From assembly GCA_009392915.1 (NCBI GenBank), contig CP045477.1:416001-480000 (forward strand): a DNA stretch of 64,000 bases. The letters run 5' to 3'. The notes below the pieces were generated by a model. That model was not told the origin of the DNA. It did not search any database and saw nothing but the letters and a program-made list of their open reading frames with translations. This document shows positions 1-64,000 of this stretch, one piece after another. Origin of the DNA: Candidatus Forterrea multitransposorum CG_2015-17_Forterrea_25_41. GTDB taxonomy: Archaea > Iainarchaeota > Iainarchaeia > Iainarchaeales > CSSED10-239. Made by a program: the position numbers and the translations under genes. Every line of letters begins with the position of its first letter. Positions within the stretch are counted from its first letter, which is position 1.

Positions 1-140
1 GTTTTTTTACTAAATATATGTCTTAATAATCTACTCTTTCCAGAATTATTTCCACCTACAAAAATATTTAGTTTTGATAAACTATTAATAGTATCTGGAT
101 AACCTTCAAAATTTAATTTAATATTTTTAATTAATTCCAT
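1..140 (-). CDS. P-loop ATPase, N-terminal fragment (AAA15/ABC-like, restriction-linked type); truncated by window edge
   Basis: Reverse translation of 1-140 gives MELIKNIKLNFEGYPDTINSLSKLNIFVGGNNSGKSRLLRHIFSKK. The Walker A motif GGNNSGKS lies ~30 aa from the N-terminus, as in OLD/RloA-type ATPases. Its ATG (140-138) shares one base with the hsdS TAA (142-140). Confidence 0.6.
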   Translation of the reverse strand, partial: MELIKNIKLNFEGYPDTINSLSKLNIFVGGNNSGKSRLLRHIFSKK

Positions 141-1432
141 TAATATTTCACCCTTATTTTTCCAGACATTAATTTAGGTAATAATAAATCTCTTATTTCA
201 GATAATTTCTTATTTTGCCTTTTATTTTCTGAAATTTTAATAAATGTACTTCTGATCATTGAATTATATTTTTTCAATATTTCATTTGATGGATTCAATA
301 TCTGTATTTTCTGAATGTTTTCATTATTAATTGCTTGCATTGTTGTACCATTACATAAGTTATTTTTTATTATTTCAAAATCATCATTTAATACAAAATT
401 CCAAATATAATACAAAGCATTTTCTTTTATGTCTAACCCAGCAAATCCAGTAGATAAAATTAAATTTTCTAATTCCCAAGCGCTATACTTATCAAAATAA
501 GTTATTTTTTTACTATTTTTCATTTTAGCAAACCACACTGTATTCTCTTTAGGTTGCATATTTGCTCTTGATGGTCTTTTTATAAATGTAATTTTAGTAT
601 TATAATTTATTATTTCAGAATTATCTATATCTGCAGTTGCAACATATGTTTTTTCATCAAAGTCTTCTGTACCAACCTTTGTAAAAGACGTTAGATTATT
701 GTCTCCTAAATGCCCAACATCCCATCCTTTAGGTATTTCTTTTTTTAATTCTTTATTATAAACCATTTCTCCTCCACTAGATTTATAAGGTTCTCCTTTT
801 TCATTTGGAAATTCAAAATCAACAAACCATCTTTTAAATAAAGTTTTTCCTATTTCTTCAAGTGTTTGATTCATTTTTCTGTTTAGTTCTATTTTTTCAT
901 CTAAATCAGAAAGGATTTTTGCAATTTTTAACATTTCATTATTATTTTTTGGAACTATAACTAGTAATTTTTTAATATCCCCTAAACTAAGTGTTTTTTG
1001 TGTAGAACCACCAACATTTTTTTCAATTTGATTTAAAATATATTTAGAATTTAAGGCATAATATAAAAAATAACTGTTTATATTCGGGTTAATTATCACC
1101 GTATTTTGCCCTAAACAAAATAATTCTGTTGTATTTACAAAACTTGTAATTCCATATGTTCCAACCCTAGTCATTATGATATCATTTTGCTTTGGGATAT
1201 AATTTTTAGTAAATTCATCATAAATAGATTTAGTAACTTTTAATGTATTTGATAAATCTAAACTACCTGATTTCACATCAGTTACTCTTACCATTGATAT
1301 TCCTTTATTAACATAAATTGGAGTTTTATGACAAGAATCAATAACTATAGATATATCATTTAATGATTTAACGTCCCAATCTTTAGGAATTAATCCAATT
1401 TCTGTTTTTTTAAATTTTATTTTATTAATCAT
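140..1432 (-). CDS. hsdS: Type I restriction-modification specificity subunit HsdS
   Basis: 430 aa with two variable target-recognition halves, each opening with IPKDWDV/IPKGWDV. They are separated by conserved helical spacers (LSDLDEKIELNRKMNQTLEEIGKTLFKRWFVDFEFP, and C-terminal LSEIRDLLLPKLMSGKIRV). Confidence 0.85.
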   Translation of the reverse strand: MINKIKFKKTEIGLIPKDWDVKSLNDISIVIDSCHKTPIYVNKGISMVRVTDVKSGSLDLSNTLKVTKSIYDEFTKNYIPKQNDIIMTRVGTYGITSFVNTTELFCLGQNTVIINPNINSYFLYYALNSKYILNQIEKNVGGSTQKTLSLGDIKKLLVIVPKNNNEMLKIAKILSDLDEKIELNRKMNQTLEEIGKTLFKRWFVDFEFPNEKGEPYKSSGGEMVYNKELKKEIPKGWDVGHLGDNNLTSFTKVGTEDFDEKTYVATADIDNSEIINYNTKITFIKRPSRANMQPKENTVWFAKMKNSKKITYFDKYSAWELENLILSTGFAGLDIKENALYYIWNFVLNDDFEIIKNNLCNGTTMQAINNENIQKIQILNPSNEILKKYNSMIRSTFIKISENKRQNKKLSEIRDLLLPKLMSGKIRVKY

Positions 1433-2400
1433 AATATTTCCAATTTATGTTCTGAATTAACAATTTCATAAAAATCATTAATATAAGTAATTATGTTTAA
1501 ATATATCGTATTATTTTTTACATCTGATACTTCTATGTGAGAAGTTATTTCAAAAATAGATCCTGTTCTTGTTTCTTCAGGAATATTAATATTCTCAGAA
1601 TACTCTAAAATTCTAAAATTTTTAATTTTAACTTTATCTTCTCCAATTTCAATTTGATTTAATTTAGACATATAATCATTAATATAACTTTTAAAATCAT
1701 ATGAATTGCTAAATTCCTCAATTGAATTAATAAAATTTTCTTCAGGATAAATATTATCTAATTTAATAAATAAACCATCACCTATCGGTTCTATAACTAT
1801 ATCTTTATTAAATAACTCTTTAAATTCTAATGCACAATTTTTATTAAATCCTAAATCCCTTGTAATTAAAAATACATTTTCATAATCATCAAAATCTTGA
1901 GATAATATTGTCTCCCATATCAAGGCATCTTTAAAACCAGAATCAGATTTTTTATCTTTATTAAAAGGAGACTTTTTTTCTAATGCTCTTATTTTTAGAT
2001 CATTAAATTTTTGAAAAATTAAATCATCAGAAATTTTTAAAATTTTTATTTTGTTTTCAAAAATATAATTTCCAATTTTATCCAAAATAAAATCTTTTAT
2101 ATTAAAATCATCTGAAATTTTAAATAAGTTAATTTTCGAATCAATATAAGCATATCTTTTTTTAATGTCACCTAATTTTCTGCTATCGGATTTAAAACAA
2201 TCTCTTCTTTGTTTTTCTAATTCAAATAAAGTTATATCTGTTATTGATAATTTAATATATTCAAACAAATTTTTTTTAAAAATATAATCATACAATTTTT
2301 TAAAATCATTATTAAATGTAAAAGTATGATAATAAATATTATCACTACTATTTTCTTTTAACACATTTGTATCAAAAATAATTATTGTTTTTGGCATCAT
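1429..2400 (-). CDS. PIN-like nuclease domain protein (resembles DUF4935 family) with an uncharacterised C-terminal domain
   Basis: N-terminal IIIFDTNVL is a PIN strand-1 aspartate motif. Further acidic motifs are LFELEKQ, FKDALIWETIL and FLITRDLGF. It has 4-nt overlaps with both neighbours (ATGA type). The family name is from memory, not a search. Confidence 0.55.
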   Translation of the reverse strand: MMPKTIIIFDTNVLKENSSDNIYYHTFTFNNDFKKLYDYIFKKNLFEYIKLSITDITLFELEKQRRDCFKSDSRKLGDIKKRYAYIDSKINLFKISDDFNIKDFILDKIGNYIFENKIKILKISDDLIFQKFNDLKIRALEKKSPFNKDKKSDSGFKDALIWETILSQDFDDYENVFLITRDLGFNKNCALEFKELFNKDIVIEPIGDGLFIKLDNIYPEENFINSIEEFSNSYDFKSYINDYMSKLNQIEIGEDKVKIKNFRILEYSENINIPEETRTGSIFEITSHIEVSDVKNNTIYLNIITYINDFYEIVNSEHKLEIL

Positions 2401-2879
2401 TTAAAATCAAATATTTTCTTTTTATTAGAATAATTAATTATTATTTTATATTTTAAATTGTTTTCTAAATTCATCTCTTTTTCAAAATTTTCTTTTGAAC
2501 TATAATTTAATTTAACTAATATTTTATCAGTGTGATTTGGTTGTAATAGAAATGGAAATATAACTGGTTTATATGATGGTAGAGGATAACTTGTTTTTAA
2601 ACCAACACCCAAACTTACAGATTCAGATACATTCAAATAAACTGAATTAGGCATAAATTTAGTTTTATTATGATATAATTCCATCTTCTTAATTGTAGTT
2701 GGTCTTTGACCAACATTACTTAAATAAAAATAAATCCAAATTTCATTTTCATCCATCTTAACTTCTAAAACTTCTTTTTCAACATATAATTTAGGTTTAT
2801 TTTTACTTTCTATATAAAAAGATAATAATATACCTAATATTGCAACTATTAAACCCAATATACTAATTATATATTCCAT
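2397..2879 (-). CDS. Small membrane-anchored protein, unknown function
   Basis: The N-terminal hydrophobic helix IISILGLIVAILGILLSFYI is followed by a ~130-aa beta-looking domain. It is translationally coupled on both sides within the hsdM-hsdS operon. Confidence 0.5.
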   Translation of the reverse strand: MEYIISILGLIVAILGILLSFYIESKNKPKLYVEKEVLEVKMDENEIWIYFYLSNVGQRPTTIKKMELYHNKTKFMPNSVYLNVSESVSLGVGLKTSYPLPSYKPVIFPFLLQPNHTDKILVKLNYSSKENFEKEMNLENNLKYKIIINYSNKKKIFDFK

Positions 2880-3370
2880 TAGTTATCATTTTTCTTTTTA
2901 AACTTTCTAATTAATGCTAATAATAGTTCTTGTTTAAAAAATATTATACTTAGTAATTCTATACCAAAAGCAATATTTAAAACAACAGATAATTTAAAAT
3001 TATTAATTATTGTTTTGTAAATACTTATTTGACTATTTTCTATATTTTCAAATTTTTGATTTAAATTAGTTATTTGATACTGTATAATATTATAATCATT
3101 TTTTATTTCTTCAAAATCTTTTTTAGTTATATTTTCTGTTATTAATTTGTTATAGTCAGACTGACAATTTTTTAGTTGTGAACTAATCTGTATTATATTG
3201 TTATTTAATGTAATTTTATTTAATTCACAATTATTTAATTTATCTACAATAGGTTTACATTTATCCTCTGATAATAAACCAAACAATCCTTGTATAATTG
3301 GAATAAATATCATCACAATTATAAACACAACTAAAATACCTCCAATTATTGCAAATGGATTATCCGCCAT
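2879..3370 (-). CDS. Bitopic/hairpin membrane protein with a central coiled-coil, unknown function
   Basis: It has an N-terminal TM (FAIIGGILVVFIIVMIFIPIIQGLFGLL), an N/Q/I-rich heptad-like middle and a C-terminal TM (LSVVLNIAFGIELLSIIFF). A GAGGTGA Shine-Dalgarno-like motif sits inside the last hsdM codons, 7-8 nt before its ATG. Confidence 0.5.
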   Translation of the reverse strand: MADNPFAIIGGILVVFIIVMIFIPIIQGLFGLLSEDKCKPIVDKLNNCELNKITLNNNIIQISSQLKNCQSDYNKLITENITKKDFEEIKNDYNIIQYQITNLNQKFENIENSQISIYKTIINNFKLSVVLNIAFGIELLSIIFFKQELLLALIRKFKKKNDN

Positions 3371-3372
3371 AT

Positions 3373-4890
3373 CTATTTCACCTCAAAGCCGATTCCTTTA
3401 AGATTTTTCTTAATCTCTTCTTCTAATTTCTTAGATTCTTTAAATTGTTCGCTTAATTCTTTTGTAAGGCGAGTCATCTTTTCTTGAAAAACTTCAGGAT
3501 CTTCCTCTTCTTCCTTAAAACCAACGTAACGGCCAGGTGTAAGAATAAAGTCTTGCTTTTCAATCTCTTCAAGAGAGGCTGATTTACAAAAAGAAAGCTC
3601 ATCTTGATAACTTTTTTTGTTTATCGGGTCTTTTGACCTCCAAAGAGAAACAGTTTCTGAAATTTTTGTAAAATCTTCTTCAGTGAGTTCTCTTTGTCTT
3701 CTGTTAATCATTTGTCCAAGATTTCTAGCATCAATAAAAAGAGTTTCTCCTTTTCTATGTGCAGGTTTATTTCTATTAACAAACCAAAGACAAGCAGGAA
3801 TCATTGTATTATAAAATAATTGAGATGGAAGAGCAATAATACACTCTACAAGATCATCTTTAAGTATATTTTTTCTAATTTCTCCTTCTCCAGAAGTATT
3901 AGAACTTAAAGAACCGTTTGAAAGAACAAAACCAGCAATTCCTTTAGATCCTAAATGATAAATAAAATGTTGAACCCATGCAAAATTAGCGTTCCCTGCA
4001 GGAGGAACTCCATATTTCCAACGAGCATCCTCTCTTAATAGATCTCCAGACCAGTCTGAATCATTAAAAGGAGGATTTGCAATTATAAAATCAGCTCTTA
4101 AGTCTTTATGTTCATCATTTAGAAAACTACCTTCATTATTCCAAACAACTTTATTATCAATACCTCTTATTGCAAGATTCATTTTACATAATTTCCAAGT
4201 TGTTTGATTAGATTCTTGACCATAAATAGATATTTGACCTATTTTTCCACCATGTTTTTCAACAAACTCTTCAGATTGAACAAACATTCCTCCAGAACCA
4301 CAACAAGGGTCAAATATTCTTCCTTTAAAAGGTTGTATTATTTCAACTAATAATTTAACAATAGATTTAGGAGTATAGAATTGGCCTCCTTTTTTTCCTT
4401 CAGCAGAAGCAAATTGTCCTAAGAAATATTCATATACTCTTCCTAAGATATCTTTACTATTATCTTTAGAATTAAAAGAAATTGTTCCTATAAGATCAAT
4501 TAACGCTCCTAATTTTGTTTTATCTAAAGATGGTTTTGAATAATCTTTTGGAAGTATTCCTTTAAGTGTTGGATTTTCTTTTTCAATTAAATCCATTGAA
4601 TCATCAATAATTCTTCCAATTTCTATATTTTTTGCATTATCTTGAAGATATTCCCATCTTGCTTTTTTTGGAACATAAAATACTCTTTGAGAGACATATT
4701 CATCTTTATCTTCTGGGTCTGCATATTCTTCTTCTTTTAGTTTAGTATATAGTTCTTCAAAAGAATCAGATATATATTTTAAAAATATTAAACCTAAAAC
4801 TACATGTTTATATTCTGCAGCATCCATATTACTTCTTAATTTATCTGCTGCTTTCCAAAGCTTTTCTTCAAATCCTAAATCTTGAGTCAT
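3373..4890 (-). CDS. hsdM: Type I restriction-modification DNA methyltransferase subunit HsdM (N6-adenine)
   Basis: 505 aa with the HsdM N-terminal domain ([32 protein letters not shown]). The SAM motif is [11 protein letters not shown] and the catalytic motif IV is IIANPPFN. Confidence 0.92.
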
Positions 4891-4960
4891 AATTAATCTC
4901 TTCTTTTATATAAATATAATATACATCTAAACACTTTTAAAGGTATTATGTATTAAAAAA

Positions 4961-5347
4961 CTATTCAAATCTAATCTCTTTTCTATCATCTTCTATTGCT
5001 TGTTTTATTTTATTATATTCTTCTTCACTTAACTCTATTATATTACTATAAGTATAATCTTCCTTTGCAAGCTTAAATCTTTCTTGTAAAGAACGTGCAC
5101 CAAGACCTTTATTAGATAAAAGTAATAAAGAAAGTTTAATCTGATAAGGATATGGTTTTTTCCAAGAAGTAAATTCATTGTCTACTTTTTTAATAACTTT
5201 AAATATTCCAAAAATTACTCCTTGACCATAATATACAATAATATCATCTAAATTAACTAAATCTCTTTCATTTTTGTCTATAAAACCACAATATTCTTTT
5301 GTTTTAACAAAAGATTCCCAAGAATGGTTAATTAAGTAATATTTCAT
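4961..5347 (-). CDS. PUA-like fold protein (EVE / UPF0310-like)
   Basis: 128 aa. MKYYLINHSWESFVKTKEYCGF...DDIIVYYGQGVIFGIFKV matches the remembered EVE/UPF0310 pattern (YW-hydrophobic start, GD-x-hydrophobic-x-Y, then IxGIFxV). Confidence 0.4.
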   Translation of the reverse strand: MKYYLINHSWESFVKTKEYCGFIDKNERDLVNLDDIIVYYGQGVIFGIFKVIKKVDNEFTSWKKPYPYQIKLSLLLLSNKGLGARSLQERFKLAKEDYTYSNIIELSEEEYNKIKQAIEDDRKEIRFE

Positions 5348-5349
5348 TT

Positions 5350-6729
5350 TTAATCATATCTAAATCCATATTTTTCAGTTAATTTTTGCCATTCATCATG
5401 ATATTTTTTCCATTCATTATATTCAAATTCATCTAATACCTGGCCAGAACCATAACTATCTAATTTATTTTGCAAAAATTTTAATCTCAAATTATCATCA
5501 TATTCTTCTTTAACACTTTCAAAAGATTTACCTTCAGAAACAACATAAATATTTGGCTTTGAAATTAATTTACCTACTCCAATATAATCTCCATCACTAT
5601 CTGTAATAATACTTGGAGTTGTTGTTTCTATAAAACAATAACCAGAATTATTATAAGAATATTTAATTGGGCATTTTAATCCTATTGAAGCATGCTGCTC
5701 TAATTCAAAACTAAAAATTGCAACACCATAACCTAACTCTTTTAACATTAATGCAAGTAAATTTGTTTTATCCCCACAAACTCCTGTTTGATCATATAAT
5801 GTTTCATAAGCATATCTATTACTATAATTATGATTAAAAGAATCCCAATCATAAGGCATTGTTTGAACTAAACTGATTGCAATCCTTGCTTGATCATCAG
5901 TATTATTTGTTATTTTTTTAATTTCATTAATTAATGGTAGAATATATCTTTCTTGATCTTCAGTATTAACATACATTAATGACATATATTCAGAAGTAGG
6001 AGGAGATTCATAAGAAGAATAAGTTACTGTTCGAGGTAAATTTGACAAATAATAATTAAACCCATTATAGACAGTGTAATTAAAACTATTAGGTACACCT
6101 CTTAGAGTATAATTTAACTTAATTGGCTTAGGTTCAGTTTGCAATTTATGTAAACACTTCCCATTAATATAAATTTCATCTATATCACATAAACATTTTT
6201 CAGGAAACTCAATTAAATTACCTTTCTGACAAAAATAAGGCTTAATATTTGAACAATTATTATATAAAGTACCATCTTCACACCTATTAATAACAAAATT
6301 AAATAATAAATTCATAATTATATAAATTAGAATAATAATAATAACAATATTTCTTAATTGTTTAAATCTAATTTTTTTAAGTAAATGAATAACTAAAGTT
6401 AAAATTAAACTATTTAGTAAAATTATTATAAAAAAGTTAAAACTAACCTTTAATAATAGATAATTAAAACTTAATAAAATAATAACATAAACTAAAGTCC
6501 ATATAAATAAATAAAAATTAAATCTAAATTTATTTTTATAAATTATAACAGTTATTATGCGTGAAAATAAACTAAATATGATTGCTATAAATACTAATTT
6601 AGTGGTATTATTAACAATATTTAATAAATTTAAAAATAAAGAAGATAAATAATATAATAGACTATAAATTAATATCCAAAATAGAAACCAGTAAGATTTA
6701 TAAAATCTAAAAATATTATTATTTCTCAT
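5350..6729 (-). CDS. Polytopic membrane protein with Cys-rich linker and C-terminal transglutaminase-like cysteine protease domain
   Basis: About 5 N-terminal TM helices are followed by a Cys-rich stretch (CEDGTLYNNCSNIKPYFCQKGNLIEFPEKCLCDIDEIYINGKCLH). Next comes GVCGDKTNLLALMLKELGYGVAIFSFELEQHASIGLKC, which fits the transglutaminase-core Cys...His pattern. Confidence 0.6.
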   Translation of the reverse strand: MRNNNIFRFYKSYWFLFWILIYSLLYYLSSLFLNLLNIVNNTTKLVFIAIIFSLFSRIITVIIYKNKFRFNFYLFIWTLVYVIILLSFNYLLLKVSFNFFIIILLNSLILTLVIHLLKKIRFKQLRNIVIIIILIYIIMNLLFNFVINRCEDGTLYNNCSNIKPYFCQKGNLIEFPEKCLCDIDEIYINGKCLHKLQTEPKPIKLNYTLRGVPNSFNYTVYNGFNYYLSNLPRTVTYSSYESPPTSEYMSLMYVNTEDQERYILPLINEIKKITNNTDDQARIAISLVQTMPYDWDSFNHNYSNRYAYETLYDQTGVCGDKTNLLALMLKELGYGVAIFSFELEQHASIGLKCPIKYSYNNSGYCFIETTTPSIITDSDGDYIGVGKLISKPNIYVVSEGKSFESVKEEYDDNLRLKFLQNKLDSYGSGQVLDEFEYNEWKKYHDEWQKLTEKYGFRYD

Positions 6730-6746
6730 TTTATCACATTAATATT

Positions 6747-7028
6747 TCAATGTCTTTTTTTAATTGATCTTTTAGAAATATTAGAACTTCTATATCTTAC
6801 AGGTTTACTTTTTCTATAAGAATCTTTTAAAACAGAATCACTTTCATTTTTTAAATCATGAATAGTTGGTTCTTTATAACCTAACTGCTTTAAAGCAGAA
6901 TCAAATATCTTTGTAAAGCTTAAGTTATTCTCTTGTACAAATCTTTCTTGACTTTTTGTAATTCTCATATTTATTCTTATATTTCTTCTTTCTGGAGAAG
7001 TATCTCTTTTTACATCTTCTATATTCAT
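6747..7028 (-). CDS. Small basic protein, possible ribbon-helix-helix DNA-binding protein
   Basis: RINMRITKSQERFVQENNLSFTKIFDSALKQLG resembles a beta-strand/helix/helix RHH. I favour the internal start MNIEDVK (7028) over the track start at 7094. Confidence 0.35.
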   Translation of the reverse strand: MNIEDVKRDTSPERRNIRINMRITKSQERFVQENNLSFTKIFDSALKQLGYKEPTIHDLKNESDSVLKDSYRKSKPVRYRSSNISKRSIKKRH

Positions 7029-7164
7029 ATAAATCAATCCCTTAAATACACTTTTCCCAATCAAGAGCATAGTGTATATACAACTTTGACACAACGAGTT
7101 TATAAATAGATCGATTACACTAAAATATAATAAAAAGAGAAGATTAAAAAATAAATCTTATCTA

Positions 7165-7890
7165 CTAAACTTTAATCTCTATTAAAACAGGATTATGGTC
7201 ACTAAATCTTCTAATTTCATCATTTTCAAGAACTTTGCAAGAAATAATGTTTTTAAAAATAGGTTTATTCATAAAAAAGTAATCATTTTGCCACTTAACT
7301 TTACTTTTTTTATGTCTTAAGGTCTGTACAGGATATTCTTTATCAGTTAAATCAAAAGCATCAAAAAAATTAAAATCTTTTAATCTATCAAAAAAAATCT
7401 TATGAGAGTTATTATATTTATATATTAAATCAAATTGAATACTTGCATTTAAATCTCCCCCCAATATAATATTTCTTTTACCATTAAGTTTACCATAAAA
7501 CAAAGGAGATAAATCAGATAACATGCTATGTAGATTAGGAATTGAATAACCATCTGTCATAAGACCATATAATGATATAAAAGTAAGTTTTTTATTATTT
7601 ATAACAGTATTTGCTATTGTTAAAGATCCATTAAATTTAGTATTTATTGTTTCCTGAGAAAGATTGTATTTTTTACTATAAATTCCAGATCCCCAATTAC
7701 GATTTTTATCAATTTTATTCCAAATAAGATTTGAATCTTTTTTAATATGTTCAGGAGGATTTGATTCTTGAAATAAATATATATCTGCATCAATATTATT
7801 TAAAAAATAATCCCAAATATCTTTATTTAGCTTTTTATTTTTCCAATAATCCATATTCCAAGTAACTATTTTAATATTCATTCTTATCAA
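7165..7890 (-). CDS. Endonuclease/exonuclease/phosphatase (EEP) family protein
   Basis: The EEP signature motifs are IKIVTWNM, FQESN, GGDLNAS and C-terminal FSDHNPVLIEI. Confidence 0.8.
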   Translation of the reverse strand: MIRMNIKIVTWNMDYWKNKKLNKDIWDYFLNNIDADIYLFQESNPPEHIKKDSNLIWNKIDKNRNWGSGIYSKKYNLSQETINTKFNGSLTIANTVINNKKLTFISLYGLMTDGYSIPNLHSMLSDLSPLFYGKLNGKRNIILGGDLNASIQFDLIYKYNNSHKIFFDRLKDFNFFDAFDLTDKEYPVQTLRHKKSKVKWQNDYFFMNKPIFKNIISCKVLENDEIRRFSDHNPVLIEIKV

Positions 7891-7898
7891 TTTTTATT

Positions 7899-8738
7899 TT
7901 AAATAACCTTCTTAATATTCTTTTCCAAGTAAACAATAAACTTATCTTTATTCTTTCCTTTTAACTTTTCCCAAGAATTATATACTTTTCTTATTTTATC
8001 TTCTAAAATAATATCTTCTTTATCATTATATCTGTATCTTGCATATTTTTCTTTATTATAACCTAACTTATATGCTAAAATATTTTCAATAGTAGATGTA
8101 AAAGTTTCACTAAATGACTGCTTTTTTATTCCACCATATTTATCTAAAATATATTTTTCAATTCTATTATATATTTCATTATTTGAATTAATTACATGAA
8201 TAAGTTCATGAATTAATAAAATATATATTCTATTTTTAGTAAATTTTCTATAATCAACATCATCTCCTATAGATATATGAAAAGATAAATTTGTTGCAGA
8301 ACCTCCAAAACCAGGCCTTGTATTATTTGCAACAAAGAAAGTAGAGCTTACTTTTGTAGAATTATAAATAACATCTAAATAAGGTTTAATTATTTTAAGT
8401 TCTTTCTCTTTAAAATTAGTTATAAATGTATTTAGAAAATCTTCTGATTTTTTATTAATAACAATAGGAAATAATTTTTTTAAAACAATTAGATGTTTTT
8501 TTTCAATATTACTTAATTTTTTTTTATTAACAATATTATCTATTAAATTTTTGTAATTAAGCCTATTTGTAGAAATAATACTATAATCTTTATTAATCAA
8601 AAAAATTAAATCTACCATTTCTTTTAATTGATTTTTATTAGCAAAAGTATAAACTTTATCAATATTACAATATGCTTTACAAGCAAGTCTTAAATCTTTT
8701 GAAGGTTTTATTAAGTTTAGTTTAATATCAACACTCAT
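7899..8738 (-). CDS. Hypothetical protein with HExxH zinc-metallopeptidase-like motif
   Basis: 279 aa containing LLIHELIHVINS (HExxH). It lies 8 nt upstream of the EEP gene on the same strand. I recognise no further family. Confidence 0.4.
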   Translation of the reverse strand: MSVDIKLNLIKPSKDLRLACKAYCNIDKVYTFANKNQLKEMVDLIFLINKDYSIISTNRLNYKNLIDNIVNKKKLSNIEKKHLIVLKKLFPIVINKKSEDFLNTFITNFKEKELKIIKPYLDVIYNSTKVSSTFFVANNTRPGFGGSATNLSFHISIGDDVDYRKFTKNRIYILLIHELIHVINSNNEIYNRIEKYILDKYGGIKKQSFSETFTSTIENILAYKLGYNKEKYARYRYNDKEDIILEDKIRKVYNSWEKLKGKNKDKFIVYLEKNIKKVI

Positions 8739-8805
8739 AAAGATATCTATTAAATAAAGGTTTTTTAAAAGTTATGTTTAATAAGGAGCTATCATAAACT
8801 AAAAA

Positions 8806-9147
8806 TTAAACATTTACCCAAATAACACAACCTTTCTTATGAACGTAAGGTTTTGGAGAAGAATATCTTTTGATATCAGACAATACCCAAGCATGAGGAT
8901 TATTATATTTTAAATCTAAAACATCTTCTTTCTTTATTTGATGCTTTTCTAAGTTTTTAAATAAAATATCTTTGTTAATTTTTATTGAATCTTTAATAGT
9001 ACATTCACCATATACTTTTTTGCTGCCACTCATAATAAGAGCAATTCTTTCACCAATCTTTGAAGTATTAAAGTTTCTTATCTCCCAAGTCTTTTTTCCT
9101 TCTAAGATTAAATTTAACCATTTTTCTTTAATTATAAGGCCTTTCAT
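8806..9147 (-). CDS. ASCH domain protein (PUA-like fold)
   Basis: 113 aa. MKGLIIKEKWLNLILEGKKTWEIRNFNTSKIGERIALIMSG matches the typical ASCH N-terminus (IKxxWaxlIlxGkKTxEiR). Confidence 0.7.
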   Translation of the reverse strand: MKGLIIKEKWLNLILEGKKTWEIRNFNTSKIGERIALIMSGSKKVYGECTIKDSIKINKDILFKNLEKHQIKKEDVLDLKYNNPHAWVLSDIKRYSSPKPYVHKKGCVIWVNV

Positions 9148-9244
9148 AAAAGATATCTATATTTCAAAAGGCTTTTAAACTCTTTTATGTAGTAATTAAA
9201 CTATTTATTAAAAAACAAAAATATATCTTAATTAAGATGATAAA

Positions 9245-10603
9245 TTATTTATCAATAACTTTCCAATATCCTGCTTTGTCTGAACCTATTCTTTTTATCT
9301 TCTTTTGCTCTTTTAATATTTTTAAATATCTTTCAATAGTCTTTGTACTTAAATTAAATTCTGTTGCCATTTGAGCATAAGTAACTTTATTATTAGCTTT
9401 AATTAATTTTAATATTTTTACACCGACATTTACACCGACATTTACACCGACATTTACACCGACATTTACAGTGTCTTTTACAGGTGCATTTACACCGACA
9501 TTCATAGTAGATTCTATTATTTTTTGTCTTTTAAAAACAATACAAAACCAATCAGTATCTATATTAAACTTAACACTTGGAAAAAGTTTTTTTATTCTTT
9601 TAATACCAGAACCAATCTTTTCAATAAACTCTGTTCTTTGTAAACAACCTGCTAAAATAGGATTTCTTAATATACTTACTTTTCCAAAATCTTTTGGACT
9701 AAAAAGAAGTTTTCCTGGATTTAATATTTCAACTCTATCTTCATACACTTCTACCAATATTCTTCCTTGAACAAAATAATCTCTATGAATCATGGCATTT
9801 AGTACTGCTTCCCTTAAAGCAGCCTCTGGTATTTCAGGGGTTTCAACTCTTCTTAAATTAATAATATCAGCCCGTGTTTTTGTATTTCTTAGGATAAATA
9901 ACACAGCATTTTCAAAATTTGATAAAAAGTCAGATTCAAATACTTTTTTATCAAGCATAACAGCCTTAGTATCTCCTTGGTATAAAACACAACTAATATC
10001 TGCATTTAAAAAGAATTTAGTAATTCTTTTTGAAAATAATAATGCACAGGCATTATTTGGAATATCATTTGTTAAAAGATTTAAATTTTTTAAAATATGC
10101 TCTTTTGATAGAGTTGTTGAAAATTTTGCTTTTTTTCTATATTTAAGAAATTTAGTATTATCTATATCTTTAAAATTAAATGAAGAAGTTTGTTTTTCAA
10201 AAGAAATTTTATTTTCGTTTTGTAAAAAATCAATAATTTCATTTCTATCTAGCTTTTGAGAGTTAGCACCTTGCCTTACATAAAAAGAACCACCTACTAA
10301 ATATGGTTTATCTTTTCCTAAAGGAACATATATTATACCAATATTATCTATGATTTCAAAATTAACAACTAAAGAGGGATCTATGTTTCTTGCAATTGTT
10401 TGTACTTCAGAGGAAAATCTATTGTTTATAGAAATACCTTTTATTTCTCCTTTATCTGTAACTCCTAAAAGAATTTTACCTCCATCTGAGTTTGCAAAAG
10501 CACAAATTGATTTTCCAATTTCTTTATGGTTTAAACTTTCTTTAAACTCAAGAGTATATCCTTCTCCTGTTTTTATAAGATTAAGTAAGTTCTTTTTATC
10601 CAT
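9245..10603 (-). CDS. AlbA_2 (Schlafen-like) / HATPase_c_4-type putative transcriptional regulator with C-terminal wHTH
   Basis: The N-terminus LIKTGEGYTLEFKESLN...ICAFANSDGGKILLGV is the divergent-AAA/AlbA_2 signature. The middle has REAVLNAMIHRDY and the C-terminus is a wHTH (VTYAQMATEFNLSTKTIERYLKILKEQKKIKRIG). Confidence 0.75.
   Translation of the reverse strand: MDKKNLLNLIKTGEGYTLEFKESLNHKEIGKSICAFANSDGGKILLGVTDKGEIKGISINNRFSSEVQTIARNIDPSLVVNFEIIDNIGIIYVPLGKDKPYLVGGSFYVRQGANSQKLDRNEIIDFLQNENKISFEKQTSSFNFKDIDNTKFLKYRKKAKFSTTLSKEHILKNLNLLTNDIPNNACALLFSKRITKFFLNADISCVLYQGDTKAVMLDKKVFESDFLSNFENAVLFILRNTKTRADIINLRRVETPEIPEAALREAVLNAMIHRDYFVQGRILVEVYEDRVEILNPGKLLFSPKDFGKVSILRNPILAGCLQRTEFIEKIGSGIKRIKKLFPSVKFNIDTDWFCIVFKRQKIIESTMNVGVNAPVKDTVNVGVNVGVNVGVNVGVKILKLIKANNKVTYAQMATEFNLSTKTIERYLKILKEQKKIKRIGSDKAGYWKVIDK
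9421..9504. repeat. 12-bp in-frame tandem repeat (caccgacattta): 4 perfect plus 3 degenerate units
   Basis: Perfect units lie at 9421-9468 and degenerate units at 9469-9504. On the minus strand they encode (VNVG)n in the linker before the wHTH of the AlbA_2 protein. Confidence 0.9.
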
Positions 10604-10937
10604 TTATATCATTCTTTTTAAAATTATACTTTTCTTTTAATTATTAAAAATTATGTTTTTTTGGAAGGTAATCTCTTTTATAATATATATTAGGACCTTT
10701 AAACTACATATATATTTTGAAAGGGAGAGGCCTCGTGGCCGAGAAAAGAGCTTTATAATTAAAAGTTACTAAAATGCGCAAAATAAAATTAAAAAAAGAA
10801 TATATTTAACAAAAAAAAGTAAAATTATTTTATTTAAATAAAACATAAAGTAAAATATGTTTAAATATGTTTTGCAAAGAAGATATATATTATATATAAA
10901 AGAATATATAACAAAAATTAAAAAAATATGAAAACTT

Positions 10938-13307
10938 ATGGCCTTAGAAAACTGGAACAAAGATTTAGAAAAAGAAATCATTGAATTTGAAATTAAAAAT
11001 AAACTATTTAAGTTTAGAGAAGCAGAAGAAAAAGAAGTCTTTAGTATAGACACACCTCCTCCATACTTAAACAGACCAATACATATAGGACAAGCAACAA
11101 CTTATGCAATCATGGACATGATTGCAAGATATAGAAGAAAGAAAAACTATAATGTTATTTTTCCTCTAGGACTTGACAGAAACGGACTTCCAATAGAGAT
11201 GGAAGCTGAAAAAAAATATAACATGAATATTTTAACAACTCCAAGAGAAGAATATGTTGATAAATGTAGAGAAATTTTAATTGAATACTCTGGAGAAACA
11301 CAAAGTAGTTTTAGAAAAATAGGAATAAGCTTTAATTCCTATGAAGTAAATGAAGAAATAGGTTCAGTATATGAAACAGATTCTCCAAAATACAGACAAC
11401 TAACACAAAAAACATTTTTATCACTTTATAAAAAAGGACTAATCTATGAAGATGAAAAAGTTGTAAACTATTGTCCAGGCTGTAAGACAACAATTGCAGA
11501 TTCTGAAATTGATTATAAAGAAACAGAATCTTCATTTAATACAATTCTTTTCACAGTTAAAGAGACTGGAGAAAAAATACCAATAGCAACCACAAGACCA
11601 GAACTTATGTGCAGTATTGGTATGGTTATCTTTAACCCAGAAGATGAAAGATGGAAAAACTTAGATGGAAAAACAGCAGTAACTCCTTTATTTAACCTAG
11701 AAGTTCCAATAAAAGCACACACTCTTGCAAAACAAGACAAAGGAACTGGACTTGTTATGATGTGTTCTGCAGGTGATTATTCAGATATTAGATTTTTTAG
11801 AGAACATGGTATTAAACCAATAATCTCAATTAACATAGACGGAACAATGAACAGTAATGCTAAAGAGTTTGAAGGATTAAGAGTTAAGAAAGCAAGAGCA
11901 CAAATAATTGAAACTTTAAAAGAAAAAGGCCTTGTAACTGAAGAAAAGAAAATACAACATAAGGTTCCTATCTGTGAAAGAAGTAAAGATGAAGTTGAGT
12001 TTATTGCTCAAAGTGAATATTATTTAAAACAACTTGATTTTTTAGAAGATGTTAAAAAAATAGGAAATTCAATGAATTTTACAAATCCTGCAAGTAAAAA
12101 AATATTTGATGATTGGCTTAACACAGTTTCAACTGATTGGCCAATTTCAAGAAGAAGATATTATGCAACTGAAGTTCCTTTATGGTATTGTAAAGACTGT
12201 GGAGAAGTTATCTTAGGATCTGAAGATAAATATCAACAACCATGGAAAGAACTTCCAGAAACAAAAACTTGTCCTAAATGTTCTTCTGAGAACATAGAAG
12301 GAGATAAAAGAGTTTTAGATACTTGGTTTGATTCTTCAAACACTCCTCTTTATATACATCATTTTGGAAGTGATTTTTTTAATAAACATCCAGTATGTTC
12401 TCTAAGACCACAAGGTAAAGAGATTGTTAGAACCTGGCTTTATTATACAGTTTTAAAAGCTTATTTAATGAATGGTGGAGTTATCTTTAAAGATGTATAT
12501 ATCCATCAACATATCTTAGATGGAAAAGGATTTAAAATGTCAAAATCTAAAGGAAACATTATAGATCCTCAAAAAATCTTAGATAGTTATGGTGCTGAAA
12601 GTTTTAGATTATGGGCTGTAACTGAAGGTAATTTAGATCAAAAAGATTTTATGTGTTCTGAACAAAATATTAAAGCTGAACAAAAAACATTAAATAAACT
12701 TTGGAATGTTTCAAAGTTTATAACTCAGTTTAAAAAGAATGATTCTGTTGACACTAAGTTTACAGAACTTGATTTAACTTTAAGAAAAGAAATAAATGAG
12801 CTTGTAAAGCTTGCTGATAGAGATTATAATAGATATAATTTCCATATACCTATAGTTAAAGCAAAATATTTCTTAAACAATACTCTTTCTTCAAACTATT
12901 TAGAACTTGTTAAAAGTAGATGTTATAATGGAGAAGGAAAGTTTAAAGAGGAAGAAAAGAATGGTGCTATTGAGACTTTAAGATATGCTCTTGAGAAATT
13001 ACTATATATTCTTTATCCAGTAATACCTTTTACAACTAATATTATTGTTAAAGAAATATATGGAAAAGATATTAATGAAATTTATTTCCCTGAAGCTGAA
13101 GAAATTACAAGTAAGTTTACAATTGAAGATATTGAAACCTTAAACAACAGTATTTGGAAATATAAGAAAAATAATAATATTTCTCTAAAAGATTCTGTTG
13201 AAAAAGTTACTTTACCTTTAAAGTATGAGATTATAAAGGATGATATAAAGGTAACTCATAATATTATAAACCTAGAGTTTAAAGAAGGAGAAGAAATTAT
13301 TATTTAA
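10938..13307 (+). CDS. valS: Valine--tRNA ligase (class I aaRS), compact form
   Basis: It has a HIGH-like region (PPPYLNRPIHIGQ), GLDRNGLPIE, a CP1 editing segment (TTRPELMCSIGMVIFNPEDERW...GTGLVMMCSAGD), VLDTWFDSS and KMSKSKGN. ValRS over Ile/LeuRS is a judgement from these motifs. Confidence 0.8.
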   Translation: MALENWNKDLEKEIIEFEIKNKLFKFREAEEKEVFSIDTPPPYLNRPIHIGQATTYAIMDMIARYRRKKNYNVIFPLGLDRNGLPIEMEAEKKYNMNILTTPREEYVDKCREILIEYSGETQSSFRKIGISFNSYEVNEEIGSVYETDSPKYRQLTQKTFLSLYKKGLIYEDEKVVNYCPGCKTTIADSEIDYKETESSFNTILFTVKETGEKIPIATTRPELMCSIGMVIFNPEDERWKNLDGKTAVTPLFNLEVPIKAHTLAKQDKGTGLVMMCSAGDYSDIRFFREHGIKPIISINIDGTMNSNAKEFEGLRVKKARAQIIETLKEKGLVTEEKKIQHKVPICERSKDEVEFIAQSEYYLKQLDFLEDVKKIGNSMNFTNPASKKIFDDWLNTVSTDWPISRRRYYATEVPLWYCKDCGEVILGSEDKYQQPWKELPETKTCPKCSSENIEGDKRVLDTWFDSSNTPLYIHHFGSDFFNKHPVCSLRPQGKEIVRTWLYYTVLKAYLMNGGVIFKDVYIHQHILDGKGFKMSKSKGNIIDPQKILDSYGAESFRLWAVTEGNLDQKDFMCSEQNIKAEQKTLNKLWNVSKFITQFKKNDSVDTKFTELDLTLRKEINELVKLADRDYNRYNFHIPIVKAKYFLNNTLSSNYLELVKSRCYNGEGKFKEEEKNGAIETLRYALEKLLYILYPVIPFTTNIIVKEIYGKDINEIYFPEAEEITSKFTIEDIETLNNSIWKYKKNNNISLKDSVEKVTLPLKYEIIKDDIKVTHNIINLEFKEGEEIII

Positions 13308-13333
13308 TTTCTTTTTTTATAAATTTTATATTT

Positions 13334-13371
13334 TACCCTGGAGAAACTACTTTTTTTAAATGTCCAGGGTA
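13334..13371. terminator. GC-rich inverted repeat between convergent valS and sod
   Basis: taccctgga (13334-13342) pairs with tccagggta (13363-13371) across a 20-nt T-rich loop. It sits in the 86-bp gap between two convergent stop codons. Confidence 0.4.
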
Positions 13372-13393
13372 AAGAATAATTTTGTATTAAAAA

Positions 13394-14014
13394 CTATTTA
13401 TAGCTATTAAAAAGAAACTCTGCTTGCTTCCAATTTACAACATTCCAGAAAGCATCAACATACTCTGCTCTCTTGTTTTGATATTTAAGATAATATGCAT
13501 GCTCCCAAACATCTAAAGCTAAAATTGGTTTTAAGCCTAAAGAGATTGCAGAATCTTGATTTCTTGTCTGTATAATTTCAAGTTTTCCTTCCTTATTTAA
13601 AACAAGCCATACCCAACCAGAACCAAATAAAGTTAAAGCTTTTTCTTTAAATTTTTCTTTAAAGTTTTCAAAACTTTCAAAAGAAGTTACAATTTCTTTT
13701 TCTAAAGCTTCAAAAGGTGCTTTATTTGAGGTAGGAGATAAAATATCCCAAAAGAAATTATGATTGAAATATCCTCCACCATTGTTAATGATCGCTTGCT
13801 TTTTATCTTCTGGTAGAACAGATAAATCTTTTAATATATCAATAACTGACATGTTTTCAAGAGATGTACCTTCAATTGCTTTAATAAACTTATCATAGTA
13901 GGCTCTATGGTGTTTTGTATGATGAACACTCATTGTTTCTTTGTCTATAAATGGTTCTAAGGCATCATATTCATATGGAAGAGATGCAAATTGATTTATA
14001 TTGTTTTCACTCAT
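13394..14014 (-). CDS. sod: Fe/Mn superoxide dismutase
   Basis: LPYEYDALEPFIDKETMSVHHTKHH and DVWEHAYYLKYQNKRAEYV are the canonical metal-ligand motifs. Confidence 0.95.
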   Translation of the reverse strand: MSENNINQFASLPYEYDALEPFIDKETMSVHHTKHHRAYYDKFIKAIEGTSLENMSVIDILKDLSVLPEDKKQAIINNGGGYFNHNFFWDILSPTSNKAPFEALEKEIVTSFESFENFKEKFKEKALTLFGSGWVWLVLNKEGKLEIIQTRNQDSAISLGLKPILALDVWEHAYYLKYQNKRAEYVDAFWNVVNWKQAEFLFNSYK

Positions 14015-14153
14015 TTTAAAATCACACTCCTTTGGTTATAAGAATTTTTTTAAGTAAAAATATAAGAATAAGATTATATGAAATAACAATCATATATATA
14101 ATAATAGAGAAAAAGGTTTAAAAAGGGTAAGATTAAACCTTAAAACTTAACTT

Positions 14154-14945
14154 CTAAGAAATATTACCCCATTTAACTAAAGTTGCCTTTTCTATCTTTT
14201 TAAAAACTAATTCTTCCATTATAAGCCCAATAATAGCTATTAAAAATATACCAATTAAAACTTTATCAAAAGAAAAAGTCCATTGTGCAGTCCAAATAAA
14301 CTTTCCAAGTCCACCAAAAATTGAAATTAACATTTCAGCTCCAACTAAAGATCTCCAAGCAGAACCAAAACCTAATCTTATACCTGTCATAATTTCAGGA
14401 AGAGCACCAGGTAATATTACTTTTAAAATAATTTTAAATTTTGAAAGTCCAATATTTTTAGCAGCCAAAATCCAATTTGGATTAACATTTCTAACTCCAC
14501 TAATAGTACTATATATCATTTTCATAAAAGCAGAAATAAATATTACAATCCAGATAGTTTCTCTTGTAAATCCAAAAAATAAAATAATAAAAGGAATCCA
14601 TGCAAGTGAAGGAACTAAATATATGGCCCCTAAGAAAGGAGATATAATTTTTCTAAAAGTTTTATTAACTCCAATTAAGATACCTAATAATATAGAAGTA
14701 ATTAATGCAAGTATAAATGCAGGGATTGCATTTTTCATACTTATAAACAATAATCTAAATAATGTTCCATCTATTAATAATTTATAAAACTCCTTTAAAA
14801 CTAATAATGGAGACGGAAGCATCCAATGAGGTACCCATTGAAAAACATAGATTAATTGCCAAAGTACAATTAAAAATACAAATGGAATTGATCCAAGTAA
14901 TATATTTTTAATGTTTTTATTCTTTATATATCTCATATTGTGCAT
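14154..14945 (-). CDS. ABC transporter permease (NitT/TauT-type)
   Basis: It has six predicted TMs and a binding-protein-dependent permease EAA-like loop (NIGLSKFKIILKVILPGALPEIMTGIRLGFGSAWRSLVGAEM). Confidence 0.8.
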   Translation of the reverse strand: MHNMRYIKNKNIKNILLGSIPFVFLIVLWQLIYVFQWVPHWMLPSPLLVLKEFYKLLIDGTLFRLLFISMKNAIPAFILALITSILLGILIGVNKTFRKIISPFLGAIYLVPSLAWIPFIILFFGFTRETIWIVIFISAFMKMIYSTISGVRNVNPNWILAAKNIGLSKFKIILKVILPGALPEIMTGIRLGFGSAWRSLVGAEMLISIFGGLGKFIWTAQWTFSFDKVLIGIFLIAIIGLIMEELVFKKIEKATLVKWGNIS

Positions 14946-15921
14946 TCTTTAATTTTTCTTCAAATCTTTTATCAAATAAATCATCAATAGTTAAATTAAC
15001 ATCTATTAAATTATTTTCTTGAGCATATATAGCATAATCTAAAAAATTATCTAAATCAACCCATAAATTAAATTTTAATAAAGATAAAGAGTTTATAACT
15101 TCTTCTTTAGAATAGGAAATTATATCTTTATTAACAGCATTAATATGCTTTTGTAAAAGATTATATGTTTCATCAGGATTTTCAACCATAAACCTATGAC
15201 TTTCAATATATCCATCAATAAATTTTTCAACAACTTCTGGATTACCTTCAAGATAATCAGTATTTACAACTAAAGAAGTATTTAAAAAATATCTTTTATC
15301 ATATCCTTTTTCCTCCCATTCTGGAAGAATAATTGCCCCTGATTTAAAAAATTCTTCTTTACCTTCAGCACCTTTCAATGCTGCAGAAATTATTTTTTTT
15401 TCAACTAAAGCAAGAGGGGTATATGCATTTTCAATATCAACATAAGTATATTGAATATCTAAATTATTTTCTTTTAAAATTCTATTAAGCACATAACCAC
15501 TAGTACTATCAACTCTTGTTGCAATAGAGGTATTATTTAAATCTTTTAAGGTTAAAATATCATTAGGTCTTACATAAGCCATACTTGGTGCTAGTGCCAT
15601 TGGAGCAATAAATTTAATATTTATTCCTTTTGAAATTGGATCTATAAAATTATTTGCACCACCAGTAACTAAATTTACTTGGTTACTTGATACTGCTTGA
15701 CGAGAATATTTAGTAGAACTAAAAGGAACATATTCTACAATAATTCCTTGTTTTTCAAATAAACCTAATTCTTTTCCAACAAATATAGGAGAATGACCAA
15801 AACTATCTTCACTATATCCAATAATTATGTCTGATTTTACTTTTGAATTATTATTAAAAATAAAAATTCCAATTATTATTAATATTATTATAATGGGTAT
15901 TACCCAAAATTTTAATTTCAT
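14917..15921 (-). CDS. ABC transporter substrate-binding protein (NMT1/SsuA-like)
   Basis: An N-terminal TM anchor precedes a periplasmic-binding-like domain. It is in an operon with the matching ATPase and permease. Confidence 0.65.
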   Translation of the reverse strand: MKLKFWVIPIIIILIIIGIFIFNNNSKVKSDIIIGYSEDSFGHSPIFVGKELGLFEKQGIIVEYVPFSSTKYSRQAVSSNQVNLVTGGANNFIDPISKGINIKFIAPMALAPSMAYVRPNDILTLKDLNNTSIATRVDSTSGYVLNRILKENNLDIQYTYVDIENAYTPLALVEKKIISAALKGAEGKEEFFKSGAIILPEWEEKGYDKRYFLNTSLVVNTDYLEGNPEVVEKFIDGYIESHRFMVENPDETYNLLQKHINAVNKDIISYSKEEVINSLSLLKFNLWVDLDNFLDYAIYAQENNLIDVNLTIDDLFDKRFEEKLKNAQYEIYKE

Positions 15922-15937
15922 TTAATCTCAACTCCTT

Positions 15938-16768
15938 TTATAATTTAACATTTAATATTTTATTTTCCATATCATTACTAACAAAATCAGACTCTTTAGT
16001 TTTAATAAAATCCTCTTTCATTTCTTTTTCAATATCTTCTCTTAATTTAATGATTTCTAAACTATTAAGTTTTCTTGGTCTTTTATGCTTTAAGTTATAG
16101 ATTTTTTTAATCTTTGCAGGTCTTGGGGATAATAAATATATTCTATCTGCAAGATAAAGTGCTTCATTAATACTATGAGTTACAAAAATAACTGTTTTTT
16201 TTGTTTTAAGCCATATTTTTTCAATTTCTTCTCTTAAATGTTTTCTATATTGATTATCTAGAGCAGATAAAGGCTCATCCATTAATAATAATTTAGGATC
16301 TACAACTAAGGCTCTTGCAATTGATACTCTCTGTTGCATTCCTCCTGAAAGTTTATGAATATTCCACTCTTTAAAATAATCTAAACCAACTAAAGAAATA
16401 TATTTATTTACAGTTTTTTCTTTTTCTTTTTTACTAAGATTTGAATTTTCTAAAGCAAAAGAGATATTTTCAGAAACAGTTCTCCATGGAAAAAGAACAT
16501 AATTTTGAAAAACCATCATTCTTTCTGGAGAAGGAGCTATAATTTCTTTATCTAAAAATAAGATTTTTCCTTTAGTTTGTTTTAGAAAACCAGCTAAAAG
16601 ATAAAGTAAAATAGTTTTACCACAACCACTTGGACCTAAGATACAAATAAACTCTCCATCTTTAACAGAAAAAGAAATATCATCTATGATTTTAAATTCA
16701 GAATTATTTTCAAAAAAAGACATGGATACATTCTTTAAATCCAACATATATATTTTAGAAGAGAACAA
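15938..16768 (-). CDS. ABC transporter ATP-binding protein (NitT/TauT-type)
   Basis: Walker A is GPSGCGKT, the signature is LSGGMQQR and Walker B is LLLMDEP. Confidence 0.88.
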   Translation of the reverse strand: MFSSKIYMLDLKNVSMSFFENNSEFKIIDDISFSVKDGEFICILGPSGCGKTILLYLLAGFLKQTKGKILFLDKEIIAPSPERMMVFQNYVLFPWRTVSENISFALENSNLSKKEKEKTVNKYISLVGLDYFKEWNIHKLSGGMQQRVSIARALVVDPKLLLMDEPLSALDNQYRKHLREEIEKIWLKTKKTVIFVTHSINEALYLADRIYLLSPRPAKIKKIYNLKHKRPRKLNSLEIIKLREDIEKEMKEDFIKTKESDFVSNDMENKILNVKL

Positions 16769-16824
16769 TTTTTAAATAATGATTATTTATGTTTAGAAAG
16801 AACCTTTATGTTTAAGTTTAAAAA

Positions 16825-17169
16825 TTATTTCTTTTTTAAGGACTTTTTAATAGATGTTATCCCATATTCTAAAGGGATGGTATCTAGATTTAAATGAACT
16901 CTATTAATCTCTAAGACTTCAAGAAACTCTCTATAGGAAAGACCAGCAATTTCTGAAGCTGCAGAAATGTTTACAAGATTATTTTTATAAGCTTCTATAC
17001 CCTTTGAAACCCTATACTCAGAAATATCTTTCTCAATTAAAGACCTGATATACTCTGATTCAGTAAGATTTTTCTCTTTTGCAATAGTATAAACAATACT
17101 TGATAAAGAATCTTTAAGTCTTAATGTTTTCACATTCATTTTATCTTTTTCATCTATTTTCTTAACCAC
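16825..17169 (-). CDS. UPF0175-family antitoxin-like protein with an N-terminal RHH-like segment
   Basis: The C-terminal half ISAASEIAGLSYREFLEVLEINRVHLNLD matches the UPF0175 HTH pattern. The N-terminal half KTLRLKDSLSSIVYTIAKEKNLTESEYIRSLIEKD looks CopG/RHH-like. Confidence 0.6.
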   Translation of the reverse strand: MVKKIDEKDKMNVKTLRLKDSLSSIVYTIAKEKNLTESEYIRSLIEKDISEYRVSKGIEAYKNNLVNISAASEIAGLSYREFLEVLEINRVHLNLDTIPLEYGITSIKKSLKKK

Positions 17170-17184
17170 AATAAACCATCTCCT

Positions 17185-17697
17185 TTATTTTAAATAACTT
17201 TCAATATTTTTTAAATATTCTTTTGAAATTGATCTTTCAATTAACTTAATCTTTAAAAGAAAGTCTTTTTTAGATATTTTCTTTTCAAAGTATAAAAACA
17301 ACATAAATTCAATAATATTTGAAACTAGTATATTATTTTTTTTACAAAAATCATAAGGTCTTCCATTATCAATAAAAGATATATATCCTTTCTCTAAAGA
17401 TAAAGCAATACAGAATATTTCTCCAGAATTTTTTGAAACTTGACTTTCAAGCTCTTTTGAAACCTTTAAAGGATCTTTAATTATTATTATTTCTTTTTTT
17501 TTAAGTCTTCTATACTCTCTAACATCTAATGGTATAAAAACCTTATACTTAAAAGATTCAAAGAAAGTAAGTTCAGCTTCAACTTTTGAAGGAAATATAA
17601 TTTTAGAATAATATTCTAAAAATATATCTAAAAGATCTACTTTAACCAAATGTATCCAAAAGGAAGTATCTACTATAGCTATAGAGGCGTCTTTCAT
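17185..17697 (-). CDS. PIN-like (DUF3368-type) toxin-like protein
   Basis: IAIVDTSFWIHL is a PIN strand-1 Asp motif. SGEIFCIALSLEKGYISFIDNGRPYDFCKKNNILVSN matches the remembered GEaeaIalA...liDD..aR pattern of the UPF0175 partner family. Confidence 0.6.
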   Translation of the reverse strand: MKDASIAIVDTSFWIHLVKVDLLDIFLEYYSKIIFPSKVEAELTFFESFKYKVFIPLDVREYRRLKKKEIIIIKDPLKVSKELESQVSKNSGEIFCIALSLEKGYISFIDNGRPYDFCKKNNILVSNIIEFMLFLYFEKKISKKDFLLKIKLIERSISKEYLKNIESYLK

Positions 17698-17752
17698 ATA
17701 TTATATATAGACCAAAAAGTATTTAAATGTATTACATAGTAATACGCATCAA

Positions 17753-18391
17753 TTAAATTTTTAATTTGTTTTTATCAACAATCTTAGATAAAAGAACAGA
17801 GTCTTTCTTTTCATAAAATTCAAAAGCATCTAAAATATCTAAATAAACATTTTCTAAAATATTGTTTGCAGTCTTTTTTGAAATCTTTTTAGTTTTATTT
17901 AATTTTTTTAAAAAAGAGATTACATCTTTAATGTCCTTACTTATATTTTTTTCATTAAAATTATTAAATTTAATAGTAAGGTCTTTTAATTTTAAAAAAT
18001 CTTTATCAACTTTGATAAATACAACTTCTTTTTTATTTACTTCTTTAAAAAACTTATAATGTTTCTTTAAAAAATCATAAATATCTTTATCAATTATGCT
18101 TTCTTGTATAAAATGTTTCTTATGATTTAATTTAGAGTATACAAAATGCTCTAAGAAACTATTTGTTTTACCTTCTTTTTTAAGAAGTAAAAGTAAATAG
18201 AAATAAATATGAAAGATACTATTTGAATAAAGATTATGCTTTTCACAATAGACTTTAACATAATTAAAAAAAGAATCTAAATCGTTTTTTAAAAGAAGTT
18301 TTAAAGATTTAGAAATAAACTCATCATTAATGTAAGAAGGTTTCTTAAAGTATTTTTTTAAAGTTAAATTATTTTTTAATTTTAAAAGCAT
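17753..18391 (-). CDS. Hypothetical Lys-rich protein
   Basis: A long uninterrupted ORF with no recognised motif. Confidence 0.4.
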   Translation of the reverse strand: MLLKLKNNLTLKKYFKKPSYINDEFISKSLKLLLKNDLDSFFNYVKVYCEKHNLYSNSIFHIYFYLLLLLKKEGKTNSFLEHFVYSKLNHKKHFIQESIIDKDIYDFLKKHYKFFKEVNKKEVVFIKVDKDFLKLKDLTIKFNNFNEKNISKDIKDVISFLKKLNKTKKISKKTANNILENVYLDILDAFEFYEKKDSVLLSKIVDKNKLKI

Positions 18392-18518
18392 AATTTATCA
18401 CTAATTAACATATATATTATATACATGTCCTTTTTAAATACATATTTTTTATTAATTTCAAACCAAATAAAATAAATATAAAAAAAGAGATAAAATATAA
18501 TATCAAGGAGGGATCTTT

Positions 18519-19175
18519 TTGGAGTATGATAAAGAAAAAATGGAAAAGGCAAATAATTTAGTTAAAATACTAGAAAAAAAAGAAATACCTATTGAAATAA
18601 CTAATTTTAAAGAAGAAACTATTAAAGAGTTAAATAATTTCTACAATTACAACATAAACCCTGATTTTAAAATCATTCTTTTAGATAAAAGAGAAGAGTT
18701 TGATATTATTTCTGGAGAAAAAACCAAAGATTGGATGATTGGTAGAACCATATATGTAATTGGAAAAATAATAATATTTAACATAGATGCAGTTGAAAGA
18801 GAAACAAATCACAAAAAAGAAGATTTTTATAAAACTTTAAAACATGAAATTGCACATCTTTATTTTTTTAAAATAAGCTCTAAAGGTCACCCTAAATGGT
18901 TAAATGAAGGAATGGGATATTTTCTTGCAAAACAAGACTATAAAGATCTTCCTTTAGAACAAGCAGTTGAAGCAATAGATCAATTTAATAGCTTTGATGG
19001 AAAACATTATCCACATAGTGCAAAATTAGTAAGATTACTAATAGAAAAATATGGAAAAGAAAAAATTATTGAATTAATTAACTCTTGGTACTATAAAAGA
19101 GATGAGTTTGAAAATAATTTTAAAGAGATATATGGTTTTAAGTTTACAAAAGAAGAGCTTATTAAAAATCTTTAA
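18519..19175 (+). CDS. Peptidase-MA-like (gluzincin) domain protein
   Basis: HEIAH (HExxH) is followed by PKWLNEGMGYF, which resembles the downstream Glu ligand context of the Peptidase_MA_2 family. Confidence 0.5.
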   Translation: MEYDKEKMEKANNLVKILEKKEIPIEITNFKEETIKELNNFYNYNINPDFKIILLDKREEFDIISGEKTKDWMIGRTIYVIGKIIIFNIDAVERETNHKKEDFYKTLKHEIAHLYFFKISSKGHPKWLNEGMGYFLAKQDYKDLPLEQAVEAIDQFNSFDGKHYPHSAKLVRLLIEKYGKEKIIELINSWYYKRDEFENNFKEIYGFKFTKEELIKNL

Positions 19176-19768
19176 TATTGTCTAATCTTATCAATATTAA
19201 GCTCCATAGTTACCTTATGAACCTCTTCTGTTAATTCCATATCTTTTAAAAGATATTTTTCAATAGAGGCATAGTCTTTCTTATGACAAAGCTCTGCAAC
19301 CATAGATCCATCAATATCATCTATTAAAGAAACACCAATAGCTTCTCCAAACTCTTTTAAGGTTCCTCTGCTTTTACCATATCTAAAACAAGTAATATAA
19401 TCTCTTAAGTCAAGTATTTCTTTTAAAGAAAAATGTTGTATCTTTACTCTATTAATAAAGCTTCTTGTAACTAGAAAAGAAATATCAAAACTTTTAATAT
19501 TAAAACCAACTATTCTAAAGACAGGATATTTTGTTTTAAAATCTTTAAAGTAGTTCCAGAACTTTTCTAAAAGTTCTTTTTCATTCTCTCCAATTAAAAT
19601 AACTGAATCTTTATCTTTTTCTTTAAGACCAATAGCTATAACTTTTGAATCAACTGGGTTAATTAGCTTTTGTCTTTCCTCTTCCTCTTTTTCAAAATAA
19701 CCATCAAAGGTAACAGGACAGGTTTCAATATCTAAATATAAGTAGTTCATATAGATATATGGTAGCAA
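19172..19768 (-). CDS. RNase H-like 3'-5' exonuclease domain protein (PolB-exo-like)
   Basis: YLYLDIETCP is an ExoI-type DxE motif, followed by GFNIKSFDISFL (ExoII-like) and a C-terminal Y..D-like segment. Confidence 0.6.
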   Translation of the reverse strand: MLPYIYMNYLYLDIETCPVTFDGYFEKEEEERQKLINPVDSKVIAIGLKEKDKDSVILIGENEKELLEKFWNYFKDFKTKYPVFRIVGFNIKSFDISFLVTRSFINRVKIQHFSLKEILDLRDYITCFRYGKSRGTLKEFGEAIGVSLIDDIDGSMVAELCHKKDYASIEKYLLKDMELTEEVHKVTMELNIDKIRQY

Positions 19769-19815
19769 AAATATATATCTTTATCTAAAGAGGGTATCTG
19801 GCCGAAGAAAGCTAT

Positions 19816-20352
19816 TTACACTTCTAAAAAATAAAAACAAAGATAATTTTCTTTTTCTTTTTTTCTCTTTACAAACTTAAAATTATTCTTTAAAATATTT
19901 ATTTTACTAAAAATATTCTTAGGGTTTACAGTAATTAATATCTTTTTACAACCTTTCTTCTTTAATATTTCAATTCTTTTCTTTATAAAAAAGTCCTGTA
20001 TTCCTTGTCCTCTATATTTAACATCTACAGCAGTTCCAAAAAGAAAAGCAGATTTTAACCCTTCTTTTTTTGAAATATTATATTTTTCAAAATCTTTTTT
20101 TACAGGAAAAAGATATCCACACCAAGAAATAATCTTATCTTTATCTAAAAGAAGTAAAAGTTTTCCTTTTTTTAATTTTCTTTCAAAATTTTCTTTACTA
20201 TGTAAAGGATAAAAATCTATAGTTGTTGTTTTTGCTATTCTTTTATCAAATAAACAAAGTGAAGGAATATCTTTTTTATTTGCAAACCTAAGTTTATATT
20301 TTTTTGAAATCATAATATCATAAATTACATGTATTTTAAATAATATATACAA
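19816..20352 (-). CDS. GNAT family N-acetyltransferase
   Basis: The acetyl-CoA motif A is VDVKYRGQGIQDFFIKKRIEILKKKG. The likely true start is the internal MISKKY at 20313. Confidence 0.65.
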   Translation of the reverse strand: MYILFKIHVIYDIMISKKYKLRFANKKDIPSLCLFDKRIAKTTTIDFYPLHSKENFERKLKKGKLLLLLDKDKIISWCGYLFPVKKDFEKYNISKKEGLKSAFLFGTAVDVKYRGQGIQDFFIKKRIEILKKKGCKKILITVNPKNIFSKINILKNNFKFVKRKKEKENYLCFYFLEV

Positions 20353-20490
20353 AAGCTATATTTTTAAACAAATCTATTTAAATAAATATATATGAAGTAA
20401 CTACTTTATAATTTATAAAAAAAGTTTTCTTTATTTATATTTTTCTTTTTAAGAGAAGAAGACTTTAAAAAAATACAAAAAAACATATTT

Positions 20491-22314
20491 ATGAGTGAAA
20501 CTAAAGAAAAAACAAAAAAAGTTTCTTACAAAGAAAGAATAAAAACTTTAAAGTTAATCTTAAAGTGGTCCTATAAGTCATCTCCTTCAATATTTATAGG
20601 TGTAATTCTTTTAACAATTGTAAGTGGACTTTTAGTTGTTGTAACTCCATATGTCTACAAAATCTTAATAGATTACTTAACAACCTTAGACCTTACAACA
20701 ACAATAAAAGTGACTTCTTCTATAATATTTTTATTAATCTTATATCTTCTAACTATCTTTGGAGTTTATTTTTTCAATGAAATGAACTATCTTCTAAGAA
20801 CTAAAATGTCTTTAAGAATAGAAAAATATGCAAGTAGAAAGTTAATGGAAAAAACAACTTCTCTTGATTTAGAATATTTTGAAGATTCTGAGTTTTATGA
20901 TAGTTTATATAAAGCAAATCAAGTAATTGGACAAACACCAGGAATTTTAAGAGACTTTGTTTCAGTTTTTAGATTTTTAATAGCATCAGCTGCAATATTA
21001 ATCTCTTTAATTGTATATGATATAAAAATAGCTATACTTGTTTTAATAGGAACAATTCCAACATTATTAGTTTCTTTAAAATATGTAAATGTAAATTATA
21101 TGGTGTTTTCTTCAAACTCAAAAGAAAAAAGAAAAGCAAAATATTATCTTAATTTAATAAATACAGATAAAAAGTCTGTTAAAGAAATAAAACTATTCTC
21201 ACTTAAAAATACTTTTTTAAACAAATTTGAAGAACTTTTCAAAAGTGCAATAAAAAGACAAGATAAAGCAATCAACAAACACATGTTACTTGTATCTTTA
21301 AGTATTCTCTTTAACATGGCTGCAATGGTTTTTGCTTTAATAATTTCTATAAACCTATTTATTAAAGGACAAATAACCATAGGAACTATAGTTTTCTTAT
21401 TTGCTTTAATTACAGATTTTTCATATAATGTAAGTGTTCTTTTTGAATTATTTGGATATCTTAACACTTCAGTAACAGAATCAAATAGTTTAAGAGAAGT
21501 CTTAGTCTATAAACAAAAAATGATAACAAACAAGAGAAAAGTTTTCCCAAAGAAACTAAAACAAGGAATTACTTTTAAAGATGTATATTTTAAATATCCA
21601 AAAACAGAAAAATATGTTTTAAAAGATATAAACCTTACAATTAAGCCAGGGGAAAATATAGCTATTGTTGGAGAGAATGGCTCAGGAAAAACAACCTTTA
21701 TTAAACTTCTAACAAGGCTTTATGATACTTCTAAAGGAAATATCTTAATTGAAAATAAAGATTTAAAAGATTATAATTTATCAGAGATTCATAAAAACAT
21801 AGGTGTTATCTTTCAAGACTTTGTACAATATGAAGTAACTGTTAAAGAAAACATACATTTTGGAAATATTACAAAATCACCTAAAAATATTCAAGACTCA
21901 GCAGTAAAATCAGGAGCTCATAACTTTATAAAAGACTTTGATAAAAGATATTTAGAAAATTTAGGAAGAACCATTGAAAAAGATGGAAAAGAACTATCTG
22001 GTGGACAATGGCAAAAAATAGCTCTTGCAAGAGCTTTCTTTAAAGATTCAAAGATACTTATCTTAGATGAACCAACAGCTGCAATTGATGCAAAAGCTGA
22101 ATATGAGTTATTTAAAAGATTTAAAGCTTTAACCAAAAATAAAACAACTATCCTTATCTCTCATAGATTTTCAACTGTGAGAATGGCTGATAGAATCATT
22201 GTTATGGATAAGGGTAAAATTGTTGAAGAGGGTAGCCATAAAGAACTTATGGAAAAGAAAGGTGTCTACCATAACTTATTTACTCTTCAGGCTAAAGGAT
22301 ATGATATAGAATAA
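20491..22314 (+). CDS. ABC exporter, fused transmembrane and ATP-binding domains (MsbA/type I exporter-like)
   Basis: An N-terminal six-TM domain is followed by Walker A GENGSGKTT, signature LSGGQWQK and Walker B ILILDEPT. Confidence 0.9.
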   Translation: MSETKEKTKKVSYKERIKTLKLILKWSYKSSPSIFIGVILLTIVSGLLVVVTPYVYKILIDYLTTLDLTTTIKVTSSIIFLLILYLLTIFGVYFFNEMNYLLRTKMSLRIEKYASRKLMEKTTSLDLEYFEDSEFYDSLYKANQVIGQTPGILRDFVSVFRFLIASAAILISLIVYDIKIAILVLIGTIPTLLVSLKYVNVNYMVFSSNSKEKRKAKYYLNLINTDKKSVKEIKLFSLKNTFLNKFEELFKSAIKRQDKAINKHMLLVSLSILFNMAAMVFALIISINLFIKGQITIGTIVFLFALITDFSYNVSVLFELFGYLNTSVTESNSLREVLVYKQKMITNKRKVFPKKLKQGITFKDVYFKYPKTEKYVLKDINLTIKPGENIAIVGENGSGKTTFIKLLTRLYDTSKGNILIENKDLKDYNLSEIHKNIGVIFQDFVQYEVTVKENIHFGNITKSPKNIQDSAVKSGAHNFIKDFDKRYLENLGRTIEKDGKELSGGQWQKIALARAFFKDSKILILDEPTAAIDAKAEYELFKRFKALTKNKTTILISHRFSTVRMADRIIVMDKGKIVEEGSHKELMEKKGVYHNLFTLQAKGYDIE

Positions 22315-22321
22315 TTAAAAG

Positions 22322-22392
22322 TCCCCTCAACCGGATTTGAACCGATTCTAAAAGGTCTACAGCCCTTTGTGCTATCATTACACCATGAGGGG
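22322..22392 (-). tRNA. tRNA-Tyr (GUA)
   Basis: The minus strand reads CCCCTCA-TG-GTGT..GCAC-A-AAGGG-CTGTAGA-CCTTT-TAGA-ATCGG-TTCAAAT-CCGGT-TGAGGGG-A. It folds as a cloverleaf with anticodon GTA. It has the C1:G72 pair typical of archaeal/eukaryal tRNA-Tyr and no encoded CCA. Confidence 0.9.
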
Positions 22393-22447
22393 TTTTTTCT
22401 TCTTTAATATTTCTTCTTTTTAAAAAAATAAAAAAAGAGGTCATCTT

Positions 22448-22709
22448 TTATCCTCTAAGTCTCACCATCTTCTTTCTCAAATCATCTGTATCCATAGCTA
22501 TGCTTATAAGGTTATTTTTTAAAAGCCTACTCAGGTTATGCCTAAGCGTTCTATCAGATATATTCAATGATTGATTTAATTGAGAAATAGAAATTGACTC
22601 ACGACTAGATAACTCTTCTAATATCTTTTTAGATGTTTTTGTAATAGGGACACTGGGTTTTTATCCTTTTAACATCACTTAAAACCCAACACCTTTTATC
22701 GTCGTTCAT
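22448..22709 (-). pseudogene. Small wHTH regulator gene interrupted by a +1 frameshift (or assembly error)
   Basis: The ATG at 22709 opens MNDDKRCWVLSDVKRIKTQCPYYKNI*. The adjacent frame reads KPSVPITKTSKKILEELSSRESISISQLNQSLNISDRTLRHNLSRLLKNNLISIAMDTDDLRKKMVRLRG* (stop 22448-22450) and has no canonical start. The two frames meet at an A5 run (GGATAAAAACCC). Confidence 0.35.
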
Positions 22710-22892
22710 AAATAAGTAAATAAAGAGAAAAGCTTTTAAAGACAAAGAAAGTGGCAATTATTTAATTTTGTCCAAGAAATATAGAAATTACCTTTATAGA
22801 GAAAAATACATAAAGTTTATATATATTATGTTTATACTATATAAATATATTATATATATGAAAACTTATAAACAAACGAGGTAGACTTAAAA

Positions 22893-25400
22893 ATGAAAAA
22901 AATATTTTATATACTTATAATCTTTATGACTTTATTTTTTGCAGGAAATTTATTTGCATTCACACCAACATTTTATGTGGGAGACGGAGTAACAGGACAA
23001 GCAACTCAATGCCTTACTCCTAATTACAATACAATAACTGGAGCATTAGAAAATATTTATAGTAACAATATTCCAAATTCACTAATAATTCTTTGTGAAG
23101 GAACATATAAAGAAGATGTGTTTCTTTCAAGTGAACTTGGAATTACATTAATGGGAGAAAATGAAAATGTAATTCTTGAAGGATTAGATAATGAAAATAG
23201 TGTAATTTCTATTTTATATGGAAAAAAATTTTTTCTAAAAAATTTAAAAATTAATTCTGATTCACTATATGGAATTTTTTCAATACAATCAGAAAACATA
23301 AATCTAGAAGATATAGAAATTAATCTTTCTTCATCAACAATTAAAGATGAAAATTCATCAGGAATAAATTTTTCTTATTCAGATAATGTAACATTAAAAA
23401 ATAAAATAGAAATTAATGTTAGTTCTAAAGATAAAGATAAAATAACAGGAATTACAATTAATAATTCTCAAGTTAGTTTAGAAGCTGAAGATTTAATTAT
23501 AGAAAACTTATTTTCAACAAATAATTCAGCAATAATATATGGACTTGAGATTATAGATTCAGAAGTAGATTTAAAAGAAAATATTAAAATAAAAAATATC
23601 AGTGGACTTGAAGCAATTGGAATTTTAATAGATAATTCAGAAATTAATAATACATCTCAAATAAGTATTAATTCAGAGAAAATAGATTCAATGTCAATTT
23701 CTAAAGGAATAGAAATTAAAAATAATTCTCAAATTAATATTAATGGAGATACAATAATTAATCTATTAGAAATAGGTAATGGAAATTCAGAAGCTTATGG
23801 TTTATTTTTAGAAAATACCCAAATACCTTCTTTTGGAGAAATTAGTCTATATGATATTAGAGGAGATTATATTTCTAAAGGAATTTACATAAAAGATACT
23901 GATGCTTTCTTTATAAAAGAAATAATCTTTTCAGAGAATAAAACAAATGATCAAACAACTTTTGTTGAGATAATTAATTCATCAGGAGATATTTCAGAGA
24001 TATATGATTCAGAAGAATCTTTTACAAATTATTCTAATTTTAAATATATACATCTTAAAGAAAATTCAGATATTAGAATTAATAAATTTAATATATATAG
24101 TGGAGATGCTTTCCCTGAATGTTTATATATTGAAGAAAATTCAAAAATAGAAATTACAAATGGTAATTTTCAAAATTGTCTGACAGGTTCTATAAAAAAT
24201 AAAGATTCTCAAATAATATTAAAAGAGACAAATAATTTTAATGAAAATAAAATTATTTCTTTTCAAAGTAATGATTCTAAAATAGAAGTTTACAAACCAG
24301 TAAACTTAAGTTTTTATAAAAATGGAAATAAAATAAACTTAGATTTAATTAAATTTTATAATGAAGATGGATATTATACAAATATATTTTTACAAAATAA
24401 ATCAGATGTAAAAATTGATTTATTATACTATAAACTTGCTTTCAATAATGGTATTGCAGATACTAAAGAATACAAAAGTTATGGGATTAAAACAATTTAT
24501 GACAGAATAAATGAAAATCCAGAATATATTTCTCTTGAAGGATATCAAGAAAATAGTTATAATATAGAAACACAAGAAATGCCTACAGAATTTATTGAAA
24601 TGAGAGCAAAAGATGGTGAGGCAACAGAAACTTCTAACCACTTTTCAGTAGTTGAAAAAGAATGTAGTGTTATTAAAAGTAATACCTATAAATGTTATGA
24701 TATTAAAAAATCAGATTCAATTAATGGTACAGATTATGAAATTGATTTTAAAATACCTGTAAGTTGGATAATTGCAAATGAACTTAAAGGAGATAATATT
24801 TCTCTTTACCATTATGAAAATGGAAATTATAAAAAACTAAATACAGAAAAGAAAGAAATGATTAATAATTATCAAAAATATACTGCAAATATTGAATCAT
24901 TCTCAGAATTTAAGATTGGAGGAGAAGAAACAACTGAAGAAAGTTCATCTTCTCAAACAAATGATTCATCAAGTCAAGATACAACTACAAATAATGATAC
25001 AAATACAGTAGATCAAAATAACAATACACCAGAAACACCAGATCAAAATATTACAACACCAGAAACAATAGATGAAAATAAAGAATGTAATATCACTTGT
25101 GATCCTGTTTATGAATATTTAGACATTGATAATTGTGAATGTATAGATATATCAGATAGAGTAGGATGTAGAATAGAGTGTGGTCCAGGATATACAGTTG
25201 ATAGAGAAAATTGTGAATGTGTAGAAATTGTTCTTGAAGGTGTTAAAACAGGAATTAAATTCTTTAATGGTGTTCTTTATATAGTATTAATAATTGTTAT
25301 AATAATACTAAGTATAATAGTATTTAAAAAGAAAAAACCAAAAATGAGAAAAAATGATACCCACAATCCTAAAAATAAAAAAAACACTAGAAGAAAATAA
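22893..25400 (+). CDS. Large surface protein: signal peptide, beta-helix-like N/S/I repeats, PGF-pre-PGF-like domain, T/N/Q-rich linker, Cys-rich modules, C-terminal TM anchor
   Basis: The signal peptide is MKKIFYILIIFMTLFFAGNLFA, followed by repetitive I-x-N-S/I-x-I-x-N segments. IDFKIPVSWIIANELKGDNISLYHYENGNYKKLNTE...FSEFKIGG matches the archaeal PGF-pre-PGF pattern. Two C..C.P.Y......NCEC modules precede the TM LYIVLIIVIIILSIIVF and a basic tail. Confidence 0.75.
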   Translation: MKKIFYILIIFMTLFFAGNLFAFTPTFYVGDGVTGQATQCLTPNYNTITGALENIYSNNIPNSLIILCEGTYKEDVFLSSELGITLMGENENVILEGLDNENSVISILYGKKFFLKNLKINSDSLYGIFSIQSENINLEDIEINLSSSTIKDENSSGINFSYSDNVTLKNKIEINVSSKDKDKITGITINNSQVSLEAEDLIIENLFSTNNSAIIYGLEIIDSEVDLKENIKIKNISGLEAIGILIDNSEINNTSQISINSEKIDSMSISKGIEIKNNSQININGDTIINLLEIGNGNSEAYGLFLENTQIPSFGEISLYDIRGDYISKGIYIKDTDAFFIKEIIFSENKTNDQTTFVEIINSSGDISEIYDSEESFTNYSNFKYIHLKENSDIRINKFNIYSGDAFPECLYIEENSKIEITNGNFQNCLTGSIKNKDSQIILKETNNFNENKIISFQSNDSKIEVYKPVNLSFYKNGNKINLDLIKFYNEDGYYTNIFLQNKSDVKIDLLYYKLAFNNGIADTKEYKSYGIKTIYDRINENPEYISLEGYQENSYNIETQEMPTEFIEMRAKDGEATETSNHFSVVEKECSVIKSNTYKCYDIKKSDSINGTDYEIDFKIPVSWIIANELKGDNISLYHYENGNYKKLNTEKKEMINNYQKYTANIESFSEFKIGGEETTEESSSSQTNDSSSQDTTTNNDTNTVDQNNNTPETPDQNITTPETIDENKECNITCDPVYEYLDIDNCECIDISDRVGCRIECGPGYTVDRENCECVEIVLEGVKTGIKFFNGVLYIVLIIVIIILSIIVFKKKKPKMRKNDTHNPKNKKNTRRK

Positions 25401-25791
25401 TATTAATTATTTTCTTTCTGGTGGATCTTCTCTTTTTTTAAGAAAAATAATTAAGAATACTAAGGATATTGATTTTTCTATAAAAGAAGAAGATTTAAAA
25501 AAAGCAAAAGAAGCTTTTAAAGAAGAAAAACTTTTAACTTCTAATAAAAAAGCAATTACATTCTATAAAGATGGATTTGAAATAGAACTACTTTTAACTT
25601 CTGAAAAAACAGATAAACTTTCAAATGATATTCTAGAAAAAAAGCTTTTTGATAAAATTAAGATTAAAAATGAAGAAATTAATTTAATTTCTTTAAAAAA
25701 TCTTCTTTCAATATATAGGTTTGTTTACTTAAGAGATGGTAAAGAAAAACATTTTGAAAGAATAAAGCTTATTGAAAAGTTATTAAAATAA
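25354..25791 (+). CDS. Minimal nucleotidyltransferase-fold protein (putative)
   Basis: FLSGGSSLFLRKIIKNTKDIDFSI fits the G[GS]-x(9-13)-DxD NTase motif. It overlaps the preceding gene end by 47 nt. Confidence 0.4.
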   Translation: MIPTILKIKKTLEENNINYFLSGGSSLFLRKIIKNTKDIDFSIKEEDLKKAKEAFKEEKLLTSNKKAITFYKDGFEIELLLTSEKTDKLSNDILEKKLFDKIKIKNEEINLISLKNLLSIYRFVYLRDGKEKHFERIKLIEKLLK

Positions 25792-25893
25792 TATTTTTAT
25801 TTGTATAATTATGCAAGTGTTTAAAAACCTTTTCTTACATAATTATATTACTTATTCTTAATAATTAACAAAAAAAATAAAAGGTGATTTAAA

Positions 25894-26544
25894 ATGACAG
25901 AAAATAGTTTTCCTTTAATAGGAGATAACTTACCAGAAATGAAAGTTCAAACAACCATGGGAGAAAAAAACTTACCAGTTGATTACAAAGGTAAATGGAT
26001 TGTTTTATTCAGTCATCCAGCAGACTTTACTCCTGTTTGTACAACAGAATTTTATTCTTTTGCAAAGAAAAAAGAAGAATTTGATAAAATAAATACAGAG
26101 CTTTTAGGTCTTTCAATGGATCAAGTTTTTTCACACATTAAATGGGCTGAATGGATAAAAGATAATTTAGATCAAGAAATAAATTTTCCAATAATTGCAG
26201 ATCACGGACAAATTGCAACTAAATTAGGTATGCTTCATCCAAGTAAAGGAACAAATACAGTTAGAGCAGTTTTTATAATTGACCCTAAAGGAATTATAAG
26301 ACTTATAATGTACTACCCACAAGAAATTGGAAGAAATGTAGATGAGATTATAAGAAGTATAAAAGCTTTACAATATGCAGATAAACATAATGTAGCAATG
26401 CCTGAAAACTGGCCAAACCACCCTTTATTAAAAGATAAAGTAATTGTTCCTCCTGCAAAAGATGTTCAAACTGCAGAAAAAAGAAAAGAAGAATATAAAG
26501 ATTCTTGCTATGACTGGTGGCTTTGCTATAAAGACATGGAATAG
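25894..26544 (+). CDS. Peroxiredoxin (archaeal Prx6-like thioredoxin peroxidase type)
   Basis: The peroxidatic motif is [11 protein letters not shown]. The C-terminal CYDWWLC pair is as in archaeal Prx. An AGGTGAT SD-like motif precedes the ATG. Confidence 0.95.
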
Positions 26545-26573
26545 TTAAAAAAATATAAAACAAAGATTTCCAT

Positions 26574-27017
26574 ATGAGATATTTAATAAAGATATTTAAA
26601 AGTAATTATTGCAAAATAGTTTTTTTAATATCTTTATTTTTATCTTATCTTCTTTTACCTAAAAACATTCTATCTTCATGGTATTTAATTTTTGGAATAC
26701 TTTTTATGATTACAATATCTTTAACCATAACTTGCCTGGTTAGAAATATTAAAGAAAAAATAGTTATTGCAAGAACTTATAAAAACTCAATAATTAATAT
26801 TATTCTTACAGTTCTAGGAATTTCTGCACTTCAAGTATGCGGTATTGGAGCCCCTGTTTGTGCAGCAACTGTTTCAGCTGGATTTCTTGGAACTATTTTT
26901 CCAAGTTTATTTTTAAATTTAAGTAAAGATTTTACAATTATTATAATTATTCTTTCAATAGGAATACAAATATTTTCTTTATACTCAATGAAATGTTTTA
27001 AAGTCTGTTCTAAATAA
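26574..27017 (+). CDS. Small 4-TM membrane protein with an intramembrane Cys pair, unknown function
   Basis: Four hydrophobic segments, with QVCGIGAPVCAATVSAG lying in a predicted TM segment. Confidence 0.45.
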   Translation: MRYLIKIFKSNYCKIVFLISLFLSYLLLPKNILSSWYLIFGILFMITISLTITCLVRNIKEKIVIARTYKNSIINIILTVLGISALQVCGIGAPVCAATVSAGFLGTIFPSLFLNLSKDFTIIIIILSIGIQIFSLYSMKCFKVCSK

Positions 27018-27921
27018 CTTTTTTAACCTGCCCTTTAGATAAATATTTAGGGTTTACAAATCTTTTTTTACCTGAAAAAGCAGAATAGTCTTCTGGAACT
27101 TTTAGATTTTTATTTTTTAATTTATTAATAGTAAAAGAGACTAAAGGATCCTTAAATTTTTTAATCTTTTTAATAATATAGTCATCAGTCTTATAGAAAT
27201 CTCTTAAATAAATTATTTTTTCACTTAAAGCTTTTTTTAAAAGATCAATAAAAAGATTATACTTATACATGTGAAGTTTTCCACCCCAATGATTCTCTGC
27301 AAAATATTTATAGTTTTTATAAAAGTTTAAAGCTGATTTTTTAGTATTAAAAATAATTTCATTTTCTACAACAATTAAATCATTTACCATTCTCTCTAAA
27401 GTATTTTTATCTTTTTTATAATAATAAAACTCTCTAAAAGTATAATCAAGCCTATCTGCACAAAGGTCAGGTGCATCTCTTTCAAGTAAAGGATAGTTTT
27501 TAAAATCAGAAATTTCTTCTAAACTGATTTTGTATTTTTTAAATATTTTAATTATTTCTTTATCTTTTTTTAAAAAACCATAAAAAATATTGTCTCCATG
27601 TGCTTCTTCTTGATTCTCTAGAAGATAATCATAAAGATGAGAAAAAGCCATGTGAGAAGCGTCATGCAAAAGACCAGCTATCTTTTCTTTTAAAGGAGCA
27701 TTAAATTTTTCTAAAAGAAGTAAAACACCCACACTATGTTCATATCTTGAAAACTCAATACCATAGTGCCATTTTTTAGGTAAACCTTGCTGTCTAATCT
27801 CTTTTAATCTTAAAATTACTTTTGACTTTAAAAGAGCTATTAGTACAGGTTCAGTTATTTTAAAAGAACCATAGACAGGATCTTTAATAATAACATAATT
27901 TTTATAAAAAGTAAGTTTCAT
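27010..27921 (-). CDS. HD-domain metal-dependent phosphohydrolase (COG1078-like)
   Basis: SRYEHSVGV, LLHDASHMAFSH and CADRLDY together form an H...HD...D arrangement. Confidence 0.75.
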   Translation of the reverse strand: MKLTFYKNYVIIKDPVYGSFKITEPVLIALLKSKVILRLKEIRQQGLPKKWHYGIEFSRYEHSVGVLLLLEKFNAPLKEKIAGLLHDASHMAFSHLYDYLLENQEEAHGDNIFYGFLKKDKEIIKIFKKYKISLEEISDFKNYPLLERDAPDLCADRLDYTFREFYYYKKDKNTLERMVNDLIVVENEIIFNTKKSALNFYKNYKYFAENHWGGKLHMYKYNLFIDLLKKALSEKIIYLRDFYKTDDYIIKKIKKFKDPLVSFTINKLKNKNLKVPEDYSAFSGKKRFVNPKYLSKGQVKKVI

Positions 27922-27985
27922 ACAATAGATATTATACTTTAAAAAGATTTAAAAAAAGAAGTATTTTTTCTTTTTTAAAAAAAAA

Positions 27986-28732
27986 TTATACTTCCATTCT
28001 TGAAAATAATTTACTTGCAATTACAACAGAAAATATCATAAGTGTAATTAATATAATAATACTAATAACTACTGAAAAAGAATTAATTCCAATTAAAAAA
28101 TATCTAATTAAATCAACAGCATAAGTTAATGGGTTTAAAGAAGTAATTATTGAAATTGCTTTTGGAAGATTATCTAAAGGAAATAAAGCCCCTGATAAAA
28201 AAAATAAAGGCATTACTAAAAGATTCATCAGTAATTGAAAACCTTGCATATCTGTTAATTTAGAAGCAATTGCAGTTCCAATTGCTGTAAAAAGAATAGC
28301 TGTAATTAACATTGAAATAATAGATAATAAAGCAAACCAAACATTAAATATCTTAAATCCAAATAATAAAGAAATTAAAAGAATAATTATTCCTTGCATA
28401 ACAGCAATTGTAGCTCCACCTAATACCTTTCCAATCATTATTTTAAGTCTTGAAACAGGAGCAACTAATGTTTCTTTTAAAAAACCAAATTGCTTATCCC
28501 ATATAAGTTCAATTCCAGAAAATATTGATGAAAATAAAACACTCATAGAAATTATTCCAGGAACTAAAAATTGAAGATAACTTCCTTGACCTGCTTGTTC
28601 AAAAACAGGACCAAAACCAAAACCAAAAGCAACTAAAAAAAGTAAAGGTTGTGCAAAAGATCCTATAACTCTAGATTTATTTCTATAAAATCTTTTCAAT
28701 TGTCTTTGCCATAGAATATATACTGTGTTCAT
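27986..28732 (-). CDS. ABC-2 type transporter permease
   Basis: 248 aa with six TM helices, immediately downstream of the cognate DrrA-like ATPase. Confidence 0.8.
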   Translation of the reverse strand: MNTVYILWQRQLKRFYRNKSRVIGSFAQPLLFLVAFGFGFGPVFEQAGQGSYLQFLVPGIISMSVLFSSIFSGIELIWDKQFGFLKETLVAPVSRLKIMIGKVLGGATIAVMQGIIILLISLLFGFKIFNVWFALLSIISMLITAILFTAIGTAIASKLTDMQGFQLLMNLLVMPLFFLSGALFPLDNLPKAISIITSLNPLTYAVDLIRYFLIGINSFSVVISIIILITLMIFSVVIASKLFSRMEV

Positions 28733-28746
28733 AATTAATTCAAATT

Positions 28747-29535
28747 TTATTTTCTAGAGTGAAGTTTTCTTCCAAGTCTCATTCTATCAAGATTACTTGC
28801 TTCTTCTTCTCTTATGTTATAACCTGTAATCTTAATAAAAGCGTCTTCTAAACTTTTTGTTTTAGTTTTTTTAAGAATTTCTTTAATATTACCTGTTGTA
28901 ATTATTTTTCCTTTATCAATAATTGAAACTTTTTTTGCAACTTTTTCAACTTCGTCCATATAATGTGTTGTAAAAAAGATTGTTGTTTTTTCAGATTTAT
29001 TAATCTTTAAGATATATTCCCAGATATGTTTTCTTGTCTGAGGATCAAGACCTACTGTAGGTTCATCTAAAAATAATATTTTTGGAACATGTAAAAGCCC
29101 TCTTGCAATTTCAAGTCTTCTTTTCATTCCTCCAGAAAAAGTTGAAACATAATCGTCTTTCCTTTCATAAAGTTCAACAATATTTAATAATTTTTTTATT
29201 CTTTCCTCAATTTCTATTTTAGGAACTTTATATAAAACTGCATGTATTTTCATGTTTTCATAAGCAGTTAACTCATCATCAACACTAGGATCTTGAAAAA
29301 CAATACCAAAAGATTCTCGAACCTTCTTTGAATCTTTAAAAATATCAAAACCATTTAAAGAAACATTACCAGATGTTGGTTTTAAAATAGTTGTAAGCAT
29401 TTTTATAGTAGTTGATTTACCAGCACCATTTGGTCCTAAAAAAGCAAAGATTTCTCCTTTACTAACTTCAAGAGAAATATTATCAACAACTTTAGTTTTA
29501 CCATAAACTTTTGTAAGATTTTTAATTTTTATCAT
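28747..29535 (-). CDS. ABC transporter ATP-binding protein (DrrA/ABC-2 type)
   Basis: Walker A is GPNGAGKST, the signature is FSGGMKRR and Walker B is ILFLDEPT. Confidence 0.9.
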   Translation of the reverse strand: MIKIKNLTKVYGKTKVVDNISLEVSKGEIFAFLGPNGAGKSTTIKMLTTILKPTSGNVSLNGFDIFKDSKKVRESFGIVFQDPSVDDELTAYENMKIHAVLYKVPKIEIEERIKKLLNIVELYERKDDYVSTFSGGMKRRLEIARGLLHVPKILFLDEPTVGLDPQTRKHIWEYILKINKSEKTTIFFTTHYMDEVEKVAKKVSIIDKGKIITTGNIKEILKKTKTKSLEDAFIKITGYNIREEEASNLDRMRLGRKLHSRK

Positions 29536-29586
29536 AAATAATCATTTTAAATAATAAAGTATACGTGAAAAAGAATATATTAGTAA

Positions 29587-30681
29587 CTATTTAAAAGAAT
29601 TAATGATTCCTCCACCTAAACAAACCTTTCCTTTATAAAAAACACAAAATTGCCCTATAGTTACAAATTTTTGTGAATTTTTAAAAACAACTCTCAAGGT
29701 TTTATTTTTTAAGTTAGGATAAACAATAGCATCTTGTTTTTCTTGACCATACCTTATCTTTACTTTTAATTTAATTTCTTTTTCTTTTAATATTTCATTT
29801 CCAGAAATAAAACTATAATCAGTAACAACTATTTCCTTTGAGAAAAGAGGAGTTTGCTTTTTTGTAACATAGATAATGTTTTTATTCCTATTAAAATCTT
29901 TTACAAAATATTTTTCAGGAAAACCTAGACCTTTTCTCTGTCCTCTAGTGTAAAACCATAAGCCTTTATGCTGTCCAAGATATCTTCCTTCATCATCATA
30001 AATAGGTCCTGGATTTTCTCCTAAACTTTCCTTAATAAACTCTGTTAAAGAGCTTCTATGTGCAAAACAAAAGTCTTGACTTTGTTTCTTTTTAACAAAA
30101 ATATCTAAATTATTTTCTCCAGCAACAAGACAAACTTCTTCTTTTGTAAAAGAAGAGACTGGAAACTCTAATCTTTTTATCCACTCTTGTGGAAGCATGG
30201 AAAGCATATATGTCTGATCCTTAAACTTATCTTTAGGTTCTATAAGTTGATAAGTTTTAAGTCTTTTGTTATATCTTTTAGATGCAAAATGACCAGTTGC
30301 AACTTTCTCAATACCATGTATATTCCCCCATTCAATTAAATGTTTTATTTTATGCTCTAAGTTACAATGAATACATGGATTTGGAACTCTTCCATTCTTT
30401 AGCTCTTTTAAAAAATATTTTACAACAGTTTCTTTAAATTCTTTTTTAACATCATAGATATGGTGCTCTATTCCTAAGTCCTTACAGACTAAAGAAACTA
30501 AGTTTAATGAATCAATTGTACAACAAGCATTTTCTGTATCAATATTTTTAGAACTATCCCATATTGGTAAAGCTAAAGATACAGCTATAGGTGTATATCC
30601 TTGTTTTTTAAGTAAAACTAAGGAAACCATAGAGTCAACTCCACCAGAGACTCCAACAACAATTCTTTTATCTTTTTCCAT
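29587..30681 (-). CDS. mnmA: tRNA-specific 2-thiouridylase MnmA
   Basis: The PP-loop is VGVSGGVDSMVS. Catalytic Cys contexts are NACCTIDS and VPNPCIHCN, and ATGHFA is also present. Confidence 0.9.
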   Translation of the reverse strand: MEKDKRIVVGVSGGVDSMVSLVLLKKQGYTPIAVSLALPIWDSSKNIDTENACCTIDSLNLVSLVCKDLGIEHHIYDVKKEFKETVVKYFLKELKNGRVPNPCIHCNLEHKIKHLIEWGNIHGIEKVATGHFASKRYNKRLKTYQLIEPKDKFKDQTYMLSMLPQEWIKRLEFPVSSFTKEEVCLVAGENNLDIFVKKKQSQDFCFAHRSSLTEFIKESLGENPGPIYDDEGRYLGQHKGLWFYTRGQRKGLGFPEKYFVKDFNRNKNIIYVTKKQTPLFSKEIVVTDYSFISGNEILKEKEIKLKVKIRYGQEKQDAIVYPNLKNKTLRVVFKNSQKFVTIGQFCVFYKGKVCLGGGIINSFK

Positions 30682-30761
30682 ATTTAAAAAAACCTTATAC
30701 CTTTAAATAAACTTTCATCTTATATACTATTATAACAAAATATTTGAGGTGAAATTAAATT

Positions 30762-31040
30762 ATGACATATGAAGAAACATCAAAACTTTCTGAAAAAACA
30801 TTAAACCTTAGAAGAGCAATTGATTCTTTAAGAGAAGAGCTTGAAGCTGTTGACTATTACCAACAAAGAGCAGATGCAACAAATGACCCTGAACTTAAGA
30901 AAATCTTAGAACATAACAGAGATGAAGAAAAGGAACATGCAGCAATGCTTATTGAGTGGCTTAGAAGAAACGATTCTCGTTTTGAAAAAGAACTTAAAGA
31001 TTATCTTTTCACAGATAAAGAGATAGGACATCACGAATAG
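30762..31040 (+). CDS. EncFtn-like small ferritin-like protein (encapsulated-ferritin family), no visible targeting tail
   Basis: EELEAVDYYQQRADATNDPELKKILEHNRDEEKEHAAMLIEWLRRND closely matches my recollection of the EncFtn core (EExxAxDxY...HxRDEEKEHAAM). The protein ends about 20 aa after it. Confidence 0.6.
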   Translation: MTYEETSKLSEKTLNLRRAIDSLREELEAVDYYQQRADATNDPELKKILEHNRDEEKEHAAMLIEWLRRNDSRFEKELKDYLFTDKEIGHHE

Positions 31041-31128
31041 ATTTTTTTTATAAAAAAAATCTTTTTCTTTTTTTCTTTTTATTTTGTTTTTAAAAAAACT
31101 TAATTTTCTTTTTCCCTTAAAACAAAAA

Positions 31129-32169
31129 CTATTCTCTTGAATAATAATTTTCAAGTTCCCTTATCTGGTCAACCTTAAACTCTTTTGTCATATCTTCAAG
31201 TAAACTTACCTCTTGAGGAGTAATGATTGGTTTTTTAAAGTTTGCAAAATCATCATATGCTATTCTTGGGCATGCAGTATTAACATAACAATCTATCTTC
31301 ATACCTAAAATATATTCTTCCTTTACATAATCTGATGCAAAGAGATATACTTTTTTACCTAATTTTTCTAATTTTTCTTGAATATGTCTTGCAAACCTTA
31401 ATCTAAACTGTCCATGCTTTGAACTTACTAAAATACCAAAAGTTTTAGAAGTTAAAGCTTTTGCAACTAAACCATATCTCTGTCTTACAAATCTATCATT
31501 AATTTCTAATTTTTTAGTTTCTCTTAAAATAGGATTAATAACATAGATATCCCTTTCTTCAAAAACAAAACCTAAGTTGTTTGGATGAAAGACTCCATCT
31601 CCTATGTAAATAATAGGGTTTTCTTTATCAATAATAGTTGAAGAATCACAACCTAAAACCATATGCTTTCTAACATGCATAGTTTCTTTTGAGTCTAAGA
31701 CTTCTATTCCTGAAGAAATTAATTCTTTTTTAATTTCTAAAATATCATCTAAGAAATTAGTTGTTGTAACTAAGTTTATTTTTTTTAAGTTAAGTTTTTT
31801 AATTTCTGAAAATATAAACTCTTTTTCTTCTTTTGAAAATAAATAACCAACAGGTACAAAATAAGTATTGATCAGTGGTTTGTTCATGTAGTTATGTCCA
31901 AAATGAACTAATGCCTTACATCCAAAATCAATAGCTTCTTGGTCTTTGATATCACAAGCACCAAAGCAAGGGTCAACAAACAATACTGGTTTATAGTCTT
32001 TTAATTCTTCAAGCATTTCTGTTGCATATTGTTTTAAGCCTTCAGGTATCTGTATAGCTAGAGGAGAATCTTTTTCTACAGCTAACTTTTCTTTTAATTT
32101 TATTATTTCTTTTAATATTCTTTCTTCATACATATAATTATCACTTTTTAATATATATTTAAGGGACAA
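31129..32169 (-). CDS. dph2: Diphthamide synthesis radical-SAM enzyme Dph2
   Basis: LAIQIPEGLKQYA, VDPCFGACDIKDQEA and ALVHFGHN parallel the archaeal Dph2 motifs (PEGL, YGACD, HxGHS). The length is 346 aa. Confidence 0.85.
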   Translation of the reverse strand: MSLKYILKSDNYMYEERILKEIIKLKEKLAVEKDSPLAIQIPEGLKQYATEMLEELKDYKPVLFVDPCFGACDIKDQEAIDFGCKALVHFGHNYMNKPLINTYFVPVGYLFSKEEKEFIFSEIKKLNLKKINLVTTTNFLDDILEIKKELISSGIEVLDSKETMHVRKHMVLGCDSSTIIDKENPIIYIGDGVFHPNNLGFVFEERDIYVINPILRETKKLEINDRFVRQRYGLVAKALTSKTFGILVSSKHGQFRLRFARHIQEKLEKLGKKVYLFASDYVKEEYILGMKIDCYVNTACPRIAYDDFANFKKPIITPQEVSLLEDMTKEFKVDQIRELENYYSRE

Positions 32170-32309
32170 AAATGTTTATAAATATATGATAATTAACTCA
32201 TATATTCTTATACTGAAAGAATATTTTTAAGAAAGAAATAAATACTAAAATAATCTATATTATATAACACTTATAACAAAAAAATTAAAAAAAAAGAAAA
32301 TGATAAACT

Positions 32310-33395
32310 ATGAAATCAATATTAATGATAATTACAATAATTTTAATATTCTTTGCAATATACTTTTTTGGACTTTATTTTTCAATAAACAAATTATATT
32401 TTTATTTTAATATAAAGCCTCTTTTAAACCCATTAGTAATATCTTTAGTTATCTTTGGTTTAGTTTTTTTAAGTAATTTCTTGCAAGAAAAGTTTAGTAA
32501 TTATTTAACACAAGGCCTATACAATGGTGCATATCTTTTATTTGCCTTAGCCTTGATGCTTGTTTTTGTAACTGTTATCTTAGAGGGAATAAAGTTTATC
32601 TTTAAGATAAATATCTTAAACCAGACTTTTGGTTTTATAATAATTATAGTTACTTTATTGTTATTTATCTTTTCTTTTATAAATGCCTTAAGCTATAATC
32701 AAAAGGAGATTGTTATTAAGAGTGATAAGATATTAGAAAATACAAAAATTATTCATTTATCAGACATTCATCTTTTTGGTATTAACTCTAAACATAGGTT
32801 TGAAAATGTTTATAAAAAAGCAATTAAGAATAATCCAGACTATATTGTTATTACAGGAGATTTATTTGATAGACCAGGAAAAATATCTTTAGACACTTTA
32901 GAGATTACAAATAAAAATAACATACCTGTTATCTATGCTCATGGAAACCATGACCTTATGTATGGAAAAGAAAAAGTTTTAGATATTTTAAAAGATAGTA
33001 AAGTTATAAATCTTGATACTGATATTTATATAGATGAACAAAGAAACATCACCTTTAGTGGTGTTAGGTATGATAGAGCAAATGACTTTTTAAAAAAAGA
33101 GCTTTCTAAAATAGAGATTGATGCAAATAATTATAATGTTTTATTATACCATGAACCAATTGATATTCCTGTAGCTTCTTCTAAAAAAATAGACTTAATG
33201 CTTTCAGGCCATACTCATGGTGGACAGGCTTTTCCAATAACTCTTTTAGTTAAAGCAATGTATCCTTACTATAGAGGACTTTATGAGTATCAAGATATGA
33301 AAATAATTGTAAGTCAAGGAACAAACTTTTGGGGTCCTAAAATACGTTTAGGAACAAGAAATGAGATAATAACTATTAAACTTGAGAAGATATGA
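32310..33395 (+). CDS. Membrane-anchored metallophosphoesterase (YkuE-like)
   Basis: N-terminal TM helices are followed by the calcineurin-like motifs HLSDIHL, TGDLFD, GNHD and GHTHGGQ. Confidence 0.85.
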   Translation: MKSILMIITIILIFFAIYFFGLYFSINKLYFYFNIKPLLNPLVISLVIFGLVFLSNFLQEKFSNYLTQGLYNGAYLLFALALMLVFVTVILEGIKFIFKINILNQTFGFIIIIVTLLLFIFSFINALSYNQKEIVIKSDKILENTKIIHLSDIHLFGINSKHRFENVYKKAIKNNPDYIVITGDLFDRPGKISLDTLEITNKNNIPVIYAHGNHDLMYGKEKVLDILKDSKVINLDTDIYIDEQRNITFSGVRYDRANDFLKKELSKIEIDANNYNVLLYHEPIDIPVASSKKIDLMLSGHTHGGQAFPITLLVKAMYPYYRGLYEYQDMKIIVSQGTNFWGPKIRLGTRNEIITIKLEKI

Positions 33396-33652
33396 ATGAA
33401 CATTTAACTGAAGTTAAAGATTATCCTAGAAGCTTAAAGGAACTTGCAAATGAGGTTGGTTTTCTAAGGTATAAAGAAACAGCTGAATTTTTAGAATATC
33501 TAAAAGAGAATATTAAGGAACAATCAATTGCTGATTTTAAAAAGGATAGAAAAAAGTTATCCCAAAGATTAGAAGAATGTTCTAAGCATTTAGAGAATGC
33601 AAGAAAAGAAATGGAAGAAGCTTGGAATATCTGCGAGCCTTATATGAAATAA
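33392..33652 (+). CDS. Small helical hypothetical protein
   Basis: 86 aa with a 4-nt ATGA overlap with the phosphoesterase stop. No motif recognised. Confidence 0.45.
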   Translation: MNEHLTEVKDYPRSLKELANEVGFLRYKETAEFLEYLKENIKEQSIADFKKDRKKLSQRLEECSKHLENARKEMEEAWNICEPYMK

Positions 33653-33840
33653 TTTTAAAAGAGATTATCCAAATAATTTAACTAGTTCTTTTTTACTCAT
33701 TTTTTTAAAACCATATTTTTTAATATGTTTATTTTGAATATCATTAAGCTTTTGTATATATTCTTCTTTAGGAATAGTTTTAGACTTAATATTGTTTTTC
33801 ATAATTTACATCGGATACATATTATTTATTTTAATAAATT

Positions 33841-35403
33841 TTATTTTCTAATATCTTTCTTTCTTAAAAGCCTATTGTAAGTTATAGCAAACCTATGAGT
33901 CTCATCTCTTATCCTCTGTAAAAGCTTTAAAGCTTTTGATTTTCTTGAAAGCTTAAGAGGAATTAAATTATCTTCTAAAAAGATTTCTTCTTCTTTTTTT
34001 GCAAGAGAGATTAAATTTACTTTTTTATAAAGGTTTAAAGAATCAATTGCTTTCTTAGCAGAAGATAATTGCCCTTTTCCACCATCAATAACAATTAGAT
34101 CAGGAAAATCTTTACCTTCTTTTAAAAGTCTTAAATATCTTCTTTTAACAATCTCTTCAATTGCTAGAAAATCATTATTTCCTTCAAAAGATTTAATCTT
34201 AAATCTTCTATATTCTTTTTTATTTTCTCTTCCCTCTTTAAACTGAACCATAGAACCTACAGTAAACTTTCCTGAAAGATGAGAGATATCAAAACATTCA
34301 ATAACTTTTGGAATTTCTTTTAAAGATAAAGCATTTTTAAGTTCTTCTAAAGCAAAAGTGTTTTCTAAAAATTTAATCTCTATGTTCTTATATGCAAAAT
34401 CTAGAAGTTCTTTTTTTTCTCCAGTCTTTGGAACTATTAATTTTATTTTTTTATTTTTCTTTTTAAAATAATCAATAGTTGATTGTTCTGGAAGATAAGG
34501 TAAAATTATTTCAAGAGATTCTTTCTTTTCTAAATATTTATCTAAAATAAAATCATCTAAAATAGTTTCTTCTTCAAAAACATCTAAAGTATATTCTCTT
34601 TTGTTAACTAAGATTCCTTTTGAAATATTAAATATTACAAAATAAGCTTTATTCTTATGTAAAATATAATTAACTAAATCTTGATTATATGTTTTTGTTT
34701 TTTCAACATTTTGTTTTAAAGATAAATAATCAATGGCATTTATCTGATCTCTTAAAACTAAAGCAGACTCAAAATTATTTTCTTTTGAAAAAAATTCCAT
34801 TCTCTCTTTTAAACTTTTTAAAACATCTTCAGTTTTTCCTTTTAAAAGAGAAGAGATTGTTTCAATAGTTTGAAGATATTCTTCTTTTGATATTTTATTT
34901 ATGCAAGGAGCAGAACATTGTCCTATATGGTATCTTATACAAGGTGTTTTAGGTAAAGTTTTACATGTTCTTAGTTTAAAATATTTATTTATATATTTTA
35001 AAAGATTATCTCGTTTTTCAGCAGAAGTAAATGGTCCAAAAGCTATTTGATAATCTTTTGGTTTTTCTCTTAAAATAAATAATCTTGGGAAAGCTTCTTT
35101 GGTTAAGGAAAGATAAGAGTATTCTTTTGAGTCTTTAAAGATGATGTTGTACCTTGGTTTATGCTTCTTAATTAAATTGTTTTCTAAAAGAAGTGCCTCA
35201 AGTTCGTTTTTTGTAACTATAAAGTCAATTGAGGAGATGTTTTCAACTAAAGCCCTAGTCTTTGGGTCTAAATCTTCTTTTGTAAAGTAACTTGTAACTC
35301 TTTTTTTTAAGTTTTTAGCTTTACCTATATAGATTATCATGTTATTTTTATCTTTATAAAGATAACAACCAGGTTCTATAGGTATTTTTGATAGGTCAAG
35401 CAT
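33841..35403 (-). CDS. uvrC: Excinuclease ABC subunit C (UvrC), short form
   Basis: The GIY-YIG N-terminus is GCYLYKDKNNMIIYIGKAKNLKKRVTSYF. It also has a UvrB-interacting/Cys region and an Endo-V-like C-domain (IECFDISH). At 520 aa the usual C-terminal HhH pair appears absent. Confidence 0.85.
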   Translation of the reverse strand: MLDLSKIPIEPGCYLYKDKNNMIIYIGKAKNLKKRVTSYFTKEDLDPKTRALVENISSIDFIVTKNELEALLLENNLIKKHKPRYNIIFKDSKEYSYLSLTKEAFPRLFILREKPKDYQIAFGPFTSAEKRDNLLKYINKYFKLRTCKTLPKTPCIRYHIGQCSAPCINKISKEEYLQTIETISSLLKGKTEDVLKSLKERMEFFSKENNFESALVLRDQINAIDYLSLKQNVEKTKTYNQDLVNYILHKNKAYFVIFNISKGILVNKREYTLDVFEEETILDDFILDKYLEKKESLEIILPYLPEQSTIDYFKKKNKKIKLIVPKTGEKKELLDFAYKNIEIKFLENTFALEELKNALSLKEIPKVIECFDISHLSGKFTVGSMVQFKEGRENKKEYRRFKIKSFEGNNDFLAIEEIVKRRYLRLLKEGKDFPDLIVIDGGKGQLSSAKKAIDSLNLYKKVNLISLAKKEEEIFLEDNLIPLKLSRKSKALKLLQRIRDETHRFAITYNRLLRKKDIRK

Positions 35404-35437
35404 AAATATATAGTTAAGAGAAACATTATAAAAATAG

Positions 35438-36541
35438 TTATCTTGGTCTTTTTGGTCTCTTTATCATTGGGTAACCTTTTGAAGGTTTAATTCTTTTAAG
35501 TTTAAAATCTTTAGAAAATAATCTTTTAAGAAAGCTTTCTTTTTTAACTTTTTGTTTTTCTTTTTTTATTTTTTCTACTTTGTTATTTTCACTAACTTTT
35601 TCTTTTTTAACTTCTTCTTTTGGTCTTAATAATCTTAAATCTTTTTCTTTAATATCTAAAACTTTTTTATTTTTTGTTTTTCCTAAAAGATAATTAATTT
35701 CAATATAAAGACCAGCTTTATTTCTATTTGAAACATTTCTATGAAGATATAGTTCTAATTTTTCATTAGGTGCATAATAAAGAGCATAATTTCCAAAAGG
35801 AATCATTTTTCCATTTTTAGTATGTTCAAAACCAAATTGAACCATAGGCATAAATAAAACTTTTCCTTCTTTTATTTGTGTATGCCCTTGAATGGATAAA
35901 AATTGAGAGGATCTATTATTAGTGTATTTAAGACCAGAAGAATAAACTCCTTCTTGAAATTTAAAATCTAAAATTCCTTCATAACTTGTAATTTTTCCTT
36001 GATCTATTTTTATTGATGCTCCAGCACCTATTTTTTTAGAAGTAACTGAAGATTGTAAAGAGGTTTTATCTAAAGGTTTAATATCTTTTAAAACAAAATT
36101 TGAAATTTCTTTTGAAAAACCAAGTCTTACATCTAAAGGTGTTTTTAAAAGTTTTGATAAATAAAGAGTTGAATAGATTCTTGCAAAAGTTAACTCTGGA
36201 ACTAATTTTCCATTTAAATAAAGATTATTTTTCCCAACTTCAACTGCAAAATTATATTGATTATCTTTTTTAAATTTTTTTCCAAATCTATATTCAAATG
36301 CTTGTTCTATAAATTTTTTAGAAGAAGAATCTGCTTCAAAACCATATGTTTTTGAAGAAAAAACATGTCCTTCTTTATAGATTGTAGGATATAGTTCAGT
36401 TGGGCTTATAAACTGTAAAGATTGAGCAGATATTTTTTGAGAACCAACTATAAGAGATCCAGAAACAGCTAAAGCTGTTAAAATTTTCTTTGGATCTTTT
36501 AAAAAAGATTTAATAAATGTAACTGGTTCTTTAAATTGCAT
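35438..36541 (-). CDS. Secreted beta-rich hypothetical protein with a highly basic C-terminal tail
   Basis: A signal-like segment ILTALAVSGSLIVGSQKISAQS is followed by alternating-polarity beta-looking segments. The tail is KKEKVSENNKVEKIKKEKQKVKKE...KRPKRPR. Confidence 0.5.
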   Translation of the reverse strand: MQFKEPVTFIKSFLKDPKKILTALAVSGSLIVGSQKISAQSLQFISPTELYPTIYKEGHVFSSKTYGFEADSSSKKFIEQAFEYRFGKKFKKDNQYNFAVEVGKNNLYLNGKLVPELTFARIYSTLYLSKLLKTPLDVRLGFSKEISNFVLKDIKPLDKTSLQSSVTSKKIGAGASIKIDQGKITSYEGILDFKFQEGVYSSGLKYTNNRSSQFLSIQGHTQIKEGKVLFMPMVQFGFEHTKNGKMIPFGNYALYYAPNEKLELYLHRNVSNRNKAGLYIEINYLLGKTKNKKVLDIKEKDLRLLRPKEEVKKEKVSENNKVEKIKKEKQKVKKESFLKRLFSKDFKLKRIKPSKGYPMIKRPKRPR

Positions 36542-36724
36542 GATTAATTACTTATTTATATATTATATATAATATATAGAAACAGACATTTAAATATTTA
36601 ATGCTTTATTTTATTAAAAAATAGATATAAATCTTCAAAAATATAATAAATTTAGAAAAAAATAAGAATCAAAACCTTTAAACACTTTCTTACATAATAT
36701 AGTTATTAAGAAAAATTTAGAAGA

Positions 36725-37324
36725 ATGATAATTATGAAAAAAATTAAAGAAAAATTTAACCTAAAACATGAAACTAAAAAACATACGTTAAGAAAATTCA
36801 TTCTAGTTTTTTTAGTATTAATTACATATTTTTTAATAACTTCTTTAAAAATTGGTTTTAAAGAAGGAATTTCAATAACATTATTAACATGGTCTTTTTT
36901 TGTTTTGTCAACTCCGATTGCAGATGCTGGTTTTTTATTAGATTTTCCAATAAGATTAATTACAAAATTAAGAATGGTTTATTCAGAAATAATTGTATGG
37001 GTAATTGCAATAGCTTTAAATATTTTTTATTTTTTTACAAATCCTGAAAGTTATAATCAAACCATACTTCTATCTCTATTTAAACAAATATTATCTCAAC
37101 CATACCCTCTATGGATAATAATTATTCTATCGGGAATAGGAACTTTTCTATCAATAATATTTTTTGATGAACTAATGGATGTTAAGTATCATAAACATAG
37201 AAAAAAATATCACAAACACATTAGTAAATATCAATATATATTATTTGTATTCATTATTCTCTTAATAATTACAATATACTACTTTGTAATCAAACAACTA
37301 GGTATAAATATTCCTTTATTTTAA
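36725..37324 (+). CDS. Polytopic membrane protein, unknown function
   Basis: Five to six hydrophobic helices. No motif recognised. Confidence 0.5.
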   Translation: MIIMKKIKEKFNLKHETKKHTLRKFILVFLVLITYFLITSLKIGFKEGISITLLTWSFFVLSTPIADAGFLLDFPIRLITKLRMVYSEIIVWVIAIALNIFYFFTNPESYNQTILLSLFKQILSQPYPLWIIIILSGIGTFLSIIFFDELMDVKYHKHRKKYHKHISKYQYILFVFIILLIITIYYFVIKQLGINIPLF

Positions 37325-37327
37325 AAA

Positions 37328-40150
37328 TTAAGAGAAAAGAGGTTTAAGATACTTTCCAGTATAACTTTTCTTTTCTTTTAAAATTTCTTTTACAGGGCCT
37401 TCAAAGATTATCTCTCCACCTTCATCTCCACCCTCAGGACCTAAATCAATTATCCAATCAGAAGCTTTAATAACATCTAAATTATGTTCAATTACTAAAA
37501 CACTGTTTCCCTTGTCAACAAGTTTATTTAAAACTTCAATTAATTTTTTAACATCATGGAAGTGAAGTCCAGTTGTAGGTTCGTCCAACAAATAAAGAGT
37601 CTTACCAGTATCTCTTTTAGATAACTCTTTTGTAATTTTTATTCTTTGTGCTTCTCCACCAGATAAAGTTACAGAACTTTGTCCAAGCTTAATGTATGAA
37701 AGACCAACATCCATTAATGTTTTTAATTTTCTTTTAAGAGAAGGTATATTTTCAAAGAAAGTATAAGCTTCTTCAACTGACATATCTAAAACATCAGCAA
37801 TTGATTTTCCTTTATATTTTACATCTAAAGTTTCATGGTTATATCTTTTACCTTTACATTCTTCACAATCAACATAAATATCAGGCAAGAAATTCATTTC
37901 AATCTTAATTTGTCCATCTCCAGAACATGCTTCACATCTTCCACCCTTAACATTAAAAGAAAATCTTCCTTGATCATACCCTCTTATTTTTGCTTCTTGA
38001 GTTTGTGCGAAAAGACTTCTGATATCATCAAAGACTTTTGTATATGTTGCAGGATTTGATCTAGGAGTTCTTCCAATAGGAGATTGATCAATAGAAATTA
38101 CTTTATCTATTTTATCTTTATAAATAATTTCTTTATGCTTACCAGGACTTTCTTTAGATTTATAAATATCATTCATTAGTTGTTTATATAAAATATCATA
38201 AATTAAAGTTGATTTTCCTGAACCTGAAACACCAGTAACAGAAGTTAAAACACCAGTTGGTATTTTTACAAAAATATTTTTTAAATTATTTTCTTCAGCT
38301 CCAACAATTTCTATAAAGTCTTTTGGTTTTCTAGTTTCTTTTTTAATTTCAACTTTAAGTTCTTTTGACAAATATTTTCCTGTTAAAGAATTTTTATCAT
38401 TTAAAATTTCTTTAGGAGTTCCTTTTGAAACTATATAACCTCCATGAACACCAGCTCCAGGACCAATATCAATTACATAATCTGCTTTTAAAATAGTTTC
38501 ATCATCATGTTCAACAACAATTACAGTGTTACCTAAATCTCTTAGTTTAAATAAAGTTTCAATTAATTTTTCATTATCTCTTTGGTGAAGTCCAATAGAT
38601 GGTTCGTCCAAGATATATAACACACCTGTAAGGTTAGTTCCTAAGTTGGTTGCAAGTCTTATTCTTTGTGCTTCTCCACCTGAAAGAGTTCCTGCCTTTC
38701 TTGAAAGAGTTAAATATCCTAAACCAACTTTTTCTAAAAATTCTAAACGAGAATTAATTTCTTTTAAAATATGTTTTGCAATTTCTTCTTGTTTTTTTGT
38801 AAGCTTTAAATTTTTAAAAAACAAAATTGCATTATTAACAGACATATCAGTAATATCAATAATTGATTTTCCAGAAATTTTAACAGCTAAGACTTTTCTT
38901 TTAAGTCTTTTTCCATGACATTTAGGACATGGTAAAGTTTTCATATATTTTTCCATTTCTTGTTTTCTATAATCAGACTCTGTTTGATGATAAAGTCTTT
39001 CTGTTTGTGGAATTAAACCCTCCCATACACCACTATATGAAAAGTTAGAAGTTCCATTCTTTCCAGAAAGATTAAAATCAATTGGATTTTCAGAACCATA
39101 CATTAAGATATTATATTGTTTTTTTGTAAAATCCTTAATTGGCATTAAAGGAGTAAAACCATATCTTCTTCCAACAGCACTTAAATGTTGTCCTCTCCAT
39201 CCATCAACAGCATTTCTATAAACAGCAATTGCACCATCTGCAATTGATTTTTCTTTATCAGGAATAATTAAATCAGGATCAAAAATCATTTTAATTCCAA
39301 GACCAGAACACTCTTCACAAGCACCAAATGGAGCATTAAAAGAAAACATCCTAGGTTCAAGTTCTTCAAAGGAAAGACCACATATAGGGCATGCCATTTT
39401 TGAAGAATATATTTGTTCTCTTTTTTCTTTTTGAGAATATATTTTTACAAGTCCATCAGGAGATTTTTTAATAGCATTTGTAACTGCTTCTATAAGTCTT
39501 GATTTTTCTTTTTCTTCAGAAGATATTTTATCAATAACTATTTCAATATCATGTTTTTTATATCTATCTAAAGTTATTGTTTCATCAGTTCTTTTTATTT
39601 CTCCATTAACTCTAACTTTAGTATATCCTTCTTTGTTTAGTTCTTCAAAAACTCTTTCATAAGTTCCTTTTTTTTGTCTAATGATTGGTGAAAGAATAAT
39701 TATTTCATCTTTAAAAGAATCTAAAATATTTTCTGTTAGCTTTTGAGGAGATTGATTTTCTATTTTTTGAGAAGGATGATCAGGACAAAAAGGAGTTCCA
39801 ACTCTTGCATATAATAATCTTAAATAATCATAAACTTCAGTAACTGTTCCAACAGTTGATCTTGGATTTTTAGAAGTTGTTTTTTGTTCAATTGAAATTG
39901 CTGGAGATAAACCATCTATAGAATCTACATCTGGTTTTTTCATCATCCCTAAAAATTGTCTTGCATATGCAGAAAGTGATTCAACATACCTTCTTTGCCC
40001 TTCAGCATAAATAGTATCAAAAGCTAAAGTTGATTTTCCTGAACCTGAAAGACCAGTAATAACAACTAATTTATCTTTTGGTATATTTATATCTATATTT
40101 TTTAGATTGTGCTCTCTTGCACCCTTAATAATAATATCTTTTAATGCCAT
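37328..40150 (-). CDS. uvrA: Excinuclease ABC subunit A (UvrA)
   Basis: 940 aa with a duplicated ABC ATPase. Walker A motifs are GLSGSGKST and GVSGSGKST, signatures are LSGGEAQR twice, and zinc modules include CPICG...CEECSG and CEACSGDG...CEECKG. Confidence 0.97.
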
Positions 40151-40511
40151 GAATTATCTTTCTTTTTAGCTTTAAGTATTTTTATAAAATAAATATAAAT
40201 ATGATTTTTAAATCATATAAAAGTAGTAATATAATATAGAGAGAAAATATTTATAAAAGGATGCAAGGTGCCTGGCCAATAAAGAAAATAAGAAGTTTTA
40301 AAGAAAATCTTTAACTTAAAAGGAGTAGATAAACCCAATAATACATATAAAATTAAAAAATAAGCATAAAATACACTTAAAACCTAAAATATACTAAAAG
40401 TTAACTATTTATTATGTAGTGAATATTTAAAATAAGGTATAAAGATTTATAAAGAGAAAAATACTATTTAAAATATTAAAAGTTTAACAATAAAAATAGA
40501 AAACTATTAAG

Positions 40512-40783
40512 TGTACAGGCACTTACTGGTCGAAAAACAGTTCAAGAAAACATTTAGCTTTATAAAATCTCAAGTCCGCAACCCAAAAAGCATCAAACAC
40601 TTAGGATACTGCTGCTTCCTTCCGGATCTGACAGGGTTTACTAAGATATTCGATCTTAATGGACGAACCGTCAGCAATTTTACAAAGAGTGCCTCCTTGC
40701 TTATTTGCCTTCCAGTAATAATCACTCCGGCTATGTAGATTTCCGGTAACAGGAGACTACAACCCCCCCAGCTAGCCTATACA
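40512..40783 (-). ncRNA. Signal recognition particle RNA (archaeal 7S-type)
   Basis: This is a GC-rich island in AT-rich DNA. The minus strand contains GUCAGAUCCGGAAGGAAGCAGCAG (about 40609-40633), the universal helix-8 motif (compare E. coli 4.5S GGUCCGGAAGGAAGCAGCC). The 5' Alu-like segment is GGCUAGCUGGGGGGUUGUAGUCUCCUGUUACCGGAAA. Terminal pairing UGUAUAGGC/GCCUGUACA closes the molecule. The ends are approximate. Confidence 0.8.
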
Positions 40784-40941
40784 AGTAATTAAAGTGACGA
40801 TACATTTAAAAACACTTTGGACAATATATATAACATAAAAATAATGTATTAATTCACTAAAAAACAAAAAAAGGTGTGTTAATACCTTATATACAAAAAA
40901 GAAGCTTAATTTAAGCTTATTTTAATAATGAGGTGGATTGG

Positions 40942-42054
40942 ATGAGATCAATTGTATCAAATGCAGTAGAGCACAAATCTGCAGCTGCTGAGAACATAAA
41001 CGTTAAAGACAGCGAATTTGCAGCCCCAAAGATCATGGTTATGGGAATTGGTGGTGCAGGAAATAATTCTGTAAATAGAATCTGTGCAATGGGTGTTGCA
41101 GGTGCACAACTTGTAGCTATTAACACAGATAGACAACACTTAGGTATCATTTCAGATGATATAACAAAATTATTAATTGGAAAATCAGTAACTAATGGTT
41201 TAGGTGCTGGTGCATACCCTGAAATAGGTGCAAAAGCAGCAGAAGTTTCAAAAGCAGCATTAGAAGAAATCTTAGATGGTGTTGACATGCTTTTCATTAC
41301 TGCCGGAATGGGTGGTGGAACAGGAACAGGTGCAGCTCCAGTAGTAGCTCAAATAGCAAAACAACAAGGTGCAATTGTAATGTGTATAGTAACTTATCCT
41401 TTCGCACTTGAAAGAGCACGTTTAATTAAAGCAGAAGAAGGAATTGACCTTTTAAAAGATATTTGTGACACAGTTGTTGTTATTGATAACAATAGACTTG
41501 TTGAATTAGTTCCAAACCTTCCAATGCAAGATGCTTTCAGAGTAGCTGATGAAGTAATTGCAAGAACAGTAAGAGGAATTACAGAAACAATTACTCAACC
41601 TTCATTAATCAACCTTGATTACGCAGACATAAGAACAGTAATGGGTGGTAAAGGATTATCAGTTATCGCTGTTGGTGAATCACAATCTGTTAACAAAGTT
41701 GAAGAAGTTGTTGAAGACACATTAAAGAATGCTCTTTTAGATGTTGATATAACTGGTGCAACAGGTTGTTTAATCCATATTACAGGTGGAACTGAATTAA
41801 CTTTAGGTGAAGCTAACGCTGTTGGTGAAATGTTAACTGACCAAACAGATTCAAATGCAGCTGTTATCTGGGGTGCAAGAATTGATCCTACTTTTGAGAA
41901 TAAAATAGAAGTAATTGCTATTTTCACAGGTGTAAAATCACCATTCATCAAAGGAAGTAAAATGTTTAGAGGAAAAGATTCACCACAAAGCTACAACGGA
42001 AGTGGCAAAGGTGGAAGATCTTACGATGACAACTATGGATTAGATGTTTTATAA
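40942..42054 (+). CDS. ftsZ: Cell division protein FtsZ
   Basis: GIGGAGNNSVNR and the tubulin signature GMGGGTGTGAAPVVA are present. I prefer the ATG at 40942, preceded by GAGGTGGA, over the track's GTG at 40933. Confidence 0.95.
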   Translation: MRSIVSNAVEHKSAAAENINVKDSEFAAPKIMVMGIGGAGNNSVNRICAMGVAGAQLVAINTDRQHLGIISDDITKLLIGKSVTNGLGAGAYPEIGAKAAEVSKAALEEILDGVDMLFITAGMGGGTGTGAAPVVAQIAKQQGAIVMCIVTYPFALERARLIKAEEGIDLLKDICDTVVVIDNNRLVELVPNLPMQDAFRVADEVIARTVRGITETITQPSLINLDYADIRTVMGGKGLSVIAVGESQSVNKVEEVVEDTLKNALLDVDITGATGCLIHITGGTELTLGEANAVGEMLTDQTDSNAAVIWGARIDPTFENKIEVIAIFTGVKSPFIKGSKMFRGKDSPQSYNGSGKGGRSYDDNYGLDVL

Positions 42055-42211
42055 GTAAAACATCTTTTCCTTTTTTTCTTTTTTTTATTATTTTTCTATT
42101 TCTTTAAAACACAACAATTTTTTATAAAAATACACTATTTTTATACATTTCTTTACACTATTATATTAGTACTTTTAACAAAAATTACAAAAAAAAGGAG
42201 TTTGAAAACAA

Positions 42212-44125
42212 ATGAAAATAAAAATAACATTTCCAGATGGTTCCATAAAAGAAATTGACTCTGGAAAAACAGCAGAAGAAGTAATAAGAGAAGAGATCGG
42301 TGAAGGTCTTTTAAACGCAAGCATAGCTGTAAAAATAAATAATGATATTAAAGACTTATCAACTCCAATAACGAACGATTGTGATTTTAAAGTACTTACA
42401 ACAAAAGATATAGAAGCAAAAGAAGTTTTATGGCATAGTTCAGCACATATCTTAGCTTATGCTATAGAAAAAATATATCCAGAAGTAAAACTAACTATTG
42501 GACCTGCTATTGAAAATGGTTTTTACTATGATTTAGATTTAGACACACCAATAACAGAAGAAGACTTTGAAAAAATAGAAAAAGAAGCTGAAAAAATAAT
42601 TTCAGAAAAACTACCTTTCATAAGAAAAGAATTTAGCTATCAAGAAGCAAAAGAAATGTTTAAAGATAACCCTTACAAAATAGAAATGATTGAAGATTTA
42701 GAAAAAGAAAATCAACCAATAACATACTATTCTTTAGGAGACTTTAAAGATCTTTGTAGAGGACCACACTTAAAACATTCAGGAAAGGTAAAAGCTTTTA
42801 AAGTTTTAAAAACATCAGGTGCCTACTGGAGAGCAAATTCTAAAAATAAACAATTAAAAAGAGTATATGGTATTTCTTTCTTTTCAAAAGAAGAAATGAA
42901 AGAATACTTAATAAAACAAGAAGAAATTGCAAAAAGAGATCATAGAAAAATAGGAAGAGAACTTGATCTTTATTCTTTCCAAGAAGAAGCACCAGGTATG
43001 CCTTTCTTCCATGATAAAGGTTCTTTTATCTGGAATAAACTAGTTGAGTTTGTTTCACAGATAATGGAAGATAGAGATTATGAAGTTAATAAAACTCCAT
43101 TAATCCTAAACAGAAGTTTATGGCTTCAATCAGGTCACTGGGATCACTATAAAGAAAACATGTATTTTACAAAAATAGATAACCAAGACTTTGCAGTAAA
43201 ACCAATGAATTGTCCAGGAAACATCTTAATCTATAAAGCACATCAATATTCATATAGAGATCTTCCTATAAGAGCAGGAGAGTTTGGTTTAGTTCATAGA
43301 CACGAACTTTCAGGAGTTCTTTCTGGTCTTTTCAGAGTAAGAGCTTTTACTCAAGATGATGCCCATGTCTTCTGTACTGAAGAACAACTAAAAAATGAAA
43401 TTAAAGATTTAATTGATTTCATGGATGTTGTTTATAAAACATTTAACTTCTCTTACAGCATGGAACTTTCAACAAAACCTGATAAAGCTATGGGTGACCC
43501 TAAGATATGGGAAATGGCAGAAAATACTTTAGAAGAAGTTTTAAAAGAAATGAAAAAAGACTTTAAGATAAACCCTGGTGATGGTGCTTTCTATGGTCCA
43601 AAAATAGATTTCCATTTAACAGATGCTATTGGTAGAAAATGGCAATGTGGAACAATACAACTTGATTTCCAAATGCCTGAAAAGTTTGATCTAACATATG
43701 AAGCTGCAGATAACACTAAAAAAAGACCAATTATGCTTCACAGAGCTGTTTTAGGCTCAGTTGAAAGATTTATGGGTATTTTAGTTGAGCATTTTGCAGG
43801 TAAATTTCCACTTTGGATCTCACCTATGCAAGTAATTATCCTTCCAATAGCTGATAGACATAACGAGTATGCAGAAAACCTAAGACAAGCACTTAAAAAA
43901 GAAGGTTTTAGAGCAAAGATTAACGATAAAGCAGAGACAATGAACAAAAAGATAAGGTCTGCTCAACTTGAGAAAATAAACTATATTTTAGTTATTGGAG
44001 ATAAAGAGCAAGAAAACCAAACAATAAATGTAAGAACAAGAGATGAAAAGATTTTAGGTGAGATGAAATTATCTGACCTTATTGAACAAATGAAACAAGA
44101 AATTTTAAAGAAAGAGATTAAATAG
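42212..44125 (+). CDS. thrS: Threonine--tRNA ligase (full-length, TGS + editing + class II core)
   Basis: It has an N-terminal TGS domain (KITFPDGSIKE) and an editing-domain WHSSAHILA. Class II motifs are HRHELSGVLSGLFRVRAFTQDDAHVF and MLHRAVLGSVERF. An AGGAG motif lies upstream. Confidence 0.95.
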   Translation: MKIKITFPDGSIKEIDSGKTAEEVIREEIGEGLLNASIAVKINNDIKDLSTPITNDCDFKVLTTKDIEAKEVLWHSSAHILAYAIEKIYPEVKLTIGPAIENGFYYDLDLDTPITEEDFEKIEKEAEKIISEKLPFIRKEFSYQEAKEMFKDNPYKIEMIEDLEKENQPITYYSLGDFKDLCRGPHLKHSGKVKAFKVLKTSGAYWRANSKNKQLKRVYGISFFSKEEMKEYLIKQEEIAKRDHRKIGRELDLYSFQEEAPGMPFFHDKGSFIWNKLVEFVSQIMEDRDYEVNKTPLILNRSLWLQSGHWDHYKENMYFTKIDNQDFAVKPMNCPGNILIYKAHQYSYRDLPIRAGEFGLVHRHELSGVLSGLFRVRAFTQDDAHVFCTEEQLKNEIKDLIDFMDVVYKTFNFSYSMELSTKPDKAMGDPKIWEMAENTLEEVLKEMKKDFKINPGDGAFYGPKIDFHLTDAIGRKWQCGTIQLDFQMPEKFDLTYEAADNTKKRPIMLHRAVLGSVERFMGILVEHFAGKFPLWISPMQVIILPIADRHNEYAENLRQALKKEGFRAKINDKAETMNKKIRSAQLEKINYILVIGDKEQENQTINVRTRDEKILGEMKLSDLIEQMKQEILKKEIK

Positions 44126-44181
44126 TTTCTCTTTATTCTCTTTTCTTTTTTTTTCTTTCGTTTTACTTTTTTTTAAAAAAA

Positions 44182-44481
44182 CTATTCTTCAAAATAATAA
44201 TTATTATCATCTTCAAGCTTTATAGCTTTTCCATTTACTAAAGCAGAAGAAATCTTTTTTCTAGCATCAATTAAAAGTCTATGAAAAGTAGGTTGAGAAA
44301 TATTCATTCTTTCAGCACATTCTTTTTGCTCTAAACCTAAAAAATCTTTAAGCCTAATAGCTTCAATTTCAACAAAGCTTAATACTTCTTCTTCAATTTC
44401 TCTTAAAGGTATTCCAGCTGGTTTAAAATAATTAGAGGATGGTTTATGTGAAATATTTCTCATTCTTCTTTTTCTTGGCAT
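44182..44481 (-). CDS. DUF134 (UPF0251) family putative DNA-binding protein
   Basis: MPRKRRMR...YFKPAGIPLREIEEEVLSFVEIEAIRLKDFLGLEQKECAERMNISQPTFHRLL is the characteristic DUF134 sequence. Confidence 0.85.
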   Translation of the reverse strand: MPRKRRMRNISHKPSSNYFKPAGIPLREIEEEVLSFVEIEAIRLKDFLGLEQKECAERMNISQPTFHRLLIDARKKISSALVNGKAIKLEDDNNYYFEE

Positions 44482-44500
44482 ATTTTAAAACCTTTTTTTC

Positions 44501-44836
44501 TTAATGTTTACAAGGAGTATTTAAATCTTTTAAATCAGCTATATTTTCAATTACTTCTTTTAAGAAATTATAATCTCCTGTTTTAAGAATAATATTTTTT
44601 TCTACAAATAAATCAATTGCTTTTTTACCCATACCTTTACTAAAAACTGTATCTATATTATTTTCTAAAATTTGATCTACTGGAGATTTAGAACTATTAT
44701 GATCTAAATAATTTTTAATAATTTTTAATTCTTTTAAAACTGTATCATATATTGCAAAAAAATTACAAGTTCCAAAATGATTGCTTAATTTTGAATCTAA
44801 ATTATTATTATCTTCTAATGAAATTAAAATTTTCAT
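44501..44836 (-). CDS. NifB/NifX-like (dinitrogenase FeMo-cofactor-binding fold) small protein
   Basis: The HFGTCNFFAIYD motif and the ~110-aa size fit this fold. I prefer the MKILISL start at 44836, preceded by GAGGA. Confidence 0.75.
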   Translation of the reverse strand: MKILISLEDNNNLDSKLSNHFGTCNFFAIYDTVLKELKIIKNYLDHNSSKSPVDQILENNIDTVFSKGMGKKAIDLFVEKNIILKTGDYNFLKEVIENIADLKDLNTPCKH

Positions 44837-44932
44837 AAATAAATCCTCTAGTATCATTTAATATTTTTAAAATTAAATATTTAATGAATATATATAAATA
44901 TATAAAGAAAAGAAATAAAAGAACTACTCTTT

Positions 44933-45067
44933 TTAAAGAGTAGCTCTTCTTCTAAGACCCCTTCCTTTTGTTTGAGAAACACTTTCTCTTTCAGGATTGC
45001 ATCTTCCTCTTTTCATTCCAGTCATTGATCCTTTTCCATCAGGACCAGTTCCGTCTTTATTCGGCAT
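44933..45067 (-). CDS. DUF5320-like small protein (44 aa, absent from the ORF track)
   Basis: The reverse strand encodes MPNKDGTGPDGKGSMTGMKRGRCNPERESVSQTKGRGLRRRATL*. The MPxxDGTGPxGxGxMTGxxxGxC start is the remembered DUF5320 signature, and that family commonly sits beside DUF134 and NifX-like genes. Confidence 0.6.
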   Translation of the reverse strand: MPNKDGTGPDGKGSMTGMKRGRCNPERESVSQTKGRGLRRRATL

Positions 45068-45090
45068 ATTAAATTCCTCCTTTTCTTTTA

Positions 45091-45149
45091 TGAATCTATA
45101 TTCATAATCATGTTACGAACAGTTTATAAAGCTATTGAATATATATTCA
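45091..45149. promoter_or_regulatory. Two TGAAT-N4-ATTCA palindromes in the divergent promoter region
   Basis: TGAATCTATATTCA lies at 45091-45104 and the perfect 14-mer TGAATATATATTCA at 45136-45149. They are 45 bp centre to centre, between the DUF5320 operon start (45067, minus) and the 45229 gene (plus). Confidence 0.35.
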
Positions 45150-45228
45150 TTTAAATAAAATACAAATATTTATAAAGATAATTAACAACATTAATTTATT
45201 AACAATAATAAATATAGGTGATATTAAT

Positions 45229-46158
45229 ATGGGATTATTTAAAAGAAAAACACCAGTTGTTCAAGAAAAAAAATCAGAATATGGACCAATTAACAGACTT
45301 GTAAGAAATGCTAAAGCAAAATCACAAGCAAAACAAAAAGCAAGAACACTAAAAGAAGTTGCAGAAATTAAATTTAATAAAATAAAAAGTGCTTTAAGAC
45401 TAAGACCTGCAAAAGTAAAAATAACTTATGAAGTTTTATCTAAAGAATATTCTTCTGCAGAAATTAAAAAAATAGATCAAAAACTTGCAATGCTTGAAAA
45501 AAGAGCAGAAGAAAGTCATAAAAGAATACTTGAACTTAAAGGTAAAACATTAAAAGATAATACAAATATCGAAGTTATTAATAGAAAAAAAATTGCACAA
45601 CAACTTCTTAAAGGAGAAGAAGTTAAAAGTATACCTAAAAGAAACGCAATTAATCCTGAAAGCTTAGAGGCAAATAAAGGAACAAAAGCATCTACTAAAA
45701 CCTTAAAAGAAATTGAAGCAGGAGATAAAAAAGTTTTAAAAACAAGAGAACTTGACAAACATTTTACTTCAGAAAAGAAAAGAGCAATGGTTTCAAAAGA
45801 AATAAGAAAAGAAATTGAGAATGCAAGATTAATAAATAAAGAAATTGCAAGTATTCAATCAATAAAATTTAATGACATTATAAAAAATCAACTAAAATCT
45901 TTTGGAACAATAGCAGAAACTAAACAAGCAAGAGAAGAAATTATTAAATCTCTTTACAATAAATATGAAAAAGGAGCAATTAATTTATCTGGTTTAAGAG
46001 ATTTAATTAAATATTTATCTGTTGAAGTTGAGATTGGTAAAAAAATGAATATTATAAATTCTGTTGAAAATGCAAACACTTATCTTTTAGGAAATGCTCA
46101 ACTTATAAATGAAATAAAAGATATTTCTGAAATAAAAAAGAAATTTAAGTTTTTTTAA
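45229..46158 (+). CDS. Lys/Glu-rich coiled-coil hypothetical protein
   Basis: A 309-aa uninterrupted ORF with heptad-like charged sequence. No motif recognised. Confidence 0.5.
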   Translation: MGLFKRKTPVVQEKKSEYGPINRLVRNAKAKSQAKQKARTLKEVAEIKFNKIKSALRLRPAKVKITYEVLSKEYSSAEIKKIDQKLAMLEKRAEESHKRILELKGKTLKDNTNIEVINRKKIAQQLLKGEEVKSIPKRNAINPESLEANKGTKASTKTLKEIEAGDKKVLKTRELDKHFTSEKKRAMVSKEIRKEIENARLINKEIASIQSIKFNDIIKNQLKSFGTIAETKQAREEIIKSLYNKYEKGAINLSGLRDLIKYLSVEVEIGKKMNIINSVENANTYLLGNAQLINEIKDISEIKKKFKFF

Positions 46159-46164
46159 AAAAAA

Positions 46165-46728
46165 TTAAAGTTTCTTTGAATAAATACCCCAAAGATAATC
46201 TTTTTTATCTTTGTGGGTTCCTATTTTTTTTAAATTAAAAGAAAGATGCTTATTAATTGATCTTTTATTTTTTATTGGACTTTCTAAAATCTCACAAATA
46301 TATAATGAAAAGTCTAAAGACTTTGCATGTTTAAACATCTCTTTATTTAAAGACTCTCCAATTTTTGGAAAACTTCTATTTGAGACTAACTGTTTACCAA
46401 AAAGAACTTTATTTTCTTTTAATAATTTTTCATCAACATCTATTTCTTCTAAAAAACTAGGATTAAGTTTAATATATTTCTTTAAACTATAAGCTAAAAA
46501 ATAACCAACAACTTCTTCTTTATTTTTTGCAACAAAAAGGAAAGTATTTTTACATCTTAAAGATTTTAAAAGATTTTCAATTGAGACTTCATAGACTAAA
46601 AAACCATTATCTGTAACTTCTTTTTTATTTATTTTTAAATTATATTCTAAAAGTTGAGATTTTTGTAAATTATATATTTGTAAAATATCGTTTTTTTTAG
46701 CTTTTGTAATATTTATTTCTGAATTCAT
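46165..46728 (-). CDS. Possible GNAT-like acetyltransferase
   Basis: NDILQIYNL..., LFVAKNKEEVVGYFLAY and the size suggest a GNAT fold. Motif A is weak. Confidence 0.35.
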   Translation of the reverse strand: MNSEINITKAKKNDILQIYNLQKSQLLEYNLKINKKEVTDNGFLVYEVSIENLLKSLRCKNTFLFVAKNKEEVVGYFLAYSLKKYIKLNPSFLEEIDVDEKLLKENKVLFGKQLVSNRSFPKIGESLNKEMFKHAKSLDFSLYICEILESPIKNKRSINKHLSFNLKKIGTHKDKKDYLWGIYSKKL

Positions 46729-46774
46729 AGGTTATTACCAATTAAAATTATATTTTTCTTTTTAAAAAAAAGAA

Positions 46775-46856
46775 TGCAGGGTACAGGATTCGAACCTGTG
46801 AAGCACTAAGCAATGGATTTTGAGTCCATCCCCTTTGACCGCTCGGGAAACCCTGC
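46775..46856 (-). tRNA. tRNA-Leu (CAA)
   Basis: The minus strand reads GCAGGGT...ATGGA-CTCAAAA-TCCAT-long variable arm-ACAGG-TTCGAAT-CCTGT-ACCCTGC-A. It is class II with anticodon CAA. Confidence 0.9.
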
Positions 46857-46920
46857 TATATAAATATATTAAGAGAAGATATGTTTTTAAAAAGAAGTTA
46901 AAAGAAAATAATATTTATTG

Positions 46921-47520
46921 TTACTTAAAAAGATTTAAAATTAATAAAAAAACAGACAAAGAAATAAAAAAGAACAATTCAAAGATACCAGTGAAACCAA
47001 ACAAAAATAACATTAAAAGAGAGCCTCCTAAAGTTATTAAAAACCAATTAAAAGATTTTAGATATATTTTCTTATTATAAGAAGAAAGATATTTAGAGAA
47101 TAAAAATAAAGAAAACATTAAGAACAAAGAAAACAAAAAAGCAAATATATTATGAAAATTAAAAAAAGAAGTATTTTTAATTTCATAATCAACAAACTCA
47201 TAATCATTTTCAACAAAAGTGTTATCAATGGTTGGAGTTAAAACAGTCAATACTAAAAAAAGTATTGAAAATAAAAGAAATTTAAAAGATTTTTTATCAT
47301 GATAATTATATTTTTTATAAATATTATATATAGTTATAAATAATAAAATACCAGTTATCAATCCCCAAACTATAAACTTAAGCTTATAATCAAATAGATT
47401 TCCTATCTTACTTAAAGTATACTCAAAAGGAGATTCATTAAAGCTAAACCATAAAGTAAACAAAGGTATGCTTATTATAAAATAAGTTAAAACAGTGTTA
47501 TTAAATTTAGTAAAATACAT
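46921..47520 (-). CDS. Polytopic membrane protein, unknown function
   Basis: Five to six hydrophobic helices, 199 aa. Confidence 0.5.
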   Translation of the reverse strand: MYFTKFNNTVLTYFIISIPLFTLWFSFNESPFEYTLSKIGNLFDYKLKFIVWGLITGILLFITIYNIYKKYNYHDKKSFKFLLFSILFLVLTVLTPTIDNTFVENDYEFVDYEIKNTSFFNFHNIFAFLFSLFLMFSLFLFSKYLSSYNKKIYLKSFNWFLITLGGSLLMLFLFGFTGIFELFFFISLSVFLLILNLFK

Positions 47521-47606
47521 ATATATTCTAATATAATATCATGCAATAATTATTAAAAATAGTATTATTTTTAAAATAAAAAAAAATAGAAAAATAATTC
47601 TAAAAA

Positions 47607-48038
47607 TTATTCTTCTAATGAAGTTCTACCTAGATTTTTATTTACACAAACTTTATTTTCACAAGTACAATCTTCTGGAGAGTAAGCTGCCTCATACATG
47701 AAAATCATTGTACAAATTTCTGGTTTTGTAAATTCAGATTCATATTCTTTGTTTATACAAGAAGTTGGATGACAATCAGAAGGCAAAGGAATACAGTCAT
47801 CATCTATTTGACATCCTTGAAATTGATCTAAAGAATCTATTTGTTTTGTAAAAATACCACCATCTTCTGCAATACATTTTTCAGGATAACTTTCTAATAT
47901 AGGATTTCCTGCAGCAACACATTCTTCAAAATTTGTAATTATTAGCTTATCTTTTACAAAAATAACAGGAAGTAAAATTCCAAGTAAAACAACAATAATT
48001 AATAATACAACTCCTAAAATAATATATTTTTTATTCAT
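47607..48038 (-). CDS. Membrane-anchored Cys-rich extracellular protein
   Basis: An N-terminal anchor (IILGVVLLIIVVLLGILLPVIF) is followed by 10 Cys residues, including CTCENKVCVN. Confidence 0.5.
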   Translation of the reverse strand: MNKKYIILGVVLLIIVVLLGILLPVIFVKDKLIITNFEECVAAGNPILESYPEKCIAEDGGIFTKQIDSLDQFQGCQIDDDCIPLPSDCHPTSCINKEYESEFTKPEICTMIFMYEAAYSPEDCTCENKVCVNKNLGRTSLEE

Positions 48039-48084
48039 AATTATACTACACCTTTTTATTTAAAAAAAAGAAAAAAAGAAAAAA

Positions 48085-48963
48085 CTATCTTTTCTTTGAA
48101 TTCTTTTTATTTCTTGAAACTAAATAAACTATCCAACCTAAAAATGCAAATGGAATTATTACAAATAAAAATTTCAATAATGCATTTACACTATTTACAA
48201 AAGATCTTACAAGATCAGATAATTTAACAAGTGCTATATTAGAATAACTGTATTTTTCAGAAATATTTAAATTAATTGTAGAATAATCAACTCTTTGATC
48301 CATGTTCTTTAATGAATCTTCTAAATATTTAATTGTTCTTTCTTGATTAAATATTCTATCATTTAATTCTATTTTATCTGAAATTTTTTCAGCACTATTA
48401 TACATTTCTTGATATCTTAAAAGTCTTTCTCTTTCAACTTCAAGTTCAATTTCTCTATTAGTATAACTTCCAGTTATATCATTTGAATTTTCAGTAAAAT
48501 AAGTAACTTTACCAATCTCTCTTAATTGAGAAACAACAGAATCAAGTTTTGAAGATTCAACTTTAATAGAGTAAGAACCATAATATTCTTCTTTATTACC
48601 ATTTTCTCTTGTATTTAAACTTTCATTTAAAACTATTGAATCAGAAGAAGAAACAATTGACTTTACTTTTGAATCTGCAAGTTTAAATTCTCCACCTTTA
48701 ACTTCTAAAGAAAGACTAGAATTTTTTGTAATTTTTCTATCTTCAACTTCTGGTGCAAAATCTTGACTATAGCTTAAACCATAACCACCAGCATATTCCA
48801 TAGATTTAGAATACATGGCACTATCATTCATTGCAAAAGAATCTCTTGCAGAATAACTAGTTCCATTTGAAACTAAAAAAGTTAAAACTAAGAATGCAAC
48901 AACAACTAAAAGAATTATTAACCAATTTTCTTTTAATCTTATTAATTGTTCTTTAAAGCTCAT
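48085..48963 (-). CDS. DUF4349-like membrane protein
   Basis: It has an N-terminal TM and a central domain containing SIKVESSKLDSVVSQLREIGKVTYFTENSNDITGSYTNREIELEVERERL. A coiled-coil and a C-terminal TM follow, matching the remembered DUF4349 layout. Confidence 0.6.
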   Translation of the reverse strand: MSFKEQLIRLKENWLIILLVVVAFLVLTFLVSNGTSYSARDSFAMNDSAMYSKSMEYAGGYGLSYSQDFAPEVEDRKITKNSSLSLEVKGGEFKLADSKVKSIVSSSDSIVLNESLNTRENGNKEEYYGSYSIKVESSKLDSVVSQLREIGKVTYFTENSNDITGSYTNREIELEVERERLLRYQEMYNSAEKISDKIELNDRIFNQERTIKYLEDSLKNMDQRVDYSTINLNISEKYSYSNIALVKLSDLVRSFVNSVNALLKFLFVIIPFAFLGWIVYLVSRNKKNSKKR

Positions 48964-49092
48964 TTTTTTTATTCACCTCGTAACTATAAGTTTAATTAAC
49001 TAATTATTATATAAAAAGATTTAAAAAGAGGAACAAATACTTAGGAAAAAACCTTAAAGAACATTTCTTTTAAAAAATAAAAAAGATTAAAG

Positions 49093-49175
49093 CGCAGAGG
49101 ACGGGATTCGAACCCGTGTAGTCGTGAGACTCTAGCTTAGCAGGCTAGCGCGTTTGACCACTCTGCCACCTCTGC
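49093..49175 (-). tRNA. tRNA-Ser (GCU)
   Basis: The minus strand reads GCAGAGG...CTAGC-CTGCTAA-GCTAG-long variable arm-ACGGG-TTCGAAT-CCCGT-CCTCTGC-G. It is class II with anticodon GCT. Confidence 0.9.
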
Positions 49176-49247
49176 TCTATTTGTTTTATTCTTCTTATAA
49201 ACAATTAGTAAATATTTATGCTTCTAAAAGTATTTAAAGGTATTTTT

Positions 49248-50150
49248 TTATTTTTTAGAGAAAACCTTTCCTAAAAAAACCTTTTTATTAACACCATACC
49301 TTTTAACATCAATATACCCTTTACCTTCTAATTTTTTAAGGTTTCTTGAAACAGTACCTTTTGGTAAAAAACATTCTTTTGAAAGATTTTTTTGCAAAAT
49401 ACCATTCTTTTCTAAAACAATTTTAATTATTTTTTGCTCATTTTCATTAAGTCCTAAAAGAAGATCTTCAGCTTCTATTTTTTCTTTATTTGAAGAAATT
49501 AAAGATTTTTTCTTTTTTAAAATAAACTTAACTAAAACAAAAAATACAAAAAAAGAAATAAAAAATATCATAAAAAACAAAAACCAATTAAATGGTTTTT
49601 TATCAATCATAGAAGAAAAATGAATTGAATAATTAATATCAAAATAAGAAATTGGCTCATTATAAGTTACTAAAAACTTATTATCTTGTATAGTTACATT
49701 TCTATAATCTAGAGAAAGAGAAATTATTTCTGTTTTTTTAGGTAAAATTAAAGAAAAACTATCCACATATTCTTTAAAAATAGGTAAATAACTAACAGAC
49801 CAAACATTTCCATTCTTAAAAGAATAAACATCAGTTAAATAAATTATTTCAAGAGTTAAAGAATTATCTAAAATACAGCAATTATTTAGATTAATTGTTA
49901 AAGTATTAAATGAATAATTATAATTAATATCTTTATTTGTATTCTTTATCTTAAGATCATAAACAGGAATAATTGGAAGAACAATAGAATCTCCTTTTTT
50001 AATTTCTGTAAATAAAACTATATCGTTTACTTGTAAAATACCATTCTCATTAACAGTAATAGAAGTATCTATTTTTTCTATATTATATGCAAAAGAATTA
50101 ACAGAAAATAAAACAATTAATAATAATAATAAAAAATAATAATTTTTCAT
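49248..50150 (-). CDS. Membrane-tethered winged-helix regulator (signal peptide, extracellular domain, TM, cytoplasmic wHTH)
   Basis: The signal is LLLLLIVLFSVNSFA and the extracellular beta domain is ~170 aa. The TM is FNWFLFFMIFFISFFVFFVLVKFIL. The C-terminal wHTH is NENEQKIIKIVLEKNGILQKNLSKECFLPKGTVSRNLKKLEGKGYIDVKR. Confidence 0.65.
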   Translation of the reverse strand: MKNYYFLLLLLIVLFSVNSFAYNIEKIDTSITVNENGILQVNDIVLFTEIKKGDSIVLPIIPVYDLKIKNTNKDINYNYSFNTLTINLNNCCILDNSLTLEIIYLTDVYSFKNGNVWSVSYLPIFKEYVDSFSLILPKKTEIISLSLDYRNVTIQDNKFLVTYNEPISYFDINYSIHFSSMIDKKPFNWFLFFMIFFISFFVFFVLVKFILKKKKSLISSNKEKIEAEDLLLGLNENEQKIIKIVLEKNGILQKNLSKECFLPKGTVSRNLKKLEGKGYIDVKRYGVNKKVFLGKVFSKK

Positions 50151-50229
50151 AATAATATATAGTATATTAAAATATTTAAAATGTATTATTTAATTTTTAT
50201 TAAAAAAAAAAGAAAAAGAAGAGAAATAA

Positions 50230-51753
50230 CTATTCAGTTATCTCTACATCTTCAGAAGCATTTAAAGAAACATACTTTTCTCTATGTCCAAAAGGAATAA
50301 AACCAAATAACTTTCTTTGTTCTTTAACCTTTAAAACATATTCAAGTTTGCTATCTACAGAAACAAGTTCAACATTTCCAATAACATTTTCTGTTTTAAT
50401 ATTATTTTCAATTAAAACATTGTTAATTGGTTTTATTTTTCTAACCTTTTCTTGATTTGAAATATACATTTCAGTCATACTTTCATCTGTAAATACTTCA
50501 TAGTCTTCTAAAGTCTCAATTAAAACATCATCACCTTTTTCTTTTCTAAGGTCTTTTTTAGCTTCAGCATTTATTGAAACATTAGATATCTTTACTTGTT
50601 CTTGAACAATCATTCTATTTTGAAGTTTTTCTTGAGCTTTTTCTGAAAGTGTATCAATTGGAGCAAAAGCTACAACAAAATTTTCAGAAACTATTGTTTT
50701 GTAAAGAGGATCTTGACTATCAACTATTCTTCTATTAACTAAACTTACTTCAATAGAATATTTGTTATCTCTAAATTCTTTCCCAAATACTTTTTCAATT
50801 AAATCTAGATTATTTTTTATAGATACTTGATAATTATAAGTATATACTCTTCTCATTTCAGGTAATACACTATTTGCTTGATTTCTAGTAGCAACTGATG
50901 TATTTGCTGAAACTGATCCAGAACCAGAATTATTTACTTGATTTGAAGCAGAAACAGATGCTCTTACTCTTTCAATATTCTTAATAGATTCTAAATTTTG
51001 TGATGAAGAAACTTGAGTATAAACTTCAGCTTTCACAGTTGAAACATCAATTTCAGAAGATTCATTTACAGAAACACTTGAATCAATTCTTTCTGTTGGA
51101 ACTGTTATACCACCTTCACGATCTACCATTAAATAAACTACTTTATCTGATGTTGATATATCAACTAAAGGAGTCATTTTAAAAACTAAATTATATTCTT
51201 CTTTTAAAAGTTCTTTTGAAGAGATTACTCTTGCATGGATTTTTGAATTATTATAGATAAATCCAGAATTATCGTTTACAACAGGAGTAAATTTAACACT
51301 TAAACCTAATTTATTTTCAGTTACTGGAGGTTTAGGTTTTTCTATAAATTTTTCAATACCAACTTTACATTCTTGTTCAGTTTCAAAAGATCTGATATTG
51401 TTAACTCCACAACCACTTCCACATTCTACAAACTCACAAGAATATTCTATTTCAGATTCTTGATTATAATTTGTTTTAGAATCTTCTTCTTGAACATCTA
51501 CATTAGTATGAACTTCAGAAGATATTACCCACATAGGAATACAAACAGCAGGACAGATTTCATCAATATTTCCTTGAGAATTATCAATTGTATCTATATT
51601 AATATTTGCATTCATATTAAGATTAGGAGTATTATCATCAACTACAATCATTTCTGTTACATAATCTGCATTTATTGGAGGAACAGCTAAAATTCCTACA
51701 GCAAATATAAAAGCTAACAGAATAACTGAAATTATTTTTTTTATAACATTCAT
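50230..51753 (-). CDS. Secreted/anchored hypothetical protein with an N-proximal Cys cluster
   Basis: The signal/anchor is IISVILLAFIFAVGILAVPPINA. The Cys cluster is CPAVCIPMW...CEFVECGSGCG...CKVG, and an S/N/V-rich low-complexity middle follows. Confidence 0.55.
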   Translation of the reverse strand: MNVIKKIISVILLAFIFAVGILAVPPINADYVTEMIVVDDNTPNLNMNANINIDTIDNSQGNIDEICPAVCIPMWVISSEVHTNVDVQEEDSKTNYNQESEIEYSCEFVECGSGCGVNNIRSFETEQECKVGIEKFIEKPKPPVTENKLGLSVKFTPVVNDNSGFIYNNSKIHARVISSKELLKEEYNLVFKMTPLVDISTSDKVVYLMVDREGGITVPTERIDSSVSVNESSEIDVSTVKAEVYTQVSSSQNLESIKNIERVRASVSASNQVNNSGSGSVSANTSVATRNQANSVLPEMRRVYTYNYQVSIKNNLDLIEKVFGKEFRDNKYSIEVSLVNRRIVDSQDPLYKTIVSENFVVAFAPIDTLSEKAQEKLQNRMIVQEQVKISNVSINAEAKKDLRKEKGDDVLIETLEDYEVFTDESMTEMYISNQEKVRKIKPINNVLIENNIKTENVIGNVELVSVDSKLEYVLKVKEQRKLFGFIPFGHREKYVSLNASEDVEITE

Positions 51754-51986
51754 ATGTTATTACCACCTTTTTATTTTTTGTATAAAATTATATAAAAGAT
51801 TATAACTTACTTTAATTAGCCTTTTAAAAATAATTAAAGCTACATTAAGTTATAAACTACAAAATACTTATAAACTTTATTATTTAAATAGAATAGGTGA
51901 AACATTGCGAAACTTTACGAAAAATAAGCTTAAAAACCAAAGAAAACTATATAATTTTAAAAGTTTTTTAAAAATTAGATAATAAG

Positions 51987-52058
51987 CGCCCCAGGCGGGA
52001 GTCGAACCCGCCCCACAACCTTGACAGGGTCGTATCCTAACCGATAGACTACTGGGGC
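51987..52058 (-). tRNA. tRNA-Asp (GUC)
   Basis: The minus strand reads GCCCCAG-TA-GTCT..GGAT-A-CGACC-CTGTCAA-GGTTG-...-GCGGG-TTCGACT-CCCGC-CTGGGGC-G, with anticodon GTC. Confidence 0.9.
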
Positions 52059-52174
52059 TTTTTGTTAAAGATTTTAAATTTATACTAAATAAAATAGTTA
52101 AACTATAAATAAATTAATGCACAAAAACATTTATATTTGTATCTTCTAACAAAATTACATCTAAAAACCATGTA

Positions 52175-52777
52175 TTATTTTATCTTTTTTAAAAAATACC
52201 AAAAAGCAATAAATAACACTACAAAACCAACTAAAAAAATCATTAAAACATTAAAATAATTTAAAACTGATTTTGAAATCTCTTCTCCAAGCTTATAACC
52301 AAGAATTGTTAAAAAAGAAACCCATAAAAAAGATCCTAAAAAAGTGTAAAAAATAAAATCTTTTAAAGGCATTTTTGAAAAACCAGCAGGAATAGAAATA
52401 TACTGTCTTACAACAGGTATTAACCTTCCAAAAAAAGTTGCTGATTTACCATATTTTTTAAAAAACAATTCTGCTTTTTCTAGATGAGAAATATTTATAA
52501 AGAATATTCTTTGGTGTCTTAAAAGATATCTCCTTCCTAAATAATAACCTATAGAATAATTTATTAATGCACCAAAAACAGAACCTAAAGTTCCTAAAAG
52601 AATTACAAGAAATATATTTAAATTACCTACATATGCAAAAGCACCTGCAGGAACCATTATGATCTCTGAAGGAAAAGGAATAAATGAACTTTCAATAGTC
52701 ATTAATAAAAACACCAATAAATGTCCAACAAATCCTGTTAAATAATCAGACAAAAATAAAATCATTTCTTCAAACAT
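52175..52777 (-). CDS. DedA/SNARE-associated family membrane protein
   Basis: ESSFIPFPSEIIMVPAGAF and the GRLIPVVRQYISIPAG motifs are typical of DedA. Confidence 0.8.
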   Translation of the reverse strand: MFEEMILFLSDYLTGFVGHLLVFLLMTIESSFIPFPSEIIMVPAGAFAYVGNLNIFLVILLGTLGSVFGALINYSIGYYLGRRYLLRHQRIFFINISHLEKAELFFKKYGKSATFFGRLIPVVRQYISIPAGFSKMPLKDFIFYTFLGSFLWVSFLTILGYKLGEEISKSVLNYFNVLMIFLVGFVVLFIAFWYFLKKIK

Positions 52778-52805
52778 AAGTTTTCGTCATTTCTTTTTAA
52801 GATAT

Positions 52806-53510
52806 CTAAACTATATAACTAGATACAAAAAAGATTAAAAGACTTACTGGAAGTAAAAAACATAAATAAATCCAAACTTTCTTTGAATTACTATCAATCT
52901 GTGATAAATAAATTGAAGAAATTATAACATATTCAACTAAATATACAATTGCACAATAATAACTTACAATAAACAAACTAGAATTAGAAGTTAAACCAAC
53001 AACTGAAATATCAACAATTCCAGTTAAACTTTTAACCAAAGAAATTACAACCCCTAAAATCCCAGGAACAATAAAACCACCTGCAAAAAGAATAGTGTAT
53101 TTTTGCATTAAAAGAATTGAAGTTCTTTCATCAAACAATTCTCTTGATTTTAAAAAATCTTTAACTAAATTTTTATAATCTTTAGAAGTAACTGTTCCAG
53201 TAAAAACTGAATATTCTAAAAGATCTAAAAAATTTGAAAGAAAAGAAGAATTATATTTATTTTTTAAAATATTAAACACTTCTTTAGGGGTATGCCCTTT
53301 GTTTATTTTATTTAAAATTAATTTAAATTCAGAAGATATTAATTGATTACTGGAAGATGCAAGCTTTACTAAAATTACTTTTAGATCATTTGTTTTAACA
53401 AACCCAGAGATTCTTAAAACTTCATCAATTAAAGCATCTTCAAATTTCTTTCTCTTAATACTAAAAAAATAATCTCCAAATAAGTAATTTAAATACTTCA
53501 TTAATTTCAT
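52806..53510 (-). CDS. Type II secretion system F-like platform protein (TadC/FlaJ-like, single domain)
   Basis: A helical cytoplasmic N-domain is followed by 3 TM helices. It is positioned after a paralogous gene and the secretion ATPase. Confidence 0.45.
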   Translation of the reverse strand: MKLMKYLNYLFGDYFFSIKRKKFEDALIDEVLRISGFVKTNDLKVILVKLASSSNQLISSEFKLILNKINKGHTPKEVFNILKNKYNSSFLSNFLDLLEYSVFTGTVTSKDYKNLVKDFLKSRELFDERTSILLMQKYTILFAGGFIVPGILGVVISLVKSLTGIVDISVVGLTSNSSLFIVSYYCAIVYLVEYVIISSIYLSQIDSNSKKVWIYLCFLLPVSLLIFFVSSYIV

Positions 53511-53533
53511 AATTAATTAACTCTCATTTTTAT

Positions 53534-54280
53534 TTATGGAAGATTAGCTTTCATTGTTAGGAATATAAACATATCAATTATTGGAAATAAAATAACAATT
53601 ATAAAAATAACAGATAAAGGTGTAAAAGATAATTCTAAAAAATTACTACCAACTAATAAAAACATTAAAAACAAAGCAGGAACAATTGCAGAAACAACAA
53701 TATAGATTAAAGATAAAAGACTTAATTTAGTGGAATAATTTTTAATTAAATAATTTTGTTTTTCAATAATACTTGAAGATAATGTTCTTAAAGATTCAGA
53801 TTTATTTAAAGAACCAGTAGATAAAACATCTTCAATCTGATAAAAAACTCTCTTTAAATCTGAGTTTTCAACACCCACAGAAATAAAAGATTCAGAAAGA
53901 GAATAACCTAAGACATTTACTTTATATAAAACTTTTTTAATAATTTGCCCAATTAAAGAAGAATCAACTCTATTTTCTAAAGCAATTTTTAAAGAAATAT
54001 TCTTATCTAAATCATTTGCAAGGTTATTTAAGAAAAAAGGAATTTCTTTATTTATTTGTCTTTGATGATTTTGAAGCTTAATCTTGTATTTAAAAAAAAT
54101 AATAAAAAAGAACATAAAGAAAAACATAATAAATAAATTAAATAAATAACTATAAGATAAACTAATAACCACTGAATCAATTAATAAAAAAATAATTAAA
54201 ATTATTAAATAGAGAATAATAAATAACAAAAAGTTCTTTCTTGTAAATATTTCTTTCTTTAAAAAAATATAATCAATCAT
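53534..54280 (-). CDS. Type II secretion system F-like platform protein (TadB/FlaJ-like, single domain)
   Basis: TM helices flank a helical cytoplasmic domain (FFLNNLANDLDKNISLKIALENR...). It has an 8-nt overlap with the ATPase gene end. Confidence 0.5.
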   Translation of the reverse strand: MIDYIFLKKEIFTRKNFLLFIILYLIILIIFLLIDSVVISLSYSYLFNLFIMFFFMFFFIIFFKYKIKLQNHQRQINKEIPFFLNNLANDLDKNISLKIALENRVDSSLIGQIIKKVLYKVNVLGYSLSESFISVGVENSDLKRVFYQIEDVLSTGSLNKSESLRTLSSSIIEKQNYLIKNYSTKLSLLSLIYIVVSAIVPALFLMFLLVGSNFLELSFTPLSVIFIIVILFPIIDMFIFLTMKANLP

Positions 54281-56036
54281 AATCTTTTCTAATTAATATT
54301 TCATCAATTATTTTTTCTTGTTTCTTATAAACTTTAAGATAATCTTTTTTATTTTTAATATCAAATGCAAATTTTAATTTATCATAGATTTTAATAGAAT
54401 CATTAACTTTAATTAATTTATTTTTATAAATATCAAAATAAAATAAAACATTTAAAGAAATTTTTCCATCTTTATATATAACTTCACAGATTTCAGTAAT
54501 ATTTCTTAAATCAATAGATTTACCTTTTAAATATTTATTATATCTTCTTTGAGTTATAATTAAATCAATTACACCTAAATCAGTTTCTAAAACACCATAT
54601 GACTTAAACCTTAATAGAGCTTCATTAGCACTTTGAGAATGGAAAGTTGTATATGTACCTTTTGCTTGACCACAAAGCATAGATTCAATTAAATATTTTG
54701 ATTCTTCTCTACTTCTAATTTCTCCAATAACAACTCTATCAGGTCTCATTCTTAAAGTGTTTATAACTAAACTTTCAAGATTAATTCCAATCTCAGGATT
54801 TACAAGTGTAAAAACTTTATGTTTATGAGGGATATTTATCTCTCTAACTTCTTCAACAACAACAAATCTTTCATCTAAAGGAACAAAAGAAAGTAAAGTG
54901 TTTAAAGTGGTTGTTTTTCCAGAACCAGTATTTCCAACAACAATTATATTTGAATCTGTTAAAAAACAAAGACTTAAAAAAACTAAAGCTTCTTTTGAAA
55001 CTGTATTAAAAGAGATTAAATCTTTAATTGTAAATGGTTTTTGAGAAAATTTTCTAATAGTAATACAAGCACTTTCAGTTATTGGGTTTATAACTGCATT
55101 AAGTCTTGAATTATCTTTAAGATAAGTATCTAAAATTGGATTTTTTAAAGTAATATATTTATTTGAGTGCCAAGAAAGTTTATTAATTAAATCCCTTATT
55201 ACTTGAGAAGAAGAATAAGAAAGATTACTTTCAAGCCAACCATAATATTTATGATAAACATAAAGTGATTTTCCTTCTCCAATAATTACAATTTCTTCAA
55301 GATAAGGATCTTTTAATATTTCTGTTAATGGTCCATAATTATAAAGATTATTAAAAGAAATATCTATAATATAATTAAATTGATCTTCTTCAAGCTCTAT
55401 GTTATTAACATAACAATAATCAATTAATTCTTTTTCAATATCTTCTTTTATTCTTTCAGTTGAAACTTTTTCAATATATTCTGTTCTAGTTTTATAAGAA
55501 TCTAAAATAAAGTTAATAACTTCAATTTCTTGGATTGAAAGATTTTGATGAAAAATTAAATATCTTTTAGAAGAATCTTTCATTTCAAATACATTTTTAG
55601 AAATATTTCTTAAGATTTCTTTTTTTAAATCTAAAACAACATAACCTAAATATCTATTAAGAATATATTTCTTTTCATCATCAGTAAACTCATCCATTAT
55701 CTTTAATAAAGCAGGATTATTTTTATAACAAAACATAGAAAAAGAACTTAAAGCACATAAATCACATTTATAAGCTTTATTTTTTCTTAAGATAATAGCA
55801 TTATGTGGACAAGCTTTAAGACACTCACCACACCCATCACATTTTTCAGAATCAATTGCTACAACGCCTTTAGAAACATAATAAATAGCATTTTTTTTAC
55901 AAGCTTTAATACAAGGAGCATCTTTACAATTGGTACAATTGAATACACAAGAAGAGTCTTTTTTTGTAAAATTGTAAGGACAATTTAGAAAAACATCTGT
56001 ATCTTTGATAAAATCTTCTGTTTTCTTAAGATACAT
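54273..56036 (-). CDS. Type II/IV secretion (FlaI/VirB11/TadA-type) ATPase with an N-terminal 2x[4Fe-4S] ferredoxin-like domain
   Basis: The ATPase core has Walker A GNTGSGKTTTLN, FVVVEEVREI, RMRPDRVVIGEIRSREE and GTYTTFHSQSA. The N-terminal ~100 aa carries CTNCKDAPCIKAC, CDGCGECLKACPHNAI and YKCDLC. Confidence 0.85.
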   Translation of the reverse strand: MYLKKTEDFIKDTDVFLNCPYNFTKKDSSCVFNCTNCKDAPCIKACKKNAIYYVSKGVVAIDSEKCDGCGECLKACPHNAIILRKNKAYKCDLCALSSFSMFCYKNNPALLKIMDEFTDDEKKYILNRYLGYVVLDLKKEILRNISKNVFEMKDSSKRYLIFHQNLSIQEIEVINFILDSYKTRTEYIEKVSTERIKEDIEKELIDYCYVNNIELEEDQFNYIIDISFNNLYNYGPLTEILKDPYLEEIVIIGEGKSLYVYHKYYGWLESNLSYSSSQVIRDLINKLSWHSNKYITLKNPILDTYLKDNSRLNAVINPITESACITIRKFSQKPFTIKDLISFNTVSKEALVFLSLCFLTDSNIIVVGNTGSGKTTTLNTLLSFVPLDERFVVVEEVREINIPHKHKVFTLVNPEIGINLESLVINTLRMRPDRVVIGEIRSREESKYLIESMLCGQAKGTYTTFHSQSANEALLRFKSYGVLETDLGVIDLIITQRRYNKYLKGKSIDLRNITEICEVIYKDGKISLNVLFYFDIYKNKLIKVNDSIKIYDKLKFAFDIKNKKDYLKVYKKQEKIIDEILIRKDYD

Positions 56037-56140
56037 CTATAATTTAATTATAGAATAAAAAGATTAATAAATAGATCCTAAAATCTATAAAACAGGTTTT
56101 TTAAAAAGATATTTATATCTATCTATATTTAAATATAAGT

Positions 56141-57061
56141 ATGGAAGATGAATATATTATTATTTCAACAAACAAAGAAAAAGCCCAAGCAACAACAATT
56201 GCAAATAAACTAAATCTTACACTTGGAGATATTAATATAAAACAAGTTCAAGGTTCAGAAACAAGTGTTGATGTTAAAAGTTATGTAAATTATAAAAAAG
56301 TATTTTTAATATATAACATATCTCAACCAGTAAATGAATCAATAATGCAACTTTTATTTATAGCTGATGCCATAAGAAAAGAAGGTGCTGAAAAAATATA
56401 TTTAATTACTTCTTATCTTCCTTACACTAAAATAAAATATAGAACAGAATATAAATTAAATTTTAGTTTATTTTCAAGACTTTTACAAGAAACAAATATT
56501 GATAAAATATATACTTTTGGTCTTTATTCTCCAAAAATAAGTTTTTATCTTAAAATACCTCTTTACAATGTTCCTTTAATAAATCTTTTTTCAAAAGTTA
56601 TTGAAGATAATTTCACTAAAAATAAAAATCTAATAATAACTACAATAGATTATGAAATGCAAGAAACTTCAAAAGATATTGCTAAAAAAACAAAATCAGA
56701 AGTTATTTTTCCAACAAAAGACATAATTAACAATAAAATTAAATTTAATATCTCAGGAAATGTTAATGGAAAAGATATTTTAATAATTTCAGATTCAATA
56801 TTTACTGGAGAAAACATTATTGAATATTCAAACTATTTAACACTTAAGGGTGCAAAAAACATATCAGTTATAGCAACACATGGTATTTTAGATAAAAAAG
56901 CAATACCTCTAATTGAAAAATCTGTGATTAAACAAATATATGTAATTAATCATAATTATCAAAAATCAGAAAAAATAAAAATAGTTTCAACAACTAAGAT
57001 AATTGAAGAAATTATTAAAAGAACTGTAGATAAAAAGAACCTTAAAAACGTATTAAAATGA
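56141..57061 (+). CDS. Ribose-phosphate pyrophosphokinase family protein, divergent
   Basis: The overall Prs layout is present (VFLIYNISQPVNESIMQLLFIADAIRKEGAEKIYLITSYLPYTK; ISVIATHGIL). The expected DLHA-type and DDxxDTxGT-type motifs read GLYS and SDSIFTGEN. Confidence 0.6.
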   Translation: MEDEYIIISTNKEKAQATTIANKLNLTLGDINIKQVQGSETSVDVKSYVNYKKVFLIYNISQPVNESIMQLLFIADAIRKEGAEKIYLITSYLPYTKIKYRTEYKLNFSLFSRLLQETNIDKIYTFGLYSPKISFYLKIPLYNVPLINLFSKVIEDNFTKNKNLIITTIDYEMQETSKDIAKKTKSEVIFPTKDIINNKIKFNISGNVNGKDILIISDSIFTGENIIEYSNYLTLKGAKNISVIATHGILDKKAIPLIEKSVIKQIYVINHNYQKSEKIKIVSTTKIIEEIIKRTVDKKNLKNVLK

Positions 57062-57132
57062 TTTAAATATCTTTCTATACTATATAATATATACTTGTTT
57101 TTGTAAACAATAATTAAAGGTTGTGATGAAAA

Positions 57133-57612
57133 ATGATAAAAAGTGGAATGAAAAACCAAAATGAAAATAATGATAATTATTTAACAATTATCCTTGATGA
57201 TGGGGATGAAGTTGTTTATTGTGTAGAATCTGCTTTTAAAGAAAACTCTATCAAGAAAGCTATATTAGTTTCTGCAGATGGAAAACTAAGAGATTCAAAA
57301 ATGGCAATCTCAAGAGCAGGAAACCTAAGACAAAGAATATATTCAGAACCTTTAAAGATTAAACAAGTTTCAGGAGAATTTAATAAAATAAATGATGATT
57401 ATTTTGGAGATGTTAACATCTCTCTTGAAAAAGACCCAATCCATACTGTAAGTGGAGCTTTACTTAAAGGAATTGCAGATGGAGAAGTAACAATTAGATT
57501 TAAAATAATTAAAGATCTTGATTATCAACCTAATAATACAAAAACAATGGTTAAAGAAAAAATAATACAAGAAACTGTTAAAAAAGAACCTAAGCCTATG
57601 ATTATAGCTTAG
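57133..57612 (+). CDS. Possible PPC/DUF296-like domain protein
   Basis: YLTIILDDGDEVVYCVESAFKENSIKKAILVSADGKL weakly resembles the PPC-domain N-terminus. Confidence 0.3.
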   Translation: MIKSGMKNQNENNDNYLTIILDDGDEVVYCVESAFKENSIKKAILVSADGKLRDSKMAISRAGNLRQRIYSEPLKIKQVSGEFNKINDDYFGDVNISLEKDPIHTVSGALLKGIADGEVTIRFKIIKDLDYQPNNTKTMVKEKIIQETVKKEPKPMIIA

Positions 57613-58376
57613 TTTTTTTCTATTTTTTTATATATTTTTAAAATTATTTTTCTTATATTTCTTTTTAGTTTGTTTTTAAAATTTGGATTATTCTTACAAT
57701 AGTTATAAGAATATATTATAAAAAGCAAAAAAACAATTACAAAAAAATAAACTAAAGTATAATCTTTTTCTTCTTCTTTATAGACTACTATTTTTTCTAA
57801 CCTAAAGGGAAGATAACTTTGAGAAAAATCATCTGTTAAATAACTAAAGTTTCTATCAATAATATAAAATTTATTTAAAGATTCTGAAAATACACTATTT
57901 GTTTTAATTATATCTTTTGGAAAATCATAATAAACATTTAAATCATGTAAAGAATAAGTTACAAATAAATAATCTTGATAGTCTTTTTTAGAAATTACCC
58001 TTAAATGAATTTCTTTCTTTGAAATATTTAAAGAATCGTAAAGTTGAGTATAACCAGAAATATTTAAATCTTTTTTTAAAGAAATTTCTTTTTCAGAAAT
58101 AATTTTAAGTTCTGGAAGAGAATCATATTCTTTTAATATCTGCTCATATCTTAAAGAATCATTAGCATCTATTATGGAAAAATCAATTAATGGAAAATCT
58201 AAAAGATAATTATTAAATTCATTTTTTAAAAGATTATAATCTTTTTCTAAAAGATAAAGATTACTTTCAAAATCACTTGCATAAATAAAAGGTGTAAAAA
58301 ATAAGAAGAAGATAAATATTAAGATACAAAAGTAAGATTGTTTAAATAAAGAATTAAGTAAATCTTTATTATTCAT
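57609..58376 (-). CDS. Type I membrane protein, unknown function
   Basis: It has a signal-like N-terminus, an extracellular domain, a C-terminal TM (LVYFFVIVFLLFIIYSY) and a basic tail. Confidence 0.45.
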   Translation of the reverse strand: MNNKDLLNSLFKQSYFCILIFIFFLFFTPFIYASDFESNLYLLEKDYNLLKNEFNNYLLDFPLIDFSIIDANDSLRYEQILKEYDSLPELKIISEKEISLKKDLNISGYTQLYDSLNISKKEIHLRVISKKDYQDYLFVTYSLHDLNVYYDFPKDIIKTNSVFSESLNKFYIIDRNFSYLTDDFSQSYLPFRLEKIVVYKEEEKDYTLVYFFVIVFLLFIIYSYNYCKNNPNFKNKLKRNIRKIILKIYKKIEKN

Positions 58377-58415
58377 TATAAAAATATTAGTTATTAGAAA
58401 ACTATTTAATTATTA

Positions 58416-59180
58416 CTATTTTTTAAAACCAGATATAAAAAATAAAGTTTTCTTTTCAAAAACTTTAAATAACTCAAATCCCTTAAACTCAGGAGAATAT
58501 TTAAGAAGAGAAATATTTTCTTCTAAAAACCATTTTTTAACTTCTTTGATAGTATGGTAAGACTCAAAAGGAACTAAATATCTATCATAAATAGAATTTT
58601 TTGGAGCATTCTTTAATGGTTTTAATAAAAAAGAATGATTAAAATAATAATCTAGTTTTTTAGGATCTTTTGAAAAGAAAGTATGTAGTAAAAACCTAAT
58701 AATTCTATACCTTAATCTTGCAAATTTATGATAAAGTGCAATAGTTATGACACCATTTTTTTTTAAAAGAGAAGTTAGTTTTTTAAAACCTTTAAAAGCA
58801 TCTTCTGTATGATGTAAAACCCCTATTGAAAAAATATAATCAAATGTTCCTAAATCACTTAAATCATCATTTAAAATATCTTTTTGAAAAATTTTAATAT
58901 TTAATTTTTCATCAATTACTCTCTTTCTAAGAACAGACAACTGTCCAGAAGATAGATCAATTGAAGTAACCTTTGCCCCTTTTTTTGCAAGAAAAATAGA
59001 TTTTTCTCCAGTTCCACATCCAGCATCTAGTATTTTTTTACCTCTTAGGTCTTTTAAGTCTGCTTTAGAGTAAGAAATAATACCAGAAATTAGTTTATTA
59101 TGTTTTTTTCTTTGACGATTAGTATAAAGTTTAATTAAAGGATAATTATAGTTATCATAATAATTTTTTACTTCTTTCAT
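58416..59180 (-). CDS. Class I SAM-dependent methyltransferase
   Basis: Motif I is ILDAGCGTGEKSIFLAKKGAKVTSIDLS, with post-I and motif II also present. Confidence 0.85.
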   Translation of the reverse strand: MKEVKNYYDNYNYPLIKLYTNRQRKKHNKLISGIISYSKADLKDLRGKKILDAGCGTGEKSIFLAKKGAKVTSIDLSSGQLSVLRKRVIDEKLNIKIFQKDILNDDLSDLGTFDYIFSIGVLHHTEDAFKGFKKLTSLLKKNGVITIALYHKFARLRYRIIRFLLHTFFSKDPKKLDYYFNHSFLLKPLKNAPKNSIYDRYLVPFESYHTIKEVKKWFLEENISLLKYSPEFKGFELFKVFEKKTLFFISGFKK

Positions 59181-59836
59181 AATTTAATCAAAGACTTTAG
59201 TTTATTTAAAGTTATTTCTTTAGTACTTTTTACAATTAAAGAAGCTTTTAATTTTTTAAAATCAGAAACTGTAGTAAATTCTGATAACACACCTACAGAT
59301 TTTAGACCAGCTCTATGAATAGAAACAATACCTTGAAGAGAATCTTCTATTCCTACACATTCATTAGATGAAAGTTTTAAAAAAGTTAAAGGATTATAAA
59401 AAGCATCTTTGTAAGGTTTATGTCTTTTAATATCTTCAGAAGTTAAAATTAAATCAAAATAATCTAAAAGATTAAATTTATTAAGTAAAAACAAAATATT
59501 TTCTTTTTCATTTGAAGAAGAAATAACAATTTTAATATTATTTTTCTTTAATGTTTTTAAAAGATTAATTATACCTGGGTTAGGTTTTATTTCTTTTAAG
59601 AAAGAATAAAAAATATCATGTTTTTCAGAAATATAATCTGAAAGCTTTATTGAAAGATTATATTTTTTATTTACATATTTTAGAAAATCTTTAGTTGTTG
59701 TTGCAAGATTTTCTTTTTGTTCTTTTTTTGTAAATTTTATATTATATTTTTTAAAAAAAAGTTCTCTAGTCTTAAGATAATATTTAGCAGAGTTAAATAA
59801 TACTCCATCAAAATCAAAAATAACAGCTTTTAACAT
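59177..59836 (-). CDS. HAD-superfamily hydrolase (beta-phosphoglucomutase-like subfamily IA)
   Basis: Motif I is VIFDFDGVLFNS, followed by the SSS motif and the GIEDSLQG motif. Confidence 0.85.
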   Translation of the reverse strand: MLKAVIFDFDGVLFNSAKYYLKTRELFFKKYNIKFTKKEQKENLATTTKDFLKYVNKKYNLSIKLSDYISEKHDIFYSFLKEIKPNPGIINLLKTLKKNNIKIVISSSNEKENILFLLNKFNLLDYFDLILTSEDIKRHKPYKDAFYNPLTFLKLSSNECVGIEDSLQGIVSIHRAGLKSVGVLSEFTTVSDFKKLKASLIVKSTKEITLNKLKSLIKL

Positions 59837-59908
59837 AAATTTACACCTATAAAAAAAATGATTAATAATAAAAAAAAAGAAAAAAGAAAAAATGATTTTA
59901 AAAAAAAA

Positions 59909-60370
59909 TTATCTATCTTTCCATGCAACAAGACCTATTATTACTAAATATGCAATTCCAACAAAAATATTTACTATTGGAATAATAGCTAAAATAGGTA
60001 CTAAAGCAAGCCATCCAGGATACTTTCTTTTCTCAAAGATTCTCCACATGGATATTAAAGCTAGAACCATTACAGCAGCCCATCCTAAAACAGGAACTAA
60101 TAGTAAGAATATTAATGCCCAATGGAATCCACCAAGCTCTAAGATCATTGCATAATTTGCAATTGGGATCCATGCAAGCCAAGCTTTTTTATATTTTAAT
60201 TTTTTTCCAATAGTTTGGAATGCAAGTGCTGTATAAATATATAAAGCAACACCAACTATACCAGCTAATAAAGCCATACCAGCAATTAAAGCAATTATAC
60301 CACCTAATGCTTCAGGACTAGCTGTCATATTAGTGCTATCAACTGCAGCAAATAACATATTTGAAAACAT
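59909..60370 (-). CDS. Small polytopic membrane protein (DUF5684-like)
   Basis: KKAWLAWIPIANYAMILELGG and the GW-containing TM repeats resemble my recollection of the family. Confidence 0.45.
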   Translation of the reverse strand: MFSNMLFAAVDSTNMTASPEALGGIIALIAGMALLAGIVGVALYIYTALAFQTIGKKLKYKKAWLAWIPIANYAMILELGGFHWALIFLLLVPVLGWAAVMVLALISMWRIFEKRKYPGWLALVPILAIIPIVNIFVGIAYLVIIGLVAWKDR

Positions 60371-60475
60371 TTATTACGCCTCCGTTTTTAATTGTAATTT
60401 ATAACATATATAACATATAAAAGATTTATAAAGGTATTATTTTTAAAAATACCCTTAAATTTCTTTTAAAAACCC

Positions 60476-60946
60476 TTAAATTTCATCTACAGAATAAACA
60501 AAATCTAAATCTATTTTATCATATGAGAATAATTCTTCATCTTTAAAAAATCTTGCAATTTCAATATCTGAAGAAACTTGTGAATCTGAAGCATGTACAA
60601 CATTACATTGCCCACTTAAAGAATAATCTCCTCTAATAGTTCCAGCTTCTGCTTCATAACCTTTTGTAACACCTACAAGATTTCTTACAACAGTAATAGC
60701 ATTTACACCTTCAATTACAAGTAAAACAGAAGGAGCACTTTGCATAAATCTTTTTAAATGAGGGAAAAAAGGCTTATCTTTTAAATGAAAATAATGTTCA
60801 CCTATTAAGTCATCATTTAAGTGCATCATTTTAAGTCCTACAAGTTTTAGTCCTTTTCTTTCAAATCTATGTAGGATTTCTCCAACAAGACCTCTATTTA
60901 ATGAATCTGGTTTAAAAATAACTAATGTTCGTTCCATATTTGACAC
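60476..60946 (-). CDS. ndk: Nucleoside diphosphate kinase
   Basis: ERTLVIFKPDSLNRGLVGEILHRFERKGLKLVGLKMM and the active-site NVVHASDS are present. Confidence 0.95.
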   Translation of the reverse strand: MSNMERTLVIFKPDSLNRGLVGEILHRFERKGLKLVGLKMMHLNDDLIGEHYFHLKDKPFFPHLKRFMQSAPSVLLVIEGVNAITVVRNLVGVTKGYEAEAGTIRGDYSLSGQCNVVHASDSQVSSDIEIARFFKDEELFSYDKIDLDFVYSVDEI

Positions 60947-60954
60947 CTCTAAAT

Positions 60955-62145
60955 TTATTTTCTTTCTAAAATGTATATGTATCTATTGATTTTTGAATCG
61001 TTTGCAGCTGCATAAAAAATAGGATTTTCAATTGAAATTTGGTTTGTAATTTTTGATGTATCTAAATAATCAAAACCATTATTTAAAAATACAGAATCAG
61101 AGACTTTTAATAATTGATTATCATATGTCTTAAGTTCTGGTAAGATACAAACAATTCTTGTTTTTGGTTTTAAATTACTATAAAGATTTCTAAATAAATC
61201 AGAATAAAGTTTATTTAAAGAATCAACTATACTTTTAGCTCTTAAAAAATTTGGTAATTTAGAGATAAAAGGACCCATGTATGGTTCAAAAACAACTCCG
61301 TCTACAGAAAAATTAAGTTTAGATGAATCACCATGAAGTACAGTAAAATCATTTGTATATTTAAAATAAGAAACAGCCCAGGCTAAATTTTTCTTAGAGC
61401 TTATAACTTTTTCTCTTTCTTTGTCAATTCCTAAAACATTATATCCTTTAGATAAACCTTCTATTAAAAAATTTCCAAAACCACAAAAAGGGTCTAAAAT
61501 TCTTTTTCCTTTTTTAAGACCTAAAATATTTATCATTATTTTAATAAGTCTAAAAGAAGTTGAATATAATTTTTCTTGTTCAGGTCTTAAAGTATCTTTT
61601 TTAATTATATCTTTAGGAGAATAACAAACAACTGCATATCCTAAATAATATTTATTATCAACTTTTGTAAAAAAGATTTCAAAACCTTTATCTAAAGAAT
61701 AAGAAAAATAATTATTAGGATTAATAATTGTGTTTTCTTTTTTATCTTTAAACTTTTTTGCTTTTTTTAAAACACCTTTAACTTTCTCTAGTTTAAATTG
61801 TTCTTTAAAAGATTGTTTTAAAAAATCAAGATCATCTTGAGAAATAAATTTATGTGAGATTCCATAATTAAATTTATTTGAATAATCTTTATCAAAAAAA
61901 TTTAAAAAATCACTAGATAGTTTATTAGAACTATAAAAGACTTTATAGATCCTTGTAGTTCCACCTAAATCATCTATGATTTTTGAAAAATCTACTTTTT
62001 GTTTAAAATCAAAAATAGCATAAGTATCTGTACTTGTAATATAAGAAAAGGAAATATTATTTAGTTTAAAATAAGAAAATACCTCAAGTATTGATAATTT
62101 ATAATCCCTTCCAAATAAAAATAAGTACATATATTTCAAACACAA
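60955..62145 (-). CDS. Putative RNA (tRNA guanine-N2, Trm11/UPF0020-like) methyltransferase
   Basis: The SAM motif is ILDPFCGFGNFLIEG...VLGIDKE and a motif-IV-like VFEPYMG is present. The N-terminal half could be THUMP-like. Substrate is not determinable. Confidence 0.5.
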   Translation of the reverse strand: MCLKYMYLFLFGRDYKLSILEVFSYFKLNNISFSYITSTDTYAIFDFKQKVDFSKIIDDLGGTTRIYKVFYSSNKLSSDFLNFFDKDYSNKFNYGISHKFISQDDLDFLKQSFKEQFKLEKVKGVLKKAKKFKDKKENTIINPNNYFSYSLDKGFEIFFTKVDNKYYLGYAVVCYSPKDIIKKDTLRPEQEKLYSTSFRLIKIMINILGLKKGKRILDPFCGFGNFLIEGLSKGYNVLGIDKEREKVISSKKNLAWAVSYFKYTNDFTVLHGDSSKLNFSVDGVVFEPYMGPFISKLPNFLRAKSIVDSLNKLYSDLFRNLYSNLKPKTRIVCILPELKTYDNQLLKVSDSVFLNNGFDYLDTSKITNQISIENPIFYAAANDSKINRYIYILERK

Positions 62146-62190
62146 TTGTTTTTATTTTTTTTAAAAAAATGAAAAAATAAAAGAAGAAAA

Positions 62191-62919
62191 TTACTTCTTC
62201 TTTTTATCATCTTTTTTAGCAGCAGGAGCAGCTTTACCAGCTGGAGCTTTTGAATCTTTACCAGCAACAACTTTACCTTTTGCAGCTTTAAGTTCTTGAG
62301 CTTTTGCTTCTTCTGCTTTCTTTTCTTCTTCTGCCATAGCAGCAAGTTTTCTTCTCTTCTTTGTAGTTCCAACAGATTTTAAGTTGTCTTTATTTTCTTC
62401 AATTACAACTTTCATTCTACAAGGAAGTTTAGAATCAAGTCTTTCAAAGACTTTTTTTACAAATTCAACATTTGCTTCATCAACTAAAACACTAAATAAT
62501 TTTTGATTAGATTTAACTCTTGCAGCAACACCAACAACTTTTCCAAAAGGGCATTGACTCATACCTTGTTGAATTCTGTCGGCTTTAGCACCTTGAGCTT
62601 GTTTATTTTCTCTTAAGAAAAATTGAGGATATACTCTTAATTTCATATAGAAATTTTGAGCAGTTAATTTTTTATTTAAGTTTCTTACAACAGTTGTTCT
62701 TACAGATTCTAAAGCTGAATCTCTAATTTGTATTTTTTCAGAAGTTACATAATGAACTACATGAGAATATTGTTTTTCTCCAAAACCCATATGGTATTGT
62801 CTAACTTTAATACCTGGAGTTCCGCCTACATAGTTCTTTCTATGCACTCTTTTTGCAACTCTTGTATATGCTCTTTTATTTACTTTTGGATTATAACAAT
62901 GTCCTGGTCTAACACCCAT
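62191..62919 (-). CDS. rpl10e: Ribosomal protein uL16 (L10e) with a Lys/Ala-rich C-terminal extension
   Basis: MGVRPGHCYNPKVNKRAYTRVAKRVHRKNYVGGTPGIKVRQYHMG and the rest of the ~185-aa core match archaeal L10e. A further ~57 aa follow (KKRRKLAAMAEEEKKAEEAKAQELKAAKGK...AAKKDDKKKK). Confidence 0.9.
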   Translation of the reverse strand: MGVRPGHCYNPKVNKRAYTRVAKRVHRKNYVGGTPGIKVRQYHMGFGEKQYSHVVHYVTSEKIQIRDSALESVRTTVVRNLNKKLTAQNFYMKLRVYPQFFLRENKQAQGAKADRIQQGMSQCPFGKVVGVAARVKSNQKLFSVLVDEANVEFVKKVFERLDSKLPCRMKVVIEENKDNLKSVGTTKKRRKLAAMAEEEKKAEEAKAQELKAAKGKVVAGKDSKAPAGKAAPAAKKDDKKKK

Positions 62920-63290
62920 AAATACTCACCTATAATTTTAAATTTTTTTATAAATTAACTCCTTTATTTTAAAGTTTTACTTAGTAACAAAGAAATTGTC
63001 TAATATAATATATATATAGAAAAGTATATAAAGTAATATTTTAGAAGTAAAAATAAGATTAAAACTTAATTAAATTGAAAGTAAGAACAGGGATCTGTTA
63101 TATAGGATAACAGTGTGCTCTTACCTTCTTCTTTCTGCCTTTTTTTTCTATTTGTGAAATTAGGTAATAGATTACCGTAAATATTATTGATAAAACTCTT
63201 TTTATAGGTATGGGGGTTGTAAAAAAAAACTAAAATAAGAAAAAAGTTTAGAAAACTAAACTCTTTTATGTTGAAGATAAATTAATAAAA

Positions 63291-64000
63291 TCATCCATAA
63301 GTAGTTGCTTTAATACTTTTAACTACACCACTTACAAGAACCCAGCCACCCCATTGACCAGTATTTCTGGATGAATTGGTTACAGATAAAGTCCAACCAG
63401 GTTCACTGTCACCAACTTCCCAATATTTACATTTTTTAGAAGAACCAAAAGCTTCTACTTTAATATTATAATTACCAGCAGGAACTTTCCAAGATCCATC
63501 TTTATCAGTTGCAAGTTGTGAACCACCATATTTAAGATATAAACCATCATTTCCATAATCATTAGTTATTGAACAAACATATGAAGCACTTGTTGAAGAA
63601 TAATTAAAAGTGAGACCTGCTTGAGAAGTATCATTTTCAGAAGCTAAACTAACTACTCCTTCTAAAACTAAATTACCTTGTGTACTTAAACCCTGGTAAA
63701 AGAAACCTGCAGAAGACCAAAATTCATTTAATTTAACACCACCACCTGAGAACGCAGGCTGAGCTACAACTGTACCACCTGATTGCGACCAACCAGACAA
63801 ACTAGTAATACTAGTTTGATTTAATAAAACTACAGCAGGAGCTGATAGAACAAGATTAATACTTGAACTTGTTGCTGTTCTTGAAGCACCATCTGTTACA
63901 GTTACTCTAATATATTTTGTACCAGTAGTTGAAAATGAATAAGTTGGATTTGAAACTGAAGTTCCAAAAACAATCCAAGTACTTTGATTTGTACTATATT
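63291..64000 (-). CDS. Surface protein, C-terminal part: PKD domain plus a ~170-aa beta-sandwich-like terminal domain; 5' end outside the window
   Basis: The frame stays open past the track's TTG 'start' to the window edge. It reads STWIVFGTSVSNPTYSFSTTGTKYIRVTVTDGASRTATSSSINLV, a PKD signature (WxFG...Y.F...G.Y.V.L.V.D..G). The terminal domain is G/S/W-rich. Confidence 0.7.
   Translation of the reverse strand, partial: YSTNQSTWIVFGTSVSNPTYSFSTTGTKYIRVTVTDGASRTATSSSINLVLSAPAVVLLNQTSITSLSGWSQSGGTVVAQPAFSGGGVKLNEFWSSAGFFYQGLSTQGNLVLEGVVSLASENDTSQAGLTFNYSSTSASYVCSITNDYGNDGLYLKYGGSQLATDKDGSWKVPAGNYNIKVEAFGSSKKCKYWEVGDSEPGWTLSVTNSSRNTGQWGGWVLVSGVVKSIKATTYG

Follow-up and report, generated by a model that had tools for sequence, protein, structure and literature searches.

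Type IV filament motors take input through N-terminal domains that bind c-di-GMP or dock a partner. The MshEN domains of MshE and PilB, for example, bind c-di-GMP, and the N1 domain of GspE binds GspL. More generally, where an ATPase of the T2SSE family is extended at its N-terminus, the extra part usually serves for input or docking. Two solved members of this family, afGspE (2OAP) and the archaellum ATPase FlaI (4II7, 4IHQ), consist of an N-terminal domain (NTD) and a catalytic C-terminal domain (CTD), and neither carries an iron-sulfur (Fe-S) domain. The operon of FlaI also encodes FlaH, FlaJ and archaellins. In the Tad system, the ATPase CpaF/TadA (CpaF begins with a disordered region and a helical bundle) is followed by two single-domain T2SSF proteins, TadB and TadC, together with genes for Flp pilin, the TadV/CpaA peptidase and a secretin. 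We know of no type IV filament motor with iron-sulfur clusters.

Multi-cluster ferredoxin domains are, of course, familiar from elsewhere. HycB, HydN, DmsB, NrfC, PsrB and FdnH share a pattern of four cysteine groups that includes the motif KCDLC. Each is a separate polypeptide that connects a catalytic subunit electrically with a membrane anchor. ABCE1 (Rli1), which occurs in archaea, is a P-loop ATPase with an N-terminal ferredoxin-like domain holding [4Fe-4S] clusters, and these clusters are structural.

Here, an ATPase of the T2SSE family is described that carries a domain of the HycB/DmsB type at its N-terminus. The locus lies in a window of 64 kb (the whole stretch of DNA that was analysed) from a tiny symbiotic-type (DPANN) archaeon. 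A first-pass annotation had placed three open reading frames (587, 248 and 234 aa) here, and had read them as a Tad-like or archaeal type-IV-pilus-like ATPase and platform, with the ATPase fused to a Fe-S domain of the DmsB/NrfC kind. Both the frames and this reading hold (Table 1); the search with Fer4 and T2SSE profiles that it had proposed places both above Pfam cutoffs in the ATPase. The 587-aa protein is identical to NCBI NCP72030.1 ("Flp pilus assembly complex ATPase component [archaeon]") and to P0267, and existing pipeline annotations merely name its two domains. The 248-aa platform gene overlaps the end of the ATPase gene, stop codon included, by 8 nt, and the DedA/VTT gene starts 28 nt downstream of the 234-aa platform gene on the same strand. 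A gene for PRPP synthase is a further neighbour.

Table 1. Features of the locus, in window positions.
Feature	Position	Strand	Basis
Fer4-T2SSE fusion ATPase, 587 aa	54273..56036	(-)	ORF; Pfam T2SSE and Fer4 families
HycB/DmsB-type polyferredoxin domain, N-terminal, residues 1-110	55707..56036	(-)	Fer4_11, NCBIfam, fold matches
C19-P20, remnant "CP" (fourth Cys) of Cys group I	55977..55982	(-)	
Cys group II, C34-x2-C37-x4-C42-x3-C46	55899..55937	(-)	each Cys kept in 97-100% of homologues
Cys group III, C66-x2-C69-x2-C72-x3-C76-P77	55806..55841	(-)	kept in 98-100% of homologues
Cys group IV, ligands 1-3, K90-C91-D-L-C94 ... C103	55728..55766	(-)	100% of homologues
Linker helix and GspE/FlaI-type N-terminal domain, residues 111-290	55167..55706	(-)	2OAP alignment; starts of unfused relatives
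Catalytic C-terminal domain	54273..55166	(-)	motif search; T2SSE residues 294-498
First platform gene, TadB-like, single T2SSF domain, 248 aa	53534..54280	(-)	T2SSF sub-cutoff; orthologues; hhalign
Second platform gene, TadC-like, single T2SSF domain, 234 aa	52806..53510	(-)	T2SSF above cutoff
DedA/VTT-domain membrane protein	52175..52777	(-)	VTT_dom 83 bits

The 587-aa protein is a member of the T2SSE (PilB-GspE-FlaI-TadA-VirB11) secretion ATPase superfamily. Pfam T2SSE matches residues 294-498 with 122.4 bits, against a gathering cutoff of 24.9. A motif search found the catalytic motifs intact: Walker A (G368NTGSGKT), Asp box (V393VEEVRE), Walker B (D433RVVIGEIR) and His box (T464FH), with K374, E395, E399, E439 and H466 invariant in alignment A1. 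The closest solved ATPases by sequence are 2OAP (156 bits), FlaI 4II7 (131 bits) and CpaF. The same three stand among the best Foldseek matches, at E-values of 1e-33, 3e-32 and 3e-30 within a range of 1e-33 to 2e-28, and TM reaches 0.73 in the best of them (2OAP, FlaI). Superposition on these structures supports the two-domain fold (NTD plus CTD) that the protein shares, along with the catalytic motifs, with afGspE and FlaI. The AF2 model of the monomer has a pLDDT of 87.7, and a hexamer is predicted from the family class. Specific family models are not reached: the FlaI equivalog NF058587 gives 175.2 bits against a cutoff of 550, the TadA/CpaF model TIGR03819 gives 146.8 against 373.15, and the scores are also far under the VirB11 and BasE equivalog cutoffs.

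What sets the protein apart from afGspE and FlaI is an addition of about 110 residues before the aligned region, which in the 2OAP alignment begins at residue 158; where CpaF has its disordered region and helical bundle, this protein has a ferredoxin. Fer4_6, Fer4, Fer4_11, Fer4_9 and Fer4_7 all score above Pfam gathering cutoffs within residues 33-95. Fer4_11 spans that whole range (30.8 bits, cutoff 26.2), and the strongest Fer4/Fer4_6 stretch, residues 58-81, is that of cysteine group III. NCBIfam matches of the domain are DsrO, FdnH (FDH-beta) and DmsB. Its AF2 model has a pLDDT of 90, and the top Foldseek matches are 9mqx_G/E, 6x1o_B, 2vpw_B, 7qv7_A and 1kqf_B (E 4e-6 for 9mqx_G; rmsd 3.3 over 90 columns for 2vpw_B). 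All of the closest folds are four-cluster electron-transfer subunits.

The cysteine motifs lie where the first-pass annotation had seen them (C34xxC37xxxxC42xxxC46, C66xxC69xxC72xxxC76-P77 and K90-C91-D-L-C94), and the region that it gave, nt 55739-55982, is residues 19-100, the N-terminal cysteine region. Its count of two clusters needs correction. The KCDLC motif, described there as trailing, joins C103 and C19-P20 in a third ligand set; by this pattern, three clusters are predicted here, against four in more distant homologues. These motifs are not chance, because each of 12 among the 13 N-terminal cysteines is kept by 97% or more of the 107 fused homologues, which range down to 35% identity. 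C30, the sole cysteine outside the ligand sets, is conserved in 2%; C19 is conserved in 98%, and C91, C94 and C103 in all. From this pattern, [4Fe-4S] clusters should be held by C34/C37/C42 with C76, by C66/C69/C72 with C46, and by C91/C94/C103 with C19, the last of these pairings being predicted from DmsB/FdnH topology.

Four complete groups (16 cysteines) are not present in this protein: the first three cysteines of group I are missing, and the fourth of group IV is N107 ("NNP" instead of "xCP"). Position 107 is cysteine in 56% of homologues, the same ones that retain the first three cysteines of group I. Thus about half of the 107 (P0054, P0073 and P0091, for example) have 16 cysteines, enough for four clusters, and the clade of the protein described here has 12 conserved ligands, or three sets. 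The three group I cysteines have gone together with the fourth of group IV in this clade. In P0018 and in P0021, the latter backed by 12 independent member sequences, the first three of group II have gone together with the fourth of group III. Because the cysteines vanish in fours that match the ligands of one cluster, the pattern argues that clusters do bind in this domain. The ancestral domain would have held four clusters, of which the present clade appears to have lost the terminal one. Selection on the domain as a whole may be read from mean identities of 54% in the catalytic core, 44% in the Fe-S domain, 31% in the ATPase N-terminal domain and 29% at the C-terminus, which rank the Fe-S domain second in conservation, behind the catalytic core.

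The first-pass annotation had allowed that the fusion might prove to be both common and characterised. Common it is: the best 150 matches include about 35 clusters at 50% identity, and members occur in the Iainarchaeota, Micrarchaeota and Undinarchaeota. All 24 members of alignment A1 match T2SSE and Fer4, and 17 of them match Fer4_11. Characterised it is not: no solved structure in the PDB spans both a Fe-S domain and a T2SSE ATPase, and the literature searched does not describe the fusion of a Fe-S domain to a pilus ATPase. The annotation's remark that no characterised pilus or archaellum ATPase has a Fe-S domain thus stands for both sources. Across these three DPANN phyla the fusion is widespread, yet uncharacterised.

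The ATPase recurs with two T2SSF genes in ten loci (L001-L009 and L090) from the same three phyla, at identities from 98% to about 35%. Relatives without the domain start at profile positions of about 113-126, and the unfused orthologues of 470-495 aa near residues 110-125 of the protein described here. In two such loci (L013, L014) the order DUF192 / ATPase / T2SSF / T2SSF / PAC2 is kept, the Fe-S domain is absent, and no separate ferredoxin gene was found upstream of the ATPase. Across orthologous loci the predicted number of clusters is therefore 4, 3, 2 or 0. Among relatives, the DedA/VTT gene adjoins the module only where identity is 54% or higher (L001-L004), with a PAC2, regulator or Macro-domain gene in its position in distant loci; it is possibly an operon passenger, outside the conserved core. 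Unlike HycB or DmsB, the domain here is fused to a motor ATPase, has no oxidoreductase partner nearby and has one terminal cluster fewer. The relative L007 has, besides the module, an ordinary pilus locus that does include pilins with class III signal peptides, and duplicated ATPase/tadC operons lacking pilins are known from archaea (Makarova 2016). The Fe-S domain is best read as an accessory module on a paralogous pilus motor.

The platform is encoded as in the Tad system, with two separate TadB/TadC-type T2SSF genes directly downstream of the ATPase, and this is so in all ten related loci. The 234-aa protein matches T2SSF (PF00482) with 30.1 bits, cutoff 25.2. The 248-aa protein is sub-cutoff on its own (18.0 bits against 25.2, E 0.003), and T2SSF matches are recorded for its orthologues in L005, L009 and L090; hhalign of the two ortholog profiles (A2 against A3) gives a probability of 98% and an E-value of 1.2e-13. 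The split into two single-domain genes had been noted earlier as a peculiarity. The split is real, and it is not unusual, since archaeal clade 1/2 systems commonly have two tadC-like genes (Makarova 2016, PMC4858521). The same survey describes pilin-less duplicated ATPase/tadC operons in archaea, which may be differentially regulated.

The filament itself is less visible. A pilin, a Peptidase_A24 and a second ATPase were all looked for in the 64-kb window and none was found, in agreement with the earlier failure to see a pilin or prepilin peptidase gene there. The Flp pilin, TadV/CpaA peptidase and secretin genes of the Tad system are absent at the locus. FlaH, a two-domain FlaJ and archaellins with FlaF/FlaG, which would mark an archaellum operon, are absent near the module here and in relatives. 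None of the ten loci has pilin genes beside the module, and no relative examined has a prepilin peptidase adjoining it. For this reason the pilus function rests on homology, from which the module would be expected to build a pilus.

The preferred hypothesis, to which a probability of roughly 0.45 is given, is that the three genes form a motor of the type IV filament superfamily in which the Fe-S domain is an input from the redox state or the ferredoxin pool. Because the catalytic core is intact, the FlaI/GspE/TadA-class ATPase would be expected to hydrolyse ATP and drive the TadB-like and TadC-like platform to assemble a filament, and perhaps also to retract it, with pilins supplied from genes elsewhere in the genome. 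The domain is proposed as the input because N-terminal extensions of these ATPases usually have that role. The logic is that of MshEN and GspE N1, by analogy only, as fold and ligand are unrelated (a second messenger or protein partner there, Fe-S clusters here). The clusters might be reduced by the ferredoxin pool of fermentative, respiration-less archaea; alternatively, they might be oxidised and degraded by O2 or under iron limitation. Either change would alter the activity of the hexamer or its coupling to the platform, and filament assembly would then probably be under redox or O2 control. In favour of such an input, the lineages that carry the module are described as fermentative, with ferredoxin-dependent oxidoreductases in use and an electron transport chain lacking (PMC8561730). 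The number of clusters speaks against it: known Fe-S sensors usually have one, whereas three or four in a DmsB-type chain are the architecture of an electron wire.

A domain that is dispensable in orthologues, and whose cluster number drifts from 4 to 3, 2 and 0, fits a sensor; it fits a structural role equally. In such a role, as in ABCE1, the clusters would do no more than stabilise a compact domain, which would dock the hexamer to platform, membrane or scaffold, or act as a lever in the ATP cycle, and would signal nothing about redox. P0018 and P0021 keep the full-length domain but lack the ligands for one of its internal clusters, a loss that would interrupt any wire. The short linker, and the glycine at the junction (G131), which is invariant, point to rigid packing. 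ABCE1 itself (7o80_Bz) appears among the fold matches of the domain, weakly, at rank 41; it is, of course, an ABC-type twin ATPase on ribosomes, with a di-cluster domain of another subtype and no membrane platform partner. However, the orthologues in L013 and L014 share the synteny and work without the domain, so it is not needed to dock the conserved platform, and 12 to 16 oxygen-labile ligand positions would be a costly scaffold. A structural role is accordingly rated as rather unlikely, although it is the strongest competitor of a redox input.

It is a less probable proposition that no pilus is made, and that the ATPase and the T2SSF pair serve another membrane process that the Fe-S domain tunes, for example secretion, DNA uptake or transfer to a host, or the assembly of surface proteins. 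The pilins missing from all ten loci and from the window would then be explained, as would the ATPase scores so far under the FlaI, TadA, VirB11 and BasE equivalog cutoffs; L007, moreover, already has a second, ordinary and complete pilus locus with class III signal-peptide pilins. Against this, every characterised system known to us that pairs a T2SSE ATPase with T2SSF proteins assembles type IV filaments or pseudopili. Archaeal orphan ATPase/tadC operons whose pilins are encoded elsewhere are documented (PMC4858521).

The architecture of the domain might also be taken at face value, as a conduit in which electrons travel between the cytoplasmic ferredoxin pool and a membrane or filament partner through a ring of six chains (18 to 24 clusters), possibly gated by ATP hydrolysis. 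All proteins that resemble the domain closely in structure are electron-transfer subunits. What the present clade has lost is a cluster that is terminal in the spatial order FS1-FS4-FS2-FS3 that Jormakka reportedly described in 2002 for FdnH-type subunits, so the remaining chain would be continuous. One flavodoxin gene and one Fer4 gene lie near the Undinarchaeales module. However, none of the ten loci has a conserved gene for a catalytic or membrane redox partner beside the module, the T2SSF proteins have no cofactor-binding motifs, variants with two clusters and with none sit in orthologous loci, and the lineages concerned lack electron transport chains (PMC8561730). A conduit is therefore judged improbable; its bolder form, in which an ATP-gated hexamer with 18 to 24 [4Fe-4S] clusters, sitting at the base of the filament machine, joins the ferredoxin pool to the platform or filament, and possibly to the host cell, is more doubtful still. 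Finally, the case that the first-pass annotation had named as fatal, an internal start (here M101 or M113) that would leave the cysteine-rich stretch an untranslated or chance extension, draws on the unfused orthologues that start near residues 110-125, and is effectively refuted because M1 and the 12 ligand cysteines are conserved at 35-98% identity, the domain being also in frame in 107 independent genes, better conserved than the ATPase N-terminal domain and confidently modelled (pLDDT 90).

The loss of cysteines cluster by cluster offers a clean natural experiment on the decay of multi-cluster ferredoxin domains, and the natural variants with 4, 3, 2 and 0 clusters are ready-made controls. 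If electrons did pass through the domain, a pilus motor would be coupled in a new way to electron transfer between species or out of the cell, and this in DPANN archaea without a respiratory chain of their own. Pili are thought to be important for the attachment of host-dependent DPANN cells to their hosts. Should the preferred hypothesis of a redox input prove true, this would be the first pilus ATPase on which oxygen, or the redox or ferredoxin state of the cell, has a direct action.

The 587-aa protein belongs, by every feature that could be tested, to the T2SSE superfamily. Pfam places T2SSE at residues 294-498 with 122 bits, and the Walker A, Asp box, Walker B and His box motifs are intact and invariant, as expected of the normal secretion-ATPase core proposed in the first-pass annotation. 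A full-length model (pLDDT 87.7) superposes on afGspE (2OAP), FlaI and CpaF. The best NCBIfam model is the archaellum ATPase FlaI, followed by TadA, VirB11 and TrbB, all far under their equivalog cutoffs. Assignment as FlaI is rejected by this score and by an operon content that is wrong for it, and with it falls the archaellum reading; TadA is rejected on the same two grounds. NCBI has an exact match, NCP72030.1 ("Flp pilus assembly complex ATPase component [archaeon]"), which occurs on 38 contigs, the longest of 840 kb. Its close relatives carry the label Candidatus (I)ainarchaeum, of the DPANN group Nanobdellati, and precomputed annotations put a recent Pfam family, PF27713 'UCP018868', on the protein and on most of its homologues.

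ORF calling returned this gene and its two platform partners exactly where they had been placed before. The 234-aa platform protein reaches the Pfam T2SSF cutoff, and the 248-aa protein alone does not. Profiles built from the two ortholog sets nevertheless match each other (98% probability, E 1.2e-13), which marks the two proteins as probable T2SSF paralogues with one domain each, like TadB and TadC, in line with the split platform described at first reading.

Features of the window (tRNA and RNA genes listed without strand)
Feature	Position	Strand	Remark
Fer4-T2SSE ATPase gene, 587 aa	54273-56036	-	ORF call
First platform gene (T2SSF, TadB/TadC-type), 248 aa	53534-54280	-	8-nt overlap with the ATPase gene
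Second platform gene (T2SSF, TadB/TadC-type), 234 aa	52806-53510	-	
DedA/VTT-domain membrane protein	52175-52777	-	same strand as the platform genes and 28 nt beyond them
tRNA gene	51987-52058		between the module and the genes for the 507-aa and DUF4349 proteins
507-aa secreted protein	50230-51753	-	no Pfam match; downstream of the module
300-aa protein	49248-50150	-	N-terminal signal peptide, TM helix ~185-210, C-terminal winged helix (HTH_24/MarR/TrmB)
DUF4349 membrane protein	48085-48963	-	downstream of the module
Archaea_SRP RNA	40512-40783		
Putative HsdM-like methylase	3373-4890		N-terminus read by eye
Likely specificity subunit	140-1432		N-terminus read by eye

What sets this ATPase apart is the domain that precedes the core. 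Within residues 33-95, five Pfam models (Fer4_6, Fer4, Fer4_11, Fer4_9 and Fer4_7) pass their gathering thresholds, the NCBIfam models that match the N-terminus are DsrO, FDH-beta, DmsB and TtrB, and the cysteine motifs lie where the first-pass annotation had seen them. The isolated domain is modelled with a pLDDT of 90, and its best fold matches are, without exception, four-cluster electron-transfer subunits: AOR subunits (9mqx_G/E), WOR5 (6x1o_B), PsrB (2vpw_B), HycB3/4 (7qv7) and FdnH (1kqf_B). By Pfam and by fold, the N-terminal domain is a HycB/DmsB-type ferredoxin, in agreement with the DmsB/NrfC-style cysteine spacing recognized earlier.

A start codon downstream of the cysteine motifs had been considered as a way in which the fusion might disappear. 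A search over 5.8 billion proteins gave 3668 matches; nearly all of the best 120 are 550-626 aa long with both Fer4 and T2SSE, at identities down to 35%. Across 107 fused homologues, C19, C34, C37, C42, C46, C66, C69, C72, C76, C91, C94 and C103 are each 97-100% conserved, while 2% retain C30. Mean identity to the query over 23 diverse homologues is 44% in the Fe-S domain (37% without its cysteines), 31% in the ATPase N-terminal domain, 54% in the catalytic core and 29% at the C-terminus. Because M1, the N-terminal cysteines and the domain are conserved, an internal start is excluded, and the chance that the fusion is an annotation artefact is negligible.

The number of clusters must be revised. 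The earlier reading was 2x[4Fe-4S] plus a trailing KCDLC; further ligands emerge from the alignment. In about half of the homologues, the more distant ones (for example, P0054 from Iainarchaeum, P0073 from Diapherotrites, and P0091), 16 cysteines follow the four-group arrangement typical of HycB/DmsB/NrfC subunits: CxxCxxCxxxCP (group I), CxxCxxxxCxxxC (II), CxxCxxCxxxCP (III) and CxxCx(n)CxxxCP (IV). The query clade is without Cys1-3 of group I and Cys4 of group IV, which in the established DmsB/FdnH topology hold one cluster together. It retains Cys4 of group I (C19-P20) and Cys1-3 of group IV (C91, C94 and C103), which presumably ligate another cluster jointly. With one ligand quartet lost and the C19/C91/C94/C103 quartet kept, three clusters are predicted, not two; HycB/DmsB-type ferredoxins have four ligand sets, and the query has three of those four. 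Two further homologues, P0018 and P0021 (the latter with 12 member sequences from several sources behind it), are additionally without Cys1-3 of group II and Cys4 of group III (CP to FP), again one full ligand set. Loss of cysteines in exact quartets would be hard to explain unless clusters were bound in the DmsB/FdnH topology.

Fused proteins from named sources come from Iainarchaeota/Diapherotrites, Micrarchaeota and Undinarchaeales. The ATPase and its two T2SSF genes recur together in related loci at 98% (L001), 54% (L002-L004), 39% (L005/L006 and L009) and 35% (L007/L008) identity to the query, and in the Undinarchaeales loci L090/L091. PRPP synthase, PCC and DedA adjoin them only in close relatives, and DUF192 and PAC2 flank them in distant ones. 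The conserved unit is these three genes only.

Two loci, L013 and L014, carry unfused orthologues (494 and 470 aa) in the order DUF192, ATPase, T2SSF, T2SSF, PAC2. Neither ATPase has a ferredoxin ORF upstream, and a split-gene origin of the unfused forms is rejected. Both loci came from a scan of genome contigs with the ATPase alignment profile, which served as a control rather than as a census of the fusion; its listed matches are unfused T2SSE ATPases only, and none of the 43 archaeal T2SSE loci sampled among them has an Fe-S domain. With fused and unfused orthologues sharing synteny, and none of those 43 loci fused, the domain is thus, on this comparison, an accessory module belonging to a single orthologous motor family, in which it has four, three, two or zero predicted clusters. 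Fused and unfused proteins do not fall into separate groups on a neighbour-joining tree built from 114 ATPase cores (best split 82/114); this tree is a crude one, and the 5' ends of some entries counted as "unfused" may be truncated.

The closest unfused relatives listed include giants with two or three complete T2SSE cores, and as many Walker A motifs, in one polypeptide (P0122, 1156 aa; P0134, 1605 aa; P0123, P0171, P0188 and P0190). In these, two or three subunits of a hexameric motor, which are normally separate chains, would be joined covalently.

Both halves of the fusion have already been labelled by annotation pipelines such as that of JGI, and UniRef names it "4Fe-4S ferredoxin-type domain-containing protein". 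That it might prove common and already characterised was foreseen. Common it is (35 of the 150 best representatives at 50% clustering are fused); the literature searched holds no description of an Fe-S domain fused to a pilus ATPase, and "ferredoxin", "Fe-S" and "4Fe-4S" are absent from the text of the principal survey of type IV pili in archaea. No PDB chain spans both domains, by sequence or by fold. The earlier remark that no characterised pilus or archaellum ATPase was known to have an Fe-S domain agrees with the PDB and the literature searched. The fusion is real, widespread and uncharacterised, a variant of a known machine.

The window, as first noted, provides no pilin or prepilin peptidase. 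A search for class III signal peptides with a FlaFind-like regular expression gave a single, spurious match, the N-termini of all ~70 genes and Pfam searches of 10 membrane or small proteins revealed neither a pilin nor an A24 peptidase, and no second ATPase was found in the window. Pilins do not adjoin the three genes in any related locus examined. The L007 contig, whose Fer4-ATPase is predicted to be of the four-cluster type, has a second, ordinary T2SSE/T2SSF/T2SSF locus (L007 1-8841) 10 kb upstream. This encodes a 647-aa ATPase, two T2SSF proteins and then three proteins with class III signal peptides, clear in MQMSKG/MIGIEF... and MAMRG/QFYVISL..., together with a possible adhesin, a Laminin_G_3 protein of 1449 aa. 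The three-gene module would be a paralogous motor, its pilins coming from elsewhere in the genome. Pilin-less duplicates of the ATPase and tadC are documented in archaea, and it has been suggested that they are possibly differentially regulated (Makarova 2016, PMC4858521).

Other neighbours deserve mention. The DedA/VTT gene, which may be co-transcribed with the module, stays beside it in relatives down to 54% identity and not further. The 507-aa and DUF4349 proteins are kept in L001, not in L002. The 300-aa protein, conserved in L001, has a long, presumably external stretch before its TM helix and looks like a membrane-tethered transcription factor. The window is archaeal (an Archaea_SRP RNA, four tRNAs) and very low in GC (21-32%). 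Its left end (1-10600), with several small unknown membrane proteins and a GC skew that flips sign at ~10 kb, resembles a defence or mobile island, to judge from N-termini read by eye. In L090, a CetZ tubulin gene lies upstream of the module; a flavodoxin gene and one for a 390-aa multi-Fer4 protein (13082-13507 and 15863-17035, minus strand), at most 6 kb downstream, might encode redox partners or be coincidental neighbours.

These lineages are described as fermenters having ferredoxin-linked oxidoreductases and no electron transport chains (PMC8561730). Here, the type IV filament ATPase, intact and accompanied by its two platform partners, is preceded by a conserved ferredoxin domain with several predicted clusters, which would be an input module of the motor. 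N-terminal extensions of T2SSE-family ATPases elsewhere serve as inputs or docking sites, as with MshEN and the GspE N1 domain. That the domain is purely structural or works as a lever, as in ABCE1, is unlikely, if the best of the rivals. Less probable still is a module with a function other than in pili, a point that is in part separate from what the Fe-S domain does. True electron conduction is a long shot: the lost cluster is terminal in position and the remaining chain continuous, as a wire would need, but two-cluster and zero-cluster variants speak against an obligatory one. Sensing is favoured by the paralogous-motor context, the inputs known from other N-terminal extensions and the ferredoxin-linked fermentative metabolism, taken together; at a probability of roughly 0.45, the domain may report the state of the ferredoxin pool, O2 or iron to the motor.
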